The notes below the pieces were generated by a model. It saw only the letters and a list, made by a program, of their open reading frames with translations, was not told where the DNA came from and did no database searches. A DNA stretch of 64,000 bases, taken from the NCBI RefSeq assembly GCF_002105155.1, contig NW_019028980.1, positions 744,001 to 808,000 of the forward strand, given 5' to 3'. The stretch is from Lobosporangium transversale (Eukaryota). Positions within the stretch are counted from its first letter, which is position 1. Each line of letters opens with the position of its first letter. Positions 1-64,000 of the stretch are shown piece by piece. A program made the translations under genes and the position numbers.

Positions 1-740
1 GGGTCAAGGGCGGGAAATTGCCTGGCATTCTGATCGGGACCGAGAAGGGCTGTAATGCTGCTTGCTCTGGAGGTGGAACCGCTGAACGCTGCTTCTCAAC
101 TCGTATGATGTGGCGTGCACATGGTAGTGGCGAGCTCTATCTCTATGCTGCCAAATCTCTTTATTTCCCAAAAGAGAAACCAGAAAAATGTAGTCGCAGC
201 TTGGACAAAAGATCGCCTGAAGCCTTGTTCCAGCTTGAGCAGCGACAGATCAAAGCTGTTCACATCCCTGAGGATGATGAATGGGATGAAGCCTCATATT
301 TTAGTGAGGCAGGCCTGCATAAGCGTGCACTTGATAACTCGTGCCTGAATGGGATCAATGTCAGGATCACCCCTGGCTCTCGCAATATGTGTAACCCGAC
401 CTATGGAATTTCAGTTGGTCGTGGCGGCGACTTTAAGTTCAGGGCTGGTACCTGGCATAATATTACCCAGATCGTTCGCGTCAACTCCAAGGGCAAGGCC
501 GTGAAGGACGGTTACCTGGCTGTCTACTTGGACCGCAAACCCGTTGTTCAAATCAATAATCTAGTCCTTCTCAAGAATGGTTACGATCCTAAAAAGACCG
601 TCGGTGAAGACCGTCTAGTCAAGTTTATGTTTTCATCCTTCTTCGGTGGCGCTGACGCGAGTTACCGGACTCGTAAGGCTCAATGGATTGCCTGGAAAGG
701 ATTCAAGATGACCACCAGTGTCAAGAACATTTGGCACTAG
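1..740 (+). CDS. Polysaccharide lyase family 14-like protein, 3' part (gene starts before the window)
   Basis: Motifs GKLPG...CSGG...CFSTRMMWR..G.GELYLY, GTWHNITQIVRVN...DGYL and FMFSSFFGG match the PL14 pattern. The frame is open from the window edge to TAG at 738-740. Confidence 0.75.
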   Translation, partial: VKGGKLPGILIGTEKGCNAACSGGGTAERCFSTRMMWRAHGSGELYLYAAKSLYFPKEKPEKCSRSLDKRSPEALFQLEQRQIKAVHIPEDDEWDEASYFSEAGLHKRALDNSCLNGINVRITPGSRNMCNPTYGISVGRGGDFKFRAGTWHNITQIVRVNSKGKAVKDGYLAVYLDRKPVVQINNLVLLKNGYDPKKTVGEDRLVKFMFSSFFGGADASYRTRKAQWIAWKGFKMTTSVKNIWH

Positions 741-1036
741 AGATCACATCGATTGCAGCATTTTTTTTTTTCAACTCATTTTCCTTATGTAACTTATTGT
801 CAATTCATTTTTATATACCATGTATACTTGCCGCATTAGTTTTTTATATTATCGCGTAGATGTTTTTGTACATTCACCATTACATACATTACACACATTA
901 CATACATTCCATAAGAGAATAATAGCGTTGATCGCTTTGACTCTTTCTATCCAATAAAAATGTACTTTATAACTCATATACACGCTCTGTCTTTCGTTCT
1001 GAATGTGAGACATGGGGCCCTCTATCTTCAAAGCTC

Positions 1037-2008
1037 CTAATGGTGAATATAAAAATCACTACCAACTCCCAGCGACGCGACTCTGCCAGGCATGGCCTGC
1101 TCCAGTGCAGCCTTTGCTCTCCATCCGGAGCAATGACCTGGAGCCATAAATGATGGATCGATCTTTAACATATCATCAATTGTTTCTAATAAAAAAAAAA
1201 AAAAAAAAAAAAAAAAAGATTTAAAGAGCTGCAACTACTGAATTTTCTTTTTCCTTTTCTCATGGTTGGTATTAAATGGACTGACGTACCTTTGATCCTT
1301 GTTTCGACACTGTGTCCAGCAAGGTGGAATCCTCCCACAACGAAAAAGATTTGATTGTCAGCAACGTCGCTGCCTTTGGCACTGTTGGAATTACTATTGT
1401 TGCTGTTTTTTGGATCAAACGCGTGTTTCACGTCCTGACAGACGTTAATCACGCCTGCATGACTACAGCCCGTGAGGACGACAAGACCCTTGGATCTGAC
1501 TCGAGCAACCAAGTATCGCTCATCCATGATCTCAGGTTCCGGTTTCCAAGATTTACTGTCCTGGAACCATCGAACATGATTTGGAATACCGGTTTCATAA
1601 GATGTCTTGCGTGGAATCAGGCCTGAGACGCCGAAAAATCCATCGCAGATCGTATGTGCCTGACTTTTCAGCGAAACCTTTTAAAAAAAAATAGCGTGAG
1701 AAAAAAATAAAAGATAAAAAAAGAGGAGTCAAAACAAAAAAAAATAAATAAATAAAATAAAAAACTTCCATTACCTGTGCACCAGCCTTCTTAAGGCCAT
1801 CAAGAGAAGGATCCGCACCCCAGGCTACATACTGAATAGGCTCCTCTTCTGGCTCATTATGAACCTTTAACGATTTGGTGAGACATGTACCACGTTGATC
1901 TGGTCGATCAGGGTGCAAATCCACGACAACTATAAAAAAAAAAAATAGCGTTTTCATTTCGAAACTCTCTGAGGTTTTTGTTCCAGAAGAAGAACGGGTT
2001 GGGGATTG

Positions 2009-2042
<34 letters not shown>

Positions 2043-2840
2043 ATAACAAGGACCCTCAAGAACGGATTGGGGGATTGCTTCGATATTCTTTCATTATGAT
2101 GTGATGGATGTTTATGATGTGATGGATATTTATGTGCTTACCTGGTGATAGGCCTTGCTTTTTCTCACGCGCCTCCCTAATCTTCTCAACAGCCGCAATC
2201 ATACCACCCGAGTGATCAATATGCCAGTGTGAAAGAACAACAACCTCAATCTTTTCAAACTCAAGTTCAAGCCGTCTGGCATTGTCAAGGAAAATGGCAG
2301 AATGTGGCCCTGTATCAAAGAGAATTCTGTGTTCAACACCATCCTTGATTCCCGTCTAAATTATTTTAATTATTTATTAGTCCTATTTCGCTCAAAAGTT
2401 CCATGGTAAGATCATTCGAGGTTGGTGCAGAGTAATAATAAGAATAGCAAATAAGTTTTTACCACTAAGATGGATAATCCATGCGCTCCACAGCAGACAT
2501 CGTTGAAATCAAAGGCAATGGTGCGAACAGGTCGTTCACCATCTTGAGTATGCGGATGTACATCCTCATGTCCATGTCCATGTTCATGCTCATGTTCACG
2601 TTCACGCTCATGAGTGTTGGCTGACTCTTTTTCTGTGGTCTTCTCCCAGTCAATATTTCTCTTGTCCGAAAACAGTTTGATGGCCTGTGCGGTCTGCCCT
2701 AGTTCTCTAGGGACTGAAGTCATAAAGTCGACATCATTATCCACAATGACGGTCAGACGTAAGGCATCGAGTTCAATAAGATCTGGGAATAAATTCGGCT
2801 CTGCTTCACGAGAGTCTGTGGTCGGTGTGGAAGTTGCCAT
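1037..2840 (-). CDS. Metallo-beta-lactamase-fold protein (MJ0448/dihydropterin-synthase-like family), multi-exon
   Basis: Spliced reading gives LTVIVDN...GAHGLSILV|TG...ILFDTGP...VVLSHWHIDHSGG (HxHxDH)...LVVLTGCSHAGVIN...VVGGFHLAG...APGHCSG...GVGSDFYIHH*. GT-AG introns separate the ORF-track fragments. Confidence 0.85.
1991..2079 (-). mobile_element. Very 5'-truncated poly(A)-tailed non-LTR retroelement stub with ~20-bp TSD, inside an intron
   Basis: AGAACGGGTTGGGGATTGCT (1991-2010), then poly(T) + GATAACAAGGACCCTC, then AGAACGGATTGGGGGATTGCT (2059-2079). The two TSD copies differ by one substitution and one indel. Confidence 0.75.
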
Positions 2841-3076
2841 AGTTGAAAGAAATGAAGTTTTGTTGAGATAAAACAAAAAAAAAAAAAAAAAAGCGAAGAC
2901 AATTCTTTAGTACTTCACATTTATTTATAAAAAAATAAAAAAAAAAAAAACTTTGTTGCGCAGTATAACCATGCGCCAGCGACGCGTCTCCCGCCACGTT
3001 TTTTCATTCTCGGCTTACTTTCAATGGGAAATGGGCTTTTACGCGAATGCAGTTCACAGAAAGAGTCATCTTTTTT

Positions 3077-3092
3077 AAACCGATCGACTCCT

Positions 3093-3126
<34 letters not shown>

Positions 3127-3163
3127 ATAACAAGGACCCTCAGGAAACCGATCGACTCCTTCT
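3077..3163 (-). mobile_element. Second non-LTR stub of the same family with a perfect 19-bp TSD
   Basis: AAACCGATCGACTCCTTCT at 3077-3095 and 3145-3163 flanks poly(T) + GATAACAAGGACCCTCAGG. Confidence 0.85.
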
Positions 3164-3362
3164 CTTCGGCACATAAAAAAATAAATTATCCATAGCTCCA
3201 ACGCGTCTTCTTCCAGATACTTCATCATGTACAGAGAGTCCTCAAAAAAGGGTCCAAAATAGTGCCTTGTCAATGAGCCCTTTTAATTCAATTAAGAAGA
3301 GGGTCGTTTTTTAAGCCCTTTCTTTAAGGTTGATCGATAAAGCATTATATATATAATATATA

Positions 3363-3410
3363 TTTTTTTTTTTTTTTTTTTTTTTTTGGTAACAAGGACC
3401 CACGAGGTCA
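3363..3410 (-). mobile_element. Third, more diverged copy of the non-LTR 3' end (5' extent unknown)
   Basis: poly(T) + GGTAACAAGGACCCACGAGG resembles the two stubs. No clear TSD seen. Confidence 0.55.
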
Positions 3411-3641
3411 TGTAGGATTTATTTATATGTAGCAGACTCGGCCTGATAAAGAGGGTGTTACCCAGCTTGCATGGCATTGAGGGTAGGGTAGCATACCATG
3501 CAGCTTCTTGATATGGTGGCACCTGGCTGTAAGACAAGGACCATGTATTTATAGGTCGTGCTAATGTAGAATGTGCTCTTGTGGAAAGCCTAAGTGTTAC
3601 TAAAGATTTGGAAGCTACTAGGTACAACACGCTCGCAAGGC

Positions 3642-3715
3642 GCTGGAATGGTGTAGTTGGTTATCACATGCCTCTCACTAAGGCAAGGTCCCAGGTTCGA
3701 ACCCTGGTTTCAGCA
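3642..3715 (+). tRNA. tRNA-Val (anticodon CAC)
   Basis: Cloverleaf: acceptor GCTGGAA/TTTCAGC, D-arm GTGTAGTTGGTTATCAC, anticodon stem TGCCT/AGGCA with loop CTCACTA, T-arm CCAGG-TTCGAAC-CCTGG. A T-run (Pol III terminator) follows. Confidence 0.9.
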
Positions 3716-4462
3716 CTTTTGCCACCAACCGCGGCATTCTTTTTGTTTTGGGTATGGATTACTCTATTTGGCAGCCCAGCTGCCAAATAGCATCAGACTT
3801 TTGTCTATCGTCCACCATCACCAGAAGATCCTTTATTAATTTATTTCCGACATCACGTAAGTGCAGTCGCTCTTAGTTTGGTTGTTTGGCACCTTATCCT
3901 CGTGGTTCAACTTTGATTCTGATCCGTTTGGTAAGCTTTCCGTACCTTTGTCTCAATCTAAACCGCAAAATGCCTAATTTAAAGATGGCCTTTGAAAGCC
4001 GAACTTCGTCTTTTAGTACTTGTTTTCTTTTCTTTCATCCATGCGGTCTTCGACTTTGTATGGTGGCAATCACTCCTGACATTTTATGTGAGGGAAATAA
4101 CTACTTCAGCTTGGTTGCGGTACTTTTTTTTTCTTTTCTTCTTCAAGCTTGGGTTTAGTGTTAGGTCACGTTAGTCATCCTTTACATTATAAAGGTCCCT
4201 TGTAATATTTCACCCAAGAAGCGTGCTGATTGTAAAACGGTGATACTGACCAAACCGATGAATGTTTTTTCTTAAAAGCTTGTTTCTGCCACGTTGGCGA
4301 TTAAAATTGCTCTCACAAGAGTCACCAGGAATATTTTTGAATTGGCGCATTCGGAAAACTAACTTTTGGTCAAGATTAAACCCTTTGATTGACATTTTTT
4401 TGCAGCTATCGAGACTACTCATAAAGTTGACACAAACAAAGGATAATCTCACAGGAAGGGGT

Positions 4463-5277
4463 TCACATCTCCTGAAATCCTCCATTTTTGGCCTCAGGCG
4501 CGATCATTTTTTTTACAGATCTCGGTTGTAATGATCTTCAGTTCGCTTATTATAGTGCTTTTCAGTTCGTCCATGGTGCTCTTCATCTCGGCTGTGGCGG
4601 AGATCACAAGTAGAAATGGCAAAGCATATTAGGCAAAAATAAAATAAAATAAATTAAAAAAAAGTACAGATATCACAAAGCCTGTTGTCTGTTGTTTTCG
4701 ACTGAAATGAACTGATATCAACTCACTTACAGACATCCTTCTCTAGAGATCTTAGACGAGATGCTATGGTACCACCATCAGCATCACTGCCATACTTGTC
4801 GAGGATTTCGGAACGCGGTGGTGGGGTCACGCGGTATGCCCTGTAAGGAGAGGGTACCTCGACGGGGTCTGGCGGGGGAGGGGGATGAGTGGAGAGTTCT
4901 GTGGACATGACGAGTGGGGTCGGATCGATATAATGCCAGGGACTGCTGAGCCTGACAGGCAGTATCACAAACGTGGCGTTTTTTGGACATTTTTTTTTCT
5001 CCTCAAATATGTCTGCAATGCTCGTCTGGCACCGACGGCATTTGTGGACATGCCGAGGAAACGCTATATGTCCAACTTCATTACATTCTTCCCCGGGCAG
5101 TTGGAACTTGCCAGTTTTTGTCGGTGTAGTAGTGTAGGCGATGCACAGTTTGCTGCGAATTGGTTTGAAGTAGACGGTGGCACTTGCAGAGGAAGAAAGG
5201 CTTTCTGCACCATCGTAAGGAGGAGGAGGGCCTTCTGGCGTGGTATTCTTGTTTTTTTTTATTATAGTTTTAGGCAT
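4463..5277 (-). CDS. Hypothetical two-exon protein (Pro-rich, PPPPY motif, Cys/His cluster, predicted helical C-terminus)
   Basis: ATG at 5277. The ORF reaches ...LEKDV|GTAAGT (donor near 4729), resumes at a CAG acceptor near 4592 with EMKSTMDELKSTIISELK...GFQEM, and stops at TGA 4463-4465. Confidence 0.55.
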
Positions 5278-5369
5278 CACCAACTCAAAATAAAAAAGGA
5301 ACTTGAATTTCTTTGTTCAAGATGCTGGCCTTCTTTTTAAGTGAAGGGTTTACTTTGTTCATAATTCTG

Positions 5370-5533
5370 TCCAGCGTCCCAATATTTTTACACGGGTTTA
5401 CTGCGTAAATATTTTTGGGTGGCTCGCTTACATTTTACATGTGTTTGCTTCGTTCATATTTTTTCCAGCGGTCCTAATTCTTTACATGGGTCTACTGCGT
5501 TGATTTTTTGCCAGTGTCACTAACATCTAGACA
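5370..5533. repeat. About 3.5 degenerate ~47-bp tandem repeats between two divergent ORFs
   Basis: Unit roughly CCAGCG-(N~12)-TTTACA(C/T)G(G/T)GT(T/C)T(A/G)CT(G/T)CGT-NNN-ATTTTTT, starting near 5370, 5417, 5465 and (partial) 5511. Confidence 0.6.
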
Positions 5534-5700
5534 TTCATACCTTGCACGTGGCCAACTTCATTTTTTAAAAAAATTCATCAGTTCCAGTAGAGAAATATGG
5601 GGCCCAGACTAGGGACAAATATTATTTTTTTTTCTTCTCATTTCTTCATTCCAACCATTACATATTTTCCACATTCATACCTTTATCACATACATTCTGC

Positions 5701-6207
5701 ATGTCTTCCACTAACAACACCATTTCTTCTTCCTCTGCAGTTAGCACTAGCAAGAAACGTACTCGTGACGAAGTAGAGAGCACTCCCAACGTCAACAAGG
5801 TGTCATCGAGTACCCGATCCGATCCAAACGAGTACCGTGGCAGGTTAGTGCCTTTCGCGCCAGTGTCCACGGATGGTGTGCTAAGTGCATATAGTAAACT
5901 TTTCCTGGATCTGAATCACTGTTCAATCCGCGGGCAGTCTAATCCTTTGCCAGCCGACTATCAGGACGGGCCTCGAGAGTGGTTGACACTCGAGGGTCAT
6001 GTGGCGAGGACACACAAGGGCGATGTGGTGAAGCGTGAAACCTTCACGCTATTCCATCTGCATGAGCCATCGTTGTTCAAGCAGTTGGAGAAGCACAAGC
6101 TTCGGCTGGTCTCGGAGGAGGATTGGGAGACCGCCAAAAAAGCAAGGGCTACTCTGCAACAACAACGTAGAGTGACTGAAGCGCCTGTGGTTTATATTGG
6201 ATCCTGA
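5701..6207 (+). CDS. Hypothetical protein (168 aa; basic KKRTR patch near the N-terminus)
   Basis: Intronless ATG-initiated ORF with normal amino-acid composition, GC-richer than its flanks. No family recognised. Confidence 0.55.
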   Translation: MSSTNNTISSSSAVSTSKKRTRDEVESTPNVNKVSSSTRSDPNEYRGRLVPFAPVSTDGVLSAYSKLFLDLNHCSIRGQSNPLPADYQDGPREWLTLEGHVARTHKGDVVKRETFTLFHLHEPSLFKQLEKHKLRLVSEEDWETAKKARATLQQQRRVTEAPVVYIGS

Positions 6208-7368
6208 AATTACGGCGAGGAAAGGTCGACCACGGACAAAACGAATCAAGAGCAGTGTGGAGACCGGCAAGCATTTGTCGAAGCAAAGGTGTGGAGAGTG
6301 TGGGGCTCTAGGGCATAACAAAAGATTCCATAACCAAATTTAGAGGAAAAAAATATTTGTAAGGGGGCCTGTACCTTATTATTATTATTAGTATGGTAAA
6401 ATAAATTTATAACGGAGTGTTTCTTTATGGACATGTCGATACCTTGGTGCTATAGGCAAAGTCACTCATTTCAAACCTAATTGATGTCGCTCCATCCGAA
6501 GCTACTAATAGGCATCGAAGCGCAACTTATTCATATGAGTTTTACGCTTTCTGACAAACACTAATATTTGTAATAATATGATGAATGTTACAAGACGTAG
6601 TGTGTGAAGTTTGGTGGCTATTTATGTGGCTGCAGTGTTCCTTTTGTACGTGTACATTTGTACATGTGATCAGATATGCAATTAGACGAAATATGCAACA
6701 AGTCCAATATCGTTGTAAAAAGAAAGACATTTGGTGATCCTAAACCATCTTCGCAGTTAATGGAGGTTAAGAAGATTTATTGTCTAAAATACAGATTGGT
6801 ACATTGATGGGCCTTATATACTGTAATAGTTTATTTAGTCAAATTCCAATATGTGCCCATTAATAGGCAAAATGTTTCATAGGTTTCACGTACAGACACA
6901 GAGACACAGAGGCTAGAATTCAGGCACATGTCTTTTCACTACATCTAACCATAAAGTAGAAACTAAAAGCATCTTCAGTTACACGCGCGTAGCGCGCTCA
7001 CAAAGCGATCTGATCTGATCAACACCTTGCTTCATACTCAATTCTTCACTCCCTCATTCCATTCCCCTCATTCCTCTCATTCCTCTCATTCCTCATTCCG
7101 TACTCAAAGGAAAATAATAAAAAAAAGCGCGCTTGAGGGAAGCTAACAAGTGATCGATTGAACAATTGAATTATGAGGAGAGTATATTGAACTGGACTTG
7201 ACAATATGAGTTAAAAGTATAAAGGCATGTTCGCTTACGCTTATATTTTTCTTTTATACATCATACATCACCGCCATTTATTACGATAACCACTACTTGT
7301 AACGCTTGCTCGTACTCACAAATATCTACTCAATCCCCTCAACAAAAAATACAAAGTAACCTATCAAC

Positions 7369-10300
7369 ATGCCCCGCACCATCGCTTCTTCATCTTCTTG
7401 CAACGCTGCCTCCTCAACAACAAATGCAGGTCCAAGCGGCGCCTTCTTCGAATTTAGTGTGAAGCGAGGGAAAGAAGGAAGAAGTGGCTATGCACGAAAG
7501 GCTAAGGAAGCCAGAGATGAAAGAGGAAAAAGGAGAGAGATCCGTGAGGGCAAAAAAAGGGCCTGTTCTGTAGGCGTCCATAGCGTCTCCGAGGAACACA
7601 CCCCTCACAAGCGGATCCATTCCCAAGACACCATGATCGGTGCAACAACTGATAACTCCTCCAGCAACCCTCAATCGTCTTATTCGTCTGAAGAAACAGC
7701 AGAGCAGAGAAAAACCTGTGTCAACAATGTTCTTGAATCTCTCCTGGCCAACAAGAGTCCCTCAAAGACATTGCTGCAGTACAGGACGTACTTAAAAGCT
7801 TGGCAGGTAAATTTTTTTTTTGTTTATTTGTTTATTTTATTTTTTAGGACATTCAATTTTTTTTTCATGCTTCGTAATACAAAATATGTAAATACAATAT
7901 AAATGATAGGTGTTCTGCACAAGAGAAAAAGGGGACTGCAGCGTTGATGCAAGAAAAATGCTAAAGTTTTTCGAGGAGGTTGTTTTCAAGCGTACAGTGA
8001 AGAAATATATCGATCCAAATGCGGGATTCAGTGGCGCCGTTGGAAAGGCTTCATCACAGGCGTCCAAATCAGTGTTGGAGGGTAAGCTGACTCGCGAAAA
8101 TAAGAGAAAACTGAAGGCTTGGAAAGCAGAAACAGAAGAGAGTATTTTTCAGGATGTCGTCCATGAGCTGGAGCAAAATTATAGCCAACATGACTCACAG
8201 CCTTATAAGACCTTGGCCTTTGAGGAGTTCGAGGAAGCCTCCCAAGGTGACAAAGACGATGCAGGAAGCGAAGACGAGGAACAAAATCACTCGCAACCAG
8301 CTGAAGAAGAGGCCCTCATGTCTACTGAGCCGCAAGCCCTCATGGTCTCCTCCATTGCGGAAAGAACAAAAGGTAAATCTAGTGTAATCATGTAACCAAA
8401 ACAACCTTGTTCAAAGCTGTGGCTCACTCTTAATTGACATTCTGACACTTCATTTTAACTCAAATATAGTTCTTTCGCATCCGCTAACTGATGAGACTGG
8501 CCGAAAATTCATCTATGCGCCTATCTCGATAGAAACAGTGGATTGTGCCAGGAAGGCGTTAATTTATCTCTACAAGGAGCAAGCGTCATCAAAGGTGGAT
8601 TGGCCAAACCCTGCACCTCATCCGCGCAAGGATATCCCGCTGAAGGAGGCTATCGAGGAATACGAGGGGAAACTAGTGTATGACACCTCATTCCAGGGGT
8701 CGACGCGCACTGATACCTGTTCTATTCGTGACACCTATAATGAGAAGCAGTTTATTCGGATGGCCCTCCATACGTGGGGTATGAAGCCAATGCTGCGACT
8801 AAAAGGGAAGCGAGTGTATCATGCGGAAGGTAGGTTTCAGTATATGCGTGAACGCCTTTGTATCTTGGCACGACACCATATGCTGTTGCGAGATGAGGAT
8901 ATTCGCAACCTTAATCTGTCTGATGTATTCAGCATCATGTCTTCCCATCCGGCAAGTGGATCCCAGCCAGCTCTCGGACTTACATTTTGCATATCTCGTG
9001 GCAAAACGAATAAAAAAGGTGTTAAGCTTTATGCAACCGCCTTTCGTCATAAAGTTTTTTACAGGTGTACTGTAGGAGCGTTTGGCTTCTACATGTTGGA
9101 ACGATTCATGGTAAGGGACTTATGCCATTCTTGTCTCTTCTTACCGCAATATACACTATGTACTTTCCTAGCTCGTTGTTAAATGTTGGGCTGTGTACCA
9201 TCCTATAATAGCTGGATAAGGAGGATGTCCCAAACTTCGCTGATCCCGACGATTGGTACAACATCAAGCTTTTGATCGCAGCTAGTACGATCGAGAGGCG
9301 CAACGCAGGCCTTCGCAAGAATGCTGTTGCACCAAAGACTCAAATCGATGCCACAGCTTCTGTGATGCGAATCTGTGGCGTCTATTCGACCAAGGTCACT
9401 CACGCTGGTCGACACGCAGGAACATCAGATGCGTACCGTCTGGGCTTAGGCTTGGAGCATATCCGTCACCTTGGGCGTTGGGTAATGGGACAGATGGAGA
9501 GTTTCTATGCTCCAAAGAACCCCACCACGGGCGCGTTTTATATGGCTCATTTCAACAAGGAACAAGAACCTTATATCCTTGAACGTAATCTCGTTATCCC
9601 TGACTTGGAGCTGCAGAGGAAAATTTTCCCTTGGATCGAAGGGAACTTTAACAGCAGCGCTAGAGAGAATGAGGAATGGGTCAAGGATTGTGATGATGCT
9701 ATGACAGATGTAAACCCGGATCTCATCACGGAGGACGATCTGCACTGGGGAGGCTGGCAGGAGCGTATGCGCCATTCGACAGCGGCTAGGGATCAAGATG
9801 AAAAAACTACGGGAAGCTCCGCCGCAACGACCAATAAGCTCATGAACAGCGCAATGATTGATCGACGGGCTTTCCTACTATTGCTGGTACAAATGAGGAG
9901 AGTTACCCTTCAAGACGCCGTGCTGTACCTGAAGCCTGACAGCAAAGGAAGGACTTTGAGCAATAAACTTTTAGAATCACTTCCAGAAATCTTTGAGAGT
10001 CAGCTGTTCCTGGACTTTCAGATAGAGCTCCTCCGTACAATCGAAGTGCATCAGCAGAGCGCCAATGTCGTCAATCCATTGGTCCCAGTTGACAAACATG
10101 TGGTCTCCAACGCGCTAAACAGCCTTAGTCACCAGAATGCATCTCTTGAAGCAGCTATTGCTCGGCAAGGGGCACAAATGGCACAGCAAGAGGCACAACA
10201 AAGGGCGCAGTTGTCTGCCATGAGCTCAGAGCTCGCGACGCTAAAGCAGCAAATGGAGATAGTGATACATTTACTGCAAGGTCCGTCAGATCGCCAAGCT

Positions 10301-10825
10301 CCAACGCGTCCTTTGAATTCAGCCGGTCTCCTTGGGCCATATCTCCATACTATGCCAAGCTATCCTGCTCTGCGCGGAGTCCCTCAACAGCAACCGTTTG
10401 CGACGCGTCCCCCACAGGTACCTCAACAGCACTCATCGCTGGTTCAAGCTTCTTTACATTGCTTCCAACGAGCGCCGGAGTCACCGCATCACTCGTCCCC
10501 AGGCCCCAGCTCATCAAGCGCCACTTTTAAATGGAAAGCAGACCGTGGAAAGCTTACGGTGGCAGATGCTTGGGAGGAGTTTCATGGACCTCTTGCGGCA
10601 TTCAAAAGACTGAACCCGAGTTGGCCAGTGAGTACGTCAGATCAAAGGGCTTACAATCGACGATATGAGTTGATTAGGCTGATCAGCGAAGCAGCGCAAA
10701 GGGAGGGCCGCAAGCCTGAAGACATTGTTGCTGAGTGGTCACAAGCAAATGAGGGAAAGACTATTAACTCGCTGTTAATATCTATGAAAGCTAGGGAGCA
10801 TGAGGATCCTGAAGATGGCCAATAA
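7369..10825 (+). CDS. Crypton-type tyrosine recombinase (NDC10-II-like YR domain plus C-terminal GCR1_C-like DNA-binding domain), four exons
   Basis: Approximate exons 7369-7806, 7910-8372, 8470-9110, 9211-10825 with GT-AG borders. Catalytic-type motifs HHMLLRDEDIR (R), GKTNKKG (K), KVTHAGRHAG (HxxR), LGRW (W), MESFY (Y). C-terminal LTVADAWEEF...YNRRYELIRLI. Confidence 0.88.
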
Positions 10826-11566
10826 ATGACAATACACTTCCCCGGTAGGTAACAACATCATATATAGAAACATATACGATAGTAACACCATATATAATAA
10901 TGCATATAATAATAAAATACTAAATGCGTTAATTGATTTGCCAAAAAAAAAAAAAAAAAAAAAAAAAAATGGTATGTTTGTAAGTCGCGCATTTGCGATC
11001 CGTTTGGCGTTTGGTAGCGTCTTAACGCGCTTTCTCCTCATTTCCGTTGAGGGAAATAAATGACGAATAATATGGAGTATGGAAGAAGGGAATGTTAGGT
11101 CAGATTAACTTGACCAGATGTGGTCTGTAAAAAGCTAAATAATACCAGAACAGCAAGGTAACTGAAATACTAATAATTGAAAAGGAAGGAATATACGCCG
11201 TTTTCACTACATTTTACTCATTCTGTGGTTTACATTGACTAAATATACGCCAAAATGGTTACACAAACAAGACACAGAGCAGTGACAGTCACAGTTCAAG
11301 ACACAGAGCACTCCCTGTCTTAATATTGATTCAGATTCGCTCTATATACTGTACTAGCTGTGTGAGAACTCAGTGGGAACCATAGGATGTAGGGAAAGAG
11401 AGATTCTCAGCCGGGGGTTGCATTTTTCCTTAGTCCCCAAAAAATAGGCTGCCAAACAATGGCAAAAATTACTGTATTTGGTATGGGCTGCCAAATAGAT
11501 TAATCCCTTATATTTTTCATTTATTGTTTTTTTTCTTTATTTTTTTTTTTTATTTTTTTTCCTCGT

Positions 11567-13345
11567 TTAAAGTGCTCCTCGCTCAACCCAAAACATTTTG
11601 GAGAAACCTGTGTAGCGATGAATGTTGCCAAGTTTGAACAGATCCAATTCGACTCTCGCACGTAGATAGATTCTCTTGTTAGGAGTAGCACTCATCATGA
11701 TGGCACTCGGGTGCAAGTACATGAACTGCACATCACTTGGCATATTACCCGCCACAATATCATATCGCTTGCCTGTGAAGGCATCTTCGACATAGACATT
11801 GACGACACCTGTCAAGCCCTTGCCGGATTCTGGGAATTCCCATGCAAATACATAGGGTGCTCCAACAAAAAACCGGACCTTATTTTCGATCCACCGTGTG
11901 ATATTGATCGTGCCCGCATCAATGACCTTAATGGGTGGGTTATAGCCTGGGTCGTCCATATGCTCGTTCCAAAGTTCAACATCCTCGTCGTTCTGGAAAA
12001 AATTGGGATCGATAGAGTGAGTATGATCGTGCTTCTCCTCATCTTCGTCGCCGTCCCTTTTCTCCTCGTGACTATGGGTTTTGGTCTCCTGCTGGTGTTG
12101 ATGTTCGTTTTCATGATCATTTTTAACCTCTTCCGTCTCAGTGGTATCGTCAGTGTTCACTCCCAATTCTCTCCCAGTAGGTGTGTACATATTGATTTCA
12201 TTCTCCTTTTCTATATCGTCCTCTACGCTTTGGTTTTCGTCCTCACGTTGTTGTTGATTAATAATGGGAGAAACTGGTGGCTCTTCACTGCTTTCATCAC
12301 TAATCGATTCAGTTCCTTCATAGCCAGCCTTGTCGCCATTAGTGCTAGCGATGACTTCATCCTCATTGGATTCTGATCTTTCTTCTCCATGAGATTGATC
12401 CTGAACATCGTCTTCCAGATGCGTGATATCTGAGTCCTTCTTTTCGAGTAGACTCTCAGTCGATACGTCCTTTAGATCTGGTTCTTCTTTCTGTTGTAGC
12501 TGCTGTAATTCGGCCACACCACCACCGCTGCCACCATTCAGAGGGATGGGAAAATCCGATGCAGGTGAAGGAGCCTTGACAGCGCGTAGATCCCGCGCGT
12601 GATCCTTTCGGATTATGATGGGGAAAACACTCTTCCGAACCAGGATCTTATTAGACCGGCCTTCGTAAGCGGTGATATAGAGTCGAGCCTGCGACCGAAT
12701 ATCTTTGAAAGGCTGTGCTGACGTCGTTGGTAATGAAGATGGGATTGCAGGTAGGTCAGTATCATTGGCGTCGCCCTGATGAACTCCATGGATAAATTCC
12801 TCAGGAATCTCTTCTACTTTTTCACCGTCGCCTTCCTGCTCCTGGACCAATTGTTCCTTTGTGATCAAATCATAGGGAACGATGACATCTACGAAGCGTT
12901 TAAGCGCTGATACATAACGAAGCGTAGGCCGTCGCGTGACTGTGATCGCCTCTGGGTTAGTCTCTGGGTCGACGGGGACGAAAGTAATATCGAATGTTGT
13001 ACGTGGTGGAAGATTCAGATCGACCCAACTCAAGCTTTGTAATGAACCTGAAATCCATTCATCATTAGGTTCCGGGTTTAGGATGTCAAAATCATACTTT
13101 GGTTGTTGGTGTTGGCGGGGATGAGAGTTTTTAGGCGTCTTTGATTCAGTGACTGTTGAGTTTGTATTATTAGAGGCGGGGGTTGGAGACGGAGTTGAAT
13201 TGGAAGGATCGGGATCTGCGCGAGGATGATGGGGATACGAACGCAAGCTGACCGGCATAGCCTGCACAGGAACCGGGGCCATCAGAGCCACGGAGAGAAG
13301 AGATGTTAGGCTGACAAGACCTAGGGATATCCTTATCGCCTTCAT
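11567..13345 (-). CDS. Putative secreted protein: signal peptide, two beta-rich domains separated by an acidic low-complexity linker
   Basis: ATG at 13345 gives MKAIRISLGLVSLTSLLSVALMAPVPVQA (signal-like). FDILNPEPNDEWISGSLQSLSW resembles Kre9/Ser-Thr-GPI-type N-domains. Single long exon. Confidence 0.75.
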   Translation of the reverse strand: MKAIRISLGLVSLTSLLSVALMAPVPVQAMPVSLRSYPHHPRADPDPSNSTPSPTPASNNTNSTVTESKTPKNSHPRQHQQPKYDFDILNPEPNDEWISGSLQSLSWVDLNLPPRTTFDITFVPVDPETNPEAITVTRRPTLRYVSALKRFVDVIVPYDLITKEQLVQEQEGDGEKVEEIPEEFIHGVHQGDANDTDLPAIPSSLPTTSAQPFKDIRSQARLYITAYEGRSNKILVRKSVFPIIIRKDHARDLRAVKAPSPASDFPIPLNGGSGGGVAELQQLQQKEEPDLKDVSTESLLEKKDSDITHLEDDVQDQSHGEERSESNEDEVIASTNGDKAGYEGTESISDESSEEPPVSPIINQQQREDENQSVEDDIEKENEINMYTPTGRELGVNTDDTTETEEVKNDHENEHQHQQETKTHSHEEKRDGDEDEEKHDHTHSIDPNFFQNDEDVELWNEHMDDPGYNPPIKVIDAGTINITRWIENKVRFFVGAPYVFAWEFPESGKGLTGVVNVYVEDAFTGKRYDIVAGNMPSDVQFMYLHPSAIMMSATPNKRIYLRARVELDLFKLGNIHRYTGFSKMFWVERGAL

Positions 13346-14563
13346 GACGGGATGTGAAAATATAGGTTGTGTGCGTAAAAAAGATTTGTCGTATGCAAAA
13401 AGAGAAATGTCGTATATAAAAGGAAGAGGCGGGGGTGGGAGTATTAATAGTAGTAAAGGAAAAAAATAGGTTTGAAACGGCAAGATCGGTGGAAGAAACA
13501 CACTAGTAACGGAAAAACTATAGAAAAAATATAAATAAACTGCTAGAAAACAAAGACTATAAAAGGATCGGTGAGTGAATAGTAAGAAGAGTTTGAGGAT
13601 GGATACTGTTCTTCTCTTTTAAGAAATATATTTAAAAAAAAAAGAGGTACAAGCCGTTGAAAGGAAATAAAAGGGGAAAGGAGAATTAGTTTAAATAATA
13701 ATAAATGACTCGCGTGGCAAGTATTGTTTAAAATTAAAATAGAATAGAACAGAATAGAATAAAAAGAAGAGAAAAAGGGGATGTAGACATTAAAGATGCA
13801 GTATATGCGTGTGAATGGTAATTAAGAAAATGAATGGGGATGACAGAGATGAGAATGTGGAGTTAAAGAGCGGAAAGAAGAGAAAGAAGGTGTGCGAGAG
13901 AGAGAAAGAGAGAAAGAGAGAGAGAAGAGAGAGCGATGGATGAGAGAAGAGAAAGTAAAATAAACGTGCCAATCAGATGTGAATCTTTGGTTTGTGCCTC
14001 CAATTGTATGTACGGTTAATATATTCAAATGTTTTTATCCCCTGCCTTTTCCTCTTTTTTTATTTTTATTCTGATCGGCTCTCAAAAAATAGAAAAGAAA
14101 AAAAAAGAAATGGCACCACCCTGATGGACTGTAAACAACTCTTCCGGATGAACAATATGATATGAACAGCGCCTCATCTCATGCAAAGTACTAATTGAAC
14201 TAATACAAGGTTCGCCATCTTTCTATTACCCCCTTTGCCATTCACATTAGCAAGCAAGCATGGACTTTTTGTACTTGTCTACTTTGGAAGTTTAGTCTGT
14301 TATAAATACATCTCTCTCTTTCACAGCAGGATATCTCGATAACGTACAGGTTTTACATTGATAGTCAGCAGGGCTACGCCCTTATTCTCAGCGTTTCTTC
14401 AGAGCTTGTTACTGCTCTCACAACAGACAAATAAGCATTTTCACATTAATGTTACCCTTTTTGAGACAAAAAAAAAAAAAAAAAAAACGTGATCTGAGCT
14501 GTTGTTTTGAAACTCTTTTTATATTTTTTATTTTTCTCTTTCATTGTATCCATTTCTTCTGTC

Positions 14564-15816
14564 ATGTCGAACGAATCAACCATTCCAGCTCCTGACTTCG
14601 GACCATCGAGGCTTGGTACTCAGAGCTAGTAAGTAGACCAATGATTCTTTGTTTCGAAAGTACTTTGAAAAAAGAAAAGAAAGTGTACAAATTCATATAC
14701 ATATACATATATATATATATGTTTTAAATTTTTCTAAACTTTTTTTTTTTTTTTTTTTTTTTGCAACTTAGCTGGGACTCAGTATATAACAGAGAGGTGG
14801 ACAATTACAAGGATCATGGGGATATTGGCGAGATCTGGTACGGATGGGCATAGCAGACTGAAAAAAAAGAATTCATGCTTATTTCATGAATAACTGGAAT
14901 CCTAATCAAGATTTCTTATTATCTGATTTGTTACAAAAAAAAAAAAAAAAAAAAAAAAAGGTTTGGCGAGGATAGTGCCATGAAGATGGTCGATTGGGTT
15001 GAAGAAAACTATGACTCTGTAAAAGAAACTTGTTCAATTTTAGATCTAGGCTGTGGTAATGGTCATCTCCTCCTGGATCTTGCAGAGCTCGGATTCGAGG
15101 ATCTGACTGGAATCGATTATTCACCTGCTGCGATTCAACTGGCTCGTACCATCGCGAAAGACAAAGAACTAGATCATATCATTAAATATGAGACGGTCGA
15201 TTTTTTAGCAGAGAAGGCAACACTTGAATGGTGCACTCGACAACAGACTAGTGCTACTGAAGAAAAACAGCAGCCTAAAAAGTTTACAGTATTGCTTGAT
15301 AAAGGAACTTATGATGCTATTAGTCTGCACCAAAAGAAAAAACAAGATAGTGCAGACGCCGCTACTGCTGCTGCTTCTCAGGTCGCTGTACAACAACAAC
15401 AACAAGGGGATGGACAGGGCCTAGAAAATGAAAATGAAGCAAGATCAATGGAAGGGGAGGAAGAAGAGGATATTATACTGGCAGAAAATGACAGTGACTT
15501 GGAGGAATTGGCGGATCGTTATCCCAAGCGTGTTGCTTTGATGATGCAGGATGATGGACGGCTATTGATCACCTCTTGCAACTGGACACAGGCTGAACTG
15601 ATTAAGCGCTTTTCACAATGTATGTCAATTACCTCTTCCTTTTTTCCTTTTTTATGCTCATTAAGTTCCAGGATAGTTGCTGACACAAAGATTTGTTATC
15701 CTTGACGCGTAGACTTCGATTATGAATCGCATCTCAAGTATCCGACGTTTACTTTTGGTGGTGTCAAGGGTCAGACAATTTCCAGTGTTATCTTTAAAAA
15801 AAAATCTTCGGCATAG
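14564..15816 (+). CDS. EFM4: Protein-lysine N-methyltransferase EFM4/SEE1 (EEF1AKMT2/METTL10 family), four exons
   Basis: Spliced: SRLGTQSY|WDSVYNREVDNY...GDIGEIW|FGED...ILDLGCGNG...GIDYS...LLDKGTYDAISL...LITSCNWTQAEL...|...YPTFTFGGVKGQ. Confidence 0.9.
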
Positions 15817-16052
15817 AGACGATTTCATAGAACTAAGAATCTACACATATAATGAACACATTCTTGTATTTCTGTAACTTTAAGTAGGTCAAATATGTCA
15901 AAATAACATGTATTTTTTTTTTTTTTTTTTCTCTTTGTACTAATGACTACGAATTATAGTGCAGTGGTAAGAACAAAAGAAAAAAAAAAAAAAAAAAAAA
16001 AAGGTAAAAGAAACGTAATGGGACAAAAATAAGATGGAGTGGGGGGTCATAT

Positions 16053-17179
16053 TTAAATCTCGTCAATATCGAACTCGACATCAAGCTCGTCTTCGCTACC
16101 CTGGAAGGTATCGGTTTCGTTGATTTTGGCTGTATTTGGAGGTTAAGGAATGAAGAAAAAAAAAATTAGATATTGCATTTCTTGGTTAATTGATAAAATA
16201 AAAACAAAAGTATTATCATGAATTCATTACCGCTTTCGGGCAACTCGCCATATGCCTTCAAGTTACGAGCTTCTTCAGTGTTATACTTGAGAATGACGTC
16301 CGCCTTGTCGTCTTGGAAATCACGGAGAGAAATAAGAATGATGTCTCCCTGATTGATCCAGACCTATTATATGTTTCATTTTGGAATGAACAAGAGCCAC
16401 AAACAAGTTGAACTTTTAATTAGTGAAGCCTGTTTGACAGATAGGGGCTGCATGCGCCGCATTCCTTGTAATAAAACTGCGGCTCTCTCTCTTTTTTTTT
16501 TTTTTTTTTTGTTTTTCTTTCTCAAACAAAACGTTGCGTATTTTTGCGGATTAGCGTGGGGTGAGCATGTGCATCTTGGAGAGAGTTCATGCTCTGTGCC
16601 TGATTGATGACAGATGACACTAGAAGCGCACAGACAGTGTATTTTTGGAAAAAATCAAAAATTAGGCCACAAATGGGATATTGAGGTATACCTTTTTTCT
16701 CATCTTTCCACGAATATGTGCTAGCCTTTTTTCGCCATCAAAGCATTGGGCCTCTACACGACCGTTTCCGAGCATCTTGAGGACTTGAGCATATTCTTTT
16801 TAATCATTTAGGGTCAAAAGGCGAAATGTTAGGAGAGTATACAGGATAAAGATGTCATGATACATCATCATCGCTTTTTTCTTTCTTGTTTGGTTTGTCA
16901 TCTGAGTATCAGCTTTTAGGTATACTATTTCCACTGATGTAATGTCTTTTTTACCTTGTCCATCTTCCTTGAAGACCAACTCACGCTTCTCGCCTTCGTT
17001 CTCGTTTTTTCCACGTCTTCTGTTCTTTCCTCCCTATTTTCAACAAATCGAAGCATGTGACACTATATGTTAATGATAGCACAAGACAAAGAGGTAAACA
17101 AAGAAAAAAAAAAAAAAAAAGTCCGGAATCAAGAACTAAAGATTGTAGAGAGACGCACCTTTCCTTTATTCTTTGGCAT
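16053..17179 (-). CDS. TIF11: Translation initiation factor eIF1A, five exons (missed by the ORF track)
   Basis: [121 protein letters not shown]...DIDEI*. Confidence 0.97.
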
Positions 17180-17956
17180 GATTGTTTAATCCTGTAGAAT
17201 AATATCGTTTGTTATTTGTTTCGGGTCGAGAAGAAAAAGCGAGAGTAATAATGAGAAAGAAATAAAAAAAAGAGAAAGGGAGAGGGAGATATATATTATG
17301 ATTAGATACTGATCCTTTCAGAGGATTTCTTGAGTCGTGATGTGAAGAAGAGAAAGAAGAATCCCTTTAAAGTATGAGAATGTATATATCCGTCATTGGT
17401 TCACTCTTCAAAAAAAAAAGAAAAAAAAATATGTCCTTCCTGCTGTCCAGGGCAATTCCAAGTATGACATAACATCCGCAGTAGTTGATGCAGGAAAAAA
17501 AAAAAAAAAAAAAAAAAAGAAATGAAATAAACCCCTGCTCTTCACACAAGCATAATAATGAGTAAAAAAATAAAACGAAATAAAAAAAAAAAGGCTGCAT
17601 CCAAGGGGAATCGGATTATTGTCGTTTTCTACATGGTTGTCTGTAATACAAACTGAAAAAGGGATTTTTTTTTTTTTTTTTTTTTGCTTGACGTACGATT
17701 ATCGAGGATGGTTAAAGAAAGGATGTGAAATTAGATCAATCGAACGTTTTTATTTTTCCCTTGTTTACACTCAGACCCCCTCACTCTTTGGCTTCTATGC
17801 TGTGGGATGAACTAAACTCAAGAACCGCAGTCAAAAAAAAAAATTGGTGACATCACATTGTTTTATCATGTGACTTAGGATCCAATTATGTGGAATTAAC
17901 ACATCTTTACTTTTTGTAGCATTTTTTTTATTCATTGCTTCAAAAAAAAAAAAAAG

Positions 17957-18349
17957 ATGTCTAAACCTCGGAGGACGGTCGCTGCATTCTCAGCAAGCAT
18001 TGCTACTTGTGCATCTACTGTAATATGAAGTCTGTTTACTTTACTATAACAATCCAAAGAAAAACAGAAACAAAAAAAAAACCTCTACTTGTATCTGATA
18101 AGCAGTGACTTGTACATAATACAAAAATCCATATCTTTAGGCCACTGCATATGGCGCATGTATCTCCGCAACCATGAACGACGTTCATAAAGGTGTCTGC
18201 GAAAAAGAGTTTTTGGCTTTCAAGGAGTGTGTCCAAGCTTCTGTAGGTCTACCTACCCTCATATGCAAATTGTATTTTATTATTAATATTATTATTGGTA
18301 ACAAACTAACCCAATTTACTGTATTTTTTAGATGAAACGCAAATGGTAA
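17957..18349 (+). CDS. Small twin-CX9C mitochondrial protein, NDUFAF8-like (complex I assembly factor), three exons (missed by the ORF track)
   Basis: MSKPRRTVAAFSASIATCAST|ATAYGACISATMNDVHKGVCEKEFLAFKECVQAS|MKRKW*. Two CX9C pairs and the AYGxC...CxxEFxxxxxC pattern of NDUFAF8. Confidence 0.8.
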
Positions 18350-18554
18350 ACTAAAAGTCCAGCAACGTGGTCGAGTAAAAGATAATGTTCATTGTAAATT
18401 AGCAAGGTCCTCCTCTCTGAGTAATAAAGGGAAATATAGTTGCAGGCCATCACTTTAATATATATTTTTTTGTTGTATACAAGATCTTCTTTGGGACTAA
18501 GAAAAAAAAACAAAACTGAGATAATAATCAATAATTCTTCGGCGGTGGAGGCGA

Positions 18555-19023
18555 TCAATCCAACTAGGTAGATTAGAAAGCAATGGGAAAGAATGATTAA
18601 AATCACAAGAAAAAGAAATCGTGGAGCCCAAGATCAATTTTTTTATTTTTATTTTTTCTTATACCTGCATCTCCTGGATCTTGATATCGTACAAGGACTC
18701 AATGTCTTCCAGGGTCTGTTTCTGCCCTGGATCACAAAGATTAATCACTAATGTGCGCAGTCCTGATCGTCCAAATGGACCAAACGACGATATGTAGTAT
18801 GCAGCACGTCTGGACATCTCATAATTGATCATCAAGGATGAATAATCCAGATCTAGATTGTCCATCAAAGTCAATTCAGAAACCAGAATACAAGGATCTG
18901 GACCATTGAATTGTCGTGCCACTTCAGTATTATCCGCCAAACTCCACTAATCATAGGAAAGAAGAAGAAAAAAAAAAGATTGTTGTGAATTAGCAGGTTT
19001 TGCGGATTAAAATCGTTTATCAG

Positions 19024-19055
<32 letters not shown>

Positions 19056-22000
19056 TACAGCAGAGAGTACAGGCAACTTGTGTGCAGCAAGCTTGGCCGT
19101 CAATGCTTCTGTCGTGCTCTGAGACTGTGTTAGGATCACAGTGTGCGAAATGTTCGGATTCTTCGTCAAGATCTGCATCAACACCTCCCACTTGTGATCT
19201 CTAGGTGCTGTCGATTCAACCTTCTGATTCTTATCATCACTTGCTTCCTTTTCCTTTTCTTCTTCTTTCTCTCCACCCTTCTCTTTCTCTTTCTCTTTCT
19301 CATTCGCGCCAACTACTGCTGAAGAAGAAGATGGCGATGATGAGGATGGAATTGATACATAATAATGTTCACTCCACTGCATTGTTAGTTCATCTGCTCT
19401 CCGGACAACTGCATCTGCTCTAAAGTGCCGATCTTTGATCACTTGAATCTTGGGCTCGATCCGTCCTGTCATCAAAATCACTTGAGCATCCCGCGCTAAA
19501 AGCCCCAAGAATTGCTTGAATGAATCAAAATCAACCAACTCTGCGACTCGCATCGAGATCACTACGGTACCGATAGCTTTCATATCTAATACATTATTCC
19601 TAACTGCCTCCAGCAGCGGACCAAGCGTTGTTACCACCACTTGCTTGGGTTGTTCGGGATCTATAAGGACGGATGTTTTATCCGTATCCTTAGCCATGTC
19701 CGTTGTGAGGAGAATAGCCTCCAGTCCTGGAGTTTCTTTGAACCATATCTGGAAATCTTCGTGGACCTTCTGTGGCTTGACACCGTCCGAACAGACGACA
19801 AGTGCTTGACAGTGCTTCTGGGTCAAAGCTGCTGAGGAAAGTTTCTGTAACAAGGCAATGGCCAAGGTATTGGTACGATCATTTTGGGATTGAGATTGCG
19901 CTATTAGGTCTTTGCCCTGCTGGAATGGTTCCATGATCATCTTTTGAATATTGGAAGGTTTCTCAAGTCTGGCACAAAAAATAAAACTATTAGCCCTGAT
20001 CCATTCTCATTGAGTATCGAAACATTTAAAAAGCAAGGGTGGGGTTTTTTTTTCAAGATTGATGACATACCCAGCCCTCGCAATGCTAGCCATGACAACA
20101 GGGTTAAGATTCATCTCCTTCCAAGTCATCTGGCACTCGAGTGAATCTGAAAACATTGGCGCCTACATACGCGTTGAGAAATAGGAGTTTTGAATAGGGT
20201 CAGGATGAATTCCCTTAAAAAATTAAAATAAAAGATGATTCTCTTTATCTGACATTCATGTGCAGATTCCAAAAATACCAAAATTAAATAAAAAAAAAAA
20301 TAATAATAATAAATAAAAAATGTAAATGATGAAGAAAATCTCACTAATCTTTACGTACAAAGCCTCTTGGTTCTCTAGGCTTTGAGGATTTGTTTCCCCT
20401 TGCAGACTTGTCAAACTGTCCTCTTGCCTCAGAAGAACCGTGTTGTTGTCCATCAGAGGGCTGTCCATACTGATTCGAATATGATCCAGACCTGGGGCCC
20501 CTAGGATTCTCTGAACGAGGTCCTCTTTGATAGTTGCTCTGACGCGCATCCCACGACTGATCTGATTCAGAGCCCTGGAACCTTCGGCCACCACCACCTC
20601 GGCCACCACCGAATCTCACATCACCTCCGCCACTACCGAATCTCGCATCACCTCCGCCACTACCGAATCTCGCATCACCTCCGCCACCACCAAATCTCGC
20701 ATCACCTCTATCATTCGCAAATCTACCTCCACCACGTCCGCGCCCAGAAGAGCTCCTGTCGAACCTTTGAGGCCCATTTCCTCCGTAGCTTTGCGTGTCA
20801 CCACCCCAGCTTTGCGTGTCACCACCCCAGCTTCTAGTGGGCTGTGAATCGGTATCTTCACCCCACTTCACATCCGTTCCCCCTCCTGAGCTCTCCACAG
20901 GCGAATCTCCCCAGCCATCATTACCCCCTTTTACCACAGGTGCTTCGCCCCAACCTTCCTCCTTCACAGCTGTTGGGGTATCACTAGTATTTGCCTCGTC
21001 ATTCGTAGGCGCAGGTGGGGCGTCCCAACTATTGCTGTTTGCGCCTGCAGACGTGCTACCACGAGAACCGCCTCTATTTGCCGCAGATCCACCTGCACGA
21101 CCTCCTCTCGGTGGTCTAGATGAACCTCTTGATGAGGAGTAGCCACGGCCAGTAGTAGTGGTAGTAGCAGTGGAAGCTGATTGGTCACCCCAACCACTAT
21201 TCTCTGTAGCTGACTGGTCGCCCCAGCCACTATTCTCCGTAGTTGTAGTAGCAGGAGCAGAATCCCCCCAGCTATCGCCCGATGCAGAAGTGGCATCCTT
21301 TGCGTTGGTTTCGGAGTTATAGGGAGGTCCTGCTGAAGCACCTTTTTTCTTGAAATCTTGTTTACCCTTGGAAGCTGGGCCTCTCTTGGAGTTGGAACGA
21401 GGACCAGCAGTAGAATCTCCCTGACTGGCGTTGGCGTCAGCTTCAACGTTGTCCTGACTGGGGGTCTGGTCGCCTGTGTTCCGGCTCTCTGCATCCTGGT
21501 TCGACTCTTGGTTTTGATTTTGGCTCTGGTTTTTGCTCTTGTTCTTGGGCCCTCTCTTCGTCTGCTCCTTACGCTCCTTCGAGGACGCTCTACTGTTTCT
21601 ATTGGGACTGGCAGAAACAGTCGAGATTTCTTCTTCATCCTTGTTTTTGTTCCTTTTGCTCGGCTTGCGTTTCTTTGGTGCTGCAGAATCCGATGGAGTG
21701 GCGGTATCAGTGGCAGGTGACACAGTCGCATCCTCGATAGCCTCTTTGTTCTTGGGTTGTCCCGAAGTTTGTTCTCCGCCCGCGGAACGAGGTGCACGAG
21801 ACGGCTTGCTAGTCTTTTTGGTTTGTTCACCGCTTGAAGGCTCGCTCTTTAGGCATATGCAGGCATTATAAGAAATAGGCGATGTTACTTGGCCGTATGA
21901 GAATTATGTCGACAACAATAGCAAAACTACAAAAGTAACTCTTAAACACTTACAACAGCTGGCTGTTCTGCTGCAGTAGCCCATCCGGAAGGAATTGAGC

Positions 22001-22835
22001 TTGCAGGATTTGACGTATCATTGTTAGACGCTTCGCCCCAACCGCCATCGCCTGTTGATGTTGCAGCTGTTGGCGGAGCCCCCCATCCATTATTATCCTG
22101 CGTAGTTGTAGTTGTATCCCGACCCTCCTGGCCATCGTTGTTATTGTTTTGATTTGAGGCAAACCTTTCTCTTGTGCCTTCCTCACCTCCTGCCCCCCCT
22201 CCTCGTCCTCCTCTTCCACGTCCTCCACGCCCTCCACGTCCTCGTCCTCCTCGTGATGGAAATTGCTCTGACCCTCTACCACGACGACTGTTGGGGGGTG
22301 AAGATGATGCAGGAGCAGAGGCAGCCGCAGATGGGCCACTCGTACTAGCATCTACACCGGACTCAGCTGTACTGGCGCCGGCGGCAGCTGCTTCTGATGG
22401 CTTTTTACCTCTCTTGTTTCTCTTACTAGTGGGAGGAGTGGATGGAGCCTCTCCGGTGGATGATGGCTGCTGTCCTTCTTGACCTTCATCACCACCACCA
22501 CTGCGGATGGAGGGTGACGACGGAGCGGGGGCCGAGGAGCTTTCTCCATCCTTATCTGTGATGGCAGCCTTGTTCTTCCTAGGTTTTGGGGGCCTGGGTG
22601 AATTGCTATTGGCAGGGCTTGATACGGGTGTAACATTGCCATCACCATTGCTTGAATCTGCTGCTGTTACTGCTGTTGCTGTTTTGTCAGCTTTGTCAGT
22701 TTTATCAGCCTTGTTCTTCTTGTTGCCTTTACCCTGTTTGCCCTGCGGCTGCTTGTCCTTGTCCTGTTGTGGTTGAGTGGTATCTTGGCTGGTACCCTCA
22801 GTCACATTTTTTGGTTCAGATGTCGATTCGCTCAT
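18555..22835 (-). CDS. Large protein: ~800-aa disordered RGG/WG-rich N-terminus fused to a degenerate eIF4A-like DEAD-box helicase module (multi-exon; last exon uncertain)
   Basis: ORFs 21942-22835 and 20344-21723 are RGG- and xWG-rich. Spliced continuation WKEMNLNPVVMASIARAG|LEKPSNIQKMIMEPFQQGKDLIAQSQSQNDRT...VILMTGRI...SLMINYEM...FGRSGLRTLVINL...IESLYDIKIQEM aligns by eye to eIF4A. Confidence 0.75.
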
Positions 22836-25206
22836 GGCTGCGGCTCTCGATCTGTCGCGTCGAATGAGCTGTAATGCGTTTTCTTTTGGGAAGGGAAGAG
22901 GAGGTGAGGTGGAGTAAGGAGAGGTTTAAAAGAACAAGAGAGAAGGAAAATAAAAAAGAGGGGGGGGAAGGTTGGGTGTGTGAAAGTATTAAATACATTC
23001 ATCAGCTATGAGCTCGCGTATCGTATTCACTTATTTCCGCACTCACAGGCTCACGAGACAATCTTCTGGAAAACGAGCTTGCATTTCTGCGGCTAAAAAT
23101 GCGTAAGGGTATTTACGAACTTTGATTGGCGCTAGAATAACAACTTTATTTCGCTGCAGGGATCAAATACCACATTCTTCCTTAACTAAGCAAGCATCAT
23201 TTTTTTTTTTTTTTTTTTTTAGTTCCGATGTTATTGAGAGCAAGAATGATGCTCTAAAAGTCGCAGCTATCCCAAGATTGAAGCCTACTGAGGAGTTCAA
23301 GATAGAATCTGTCATGGCAGCAGTTAGCAGCAACACCCACGGCCGCTACTACTGCCATAACACCCTACGGCAAGAAAGAAAACAAAAGAAAAGGATAAAA
23401 AGAAGGCCTGTATCACTATGTAAGGAACGCTGGCTTTTTTTTTTTTTTTTTTTCCCCACCAGCAAAGGCTTTCAGTTTTTTGCGCGCATGCACTAAAGTA
23501 ATGGCGTTTTCCTAAACATCAAATGTCAAATATCACACGCTAGTATTTAAAATCAGTACAAGAAGCCTTGCAATCCTTATCCTTTGAAGCTGCACTCATA
23601 AGGAATGCAGGTACTGAAGGATTATTCTTCATTTTCTCTTCAGAGCTCAGTTTAAGTTCTATCTATTTAAATGTGAAGGCTTTTAATATTTTCCCTCCAA
23701 GCTTTATTAAGGCTCAATCCTATCCAGAACTTTGACTAGAGGAGAGAGGATATGTCGCGTTGTCAAGTATTTTCTATAGGATTTTCGCCATTTTGTTCAG
23801 CAAAGATCTAGAAGCCATAACAGGCACTTCTTTCTTTCATTTTCATTACTTATTATGGTTCACCACGAATTACAGAGGAGGCACACATCCCACTTATGGA
23901 GAGCACTTTCAGTCAGGAACTTGAAGCGTGTTACCAGTCGAGAAATATCTTTCTTGGAGTGCTTTTATATTTCCGAAGATCTGGAAGATATCTCGGGCAC
24001 GGTAATCTCCTGGTATTCTGGCTGCAAGCACAAGCATGTCGGTAGATATAGCATAAATGGTCATCCGAATGGATAAGGTCGCAAACTATCCTGAGATTGT
24101 TCTCCATGTCTGTGGAATTAGCATTGTATGTCTTTGCAATACAGAAGCACACGGCCAATACATCTACCAAAGCAATGTTTGCATAGTAAAACCCAGAAGC
24201 CAAGCTAGATAATAGCATAGGAGAAGACAATAAATTAGCTTTGTGGGTTATGTGCTGTAACGAGTAAAACTTTGAGCTATCGCTTTTTGGATTTTGTTAT
24301 TCTTGCCAATGTAGTGGCAGTAACTCGAGCTTAGGATAGCGAGAGGCGGAGGCCCATTGAAACGGGTAGTTTGTGGCTGTAAGGAAGACAAAAGCGCAAA
24401 GGGTGGGTTTTATAGTTTCAACGATAGTGATGCTTCGCCACAATGTTGAGTATCAGTACTCTTTAGGATACGATTGAATTGAGCCATGCAGGTAATTTAA
24501 AATCCCCTTCATCTGGATGGGGAAAGTTCAATAGTGACTGGAATAAAATTGAATAGGAAAACGTCTCCTCATAAAGTCATTGTGAAGATGTTGTGCGTGC
24601 TGAGACTCCTATCCATGCTTCCGTCAATTAAAATCAAATCCTGTCTGAAAATTTATAAAGGGATCAATTTTATCCTCCTACAGCGATACAAGGGTTTGTT
24701 TATTTACGTTTGGCAAATTTGGCAAATTAGGAGAAGCTGACAACCCCAGTTTTCAGCGCCTCCTGTAATTATGCTTACTACCCACAGCCCAGTCATACTC
24801 TTATGCACATGAGGAAATAGATAAAGATTTACACACAAGTAATTACTTTTTTTTATAAAAATAATAAAAAAAAAAAAAAAAAAAAATAGAGAGAACCAGT
24901 TCTCGCCCGATGAAGAGAAAGATGTGTTCACTTAAACTAGTCCTAACCGCATGTGAAGCGCCCGGTCATAAACATTCTGACTATCTTTAAAGATACGATT
25001 GAATTGATCCAACGCAAATGATTTTATTAAAAAAGAGTATACTAAAAGTTTCGGAACCATATATATTTTTGTCCTCATCCCTTAAATCGGGTAGGGAAAT
25101 TATGTTTATCAAACGCGATCGAAATAAAAATAGAAGGAATGCTACTCAGGAAGTCATTGACTGGACAGCGCTGTGCTTAAAATTATAGGGAAATTTGTCA
25201 GTGTCC

Positions 25207-25215
25207 TGACGCGTT

Positions 25216-25251
<36 letters not shown>

Positions 25252-25453
25252 TAACGATAGAGAGTATGAACTTGGTTTTGTAGTGCAAACCTTTCCCTCG
25301 AAAAATAAAACTGAAGCGGCTCTTATCTTCAGAGCATCTCCAAAGATTACGACAATGCCTCCATATCAAACAGAAGAGGTTTAGAACTGCACAGTACTTG
25401 TTTGAATATCGTATAACAGCCCTTAAAAAAAAAAGCTTCAAGTATGGTCTGGG

Positions 25454-25485
<32 letters not shown>

Positions 25486-25853
25486 CACCTTCGTCTATTC
25501 TAATCTTTACACTGTACAAGCTCGGGGGGGGGGGGGGTTTGTCTTTTTTTCTTGAGCTTATTTTGCAGGGGTTTTTTTTTCTTTTGTTAAGGACTGTTTT
25601 TACGTTATTCGAATACGTACTGTGCCAGTTTTAAGCCTCTTTTACCTAATCCGGAGGCGATGATACAGTCTGTGGAGATGCTCTGAAGGTGAGAGCTGCT
25701 TCACTTTTAGTTTTTGAGCGGAAGAATCTGCATTAAAAAACCCAAGTTCATGTTCTCTATTATTATTGTTAATTTTATATTTTGACTAACATTGCCTAAA
25801 ATCTAAAACAACGCACGAGCCAAGTAAAATCTAAACGTAAAAAAAACGCGTCA
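25207..25853. repeat. Degenerate fold-back / MITE-like inverted repeat (~180-bp core arms)
   Basis: ~25255-25435 (GAGAGTATGAACTTGG...CTTCAGAGCATCTCCA...GCACAGTAC) is an imperfect reverse complement of ~25575-25762 (GTACTGTGC...TGGAGATGCTCTGAAG...CCAAGTTCATGTTCTC). Outer match TGACGCGTTTTTTT / AAAAAAACGCGTCA. Confidence 0.75.
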
Positions 25854-27079
25854 AATTTTCAGAGCACTTTGATAACTTTTTTTTTATAACTCCTATAACG
25901 CAAAGTACAAGGATCTTGCTCTACATGGATGATGGGGAGGATACATAAAAAGGGTTATAAAGCGACACCGCCGTGGTTGCTTACCTGTTACAAGTCGATG
26001 GGCTGTCGTGCTCGTAAGAATACTCTTCAATATCTCAACCGTTCCAATAAAGACTTAGGATTGATTCTGGCAACCCTAAACCAGTCCTTGCGCGTATGTG
26101 CTCACAGGGATGAAAGTTATTTTGGTAGCATTGCTAGGCCATAGGCGGTGGAGAGCAGGGGAAGACCCTTCTTCAAGTCCCCCTTACCTTTTATATTCAG
26201 TGAAATAGCTTTCAGAATCGACATGCCTCAGAAGGATATGATGTAATGATAGTAATAGTAATAAAAGCAATATCAGCCTTCGGTTCCATTTCCGGCTTAT
26301 TCTTGTCGTTTCACAAAAGCATATTCCGCATCCTTCTTTGCTTTGGCCTCCTATCAATGATATCATAGCCGGCTTTGTCTTGTTCCATGCCATATGCCTG
26401 GGTACTGCTTACCTCCAAGATGCTCTTTGTTTTTTGTTAAGATGTCATAAGACAGAGATATGGAATGGATGTGATTGGCCCAGGATAGCTTGTACTCCTG
26501 AATAAGTCGCATTTTTCATGCATGGTGCGTTGTCCATGCACGGTAGGACTACAGCAGTGAATAAAGTCTCATTGACCTGTACTGATGTACTGAACATTCG
26601 TACTGAAGTTTTTTTCAGTAAATTTTTACTTATTATTTACTTATTATTTACTTACACATCGGTAAAAAAAAAAAAAAAAAAAGTAAATTTTGAGTAAAAC
26701 AAAAGTATATTTCGAGTAAAAATCAGTAAGTACTTACTGAAAATATACTTTTTACTTACTTTTGTTTTACTGATATTTACTGAAAATATACTTTTGTTTT
26801 ACTGATATTTACTGGAAATATACTTATTATTTACTTTTGTTTTACTCAAAATTTACTTTTCTTACTTTTCTTTCAGGGGGCCTGCACTTGAATTCCCCGT
26901 ATATGCACGAGCAAACCAAAGCCACTTACTGATGGGTCTCCACATATGCATGTGGATAGGCTGTCATGGACACACGTTGTTCAGAACATGAGATCAACTT
27001 CTATCAAGTATTCAGCGTGCTACCATGATTAAAAGCGACCACCTTCATTTCATGTTGATAGACATGCTTTTCAGGACTT

Positions 27080-27112
<33 letters not shown>

Positions 27113-27555
27113 GCAGACATAGTATATATAGCCCCGTTTCATTTGGTCATGATACCTTATATTTTTTAAATTGATTGAATAGGCTCCAGCGAAAATTGAA
27201 TTGTATTGAATAGCAACTCTAATTCTGATGTCGTTCGCTACTTGCAAGCTTGGCTCGCTGTCCTCTATTTGCACGCCTAGCGGCGGAAGAGGTCAGTGGC
27301 TTTGACGTTGAATAACTGTTATGCGTCATCATGTTTTGCTTCCGCTTCCTTGCCTTCACTCTTAGCTCTCACGCAACGCAATCAAACATGATGATCGTCA
27401 AATTCACAGAGTTCCATCAAGTAAGTAGTAAACATTATCTTTTTTTATCATTTAGCTGCGCTTCCTAATTATCTGTAAGTAATCTCTGGTTTCTTACAAT
27501 GAATAGACGCGGACTTTTTCGATCCAATGAGAACATCGCAGCTTCCTTCTCCCTT

Positions 27556-27889
27556 TTCTTTTCTTTGACCTTGAAGGTCGTTACAAGGAGACACCAGATG
27601 TTCTGCTGATTCGAACCGGCCACTGTACTAGTGGGGAAGCTTTTGAACAGATCTTTGGTCTTGTGCAAAAGCTTCAGCCCCCCGGTAATTAAGAGTCTGT
27701 CAAGCATCTGAATCTTTCTTTTTCTTTTTTTTTTTATTCTTTTCTTTGACCTTGAAGGTCGTTACAAGGAGACACCAGATGTTCTGCTGATTCGAACCGG
27801 CCACTGTACTAGTGGGGAAGCTTTTGAACAGATCTTTGGTCTTGTGCAAAAGCTTCAGCCCCCCGGTAATTAAGAGTCTGTCAAACATC
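27556..27889. repeat. Two-copy direct repeat (~153-bp unit, 181-bp period) inside the arm; mirrored at ~38555-38888
   Basis: TTCTTTGACCTTGAAGGTCG...AAGAGTCTGTCAA occurs twice. The duplicated MxDRLLITGG ORFs reflect this. Confidence 0.95.
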
Positions 27890-28421
27890 CGAGTCTTTTA
27901 TTTTCTTTTTCTTTTATTTTCTTTTTCTTTTATTTTCTTTTTCTTTTCTTTTTCTTTTCTTTTTCTTTTTCTTTTCTTTTTCTTTTTCTTTTCTTTTTCT
28001 TTTTCTTTTTTTTCCTCCGAAATATGGCTCTGCCTTGGTTCCTACTATCTCCTGTCGGCTCCTTAGGTTCGACCACAAGTTGCCGTATGCTCTCCGTCTC
28101 GGAAAAATGGATAAGGATGTGATCCTTTGCATGGTACTACAAACGCATGGCCTTTATTCAAACCTGCAACCTGCAACTCGATATCAAAACCGATTTTAAC
28201 TTACTATCATATACTCTGTATTAATATTAGATCAATCAAGATTTCATTCGTTTGCACACTCAGATGATTAGCAGTTATCGGTCTGCGGTTTTTGTTGAGG
28301 GGCATGGATGAGGGTATCGTGGGCAAGACTCTTGACGGATTTGTTTATAATTCGTTGGAATAGCAAGAAGCATCAGGCATTAAAGATGAATAGTACAATA
28401 AACAATCCTTAATGAAGCAAT

Positions 28422-30133
28422 TTATTCTGATCTCTTGCGCTTTCTATCCTTGAGCTTGCAGAGGTGAAAAGATGGCCTCACCCATGTATGGGCATGTTTC
28501 ACCGCGCCTGTAACGCTCGCGGGTCGCCCCTCGACAGCTTCCTTGGCTTTCAAGTAAGGTGCCTTTGTAGCCTCCAGAATTGGCACTGCTTCTGCAATTA
28601 CTCCAAGGCTCTTCTTATCCTTGGGCAGTGTGACCTTGCCCAATAGTCTGGGGATATAAATGGCTTCGCAATCTAGGGTCATTACGAAGATCTCCATTTG
28701 ATCCTCTAAAAGCGTGAATTAGCACCACTGTCTCCGTTTAGGTTTCATGGATTATAAAAATATACAAGAGTATAACATACTTTGAACAAGCAGACCCAGG
28801 ACCGTTGGGTCTACCACACCCTCAGCGAACAAGAGATCTAGTGCCAGCTTCATCTCAGAAAGTAATTTCCTGAAATCTCTACGAAGGAACACGTTAGAAG
28901 TGCCTGGGAGTTTCACCTCCACTATGAGTAGAGGCAGACCGTTGGCCGTAACCAAGTGATCTGGTCTAAAGCGCTCCTCATAGTATTCCTCCGTTGGGAA
29001 TTCGTAATCGCTGAAAGCGGAGGCGTGTTATACCAAGAGTGAAGAAATAACATGTGAATATCCTGCAGAAGTGAATGAAGAACAAAGAACTGACAGGTCC
29101 ACTACTCACCAAAGTCCTATAGTTTCTGCGATGGCATAGAGGTAGGGCCTGAGGTAGAGCATGCTGTATGTCATCTCGTTTATTTTGGGTGGCTCCCAAA
29201 AGAACGTATCGCTGCCAACCGTGGTGAAAATACTCTTGAGCATTTCACTTGCTCCTTCCCAACCCTGTTCAAGACAGGCGCGATACTCGGAAGCAGAGTT
29301 TGACGCCTCTGCTTTCTCCATGCAGAATTTGGAAAAAGCCAAATCCTGCTCACTCAAGGCTACGGTCGTTGTAGCCTTGAAAAAGTGGCTAAGGATCATA
29401 CCATGCCTGTCTTTTGGACAATACTTTTCCATAAATTCCTTTGTAAAAATGAAGTTTATGGAGCTTGAAATCACAGTAAGAACTGTATTAGTGTCACGAC
29501 CTTCGGTGTATTCTCAAGCAATGAAATAAATGGTTGTAAAAAGCACTCACAGAATATCAGGTGAAGAGAGGAGCGTTCCCTGGCGCTGTTCCTCAAGTTT
29601 AACGAGCTCTTCTCGTGCCTCCATGAGGAGAGAAGACACGTCGAAACGTCCTTTCAAGACCAATCTATCCGTGACCTGGCTACTCCTCTCGCCTTCCCCA
29701 GTGAGGCGGTTGACAGGCTCAGACTTTTTAGTCTTGTCAGACTCGTTAGACTAGTTGTTATTATTTTATTAATATTGGAATCATAATGGAAGTAAATATT
29801 AGTCAAATCGGATCAATTCGTTGGTTCAACGTTAATTTATTCGATACATACCCCCTCCAGGTAACCTCTGATTTTTCTTGTTTTTATGTCTACAAGTAGG
29901 GCACGTAAGCTCTCCTTGTAAATCATATTCACGACCGAATCGTTATTTTTTGGTCGCGTCATGTTCTTGATCCTTGTAATAATGTTGTTGAAGCTTTTAA
30001 CACTACGGCCCATACAGTTTTCTTTGGCGATCAATTCGACGAAATGGAAAATGGTAAGATCCTTTGGGCTTGGCCATTCGCCAATTGGAAATTGGCATAC
30101 CATGTTTTCGAAAATGAATGAGTTGACGGCCAT
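28422..30133 (-). CDS. Five-exon gene with a C-terminal PD-(D/E)xK restriction-endonuclease-like domain (left-arm copy)
   Basis: Mirror of 36311-38022. Motif RFRPDHLV...LLIVEVK...DFRKLLSEMKLALD. Confidence 0.7.
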
Positions 30134-30407
30134 TTTGTCTGAAGAGGTTTAATAAAGTGGTGCGGAAGTTTTTTTAAAAGTGTTACGAAGATGAGAGTGA
30201 CAAAACTTGGCTTGTTGCTTAAGACAATGTGAGATGTTTTTCAGATATTAGAAGTCAAGGAGATCAAAAGTTGTTTTTATTATTGTCAAACGAGAGCCTT
30301 TTATCAAAGACTCTCTATGACCGTCACATGATATTCTGACCTTATGAATAAAAATGGAAGTGCACCTGAGGTGCACTCCCAAGCCTCGGTACGTAACAAC
30401 TCCCCCC

Positions 30408-30535
30408 TAGGCTCGTCACCAGCCTGAGGACGAAGCGCACGTGTGTTTACACGTGCTGCAAGGCAAGCGTGCCTAAAAAGGCAACTGGTGGCTTGCTCTT
30501 GCAGATGCTTCTCTCTCAGGCTGGTGACGAGCCTA
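30408..30535. repeat. Perfect 21-bp inverted repeat pair with nearby hairpins, between the nuclease and core gene starts; mirrored at 35909-36036
   Basis: TAGGCTCGTCACCAGCCTGAG (30408-30428) and CTCAGGCTGGTGACGAGCCTA (30515-30535). Hairpins GCACGTGT-gttt-ACACGTGC (~30437) and AGTGCACC-tga-GGTGCACT (~30359). Confidence 0.9.
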
Positions 30536-30963
30536 TCTCTCAGGCTGGAATCAAAAGTCGACTATTAGCTGGCGACTTAAATTTTTTGAATTTTTTTTTT
30601 TTTCAAAGTCAAAAATCATATGGAAGAGCGTACAAAACACATGCAACTCACATTCATGCTTATATGGAGTCAATCTGGCATATATAGATCGGATACACAT
30701 ATACTTTTCAACATTAACTTTTATCTTTCTTTCTCTCTCTTACCTTTCTTCTCCCTCTCCCTCTCCTTCTCCCTCTCCCTCTCCCTCTTCCTCTCTCTCT
30801 CCCTCACCACCTCACTCTTCCCCTCGCCTTCACCCCTTCTCTCACTCTCATTGCGCTCCCATTGCAATCTCATTACACACCTGCTACACACTCATTACCG
30901 ACCTGTAGTTTTCTCTAACATTTGCAAAAAAAAAATTAATAAAATATTTTGCAACATTAACAA

Positions 30964-33081
30964 ATGTCAGCTACTGGTACTCCAGCAAACCCAGCAAGCG
31001 AATATTCCATCCTACCTGATGATGTTGGTCAGAGATGCTATGATACCTTCAAGTTTTACCCAAGAAAGGAGCAACTTGAAGTTGTGGAGACAATTGGACG
31101 CCATCAAGATTGTATTTTGATTGCTGGTACAGGGTGGGGCAAGACGTTGGTGTATTTTCTTCCACTAGTTCTGTGGCCGAAAGAAATTATAGTCATTATC
31201 ACGCCGCTGAGAGCGCTAGGAGATGAACAGTCGGAAAAACTCGACTTATCTGGTATCCCAAACATCCATCTGAAGAAAGGAACAGAGTTTTCAGTCAGTG
31301 ATCTGGTTAAGGGAAAGTACCGCGCTGTGTTTATGTCGCCTGAGATAATTTTTCAGAACCCTCGTGTGAGCTCACTTTGGAGCATCCCTGAATGGAAGAA
31401 CCGATTAAGAGCGGTGGTGGTGGATGAGGCCCATTGTATTGGGACTTGGGGAGGACAATTTAGAACTGACTATGCGAAGCTCGGGCACTTACGCGCAAAA
31501 GTATCTCCTTCAACCTGCTTTGTGGCCGTCTCCGCCATATTGCCCCCAGTGCTTCTCTCTGAAGTTTTGAAGACGCTTCATTTTAGTAATCCTGTTATAT
31601 TTAACTATGGTAACGATCGGACTAATATCCAGCTTCATGTAAAGCAACTACGATACAAAGCGTCCTCCTACCAAGATCTCGAATTTCTGAAAGATGGCAT
31701 CAAGACAATTGTCTATTTTGATGAAATTCGACAGGCGGAAGCAGCAGCTCGACACGTTGGTGAGCTCATAGGCTGTCGTCAAGTCGCAGTATATCACTCG
31801 ATGAAGTCAGATCCCCTAAAGAAGATAAGAATGTCTGATTTTAAAAACAACGAAATACAAGTCCTCATGTCCACAGAGGCCGCTGGCATGGGTTGCGACA
31901 TGAATGATGTTATCAGAGTCATTCAGTACGGATATCCTAAAAATCTGTCAACCCTGATTCAGAGACTTGGTCGTGCAGCACGCAACCCTGATCTAGAAGG
32001 GGATGGCATCCTTCTTGTCCCGGCATCCAATAGTAAATCTATAGGTAATGTGGATAAAGATATTGTTGAATATGTCAAAACTACAGGTTGTCGCCGCGAG
32101 CTCCTTAATAACTTTTTCGGGAACCAACATAAAGTTATTTCAAGGTGTTGTGACATCTGTAATCCTTCTCTTCCATCAACAGAGGAATCTTTACATGGAT
32201 TAGTTGCGGCAGATACAAGCGACTCTGGTAGTATACTTCCGAAAGTATCATTCACTGAAGCGGAGCGGAAGGTGATAGTAAAGGCAATTGAAACATGGCG
32301 GTATAACATTTTCAAGGAGCAATACGAAGGTCGTTCTCTCTTTGTAAGCCTCGAATGTATCATGTCAAACAAAATGATCAAAACACTTGCTGGAAAAGTC
32401 GCGAGGATAAAACCGTCTGAGTCAGTTCAATCTGTCATTCCATGGCTCTCCATTAAGCAGGATCATATAAAAACTCTGGATGACATGATTGTTGATCTGA
32501 AGACGGACATCATGGCAAGGAGAACACAATCAAGATCAGCGAGTCGTCCATCAGTACAAGATGCGGAGGCAAAGCCAATACAGCAAGTGCATCATTTGCT
32601 TGAGCATCAGCAGGAAAGACAATATGGGCAATTTAGCACAATTCAAGGACTGGAGGCGCTACTCAAGTCGCAAAAAGTCCATCATCTAATACGACAACCA
32701 CCGCTGAAGCAGTTAATACCATGGGATGCATTAGGGCCTCTACAGCACCAAGAATGCCATTGTTGCAAGCTATCAGAGTTGCAACAACCACTGGAACAAC
32801 AGCAACTACTTTTGCAACAGATATTGCAAGCAATTTTGAGTAATCCACCAACGCGGCAACTGCTGTTACAGCCGCCACTGAATCAGTTGCTGCTCAGACA
32901 ACCACTGCAATGTCAACAACCATTGCAAGAAGGACTACAAGAGCACGAGCCACCGCAGGAACAACCGCAGGAGCACCCTAGAAAAGAGAAACTGACATCT
33001 CGGTCTTCACGAAAGCGCAAAGAGCTAAGTAGTCCAACAACATCACAAAATAATATAAAATTTATATCTTGGGAACCATGA
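30964..33081 (+). CDS. RecQ-like SF2 helicase of the AcademH-like element
   Basis: AGTGWGKT (motif I), VVDEAHC (II), VSAI (III, normally SAT), STEAAGMGCD (V), QRLGRAAR (VI), CRR...CCDIC Zn module, Q-rich tail. Confidence 0.92.
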   Translation: MSATGTPANPASEYSILPDDVGQRCYDTFKFYPRKEQLEVVETIGRHQDCILIAGTGWGKTLVYFLPLVLWPKEIIVIITPLRALGDEQSEKLDLSGIPNIHLKKGTEFSVSDLVKGKYRAVFMSPEIIFQNPRVSSLWSIPEWKNRLRAVVVDEAHCIGTWGGQFRTDYAKLGHLRAKVSPSTCFVAVSAILPPVLLSEVLKTLHFSNPVIFNYGNDRTNIQLHVKQLRYKASSYQDLEFLKDGIKTIVYFDEIRQAEAAARHVGELIGCRQVAVYHSMKSDPLKKIRMSDFKNNEIQVLMSTEAAGMGCDMNDVIRVIQYGYPKNLSTLIQRLGRAARNPDLEGDGILLVPASNSKSIGNVDKDIVEYVKTTGCRRELLNNFFGNQHKVISRCCDICNPSLPSTEESLHGLVAADTSDSGSILPKVSFTEAERKVIVKAIETWRYNIFKEQYEGRSLFVSLECIMSNKMIKTLAGKVARIKPSESVQSVIPWLSIKQDHIKTLDDMIVDLKTDIMARRTQSRSASRPSVQDAEAKPIQQVHHLLEHQQERQYGQFSTIQGLEALLKSQKVHHLIRQPPLKQLIPWDALGPLQHQECHCCKLSELQQPLEQQQLLLQQILQAILSNPPTRQLLLQPPLNQLLLRQPLQCQQPLQEGLQEHEPPQEQPQEHPRKEKLTSRSSRKRKELSSPTTSQNNIKFISWEP

Positions 33082-33130
33082 AGATTTTTATCATTCAATA
33101 AACAAATTAAGCAAACAGAATCTCTTTGGT

Positions 33131-35488
33131 TTATTGTTCACAGGTCGCATGGACGTAATCAGTAATATCAAAACCAACAATATCGTCCTGCATATCTTCC
33201 TCCTCGTCTTCAATCTCCGTCTCATTATCTACATTCATATCATTGTCAACGCTCAAATCCCCACCCTGCTTCCGGACACAGACTGAATTGACGAATGATT
33301 GGATGCGCTTGCCTTCATTCATTTTTATTATGCCTTCTATGAGGAGATTAGCCACTGATGTGGCGTTTCCAAAGTTTGGATGATTCCTCTTCTCCTGAGG
33401 TATGTTGTCAAAGATATAATACTCTACTAATGACTTGTGGATTGCTGAGATGTCATCGCTCATCGACATATTTTCATGTTTAGTGCCTGTGTATGGAATA
33501 TTAAAATCAATCTCCATTTGGTCCGATAGATCACCGAGAGTCTGAACATTGACAGAAAGTGTCTCTTCCTCCATTTCCCAGTGGTCACAGGTTCGTTTCG
33601 CTTTAAATAAATTCTTGATCAATAAATTGTTGTGCTCTTGGTAAAGGTCTGCTGGTATCCAACGGTTTGGTTGGCCAGTGGTATTGACTAGCCATGAAGA
33701 TCTAACGGCATCCTTTGTTTGCTTGGACCAGGAGTAAGCAAAGCCGCAATGTAGATGCAGAAGTTCATTTGCATAGTTTTTTGTTGATCCGGCTTGAAAC
33801 ATTATTGTGATCCATTTTAGAATCTCTTCAATGCGCCCATGATCACCTGCTTTGATCGCAGACGATAGCTCCAAGTAAAAAAGCATGTCACGGAGAAACA
33901 AGGCGGAATTCCTAGATGTGGTCCCATCGAGGATTTCTAAGGAGCCAGTCAGAAGAAATCTATCAATTAATGTGTCCACTTTCGCCATGAGTTCAATTTT
34001 AAGTACTTCATCGGAGACACCTTCCGCAAATTCTTCCAAGTTTGTACTTAGTAGAGTAAGCTCCCATGCCCGTTGTACTAGTGCATCAAATGACTCGCGG
34101 AGAAGCTCATTTGTGGCATGAAAATCAGGCTTCTCTAGGGAAACCCTCTTTCGTTCAAGCAACGATACATTGAACGCAATTGAACCAGGTGTTGAAGCAG
34201 TGCCATAATGGGTACGCAAAATTGTTGAGGCCAGAAGCATTTGAAGATGGAATAACTGAATGACAGGTATGACCCAGTCAAGGCGGTGGTATGATGAGAT
34301 ATCGTCTGCACGTAATTCCTTCAATGAACGGAGCCTACTGACCGTCAGCTGGTCACCAGCAATGAGTATTCTTCGTCCCTCAAACCATTCATGCGGGAGT
34401 TCCAGCGCAGCTTCCGTTATAAATTCCAAGACTTCCAAGTTACCGCGAATCGTTCCTTGGTCAATACGCATTGATGGAAGCGGAAAAGTTTTCGTCTTTT
34501 CGAGCGTCAGTAAGTGCTTTGTAGGTGCTGGCATTGATTGCCCATCAAATCTTTTAAAATTTCGGAGTAGAACTCCGACCAAGTGGTATTGAAAAACTTT
34601 TCGAAGATGAGCTTCATTGTCATCAGTAGGCATCAAGTCCTGTAGGCGAAGGGATTGTGTGGGCTTGAAGTTTATCTCCTCCTCGGCTGCAACATTTGAG
34701 ACGATTGCAGTTGCTGTAGTTCCACTTACAAATATGTCCCTGTTTCCAAGTCGTTGATGGTGCTTGTGAGACGCCATATTTATATTATCGTATACGATAT
34801 ACCAAGGCACTTCTCTTACTGTAGCCTGGATACGATCGCGTGAGTCCGTACTTAATGCCTTTAGACCCCTCATGATTGTGGGATGAGAAACTGAAAGTCC
34901 TGCCTTTGAGAAAAGATTGACAAGCTTGACAGGCGCACCTTTACCAAACATATATAATCCAGTCATCATTTGAAGATAATTGCATCTGTTGCTGTATAAG
35001 AAGCCCAAGATACTTGCAATGACAGGAACTACTGTTGTAGCATCCCTGGAACTTGATTTATTCGCTCTGGTAAGGCCATTCAGGAGCGAATAAACGGTAG
35101 GAGCAATGGATTGAAATCTGTTGGCAATATTTTGAAGTGAAAACTTATCGGTTCTCTCCTTACAAACACCATTAGATGGAAGTCGCAACGTGTTATCTGC
35201 TGTAACCTCCCTGAGCTCATCCTTTGCAGAATGGAGAACAAATTCAATAGCACCAGAAAGAGCACTCTTCATATGCTCCGGGTCCGTAATGCCTCGCTGC
35301 CACAGGTCGATAATTTCTGCAGGACCATCATTTGCATAGAAAAAATTAACCTTACGCTTAATATTAGAGTCTTGCGACACTAACGAGGCTTTCAAGAAAG
35401 CCCTCAGCGAAAGCCTATGCTTTGCCATCACGTTATAAACGGCTCTCAAAGAAGTGGCACGTTTCGTCTGTTTCTTGCTTTTTGGCAT
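33131..35488 (-). CDS. Academ-type DDE transposase (DUF6589-like)
   Basis: The real ATG is probably at 35488 (MPKSKK...); the upstream ORF extension is arm sequence. Candidate catalytic motifs VYDNINM, AGDQLT and ADLYQEHNN, plus LFHLQM and NYANELL. Confidence 0.85.
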   Translation of the reverse strand: MPKSKKQTKRATSLRAVYNVMAKHRLSLRAFLKASLVSQDSNIKRKVNFFYANDGPAEIIDLWQRGITDPEHMKSALSGAIEFVLHSAKDELREVTADNTLRLPSNGVCKERTDKFSLQNIANRFQSIAPTVYSLLNGLTRANKSSSRDATTVVPVIASILGFLYSNRCNYLQMMTGLYMFGKGAPVKLVNLFSKAGLSVSHPTIMRGLKALSTDSRDRIQATVREVPWYIVYDNINMASHKHHQRLGNRDIFVSGTTATAIVSNVAAEEEINFKPTQSLRLQDLMPTDDNEAHLRKVFQYHLVGVLLRNFKRFDGQSMPAPTKHLLTLEKTKTFPLPSMRIDQGTIRGNLEVLEFITEAALELPHEWFEGRRILIAGDQLTVSRLRSLKELRADDISSYHRLDWVIPVIQLFHLQMLLASTILRTHYGTASTPGSIAFNVSLLERKRVSLEKPDFHATNELLRESFDALVQRAWELTLLSTNLEEFAEGVSDEVLKIELMAKVDTLIDRFLLTGSLEILDGTTSRNSALFLRDMLFYLELSSAIKAGDHGRIEEILKWITIMFQAGSTKNYANELLHLHCGFAYSWSKQTKDAVRSSWLVNTTGQPNRWIPADLYQEHNNLLIKNLFKAKRTCDHWEMEEETLSVNVQTLGDLSDQMEIDFNIPYTGTKHENMSMSDDISAIHKSLVEYYIFDNIPQEKRNHPNFGNATSVANLLIEGIIKMNEGKRIQSFVNSVCVRKQGGDLSVDNDMNVDNETEIEDEEEDMQDDIVGFDITDYVHATCEQ

Positions 35489-38400
35489 GTTGCAAAATAT
35501 TTTATTAATTTTTTTTTTGCAAATGTTAGAGAAAACTACAGGTCGGTAATGAGTGTGTAGCAGGTGTGTAATGAGATTGCAATGGGAGCGCAATGAGAGT
35601 GAGAGAAGGGGTGAAGGCGAGGGGAAGAGTGAGGTGGTGAGGGAGAGAGAGAGGAAGAGGGAGAGGGAGAGGGAGAAGGAGAGGGAGAGGGAGAAGAAAG
35701 GTAAGAGAGAGAAAGAAAGATAAAAGTTAATGTTGAAAAGTATATGTGTATCCGATCTATATATGCCAGATTGACTCCATATAAGCATGAATGTGAGTTG
35801 CATGTGTTTTGTACGCTCTTCCATATGATTTTTGACTTTGAAAAAAAAAAAAATTCAAAAAATTTAAGTCGCCAGCTAATAGTCGACTTTTGATTCCAGC
35901 CTGAGAGATAGGCTCGTCACCAGCCTGAGAGAGAAGCATCTGCAAGAGCAAGCCACCAGTTGCCTTTTTAGGCACGCTTGCCTTGCAGCACGTGTAAACA
36001 CACGTGCGCTTCGTCCTCAGGCTGGTGACGAGCCTAGGGGGGAGTTGTTACGTACCGAGGCTTGGGAGTGCACCTCAGGTGCACTTCCATTTTTATTCAT
36101 AAGGTCAGAATATCATGTGACGGTCATAGAGAGTCTTTGATAAAAGGCTCTCGTTTGACAATAATAAAAACAACTTTTGATCTCCTTGACTTCTAATATC
36201 TGAAAAACATCTCACATTGTCTTAAGCAACAAGCCAAGTTTTGTCACTCTCATCTTCGTAACACTTTTAAAAAAACTTCCGCACCACTTTATTAAACCTC
36301 TTCAGACAAAATGGCCGTCAACTCATTCATTTTCGAAAACATGGTATGCCAATTTCCAATTGGCGAATGGCCAAGCCCAAAGGATCTTACCATTTTCCAT
36401 TTCGTCGAATTGATCGCCAAAGAAAACTGTATGGGCCGTAGTGTTAAAAGCTTCAACAACATTATTACAAGGATCAAGAACATGACGCGACCAAAAAATA
36501 ACGATTCGGTCGTGAATATGATTTACAAGGAGAGCTTACGTGCCCTACTTGTAGACATAAAAACAAGAAAAATCAGAGGTTACCTGGAGGGGGTATGTAT
36601 CGAATAAATTAACGTTGAACCAACGAATTGATCCGATTTGACTAATATTTACTTCCATTATGATTCCAATATTAATAAAATAATAACAACTAGTCTAACG
36701 AGTCTGACAAGACTAAAAAGTCTGAGCCTGTCAACCGCCTCACTGGGGAAGGCGAGAGGAGTAGCCAGGTCACGGATAGATTGGTCTTGAAAGGACGTTT
36801 CGACGTGTCTTCTCTCCTCATGGAGGCACGAGAAGAGCTCGTTAAACTTGAGGAACAGCGCCAGGGAACGCTCCTCTCTTCACCTGATATTCTGTGAGTG
36901 CTTTTTACAACCATTTATTTCATTGCTTGAGAATACACCGAAGGTCGTGACACTAATACAGTTCTTACTGTGATTTCAAGCTCCATAAACTTCATTTTTA
37001 CAAAGGAATTTATGGAAAAGTATTGTCCAAAAGACAGGCATGGTATGATCCTTAGCCACTTTTTCAAGGCTACAACGACCGTAGCCTTGAGTGAGCAGGA
37101 TTTGGCTTTTTCCAAATTCTGCATGGAGAAAGCAGAGGCGTCAAACTCTGCTTCCGAGTATCGCGCCTGTCTTGAACAGGGTTGGGAAGGAGCAAGTGAA
37201 ATGCTCAAGAGTATTTTCACCACGGTTGGCAGCGATACGTTCTTTTGGGAGCCACCCAAAATAAACGAGATGACATACAGCATGCTCTACCTCAGGCCCT
37301 ACCTCTATGCCATCGCAGAAACTATAGGACTTTGGTGAGTAGTGGACCTGTCAGTTCTTTGTTCTTCATTCACTTCTGCAGGATATTCACATGTTATTTC
37401 TTCACTCTTGGTATAACACGCCTCCGCTTTCAGCGATTACGAATTCCCAACGGAGGAATACTATGAGGAGCGCTTTAGACCAGATCACTTGGTTACGGCC
37501 AACGGTCTGCCTCTACTCATAGTGGAGGTGAAACTCCCAGGCACTTCTAACGTGTTCCTTCGTAGAGATTTCAGGAAATTACTTTCTGAGATGAAGCTGG
37601 CACTAGATCTCTTGTTCGCTGAGGGTGTGGTAGACCCAACGGTCCTGGGTCTGCTTGTTCAAAGTATGTTATACTCTTGTATATTTTTATAATCCATGAA
37701 ACCTAAACGGAGACAGTGGTGCTAATTCACGCTTTTAGAGGATCAAATGGAGATCTTCGTAATGACCCTAGATTGCGAAGCCATTTATATCCCCAGACTA
37801 TTGGGCAAGGTCACACTGCCCAAGGATAAGAAGAGCCTTGGAGTAATTGCAGAAGCAGTGCCAATTCTGGAGGCTACAAAGGCACCTTACTTGAAAGCCA
37901 AGGAAGCTGTCGAGGGGCGACCCGCGAGCGTTACAGGCGCGGTGAAACATGCCCATACATGGGTGAGGCCATCTTTTCACCTCTGCAAGCTCAAGGATAG
38001 AAAGCGCAAGAGATCAGAATAAATTGCTTCATTAAGGATTGTTTATTGTACTATTCATCTTTAATGCCTGATGCTTCTTGCTATTCCAACGAATTATAAA
38101 CAAATCCGTCAAGAGTCTTGCCCACGATACCCTCATCCATGCCCCTCAACAAAAACCGCAGACCGATAACTGCTAATCATCTGAGTGTGCAAACGAATGA
38201 AATCTTGATTGATCTAATATTAATACAGAGTATATGATAGTAAGTTAAAATCGGTTTTGATATCGAGTTGCAGGTTGCAGGTTTGAATAAAGGCCATGCG
38301 TTTGTAGTACCATGCAAAGGATCACATCCTTATCCATTTTTCCGAGACGGAGAGCATACGGCAACTTGTGGTCGAACCTAAGGAGCCGACAGGAGATAGT

Positions 38401-39331
38401 AGGAACCAAGGCAGAGCCATATTTCGGAGGAAAAAAAAGAAAAAGAAAAAGAAAAGAAAAAGAAAAAGAAAAGAAAAAGAAAAAGAAAAGAAAAAGAAAA
38501 GAAAAAGAAAATAAAAGAAAAAGAAAATAAAAGAAAAAGAAAATAAAAGACTCGGATGTTTGACAGACTCTTAATTACCGGGGGGCTGAAGCTTTTGCAC
38601 AAGACCAAAGATCTGTTCAAAAGCTTCCCCACTAGTACAGTGGCCGGTTCGAATCAGCAGAACATCTGGTGTCTCCTTGTAACGACCTTCAAGGTCAAAG
38701 AAAAGAATAAAAAAAAAAAGAAAAAGAAAGATTCAGATGCTTGACAGACTCTTAATTACCGGGGGGCTGAAGCTTTTGCACAAGACCAAAGATCTGTTCA
38801 AAAGCTTCCCCACTAGTACAGTGGCCGGTTCGAATCAGCAGAACATCTGGTGTCTCCTTGTAACGACCTTCAAGGTCAAAGAAAAGAAAAGGGAGAAGGA
38901 AGCTGCGATGTTCTCATTGGATCGAAAAAGTCCGCGTCTATTCATTGTAAGAAACCAGAGATTACTTACAGATAATTAGGAAGCGCAGCTAAATGATAAA
39001 AAAAGATAATGTTTACTACTTACTTGATGGAACTCTGTGAATTTGACGATCATCATGTTTGATTGCGTTGCGTGAGAGCTAAGAGTGAAGGCAAGGAAGC
39101 GGAAGCAAAACATGATGACGCATAACAGTTATTCAACGTCAAAGCCACTGACCTCTTCCGCCGCTAGGCGTGCAAATAGAGGACAGCGAGCCAAGCTTGC
39201 AAGTAGCGAACGACATCAGAATTAGAGTTGCTATTCAATACAATTCAATTTTCGCTGGAGCCTATTCAATCAATTTAAAAAATATAAGGTATCATGACCA
39301 AATGAAACGGGGCTATATATACTATGTCTGC

Positions 39332-39363
<32 letters not shown>

Positions 39364-39870
39364 AAGTCCTGAAAAGCATGTCTATCAACATGAAATGAAG
39401 GTGGTCGCTTTTAATCATGGTAGCACGCTGAATACTTGATAGAAGTTGATCTCATGTTCTGAACAACGTGTGTCCATGACAGCCTATCCACATGCATATG
39501 TGGAGACCCATCAGTAAGTGGCTTTGGTTTGCTCGTGCATATACGGGGAATTCAAGTGCAGGCCCCCTGAAAGAAAAGTAAGAAAAGTAAATTTTGAGTA
39601 AAACAAAAGTAAATAATAAGTATATTTCCAGTAAATATCAGTAAAACAAAAGTATATTTTCAGTAAATATCAGTAAAACAAAAGTAAGTAAAAAGTATAT
39701 TTTCAGTAAGTACTTACTGATTTTTACTCGAAATATACTTTTGTTTTACTCAAAATTTACTTTTTTTTTTTTTTTTTTTACCGATGTGTAAGTAAATAAT
39801 AAGTAAATAATAAGTAAAAATTTACTGAAAAAAACTTCAGTACGAATGTTCAGTACATCAGTACAGGTCA
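35487..39870 (-). repeat. Right inverted arm (4384 bp)
   Basis: Starts ATGTTGCAAAA and ends CATCAGTACAGGTCA. Reverse complement of 26573-30957. Confidence 0.97.
36311..38022 (+). CDS. Five-exon gene with a C-terminal PD-(D/E)xK restriction-endonuclease-like domain (right-arm copy)
   Basis: Approximate exons 36311-36592 (GTATGT donor), 36694-36893 (GTGAGT), ~36962-37334 (GTGAGT), 37434-37663 (GTATGT), 37739-38022. Motif EERFRPDHLVTANGLPLLIVEVKLPG; basic C-terminal KRKR. Confidence 0.7.
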
Positions 39871-40133
39871 CTGACTGGAAACATCAAGGACCGAGCGGGA
39901 TTAATCATGGGAGGCCTGTGAAACATTTTGCCACTGCTCAGTCCAGTTGTGTGGTGCATTGGTCATCCCAGGGAGCGCCGTACATAAGAAAACATTCAAT
40001 ACGTTCCAATAAATTTATTCTATTTCTCGTTTCATTGAATATCTTTCTGATAATGGATTGTACGGTTGAAGAGAAATCCTCAGCTTAAATAGTATAGAAT
40101 CAGGGGGGTGATGGAGATATTGCTTACAATATA

Positions 40134-40376
40134 GGAAAGCTAAAGATGAGGATGAGAGCTACTTGGATAGGTTGATTACACAGTACGTATGGCCGGTATT
40201 TGCTCATCTGCTCATCCCACATCGGATCTTTACCAGTGAATGGGCGTCATGTCTGAGGTGCTGATGAAGAGGATGGAAAGTTAGTTGAGGACTCGCCAAG
40301 GTAAAAATGGTTTTTTCGCTTTGTCTTTTTTTAGTCTTGGCTACAAAAGGAAGAATGATCTACAAACGAACTACTA
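40134..40376 (+). pseudogene. Inverted, decayed duplicate of an internal piece of the neighbouring GH95 gene
   Basis: Matches the reverse complement of ~42423-42748 (KAKDEDESYLD...VEDSPR|GTAAAAATGG...GYK). It has a 4-nt insertion, TGG>TGA and a shortened intron. Confidence 0.85.
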
Positions 40377-40670
40377 GCAAGCAAGGTCAAACCTAGTTAG
40401 ACTCACAAAATAAAATTTTTCTCTCACGCGCTCAGATGTTGTTCTTTTGTGTACAACACGTTATATATATGTATTCGCCCAGATTTTGTGCTAGCTGAGA
40501 CACCAGATCTTGGATTCGCCTAGAAAAATTCGCACTCGCTCTGTGCCTGAAGCCCGTGATCTGGCCTAATTGGCTAGTGAGCCATCACGTACTTCACAGC
40601 TTATACTACATTGCCAATATTTTGGTGTCATTGGCTATACATTTATATCCCCATTACCAAGGTGTGTACA

Positions 40671-40701
<31 letters not shown>

Positions 40702-41075
40702 CGCTGTGTTTGCCCTCAGTTGACTCCCATTTGATTTCACTGGTGAGTCTTTTTGTGCCATCTTATGTCGCATGTTAGTTGCTGTTTATTTACACTTGGA
40801 AGCCTTTACCATATCACTTGCAAATAATAATAATAATAATAATAACCTTACGCGTTGAACTAGGCCCATGGCGCACTCAAAAAATCCCAAAGTTCGACTC
40901 ATTATCGGGCTACTCACCAATAATACATTTTTCTTTTTTTAAGTTAACAGGCATCCATAAAAACCTGTTTTCCTCCTGCCTCATGTGCTGTTCAAGGATA
41001 GAGCCCTTACAGACGCTTTCCTCGTCAAAGCGGAGACACTTGTTTAGGACTTTATTTTTTATTATTTTATTTCAT

Positions 41076-42053
41076 TCAAGTATCAATCTCGATGACATAT
41101 ATCTGGCCTTTAGCCATAGTTAACACAATCGTGTCCTCTTCACGGGAATATACAGGTGTCTTTGTTGAGCCCTTGATGGACACATGGATCTTGTCATTTG
41201 GCGTCACATCTTCTCCTTTCATTGTTCCAATCCTCACTGTCAACACTGAGCCCTTTAAGGTTGCCTCAGTCTCTACAACCTTGACTTTTCGTCCTTGCCA
41301 GCTCACGGCTACAGTATGTCCCTCTTTCGTCCTAAACCCTTGAACAGATCCCTGATTCAACCATCGATCTGGCAACCCTGTCTCTGCACAAGTCAAGACA
41401 TCCACAGAACCCGGTGATTGGCTTTGTATCACCATCTCCACTATCGCTGCAGCCATCCCTAACAGTCCAGAGTACCCCTCATCAAAATCCAACAAGTTCG
41501 TATGTTTGAGATTATGTTCCTTGAACAGCTTCAGTGCTTTATTAGCCATTGTCCCATTGCCAAGCCGAGCCCATGCAGCTGCACGCCAGCTCTTAGGCCA
41601 TCCCAAGTCCTCCTCCGTTGTTCCCATACGTCGCCGTTCAAGCGTCATCTTGGCAGCCTCCAATAGCTCTTCCCGGCCCGGATTAGCTTCACATCCTCCC
41701 TCGCCGCCTGTGGGCCCTTTTGGTTGGACAAAGATGGCCTGTCCTGGATAAACGGCCCAGAACGGCGCTAAGTGTCGATGAGCGTTGTTAGGATCATCCA
41801 AATCCAAATCCCATTCCTGTAACTGACCCCACTGTCCGATCTTGAATCCCGGTGATAAATTGCTCAAAGTCTCTGTTAGGTTTTGAATAAAGTCCTTGTC
41901 CCGTTCACCAATAATTGTAGTCGCCTGTAATGTCGAGTTCAATAGATTCCAGACCAATTGTTGGTCCAATGCAGAGCCAACTGTGAAGGGACCATGCTCT
42001 GGAGAATATGATGGGGATATCACACGCGAGCCATTGCAATGAGATGGTTGTTG

Positions 42054-42090
<37 letters not shown>

Positions 42091-44538
42091 GGATACTGTT
42101 GCGCTAAAGAATCAATCCAAAACTGTGCTGCTCCCTTCATCACCTTGTACACACGATCCCTCAAGAAATTATAGTCTTGACTATAGAGATACCTCTCCCA
42201 TGCATGTTGAGAGAGCCAAGCATTTGCAGCCGGGAAATAGAATGAATTTGGTTGAGCTGTAGGACCCGTATGTGCCCAGATATTGGAGAATGTATGTGTC
42301 ATCCATCCGCGGACTCCATGATGAAGACTAGCTGTCTCTTGGCCACGAGGGACGAGCAGTTTCTCGATATAGTCGAGCAGCGGTATCACTGTCTCGCCAA
42401 GCCCTGTCCCCTCTGCCAGCCAATAGTTCATCTGCAGATCAATATTCATTTTGTAGCCAAGGCTAGGAGGTCGAAAGAGAAAATAAAAAGCAGAGTTTAA
42501 ATGTTTTAAAAAGCTTTTGAGTAAGTGAGAGCTTAAAATATACATAAGGAAAAAGAAAAGGACAAAGCGAAAAAACCATTTTTACCTTGGCGAGTCCTCA
42601 ACTAACTTTCCATCCTCTTCATCAGCACCCCAGACATGACGCCCACTCACTGGTAAAGATCCGATGTGGGAAGAGGAGATGAGCAAATACCGGCCATACT
42701 GTGTAATCAACCCATCCAAGTAGCTCTCATCCTCATCTTTTGCTTTCCCATGCCGGCTCGCCTCCACTAATTCGTCTGTTGCCAGTTGAGTAGTCGCTGG
42801 TTGGCCCAGATCCAGTTCAAATCTCCGGAATAAAGCTTGGTATTCTTGAAGATACTTTTGGAGCTGATCGTTATAAAACATGGAAAGCGCCTTATCGATC
42901 ACATTGAGCAAGCGAACGTGTGGATCCTTGCCCCGAAAAGTTGGATACTCATTTGTATCCCAGTTCGTGCCCAAACTGTAGTATAGAGTCACCGTGTCAA
43001 ATCCTAACACTATCACTTCTCGACTGTTGGACATGGACACCCCCGTGGCCCCCTCAGCCTTGACTGCGACTTGTGCTTCAACTATCATGTTATTGGATTG
43101 CAGCTGTGCTCGGAATCCTAGCCGGTTATGAATATTGGTGTACTCGAGATTGTTTTCTTGATGTGATTTGAGCGAAACTTTGAGGTTCATAGACTTTGGT
43201 TCAGAGGCTTGCATACGCATCACACAGGTTGACTCTGAGTAGCTGCAAAAATACTCTCTAAAAAGAAAGAAAGTAAAAAAAAAAAAATAAAATAAAAAAA
43301 AAATGAGTATATTAGTAAAAAGTAAAAAGACCATGCAGAAGCTTGAAGGTCCTCACCACATGAGGGTGATTAACTTTCCTTTTTTTTTTTTTTTTTTTTT
43401 TTTTTCCCGGGCTTGCCTATTACCTGCTGTAGTCCACACCTTGTGCCGAGAAGGTCACCCTAATGACTCCAGTTTCCAGATCTAATTCACGTTTATATTG
43501 CTCTACTATTGCGAACGGGCGTAACTCGCTGATCAAGATCTCACCAAATGCCTCGGGCCGTCCAAACCCACGTTCATCCCCTTGTAATGTTTTGACGATC
43601 GGCATGGATGTTTTAATCACTTGCCTCTCATCCAATGCCTTTCGAAATCCCCCCAGCGCCTTTTGCCTTGCCTCTGCTTCACTCTCTGCTACATTTCCGC
43701 CTCTGTACACATTATCTCCTTCGCTTTCACGATCGTAGTAGTAGCTGTTATTATTATTATTATTATTATTGTTGTTGTTGTTGATTTTACCGCTGTTGTT
43801 TTTGTAATTGTACCCAACATTAGTATCCATGGACTCTTGCTGCTGCTGCTGCTGCTGTTGTTGTTGTTGTTGTTGAGATTGCGGTTGAGATTGCGGTCCC
43901 TGTTCAGGGTATCCAGGTCCTCCTGACCAGCAGCTCTCTTCATTCAACACAAGTCGCTCTTGGTTAATCCCTCCACCGACCAACACTCGTACCCGTCCAC
44001 CATTACTCATCAGAAGCCCTTCTTCCTTAATATTCTTTGCAGGGTTCCGATACCAGAGCCTCCAGCGAGAAGGAGGGGGTTCCGATGAAGGGAACGCGTC
44101 TCTCTTTATTTCTGCTTCAATGAATGTTGATGACGTGGGTTCCGATAAGAATTGCCTGCACTCCTCCTCCAATGCGCTCCTAACTTCTGCCTCTGTGCGC
44201 AGGTCTGCAAGACTATTGGAGTTGTCATCCTCATCTTTGAATTTCTTCTCCCCTTCTGTTTTCTTATATCTATCATCCATGTTGTAATCCTGAGAAAATA
44301 CCTCCTGAATGTTGAGCCCTTTATTGGTGTGTGGGCCTCGAAGATGCATAGGTGGTGGTGATGATGGCGATAATGGTGTGTCCTGTAGGAATGGTACCAC
44401 TAGTTGTGCATCTACAATGGCTATAGTCTTCCTGCCTGCGTTATAGCCAAAGTTCCCTTGGCCTGTCAAGAACGCAAGCGTTGTTACCAAGCAGAGCAAC
44501 AGCCGAGCCTTTGGCTTCATAGGACCGTAGTGGTGCAT
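41076..44538 (-). CDS. Glycoside hydrolase family 95 (alpha-1,2-L-fucosidase-like), three exons, signal peptide
   Basis: LWYRNPA...LNEESCWSGGP...YKRELDLETG...YGRYLLISSS...NIDLQMNYW...SPSYSPEHG...LQEW...HRHL...GWPKSWRAAAWARL. Exons about 44538-43425, 43257-42586, 42474-41076. Confidence 0.88.
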
Positions 44539-44666
44539 AACGTATAATATTAATGTCCCTTTTTGCTGAAGCGAGTGAGAATGAGCAGAGTTTTTTTAAA
44601 TAAAAAAAAAAAGGAATGCCTTGTGGGAATTTCGACATGAACAAAAAAAAAAAAAATTGCATGACG

Positions 44667-44699
<33 letters not shown>

Positions 44700-46133
44700 C
44701 ACGTAACTACTAGAACCACAGTGGAGGAGTCCTCGGTTGGACTGCCTTCTATGGTTTTTAGATAGGACACATTGTTTAATTCATAGAAAATCAATTTAAC
44801 TGGTAAGTATTTAATCAATACAAATGTACATAACTCTATCTGTTACTCTGATAGAACCACCTTCCTTAAGCACATTCTGTTAGAGCTCTTTCAGTGAATA
44901 GTTATAACCACGCAATCAACGCTCTTCTCAATCTTCCAATCCGCGTTTTTTTTATTTTTTTTTTTTTATTTTTTTTTTTTTTTGTGTTGATCCATATAGT
45001 TCTGTTATAAATATATATATGGCTTTGAATCTTCAAGAAACTAAGGACTTGAATCCGATCTGGGATTGGTTCTCCCCGGTCATCATTCACCCACTTAAAG
45101 GAAAAGAAGGAGGAGTATATCCTAGGCCAACTTCTCTCCCCCTCCCTCCCCCCCTCCTCCCTCTCCTCCTTTCCTCCTGATGATCGCATTTCCGAGTCAG
45201 TCAGGGTGATCAAGAAAAAGAAAAAGCTTAGTTTTGGAGAAGGTATCTTGTTTTACTTCTTTTTTACTTTTAGATATAAAAATAACTATGAAATAAATAA
45301 AAAAAGAATAAAAGCAGGGCAGATTTGTCATTTCGTTCATGCAGGTTTGCGTTAATGGGGAAATGCTTTGGCGACTGTTCGATGCTTGTTGATTTTCCAA
45401 ATCTGCTCTGATTTCACCGTAATTTAGCGGAACTGATAAGCATCCCCTGAATAGCTGTCATCATCCAGAGGGGACTACTTCGAATGGACAGGATATACTG
45501 TGTTGTTCAAAACAATAAAACAGAAAAGACAGCATTGTCTCTTTTGAGCAATGAAGGATAAAGGATTTGTTCCTTAGGGCAAACTTTTTGAAGCCACGCT
45601 TGTTGCTAGTAAAAACACAAATGGGTTCCCGTTTTCCGTATACTTTCAGTGCTTCCACATCCCAAGGGCTGTGATGTAGCCATTAAATGTTAAATGTTTG
45701 TCGAAGCATTGACACATCCCTTGCAAAAGTTCGGATGTATGCTAGGAATATTGTTTAAGGGACGTAGAGGTCAATGTCGTGTAGCAGTGTTCAAGTGTTT
45801 ATACAGTATCATAGTATCATATGGAGTCCGAACAGTCGCCTTTAGCTACCCACCCCTCAAAAATAAAAGCCAATAACAGAAATGGCAGGATGAGGATGAA
45901 GAGAAAGATAGAGAGAGAGAGAGAGAGATGAAAAAAAAGGGGGAGAGGGGTGATCAGGACCCTCAAGATGATCACCAGGTGTTTATTGATTTATTTTATT
46001 TTATTCTATTTTATTTTATTCTATTTTATTTTACTTATTTATTTTGCATTTACCCAAATAATGTAAAATATGTTTCTACCATCGAAGCAGAATGTTAGGA
46101 TCCACAAATCTCCGAAACACAACCGAAAAAGAA

Positions 46134-46177
<44 letters not shown>

Positions 46178-46924
46178 ATCTATCTCTCTTCCTCTTTTGA
46201 CCGATTAAATGGGAATCCATATAACTATTATAGAAAGACATATGAATGTATATATTAATGAATGCGATTGCGAATATAAACATGAATATAAATCAGTACG
46301 TTTATTGACGTTTGCAATGCGCTTTTTTCTTCTTGGCGTCATCGATAAAGGAGACAGAGATCGAGAACAAATTACTACTTTTTTTTTTTTTTTTTTTACA
46401 ATTCCAGGTAAAAGCTAATAATGCTCTAGTTTTTTATTTATTACGATTGTATCATGAGTAAAATAAAATAGACTAAAAAAGAGTTGCTGCTGGTATAGGA
46501 TATTATTAACAGAAAAAAATAAAAAATAAAAAAAATAAGGATATAAAAAGTACAAAGTACACGGCGTTAAGGTAGAGAGGGGAGTGATTATAAAATGACT
46601 TTTTTTTTTCTTTTTTTCTCGGCAAGTCAGCAACATCAGACTAATTCATTTAGATAGAGAAAAAGCAAAAAAAAAAAAAAAAAAAGCATAAAAACAAATG
46701 TTTCAAGAATAATAGATACAGTGATAACATTAGCAGCAATGACAACAATAAATGCGCAAATGCAATAAAAAAAAAAACCATAAAATGAAATTAAACATAA
46801 AAAGACATAAAAAAAAAAAAAAAAAAATGGAGATTGTGGATGTGATGGATATGATGAATGGAAGACATCCACAGAAAAATTAAGAAAATAAAATAATAAA
46901 ATAAAAGAAAAATAATAAAAGAAA

Positions 46925-46964
46925 AATAGAGTCGCGTCGCGACACGACACGACGCGACTCTATT
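46925..46964. repeat. Perfect 15-bp hairpin overlapping the kinase stop codon
   Basis: AATAGAGTCGCGTCG (46925-46939), 10-nt loop, CGACGCGACTCTATT (46950-46964). Confidence 0.9.
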
Positions 46965-48110
46965 GCGACTCTCCGATGACCCAACGGTGGTTGATCACCT
47001 GGGCCATCGTCAGACGCCGTGCTGGGTCCACAGCCAGCATATTCTTGACCAGATCCTTAAGATCTATATTAAAATAAATAAATAAATATATATTCCAATC
47101 ATTCAGTTAGAAAGACATGCTCATAATGTAAAAAGTCTTGTTAAGAAAAGATCTGTGCAAGTTTTTTTTTTGAACCATACCTGGGTCAATGTCCTCTTGC
47201 AGCGTAAAAGGGAACATCCGATGGGATGCCCTCTTACGCTTGTACGCTGCAACCTTCTTCTTGTCGGTCTCGTACAGCTCCTTGGGCAAGTCACCATGGA
47301 TCATGGTATATAGTGTCAAGCCCAGTGCCCACACGTCAGCTTCGTAGCCATGGTATAAATCCCAGTTCGTGGCGTGGCTACTGTTGTTGCCACCATGGCG
47401 TCTGCCACTGCTACTGGGCTGCTTCGATTTCTGACGTGCTGCTACGTTATTGTCCATCTCGGGCGGAGCCAAGATGGTGGTTCCGTAGAACGAGAAGCAA
47501 GGAGAGCTTCCTGGCGTCAAGTATTTTGAGTGACCAAAGTCACAGAGCTTGGCGCGGTATGTGTTCGTGGCTCTGTCAATGCTGATCAGCACGTTCTCGT
47601 CCTTGATGTCACCGTGGACAATATTCTGCGAATGCAGGTAATGAAGCGCACGTGCAAGCTGAGTGAAAATGGACCGGAGTGCACTCTCTTGAATGGTTGA
47701 GGTATAAATGGATGGTGGCTCGGACGTGGACCGTGGTAGTTCCTGAAGATTCTTGGATCGCGTGGATGCATCCTCATCTTGGACAGGCTTGTGTAGCTCA
47801 ATAAAATCAAAGAGTGAAAACCCTCCCATCTCTGCTACAATGTACGAGATGTCCTTGTTGGACTGGTCGTTTGGATCGATATCACCATAGAGGGAGGAGG
47901 TGAAATGTTCATAGAACTCAAGGATGTTCTCATGCTCCTTCAGACGCAACAAGATGTCCAGCTCTCGCTGCACTTTCTGCTCCACATGATCCCCAGTGTG
48001 GGGAATGACCTTGATTGCGACCTTTATAAAGTATAGTATATATATGTAAAGTGCACAGACAATAAACCAAGAGTGAATTAGTACAATGAAGATTTCCGTA
48101 CAACCATGTG

Positions 48111-48141
<31 letters not shown>

Positions 48142-49108
48142 AAATTACCTCGCGTCCATCAAAAACACGCTTGGCAGCGAGTACAAAACCACTGGCTCCA
48201 CTTCCCAAATAACGGGTGACAATGTAGTCCTCTCGGAGGATTCTACTCGTCGCAAAGGCTCGTTCAAGTGTGGCCTTGTTGTGTGCCTCAAAGACGGGGA
48301 AGATAGAATCCACAACTCGTCGGAAAACAGGGTCAAGCTCATATTTATGATGGCTGTCTGTTGTTGGTGAAACAGCTGTTGGCACTCCCTGCTTGGGATG
48401 TTTATCTTTCTGGACTTGATCCATCTCTTCATCATCGTCGTCATCGGATGAAATGACAATGACTTCTCGCACAGGCACCTGCTTGGAGGATGATGAAGGG
48501 TGACCCTTGTTGTGTTGTTGATGACGATGACTGTTATTCTTGATATTCTTTGGATCGATTTTGAGCTTCTTATTAGTTGGTGGAAAAGATGTTTCATCCT
48601 CCCTGGATGTGTGAGAAGCAGGGGCAACAGAGAGTTTCCTCTTCTTGGGTGGAATCAAAGCGAGGTTTCGTAAATGGATGGTGGCAATGCTCCCACCAAT
48701 GGTAACAGCATTGTTTCCTTGATATCTGGATGATGAGCCACTCACTGAAGGTGCAGAGGAGGAAGTGTCGGAGGAGAGGGAGGAGGATGAAGAGGATGAA
48801 GAGGACGTTGAGGAGGAATAGGACGATAATGAGGAGGTGAGTGAAGGGGAAGAGGGGTAGGAGATGTGAGTGTGATTGGGGGATGTGGGCATGACATCTG
48901 TCGTGGATCCGTCGGAGGCTTCCCTCGAAGTCGTGGCGTAGTCCTCTGTTGGTGCACTATGGCCAGGATTGTTCAGGAGGCGGTTTCTTGTAACGTCGGT
49001 AACTCTTAGTGGCCTCGGTCGGGGAAGAGGTAGATCTTCCGTACATTTTTGATAAATGTCTCGTGGGATGACAATGATATTGCGGTGCTGTTGAATTCGG
49101 GCGGCCAT
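46960..49108 (-). CDS. Ser/Thr protein kinase (PASK/PIM-like catalytic loop) with Ser-rich N-terminus, three exons
   Basis: LGSGASGFV...|VAIKVI...HGDIKDENVLI...CDFGHS...GTTILAPPE...ADVWALG...|DLKDLVKNMLAVDPARRLTMAQVINHRW. TAG at 46962-46960. Confidence 0.9.
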
Positions 49109-49259
49109 TGCGGAAATATTCTGGAGAAGGATTAAGATCGAAGGACGGTTGGAGAAGGGAAAAAAAAAGAAAGGAGAATCGGTGATGATGAAGATAGTTA
49201 ATATGAAGATCCTTCCTTGACTGTTACTATTTCGTTGTTGTGACTGAAAGAAAAAAAGG

Positions 49260-49295
<36 letters not shown>

Positions 49296-49962
49296 AGAAC
49301 GTGAGTGAATGTGTGGTTGTGATGCAGGACCACGGTCAGGAGAAGAAAAAAGGTGATCGGCTCCGCGTAGGAGTAATGAGAGAAAGAGATACAAGGGTGG
49401 AATAAACCAGGCAGAAGAGCGAAAGGAAGGGGTGCAAAGGCTATTTAGGTGGGATTAGGAAAAGAAGAAACGATGAAGAGAGAAAGGGGAACGATGACAG
49501 TATTTATATATTCATGTGTAATAAAAATTATAATAATAATTTTAATAATTTTAATAATAATAATAATAAGAGAGAAGAGAGAAGAGAAAAAGAAGAGAGA
49601 GTGTGAGAGAGTGTGAGAGAGAGTGAGAGGAAAGGAGAAAGCAAAAAGCAAAAAGTAAAAAGCATAAAGCGGCGTTGGAGAAGTAAAGGACGAGTACACA
49701 CACACAGCTCGCACTGACTGGCACGTAGAAAGAACTGTATGAGAGCAGATACCGCAGTTCATGTAAGTGTGTCTGCGGTTCAAGGCAAAGAAGCTTCAGC
49801 ATAATTTAAAATTTAAAATATTTAAATATATAAATATATGAAAAAAGGATGTAAATGAGATGGGTATTCAATACAAGCTGTATGATCATGACAATGATCA
49901 ATGATGATGAACAACACAACTCAAAATGACTTCTTGACAAAGCAATACAAAATAATAATAAC

Positions 49963-50005
<43 letters not shown>

Positions 50006-50745
50006 GAATATAAATGTATATAAAATACAAAATAAAAAATAAAAAAAACGTCCAAACAGTTCAAAACAATCAAACCAAGCCTGAAGCATAAAGTAAAAGA
50101 AAAAGCAAAGCATGAAGCGCAAATGAACAGCATAAGAAAAGAAAAAAAAAGCCGTGCGATTGCTTGCTTGGACAGTATGTATTACATGCTTTGTATAAAA
50201 TGTGTACTTCAAGAAAATAGAAATTATGTATAAAAGAAATAATAAATAAATAAAAAGAGGCACAGGTGATGCCCAACCAAATGCATGGTACGGTCAACAA
50301 AAGTCTTGTGTTGCTCATTTCATTTTTTAGGACAAGCTGGGACACAGGAAGCAAATCAACAAAACCACACACAAACAAGACAAGACGAGACGAGACGACA
50401 ATGAATGATTACGACAAAAAAGAAAGCCAGATTGCAATAACATAAAGTACATGTATATCTTACAACGTCAAATAACAATACAACAAATAAAAAATAAAAA
50501 ATAAAAAAGATTTAAAAGGTTGATTTACAATGGATGGGCTGGGTCAAAACCAAGGAATAGCAAATGATACTCTTGTAAAAGACACCAGTGAGTTTGGACA
50601 GGGGAAGGAGTTGAAGGAGTAAAGAGAGACAAAGAAAGAGAGAAGCGGCAAGATCAATTTGCTCCACTTGTTCATTATTGCTGTCAATCCAAAGAATCGA
50701 AGGCGTAGCAAAATGTCAAGACATATAACGAGTTTATAATTGAAC

Positions 50746-50776
<31 letters not shown>

Positions 50777-51287
50777 CATGACTATGGTGTAGATAACACA
50801 GGTTGCCAAGGAAAGGAGAAGATGCTTCAGAGCAACAAGACATTAGCTTGTATGTGTAGTGAAATGCATCCAGGAGTGTTCCTTCTCTAATAAGCTCTTT
50901 TTTCTCTTACTCTTACTCTTACTCTCTCCACATTCTCTCTCTTCACTCTAGTCGTTAGCTCGATCTTAAAACAGGTCCACAGGACGTGGATATGATCCCT
51001 TTAAGGATTTGCCTGTAAAATGTATAATTGATAGATTGGTACACAACATTTCACTTGAGAATCGATGACAGAGACAAGGACATACACATGCACATGCACA
51101 TTGATATTAACCCTTCAGGATTCTTTTTTTTTTTTTTTTTCCTTACTACAAATAGTTCATGTCTTTAAAGAAGGGGGATCAAAAAATAAAATAAATTGAA
51201 AAACATAGGCTCAACAGGGTTGGACCAGGACATACATGCATCCTCGTACTCACACCACACATGGCCTTGGACAAATTGTTCAAAAGC

Positions 51288-51322
<35 letters not shown>

Positions 51323-51689
51323 CCATATCATATTTGAGAGAAAGAAAGAGGTTGGAGATAAGAAAAAAAAAAAAGGAGAAAGAAACCTGCATCTCCACCT
51401 ATGCCCAGTCGCTCATTACCTGACCGATAAACCGGCTGGTTGTGACCATAATAAAATGTATGCATGTGTGTACCAGGGTAAAATGGTGATCCACCAGAAT
51501 AAGAATAGATAATGAAAGGGGGGACATGTAAAAAAAAAAGCGTTTTTTTTTTTTTTTTTTTTCCTTTGTTACCTTTTCGTTTTCGTTTCTCGTAAGGTTG
51601 GATTGATTAATTCGATTCGATTCAATTGGACGTTGCGGGCTAATGGTATTCGTCAAATGCTAAAGGTCGTGCTTTTTAGATTGTTGTTG

Positions 51690-51721
<32 letters not shown>

Positions 51722-51795
51722 TTGTTTTCGTATTTTTTCCTTGAGAAAAAAGAATAAAGAAGAAAGAAGAAAGAAGAAAGAAAAAAGAAAAAAGG

Positions 51796-51827
<32 letters not shown>

Positions 51828-52460
51828 CTTGTAGAAAGGTAAAGAGTAACAGATGAATGTATTATGCGGTAACTCGAAATCAAAAGGGAATAAAAGGGAA
51901 ATGCTCGGATAATTGGTCAGTATGGGGATCGAAGAGTGTTGAGAGAAAAAGAAGAAAAAAAAAGTTATTGAGCGTGTCTGCGTTGTTCCTTAATAGTAAA
52001 CGGATGGTATTTTAGTTGGTGGTATAAGAACTAGTGAAATTGATTGCTACAATAAAGAAAAAGAAAAAGAAAAGAAGATAAAAAGGGCCTTGTTCTTGTT
52101 GTTGCGATAGTGTCGTTGTGGTTACTGCAATTCGTTGTTGGTGTAGAAAAGGTAAGAGTAGTAACTGTAGTTAAAAAAAAAAAAAAAAAAAAAAGCTTGA
52201 GAGTTATGCGAGGGATGCGAGGAAGGTGAGTGGTGGTATCGTTGCAGACGATTGAAAGAAGGTGAATGTAAAGTCCATTGGAGGTTGGAAGAAGGGTCGA
52301 ACGTGGATTTGGACAGAAAAAGAAATAGAAAGGAAAGAAAGGTGTTGTGGAGGAACCACGTTGGGTAGAGATGAGCAAGAAGCAAGAAAAAGAGAAAAGG
52401 GCTCAATTGGGAGGAATGGAGGTGATCACTGTTGGGTCAATGGTCTGAATGAGTGAAAAA

Positions 52461-52494
<34 letters not shown>

Positions 52495-53526
52495 GAATGA
52501 GAGAAATGAGGGGGGAAAAAAAAGTGTGAGTGTCAGTGTGAGTATGAGTGTGAGTGTGAGTGTGAGTGTGAGTGTGAGTGTGAGTGTGAAGCAAGAAAAA
52601 GAAACAGAAAGTATATTTGAGGTTAAATGTATACTATACTATACTTTAATTCAATTCAATCTAATTTAATTCAGTCAATTATTCTTTTTAATTTTATTTC
52701 TATTTTAGAATATCTCATTAAATCGATTGCTTTGCCTTGCTTTTCATGCTTAGAAACACTGTCGACTTCACTTCAATATCGGTGGGCAAATAAATAAAGA
52801 AAAAGGTGGCGATGGAGAACAAAAAGCTTGGCTTGACTACAGTAGAATATATATATATATATTGATGTCTATAACATAATAGAATGAAATAAAATAGAAA
52901 TATAATAAAGGGGAAAATGATTCATTCATCCATCCATATTCAAGCAAGTTATATACTTTTGCTTACATTGTCAGGGCACTTGACCTCCTTGTACATCAAC
53001 ATTGACATCAATGCTGGCCTATGCCATCTCTATCGCTCCTACATGTCCTCTACAGCGATGCCTCACTCTGTCCTTTTCAAAAAAAAAAAAAAAAAATGAA
53101 GCGGTAAAGATTGGGAGGAAGATGTGCGGACGATTTTATTTCCTCCCGATTATTCTTGGTTCAATCGGATTAGTCAACCCTTGGCTCATCCCCTCTGAGC
53201 TTCGCTTTTCAACCCACATGGTAAATGGTCAGAGTGTACTGTGCAACCGCGCATCTTTTTTTTTTTTTTTTTATTTTTTATTTTTTATTTTTGATACTCG
53301 TCATAAAAAAAATCCGATTTTACCCTGAATGGAGCACGTCTTTACAGTCAGGATGCACAGCTTGGTGCGGCGCGCATCATTCATGTTTTTATATAAATAT
53401 TATATAAATATATATATATTTATATGAATTTTCCTTTTGTTCCTTTTCATGCTGTTCACCATTCATATGCACCACAGCCCTTGGTCAATGATAAAAACAG
53501 GATTGCAATGATTAAACGGAAATCGG

Positions 53527-53560
<34 letters not shown>

Positions 53561-53969
53561 CTTCTTTTTTGTGCCATGCCTTTGAGTTTAATAATCAATC
53601 TTGGCAAAAGAAAAAAGAAAAGAGAGAGTCACCTCCGCACATCTCCATTGAAGAGGCAACTTGAAGTTGAATGGAAAAACAACGGTATTCCCCTCGTCCT
53701 TCGCTTTAAAGAGTAAGGGATGTGTGACAAAGGGTTGGTTGCTTTATTATTAATAAGATTCTATTCAATTATACAAATATATCAATCAATCTATCCCTGA
53801 TCTCCGGTGGATCTGTTCAAAGACGCATTTTCTCCTTTTTTTTTTTTTTTTTTTTTTTTTTTTCGTACTTCATTATGCGTCTTTTCTAAGGGAGGTGGTT
53901 CCCTCTGTCGCCCTTATTAATAATGTCCTAGTTGCAATACAAAAGCCTTTTCTATTGTTTTCTTATGGT

Positions 53970-54006
<37 letters not shown>

Positions 54007-55046
54007 TTACTTTTTTACATTTTACGCAGGTTCGCAGGCACACTTTTTTCTTAGGCTCTTTTCTATTGGCCATGTCTTTAAAAAGGTCAACCACATCGAT
54101 CGGTATGAAGAAAATCACACACCAATACCCTCAACTAAATCTACATTCTTCAGTAAAAAAATAAAAAAAATAATAATAAAAAAAAATAAAAATAAAATAA
54201 AATAAAAAGAAATAAAAGAAATAAAAGAAGAGATAGGGGGAGAAGGGGAAAAGGCAAAAAAGAGGATCAGAAAAGATGTCCTGCAGGGCAGGGAATTATT
54301 TGAATTGCTGACATGAGCAAAGGGAAAAGAGAAAAAGGGGGAAGAGGAACTATTTCAAATAGATTGGATTGCGGCGCAATCTCTATGCTGTGTCCGTAAC
54401 AGATGATGAACAAGTTTAGACATTCTCATCAAAAGAGATAAAGAGAATGTCTCCTTTGGATCTCGTCATGATCATCTGTATTGCCTGCATGCGCATGTAA
54501 CCACCTCTTTCCGTCTAATCTTTTTTTTTTTTTTTTTTTTTTATGAATTCTCCGTTATTCATGATTGTTCCTGAAAAAAAAAAAAAAAAAAAAAAAAAAA
54601 AGACTATTTAGGTTTATGATGTCCCTAAAAAAAAAAATAAAAAAAAAAAGCTCCAGTCTTTCTACCCTATCACAGAATATAAATGTACATGTTTATGTTT
54701 GTTTATTATATAGATGTATGCCATTAACGGCTATGAGCCCGAAAGTTTCTTTAACACAACAGTTGGCATTAAAACCATGAAAATCATGAAATCATGAAAG
54801 TCTTTAATACATTAGAAAACAAAAAAAATAAAAAAAAATAAAAAAGAGGCTCGAGAAAATTCTTCTTTCTTCCAAAGAGTAGAATGCATTCAATCTACAC
54901 AGATACATGTATAAAGCATGTATATAGTAGATGATGGATCAAGTTGAACAAAAAGGGCTCTAATTAACAATCTAAAAAAAGGGAAGTTTTGTTCGCCCTT
55001 TGCTCGGGGTCTGCAGGTCATTCCTCAGACATTCAGGGACTAACTT

Positions 55047-55084
<38 letters not shown>

Positions 55085-56499
55085 AAAATGACAAGGAGGA
55101 AAAGGCAGGGAGAGGGGGAAATGATCAACTCTCTTCTGAAATAAAGCGTAACAAAAAGAAAAGAAGAAAAATATTCATATACTGGGCTTGGATGGATTGA
55201 ATGGCTAGTGTCCACAACAAAAGCCTATTGTAGACGATCATAATCATTATCATAATCATGATCAATACATAAATATATTATCATTATTATTATACACAAT
55301 TGCACTGGACCTCTGTCCTTTTTATGTCCGGAAAGGTACATTTTTCGTGAATGTACACCTCATGAGGCATGCATTTAAACAAGGTAAATGGAGGCTCTCT
55401 TGGATGAAACGAAAAAGGGACAACACCCTCTCTGGGACAAACAGGAGAGGAAACAAATGCCTTCAGAAAAAAAAAAAACAAAAAAAAATAAAAGAGAGAA
55501 AAGCATATCTGCAACGTGATACGGTATATACGATATAGTTAATGATGGATGTTTGGATGCAAGCTCTTTTTTTTAATTTGCTTTCCTGTGTGTGTAACTA
55601 TATGGACCAAGAGACCAAGTTGTTCAAGCTTACAATCAACAACACCCAATCCATTTTGTGAATGGCCCCATGGCGTCGAGTAGTATACTATATGCATGCA
55701 AAGAGAAAGTATCGATTGAAAACAAAAAAAAAGAAAACATCCTCTTGATCTTGATGATCCTGATTTGCTCAAATGCTTCCCTTCATCATGAAGTATACGA
55801 CGATATTCGCTGACATTATCTACATATAACACATGTATCTACAGTATTATACATGTACACTTTATTTTTTTTTTTTTTTTTTAACCCTTTTGCTCTGTGT
55901 ATCCTGTTTGCAATTTTTTTTTTTTTTTTTTTTTTTTTTTGGTTGGCTGTTTATAGAATTCATAAAGCTAATTCATCCAAGGCACGGACAGCCACCCAAA
56001 ATCTTAATTTTAAAAAATCAAAAAGGACTGCGCCCTTACCTGATTCGTGGCTATTGGTTATTGAGAGGTTATTGAGCTAAAATGGTGAAACAGGAATTTT
56101 ATTCGATCGCTCATTTTGGTCCACTTGATCACGCCACTAAAAATGGCCATAACACGTTGGCTTTAAATCAAGGTTTATTGAAATATTTATACACCAATTA
56201 ATATTTAAAACAAAATATTATATAATATATAATAAAACACATGCATGTACTTCGAATCGGGACAAAAATGAGAGTTCTCACCTCAGGGCCATATTTATTT
56301 GCGCTATTCCACATAGCACTTCTCGCGCTTCGCAAGCTCCCGGTCCAGCGCGATCGGCCACAGAAATCCTTTTACCCAATGAAGGGCTGCATTGGCCATG
56401 TTCTGGCCAGCATTATGGTCACGATCGCGCTGAAAGCCCTCCTTGCCATGTCATGGACTTGTGCAGCTCAGGCAAATAAAGGATCAGCCTTTTACCTTC

Positions 56500-58160
56500 G
56501 CTCTTTTATGATAAATACAGCAAGAGATTGATGCCGAAGCGCGACTTTAATCCCCACAAAGACATTTTACGTCCCTCCTTAAGATTATCTTCAGGAAGTA
56601 GTCTCCACTGACCGTGCAGAAACTGTCTTTATACAATAGCATTGGAAGGTAGATGAGGCGCTTTGATGGAGATAACTTTGTATTAGGGATCCAAAATACC
56701 GATACTGCATCATGGGTTGATGATGTGCCACTTTCATCAATTGTATTTATGAGATATAACCCACCTTTACTCACAGCTCATTCTGAGCTCCATATTGAAA
56801 CCTAAGAGATTTGTATAATAGTATGATAATAGTTTTTGCAAGGAAAATAATAAGCTATGCAATGACTTCACTTAGAACATAAACCCTTATCTTCAGTTCG
56901 AAAACAAATGCCCGCATATGACATCTGACCATATCTGCAAAGGTCTAAGCAGTCTGTCCAAGGAAACGGGCTGGGACCGCCTTGCACATAGTCTTTAATC
57001 CGTTCTCGCAATTTCTCCCATTTTTTTACCCATAGCATGTTTGAACGATGCTACGCTTGAGTCCCGGGCATCGCTTGTTTTGCTTTCAGCTCCAGTGTAG
57101 AGCCTTTTCACAAGAACCAGGGAATACGAGTCCATGTCCGCTGCAATATATTTAAACTTTTTGTGCCGCGAACTGATATTCAATTCAAGCATTAAAGATG
57201 GATGTCCGAACATGACAGTGTTCATGTGTCTGAACGCCGCCATGGACTCCGCGCCTTATCATTTCCGTACTGAATTTCGTCATTCCATGGATTGCTGATC
57301 TGATAAGGTTCTCGACACTGACCCCATTGGTATAGTTGTTATTTAGGCCGCGCTAGAGACATAGAATAAGTATACCGCAGTTGCGGATGCCTTGAACTGA
57401 TGTTGGTAAATTGTTTGTGGCTCTATCGACGTGAATCAGACATGTTTTGGACTTGACATGCTTGGCACACCGCATCATCTGTCTACATGTCTCCACATTG
57501 ACCTCACTACGAGTGTTGAAGAATCCTACGACACAGTCTAGACTTTGATAACATTGTTATCGATACCCATCGAGATAGTGGGAGTATGGATAGAATAATT
57601 GAAGTTAGCTATGTGAGGGCTGATATTCTTGACTATGTCGCGCTTGCTAGCCTCCGACGTATTCTTGGTCATACACATTCCATGGAAACCTTTTTCCTGG
57701 AGTATTTGATGTATGCCTCAGTATCTTCAGCGCTATGAATGCTCGATATCCAGATACGCCTGGCATCCCACAACAAGTCTAACACTTTAAGCTTTAACAA
57801 TTCTTCTGTCTCGTACATCATTACCTGATCACCATTCTGTACCTTGAATGTGTTGTGAACAACGTATACGTCATCGCACAGGCTTTCCACAACCTGCACA
57901 TATCACTGGTGAGGTTGGCATCAAGGCAAACTACCCTGGATGCACTCTTGATGAGCTCACGTAGGATTTGGTTGCCTACACCGTACATGTCGTCCATGGT
58001 CATTGTGCTGGTCATTTGTTCGCAAAGTGAGCTGAACTCATCAAGAATCAAGTCGACGTTCTCTCCATAGAACTTCATGTCAAGCCTTTGCAATGACTCA
58101 GCTTGGACCACAACTTTGTCGCAGGCAATCTTGTCCTTGCTGTCCTAGTACATGTAGTCC
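56500..58160 (-). pseudogene. Decayed origin-binding-protein-like (UL9/Herpes_ori_bp-type) SF2 helicase
   Basis: Frameshifted pieces: VVQAESLQRL...LILDEFSSLCEQM...SASRVVCLDANL, VYVVHNTF, TPTISMGIDN...VVGFFNTRSEVNVETCRQMMR. Several stops and frame changes. Confidence 0.6.
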
Positions 58161-58862
58161 ACTTAACTTTCAGTGGACATTCTAACAACAGTCCTGCACC
58201 GTTCTCCGGGGCTCAATTACAATAGAAGCTTTTAAGGCTATCATAAACTGTAATCAAAGTTGTATTAAAGTAAAAGCGGAAAAAGTGATCAGTTGACATC
58301 TGGCAAATTCAAATTTATAATCCTTTCCAAATGTCCCCTTCAATGATCATTTCAGTCCTCCTGGGGAGCAGTTGTAAGCAGAGGAATGAGCAAGTAGAGT
58401 GTGAACAAACGTTTAGTCTATCTGAGCACTAAGAATTGTCACGCCACAATGACCAAGAAAATGGCACGTGGCTGATTTGAAAAAAATATTCTCTCACACA
58501 TCGCCTAACCTTAAAATAAAGGCAATTGTCGCTCCTTTCCTTTGCTTCACTTCATTTTTGCACTCTCTCCCTCTTCCTTTACTCTTTTTTTTCACTTTTT
58601 TCATATTTCACCCCAGTTTTGCTCCCATCAATTTTGCTCTTTTATTTATTCCAAGCCTTCATCTATTGCCTTCCCTTTCCTTTCCTTTCCTTTCCTTTCC
58701 TTTCCTTTCCTTTCCTTTTTTTTTTTTTTTGCCTTACACATTTTTCATTTTTGTTTTCATACAGCGACCACGGGTGAAAGAGTATAGAATATACCTTTGG
58801 CTATTTAACCATCATTCTCCCTGCATTTCAACCACACTCAGTCCCACTCATCTTAATTTTCA

Positions 58863-59290
58863 ATGGCCACCACAAGGAGCTCAACACAAAAAAACATGGC
58901 TGCAAATGATTCCACAAGGAGCCAAGCACAAAGAACAATGACTGCAAATAAGCCTGAGGATGCCTCCACACTCAATGAACCACTGCTGCTGGAGCTGAAC
59001 TGCGTTGTTGAGGGAGAAGCAACGTCGTTCCCAGTAGGGATTTCCTCCGATAAATCGGTCGGAATACTCAAGGAGGTCATCAAAGCAAAGAATGCCAATG
59101 CATTTAAGGATATTGACGCTTACCGGCTCACCCTCTACAAGGTCTCCATCCCTGACGAAGACAAGACCGTCGTCGAGCCAGAAATCGAGTCAAAAGAGGC
59201 TCTCGCACCCGCGTCAATAGCTTTGGGAGATATTTAATTCTGAACTTCCAAGGAAAACGATCCATGTTTTTGTCAAGCCACCGCAGCGAG
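58863..59290 (+). CDS. Crinkler (CRN) ubiquitin-like header exon with an apparent +1 frameshift near 59220
   Basis: LELNCVVEGEATSFPVGISSDKSVGILKEVIKAK...AFKDIDAYRLTLYKVSIP, then in the +1 frame LWEIFNSELPRKTIHVFVKPPQR (HVLVxxP-type end). Phase-1 donor G|GTATGT at 59290/59291. Confidence 0.85.
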
Positions 59291-59394
59291 GTATGTATTA
59301 GCTCTTGATGGACTGATGATATTTCGATTGTTCAATTGATGAAGCTATCTCATCACGGTCACGTGTATCTATCCCTTTTTTATGTTGTTGAGAT

Positions 59395-59502
59395 GAATCT
59401 CGGCAACACTATTTAACCGGGGGCGACTTTGGATTTCATCTCTATAAAAAAAATTGAAAAGTCGCCCCCATGGTCCATGCGCATGCTCTGACTCTCACTG
59501 TT
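59395..59502. repeat. Conserved non-coding hairpin repeat, copy 1 (in the intron after the CRN header)
   Basis: GAATCTCGGCAACACTATTTAAC...; 12-bp stem GGGGGCGACTTT (59419-59430) / AAAGTCGCCCCC (59458-59469). Confidence 0.95.
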
Positions 59503-59718
59503 GTCTGAGAACACAGTTTTCATTTTTATTTTTATTTTTATTTGACCTGTTTACATTGATGCATTTGTTAGTTTTTCTGATTGAATCTGTTTCGCGTTTC
59601 GCACACATGCTCTGACTCTCCATTAGCTGGCGTTCATATCTCATTGACAGCAATATATTCTTTGATCTGATCAAAATGCTAACATTTCTGCCATTGCCGC
59701 GCTCTCTTATCTTTCTAG

Positions 59719-61719
59719 AGTCATCGGAACAGATTCTCAAGAGAAAAATGGATGAAGGTAATAATTTGTTTTTTGCTGTTTAGATAGATCGACTTGGTGA
59801 CTGACTATGTTATGGTACTAACCAACTGTGTATGTGTATGATGATCATAATTAGATCCACGGTATATTTCACCTTCAAAGAAGATGCGCATTGAGGAAGG
59901 GTGGAGAGAATACAGGGCTTCTGATGGTAAAATGGTCACGTTACCACCCTCTTGGATCGCAATGCTGGAGAATCCTGAAGACCCGCCCGATGCACGTAAT
60001 AAGTTTAATCATCTGAAAAGCGATAATCAGCTTGGTGATCAAGTTCACATTCCATCCTTGGGCCTCACACCGAAAGAATTTGAGGAATATAATTCGGGAT
60101 TTATAATTACGGATCAGATGCTAGAATTGTGGAAGGAGATTAGTGCTGAACAAAGGTTTTCATTTCGGCGAGTCCTTTCTGGTCCTATGGGGGTTGGCAA
60201 GTCATATCTATCCTATTTCCTTGCTGCAAAAGGATATGCGGAAGGGTGGCTTACCCTTTATATACCAGATGCCGCGATATTAAATGAAAGTTCGGATACA
60301 AAATCGGCAAAGGCACTGTTAAGGCGCTTCTTCGCTTTCAACAGGGATATCTTGACGGCATCTGATCTGGAAAGTCTCCTCGACTTTTCTGAAGTTATAG
60401 ATTGCTCAATTGTGGCTGCTCGCGCAGTATTCGACCTATTCAAACAGAAGGAGCGCAAAACACTGTTCATTATCGACGAACATGGAGAGTTATTCCGAAA
60501 AGAGCCGTATGTGCCGGATAAATACCCGTTCCTGAAGCATCTAATGAACCTTAATCTATGGCAGTCTCATTACAAAGGATCTAGAGTGATATTTACAGGA
60601 ACAGCCCATGCCAAATATGAATTGCAGATTATGGAAGACAGTGCTCGAGCTATCTTATTGTACTTTGTTGGCCCACTATCCGAGACAGTGTTTTCAAAAT
60701 GGTTGGAGGTCCACCTGAACCAACCCGATATTGTCCAGGATGTAATGAGGATTACAAACCGTGTGCCGCGAGAGTTTATGCGCCTCATTCGATCAATTAA
60801 GGAAAGACCACTCACAAGAGATAGCATTGATGGGTATGTAGCTCAGAGAACAAGCGAGCTTCGCCCTGTAGTTCAGAATTACTACAAAGCTCTCAGCGAG
60901 ATATCGAAGGAGGAGTTCGCTAAAAGCCTTGCAACAGTCTTCCTTGGCAACAACTCGGAGAGTGGTGATTTTGAATGGGATTTCCGTGACCTAGGGCTTA
61001 TCTATCGTCTCAACAAGAACCGCGGAGCCATAAACTATGTCTTGTGCCCCCCAGTGCAGAAAGCACTCTTTAAGGCGTTTACAAGTATGCCTCATCATGA
61101 GCATATCCTGAGGGGAGTTGTTCTTGGAGAGATGAGTGGAGATGATTTCGAGTTGGCACTGCTGGTCCGGTTTTTGACTTTAACCAAGCCAATCGTTCTC
61201 GAAGCAACAAACCTTGTCGGCGAGGATCCAACGCAGATTATAATGGACTTTAAGGATCATGGGACAATCCATCAAAACATGACTTCTCTTGGACGTGGCT
61301 ATGGACATGTACTGAGCCATTGTCATTCGAGTTATCCTCGCTTTGATTTCATACTCGACACAATGTTTATCCAGGTGTCCATAAGTGATTTCTGCGACCA
61401 CGAGCAGAAACAAACTAAGCAGATCCAGAACGCTTTTGATAAGAGAGATTCCAACGGCAAAAATCAGATTGAAGGATATTTGGACGAAGTATTTGGAGGT
61501 AATCATTCCGCCATAATTGACGATGGGCATTTTGTTGTCAAAAAGGATGGAGAGCCAGTAACTGGATTTAAAATAGTTTACATGCGTGGTTCCCCTGGTA
61601 CACCAAACCACACTGGATTAATCAGAAAGTACAAAGATCTTCTTCATGTCAGCTTCGACGAGCTCAAAGAGAAACTTTTTAGAAATATCCATCTCAAAAA
61701 TAAAGAACCGTGTTATTAA
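59719..61719 (+). CDS. CRN C-terminal cassette 1: 39-nt mini-exon plus P-loop NTPase and REase-like nuclease exon
   Basis: Mini-exon 59719-59757 (ESSEQILKRKMDE). Main exon from 59855 is in frame with ORF 59884-61719. Walker A LSGPMGVGKS, Walker B LFIIDEH, nuclease-like YPRFDFILDTMFIQVS. Confidence 0.85.
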
Positions 61720-61793
61720 ATTTCTATGACAAGCCTTTTTATAGGATTAAGAACTATATTATTACTGTATACTGTGACGAAAATTCTAAGTTG

Positions 61794-64000: not shown

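Follow-up and report, generated by a model that had tools for sequence, protein, structure and literature searches.

In the composite transposons of bacteria, Tn10 and Tn5 among them, gene-bearing inverted arms flank a core, with the transposase in the arms and the cargo in the core. The locus that we analyse here, in a window of 64,000 nucleotides of Lobosporangium transversale, reverses this arrangement. Its closest described relatives are the AcademH transposons, which combine an Academ-type DDE transposase with an SF2 helicase, occur at low copy number, including in Mucoromycota (PMC10045372, PMC10799480), and have target-site duplications (TSDs) of 9 or 10 bp (PMC10045372). In AcademX elements a nuclease stands in place of the helicase and the TSD is 3-4 bp (PMC10045372). 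Two other systems share parts of the layout. Maize MuDR has two convergent genes, promoters in its terminal inverted repeats (TIRs) and antisense RNA after failed termination, but its TIRs are about 215 bp long and carry no gene, its transposase belongs to another superfamily and it has no helicase (PMC3440606). In Drosophila, the TIRs of Galileo and other long-TIR elements lengthen via tandem duplication and recruitment of internal sequence; those of Galileo reach about 1.26 kb, are longest in non-autonomous copies and are accompanied by no mention of a gene in the section available (PMC3573991).

The present element resembles AcademH in its core genes, its copy number and its host. It differs in that its arms are 4.4 kb long and carry a third, spliced gene, and in lacking a perfect 9-10 bp TSD. 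From Galileo it differs in the length of its arms, in the intact spliced gene that they carry and in its open core reading frames. Our literature search, which did not extend to Kojima 2020 and Repbase Reports, returned no paper on this element or on gene-bearing AcademH arms. The former, the AcademH paper (Mob DNA 11:15), reportedly lists an L. transversale family, so the element may already be in Repbase.

Architecture of the element and its core

The element consists of two arms around a core (Table 1). A blastn self-comparison gave a single inverted match, 26569-30957 against 39874-35487, with 99.95% identity over 4,389 columns, bearing out the near-identical inverted arms of the sequence-only reading. 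That reading gave arm lengths of 4385 and 4384 bp; the match is indeed perfect from 26573/39870, but these lengths probably include 4-7 bp of flank. Counted from 26577/39866, the arms show no substitution and their sole difference is an extra T in a poly-T run at 27085. Contig depth indicates that the sequence of the arms recurs elsewhere in the genome, its parts being common to between 2 and about 100 other loci. A nested terminus at 27129 was considered and rejected, its partner being only its own mirror copy.

We sought a perfect 9-10 bp TSD at the ends of the element and found none. The best candidate, at 26577/39866, reaches 7/9, a level attained by 0.3% of random 9-mer pairs, about 20 end positions having been scanned. 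At the alternative ends, 26580/39863, the flanks match inverted (9/10) and not directly. Run X8, considered for an empty site, has no cover on the left flank. With no perfect TSD, the data do not demonstrate that this copy transposed cleanly in recent time. Chimeric Galileo copies also show mismatched flanks in place of a TSD (PMC3573991). AcademX identity was rejected, since a helicase is present and the sole perfect 3-4 bp flank match, GTAC, falls inside the repeat.

Table 1. Features of the element, in positions of the window.
Feature	Position	Strand	Details
AcademH-type DNA transposon	26577..39866	.	~13.3 kb; uncertainty of 3 bp at the ends, which could also be 26580-39863
TSD candidate (best, 9 bp), left copy	26568..26576	+	matches right copy 7/9
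Left arm (TIR)	26577..30957	+	4,381 bp
Subterminal TACTG/TTTACT motif array	26580..26860	+	mirrored in right arm; putative transposase-binding region, judged from the motifs
Inward-facing spliced transcript(s), outer arm	27137..28530	+	GT..AG introns 27421-27506, 28134-28230; mirrored in right arm; limits approximate
Two tandem copies of a ~190-bp unit	27556..27930	+	95% alike; in both arms
Arm gene, left copy	28422..30133	-	exons 30133-29852, 29750-29551, 29463-29110, 29010-28781, 28705-28422; 449 aa
Second high-copy repeat (~25x)	30253..30398	.	upstream of nuclease ATG, both arms; from contig depth and loose ends
TA-flanked MITE-like hairpin element, 128 bp	30408..30535	.	high copy; located identically in the two arms (mirror 35909-36036)
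Inner arm segment	30536..30957	+	directly upstream of helicase ATG; mirror 35487-35908 upstream of transposase ATG; putative shared promoter and 5' leader
Core	30958-35486		4,529 bp, between arms
RecQ-like SF2 helicase	30964..33081	+	705 aa, intronless
Academ DDE transposase (DUF6589)	33131..35488	-	785 aa; candidate triad D234, D379, E618
Three GT..AG introns antisense to transposase	33400-33529, 33591-33731, 35097-35175	+	RNA contig joints
Right arm	35487..39866	-	4,380 bp; one T different from left arm
Arm gene, right copy, identical	36311..38022	+	exons 36311-36592, 36694-36893, 36981-37334, 37434-37663, 37739-38022
TSD candidate (best, 9 bp), right copy	39867..39875	+	palindromic GTCA-N-TGAC

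The core holds a helicase and a transposase in convergent orientation. The helicase has Pfam matches to DEAD, Helicase_C and, weakly, RecQ_Zn_bind. Its Walker A, DEAH and QRLGRAAR motifs are intact, and its motif III reads SAI in the window against SAT in the contigs of all four runs examined. The transposase matches DUF6589 (E=6e-110, Pfam), is 100% identical to one L. transversale protein and keeps its candidate triad among aligned homologs (D234 in 51/51, D379 in 54/54, E618 in 50/51). DUF6589 together with this triad we take to be the mark of an Academ transposase. An Academ-type DDE transposase and an SF2 helicase within TIRs thus uphold the earlier assignment to the known family AcademH, in which this copy may already be catalogued.

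The arms end at the very start of the core genes: the left arm stops 7 nt ahead of the helicase ATG, and the ATG of the transposase has its first two bases in the right arm. With arms ending at or inside the start codons, the inner arm segment is likely the promoter and 5' leader of both core genes, that is, one promoter in duplicate. Transcription also crosses the transposase in the opposite sense. Spliced antisense RNA runs through this gene, and the first of its introns is joined to the helicase contig.

The nuclease-like gene and other contents of the arms

The sequence-only reading had placed in each arm a five-exon, outward-facing gene, and this was borne out, with PD...EVK and DFRKLLSEMK both in exon 4. 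In run X5 all four introns have joints (CT..AC) exactly where they were predicted in the left arm. This run is not recorded as RNA but is presumed to be so, which its spliced joints and its lack of cover over 23025-27049 fit. An alternative intron-2 acceptor at 37038 was ruled out by homology and by the RNA joint. A full HMMER scan yielded 58 homologs at E<=0.001, and a word-based search with exon 4 gave no match. The named homologs are all from Mortierellaceae, several of them on contigs of 46-400 kb. The C-terminal PD-(D/E)xK motif of the arm protein (P295-D296, E310-x-K312) is well kept: D in 57/58, E in 55/59 (the other 4 have D) and K in 59/59, the PD, ExK and two more acidic or basic residues being present in 55-59 of 58-59 aligned homologs. 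The open frame, the four spliced introns and the full active-site motif fit selection for some function.

The arm protein is predicted to carry a restriction-endonuclease-like (REase) PD-(D/E)xK fold, a claim of the earlier reading that held for two modelled homologs, which share 60% and 34% identity with the arm protein. The 60%-identical paralog is predicted to adopt this fold, and the homolog models show an alpha-beta-beta-beta-alpha-beta core in which strands 2 and 3 bear the PD and the (D/E)xK residues. Structure comparison of the paralog P0057 in VIA matched DrdV (Z 8.9, rmsd 3.6, 137 aligned), BpuSI (Z 8.8, rmsd 4.1, 150 aligned), HsdR-N (Z 6.6) and EcoRI (Z 5.2), and many of the top 20 chains have the REase fold. 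Foldseek gave no match at E<=0.001 for either model, its listing being nonetheless enriched for this fold. Sequence searches returned little: a weak HSDR_N match on exon 4 (E=0.002, Pfam), no Pfam match above cut-off for the arm protein, no credible match in the PDB with profile A2, and only unnamed Mucoromycota clusters in the ESM Atlas.

The earlier label of 'CRN-type' was not supported by this analysis. In CR/CRN proteins the REase is commonly, though not universally, coupled to an NTPase or kinase module. The arm protein resembles them as a lineage-expanded eukaryotic protein with variable N-termini, a C-terminal REase-fold domain and a link to mobile DNA (PMC5289972). It differs in that no Ubl/LxLFLAK header, NTPase or kinase was detected and no Pfam family lies above cut-off. 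NTPase and kinase Pfam domains were absent from the four arm ORF pieces, from 19 homologs and from 40 members of alignment A1; exon 1 and the paralog P0125 had no Pfam match at E<=0.01, among profiles that did not include those of CR headers.

The outer arm also gives rise to an inward-facing spliced transcript, probably non-coding, with no ORF above 37 aa. It is convergent with the nuclease gene and overlaps its 3' end: its intron 28134-28230, on the + strand, shares an RNA contig with spliced nuclease exons 5 and 4, which indicates that the two transcripts overlap, the contigs being unstranded. Its sequence belongs to a multicopy family (~15-19x). An Rfam search of this transcript gave 9 matches, all far below gathering score, and no known RNA or ribozyme.

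Copy number, origin of the arms and competing explanations

Contigs from three DNA runs (X1, X2 and X4) speak for a real two-arm structure. In all three the core is a single contig of 4,589 nt, i.e. 4,529 nt plus 30 nt of arm on each side, and this contig forks into arm sequence at either end. In X4 the left-flank contig extends 30 nt into the repeat. Taking contig depth as a crude measure of copy number, in which assembly hides minority alleles, six listed window-identical pieces within 28030-30073 stand in X1 at 2.6, 2.1, 2.1, 2.0, 1.9 and 2.8 times the flank, the core at 3.4 and the inner arm at 6.2 (about six copies per genome). The forked core contig and the roughly twofold arm depth argue against misassembly. 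The X1 pattern suggests that sibling elements have the core and the promoter in common, and mostly not the exact nuclease. A second contig holds a near-identical piece of transposase with one residue different in 124 (P0127), which together with the core depth points to dispersed copies and mobility. About seven diverged nuclease copies in X1 (depth ~700) are unplaced. If they sit in the arms of sibling elements, as they could, the nuclease would be a regular component of the family.

In X1 the core differs from the majority allele at 6/4,529 sites; an outer-arm piece differs from the majority allele at 5/214 sites. Arms are thus alike inside the element and diverged between elements, which indirectly supports the earlier proposal that they are kept homogeneous. 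Recent duplication of one arm would also yield identical arms without ongoing conversion. X4 gave single contigs at ~2-3x flank depth with sample-specific arm variants and no other allele listed, and one of its contigs lacks 10 bp of nuclease exon 1 (a frameshift); with flank depth noisy in this sample (4.9-11.7), the readings 'both arms' and 'frameshift in all copies' are suggestive only. About three cores for about two identical nucleases, together with this frameshift, suggest that the nuclease is cargo.

We think it probable that the element is a low-copy AcademH cut-and-paste transposon with a passenger nuclease gene, whose 4.4-kb TIRs grew by cargo copied between arms. They likely took up the nuclease-fold gene, the spliced non-coding transcript and two small repeats, each likely copied from one arm onto the other; the MITE and the 190-bp tandem duplication lie at identical places in both arms, in support of such copying. 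The transposase would bind the subterminal repeats and cut the ends, with help from the helicase, as proposed for AcademH. The inner end of each arm would drive whichever core gene abuts it, as a shared duplicated promoter reminiscent of MuDR, and read-through from the helicase would yield the antisense RNA, which could damp the transposase. Gene conversion between arms would keep both arms of one element identical, and a crossover between them would flip the core with expression unchanged. The nuclease-fold gene, coming from a dispersed Mortierellaceae family, would be dispensable for transposition.

The intact, spliced and duplicated gene with its conserved motif could instead be a third transposition gene that processes ends or intermediates. 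AcademX, where a nuclease replaces the AcademH helicase (PMC10045372), offers a precedent, and the unplaced diverged copies leave room for it. Yet the identical nuclease is rarer than the core, an X4 contig has the 10-bp deletion in exon 1, and the homologs on long contigs of host DNA show no sign of linkage to transposases. No homolog adjoined a transposase among the locus tags compared in these fragmented assemblies, which is weak evidence because short-read assemblies separate cores from arms. In one relative, L001, transposase and helicase converge as they do here and no nuclease ORF is seen, though at 4.9 kb it is too short to include arms. Copy counts and frameshift disfavour the processing role that had been suggested earlier, and we consider it unlikely. 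Very unlikely, in our view, is that the element represents a new subtype of AcademH whose arms are a working third module. In this reading an active PD-(D/E)xK nuclease and the abundant convergent antisense RNA would make up a toxin-antidote (addiction or drive) system carried by the transposon, duplicated and preserved intact through conversion between the arms. We give slightly less credit still to the nuclease and the convergent abundant non-coding RNA acting as an addiction or spore-killer-like module that guards the element from loss. In many CR/CRN proteins the REase domain has been proposed as the toxic part (PMC5289972), the two transcripts overlap in one RNA contig, and the intron joint of the inward RNA reaches a depth of 25,000 where the flanking host gene has 491, depth being a poor measure of expression. 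But most of this RNA comes from alleles of other copies (83,741/87,458 at 27514), the contigs are unstranded, the X4 deletion suggests that the gene can be lost and neither a kinase nor any other domain for resistance was detected.

Two further explanations concern the arms as such. Since they are mosaics of multicopy pieces, with outer parts at 15-100x depth, they might be two inverted copies of a separate nuclease-bearing mobile unit around an AcademH core, as IS10 is in Tn10. This is highly improbable: the arms stop exactly at the core start codons, even contributing two bases of one, the depth of the inner arm is about twice that of the core, and within an arm neither a transposase nor an inner terminal repeat was seen. 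Least probable of all is that misassembly duplicated one arm. The essential identity of the arms, the imperfect TSD and the reliance on short-read contigs and not long reads would fit it, but the forks at both ends of the core contig in 3/3 DNA runs, the twofold arm depth in X1 and the entry of the X4 flank into the repeat do not.

Implications for Academ elements and Mortierellaceae

On the reading preferred here, the AcademH transposon has an inside-out layout for a eukaryotic cut-and-paste element: the arms hold the probable cargo, the core holds the machinery and one duplicated promoter would serve both core genes. Even the longest Galileo TIRs in the consulted part of PMC3573991 have less than a third of the length of its arms. 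What the sequence-only reading had described is extended by the putative promoter common to both arms, the RNA antisense to the transposase, the second transcript, which runs inward, and the repeats nested in the arms. From short reads such elements assemble as a solitary core of 4.5 kb, so the layout may well be under-reported in Mortierellaceae; the large number of related transposases on contigs of 4-6 kb is weak evidence in this direction. The element also links an unnamed, expanded Mortierellaceae family with a predicted REase fold to a vehicle that might spread its members, and it gives the poorly studied Academ superfamily a system that is compact, expressed and present in few copies.

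Layout of the element and its core genes

When the window was compared with itself, a single long match in inverted orientation came up (26569-30957 versus 39874-35487, 99.95% identity). With ends set at 26577 and 39866 the arms measure 4,381 and 4,380 bp, show no substitution and differ solely by one additional T within a poly-T run. They enclose a core of 4,529 bp, in which the ORFs of an SF2 helicase and of a DUF6589 protein, i.e. an Academ-type transposase, converge. The near-identical inverted arms around a unique core described in the sequence-only reading, and its assignment of the element to AcademH-like transposons, both stand. Kojima 2020 reportedly lists an L. transversale family among AcademH elements. 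These elements are known, including from Mucoromycota as reported in PMC10799480. Among the papers that our literature searches listed, we found no description of gene-bearing AcademH arms, and the longest Galileo TIRs are given as ~1.26 kb in the relevant part of PMC3573991.

The DUF6589 protein matches a Lobosporangium transversale protein at 785/785 residues, which makes this species the most likely source of the window; the named ones among its 55 homologs come from Mortierellaceae and a few agarics. D234 (51/51 aligned homologs), D379 (54/54) and E618 (50/51) are conserved, and we take them to be the likely DDE triad. L. transversale has at least two more AcademH-like transposase families (proteins P0023, P0131, P0132 and P0133); the further families are ~40-44% identical to the window transposase, judged on cluster representatives. 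A metagenome relative (L001) carries the same convergent pair, degraded, and at its positions 80-210 tandem CCCTAAAAA-like repeats lie immediately upstream of its related transposase. Helicase motif III reads SAI in the window versus SAT in contigs of 4/4 runs, so that the window copy may be impaired.

Features of the element and of the rest of the window
Feature	Position	Strand	Details
Poly-T + GATAACAAGGACCC motif	2011-3401		three copies; possibly retroelement ends
ORF	9212-10825	+	Pfam NDC10_II match; suggests a Crypton-like element
MITE-like element	25236-25783		old, palindromic; 550 bp, 68% self-complementary
Short segment	27137-27171		~100x depth, loose ends both sides (three runs)
Inward spliced transcript of outer arm	introns 27421-27506, 28134-28230		ORF at most 37 aa
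Arm gene, left copy	28422-30133	-	
Second high-copy repeat, left-arm stretch	30230-30400		
SF2 helicase	30964-33081	+	705 aa, intronless; DEAD, Helicase_C, weak RecQ_Zn_bind
DUF6589 protein (transposase)	35488-33131	-	785 aa, intronless; E=6e-110
Arm gene, right copy	36311-38022	+	
128-bp MITE			one per arm, matching positions in both
Second high-copy repeat			one per arm, matching positions in both
190-bp tandem duplication			one per arm, matching positions in both
GH95-derived inverted copy	40131-40330		degraded, 94%; exon end + 5' splice site of GH95 gene (42556-42751)
ORF	59851-61719	+	622 codons; P-loop NTPase, C-terminal PxFD motif; we take it to resemble CR-type NTPase+REase proteins
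Direct repeats, ~108 bp	59395-59502, 61794-61903		flank the 59851-61719 ORF

The arm gene and its transcripts

The arm gene is modelled as five exons encoding 449 aa. Homologs back its exon junctions, and the N-terminus of a paralog shares 53% identity with exon 1. In run X5, which we guess to be RNA and which has no cover over intergenic DNA, 4/4 introns show up where the model places them, each as a CT..AC joint, and a contig spanning exons 4 and 5 shows 0 mismatches to the window across 809 aligned bases. Exon 4 retrieved 58 homologs, the named ones being hypothetical Mortierellaceae proteins, for which Pfam gave no family above cut-off. The fold was read from P0057, a paralog 60% identical to the arm protein (pLDDT 78), whose model matches the REase folds of DrdV (Z 8.9), BpuSI (8.8), HsdR-N (6.6) and EcoRI (5.2); Foldseek gave non-significant matches only. 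The PD and ExK residues are almost invariant among aligned homologs. Together with the structural matches, this makes a PD-(D/E)xK fold well supported, as the earlier reading had proposed, and nuclease activity is predicted. The CRN-type label suggested in that reading found no support: by the definition in the review PMC5289972, we looked with Pfam for a CR/CRN header, an NTPase and a kinase, and detected none in arm-protein pieces or homologs.

Towards the core, one arm ends 7 nt upstream of the helicase ATG, the other within the ATG of the transposase. Hence, both genes have identical upstream sequence, and in each arm the promoters of the cargo gene and the core gene are likely arranged back to back. 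In maize MuDR, TIR promoters drive two convergent genes and failed termination yields antisense RNA, as described in PMC3440606. The likeness lies in the convergent genes, their TIR promoters (here inferred) and the antisense RNA: in X5, three introns with GT..AG borders are spliced on the strand opposite the transposase gene, and the first of them connects to the contig of the helicase. The inward outer-arm transcript, without a match in Rfam, overlaps the 3' end of the nuclease gene. Its family counts roughly 15-19 copies, and its depth in X5 is very high, though chiefly from alleles of other copies. The ~100x segment represents either a motif of high copy number or the end of a different repeat. 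RNA and DNA contigs matching the 30230-30400 repeat run on into other sequences, and it may thus be a leader or promoter common to several genes.

Copy number, ends and origin of the arms

Misassembly is the least probable account of the two arms. In the short-read DNA runs X1, X2 and X4 the core was recovered as a single 4,589-nt contig, i.e. the core with 30 nt of arm on each side, the expected assembly-graph outcome if both core ends enter the same repeat. In X1 (single-copy flank depth ~105), six listed window-identical arm pieces (28030-30073) stood at 2.6, 2.1, 2.1, 2.0, 1.9 and 2.8 times the flank, compared with 3.4 for the core and 6.2 for the inner arm; X4 ratios are similar, if noisier. 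Contig depth does not equal copy number, and the window possibly derives from one of the runs; the best fit is two arms with about three members of the family. On a second long contig lies a fragment of the transposase with one different residue (P0127).

AcademH TSDs are reported as 9-10 bp in PMC10045372; no perfect TSD of that length was found at the element ends. At 26577/39866 the flanks agree at 7/9 positions around a palindromic site. With ends at 26580/39863, the point at which a further X1 contig ceases to match, they agree at 9/10 inverted and 5/10 direct, which might be read, post hoc, as if arm-to-arm copying overran into the TSD. Galileo copies with mismatched flanks are explained in PMC3573991 as chimeras. 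The MITE-like element lies 0.8 kb to the left; the GH95-derived copy, possibly a footprint of local rearrangement, sits ~260 bp beyond the right end.

We think it probable that this is an AcademH element whose TIRs were enlarged by acquiring cargo, the cargo then being copied between arms. Within this one element, the two arms are identical to each other; relative to the majority allele, an outer-arm piece differs at 5/214 sites and the core at 6/4,529. Arm variants particular to sample X4 sit on contigs of multi-copy depth, and one of them removes 10 bp from exon 1 of the nuclease gene. These patterns are compatible with arm-to-arm conversion and with a nuclease gene that is dispensable, with minority alleles hidden by contig assembly and a recent one-off arm duplication expected to look the same. 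What counts against pure cargo is the intact, spliced state of the gene, together with ~7 diverged copies in X1 that possibly lie in sibling arms. A nuclease acting in transposition is unlikely, a toxin-antidote system of nuclease and antisense RNA is more doubtful still, and a composite element is very improbable. The element is a real, expressed and unusual variant of an already known kind of transposon, and with such long inverted repeats its core would be expected to flip.
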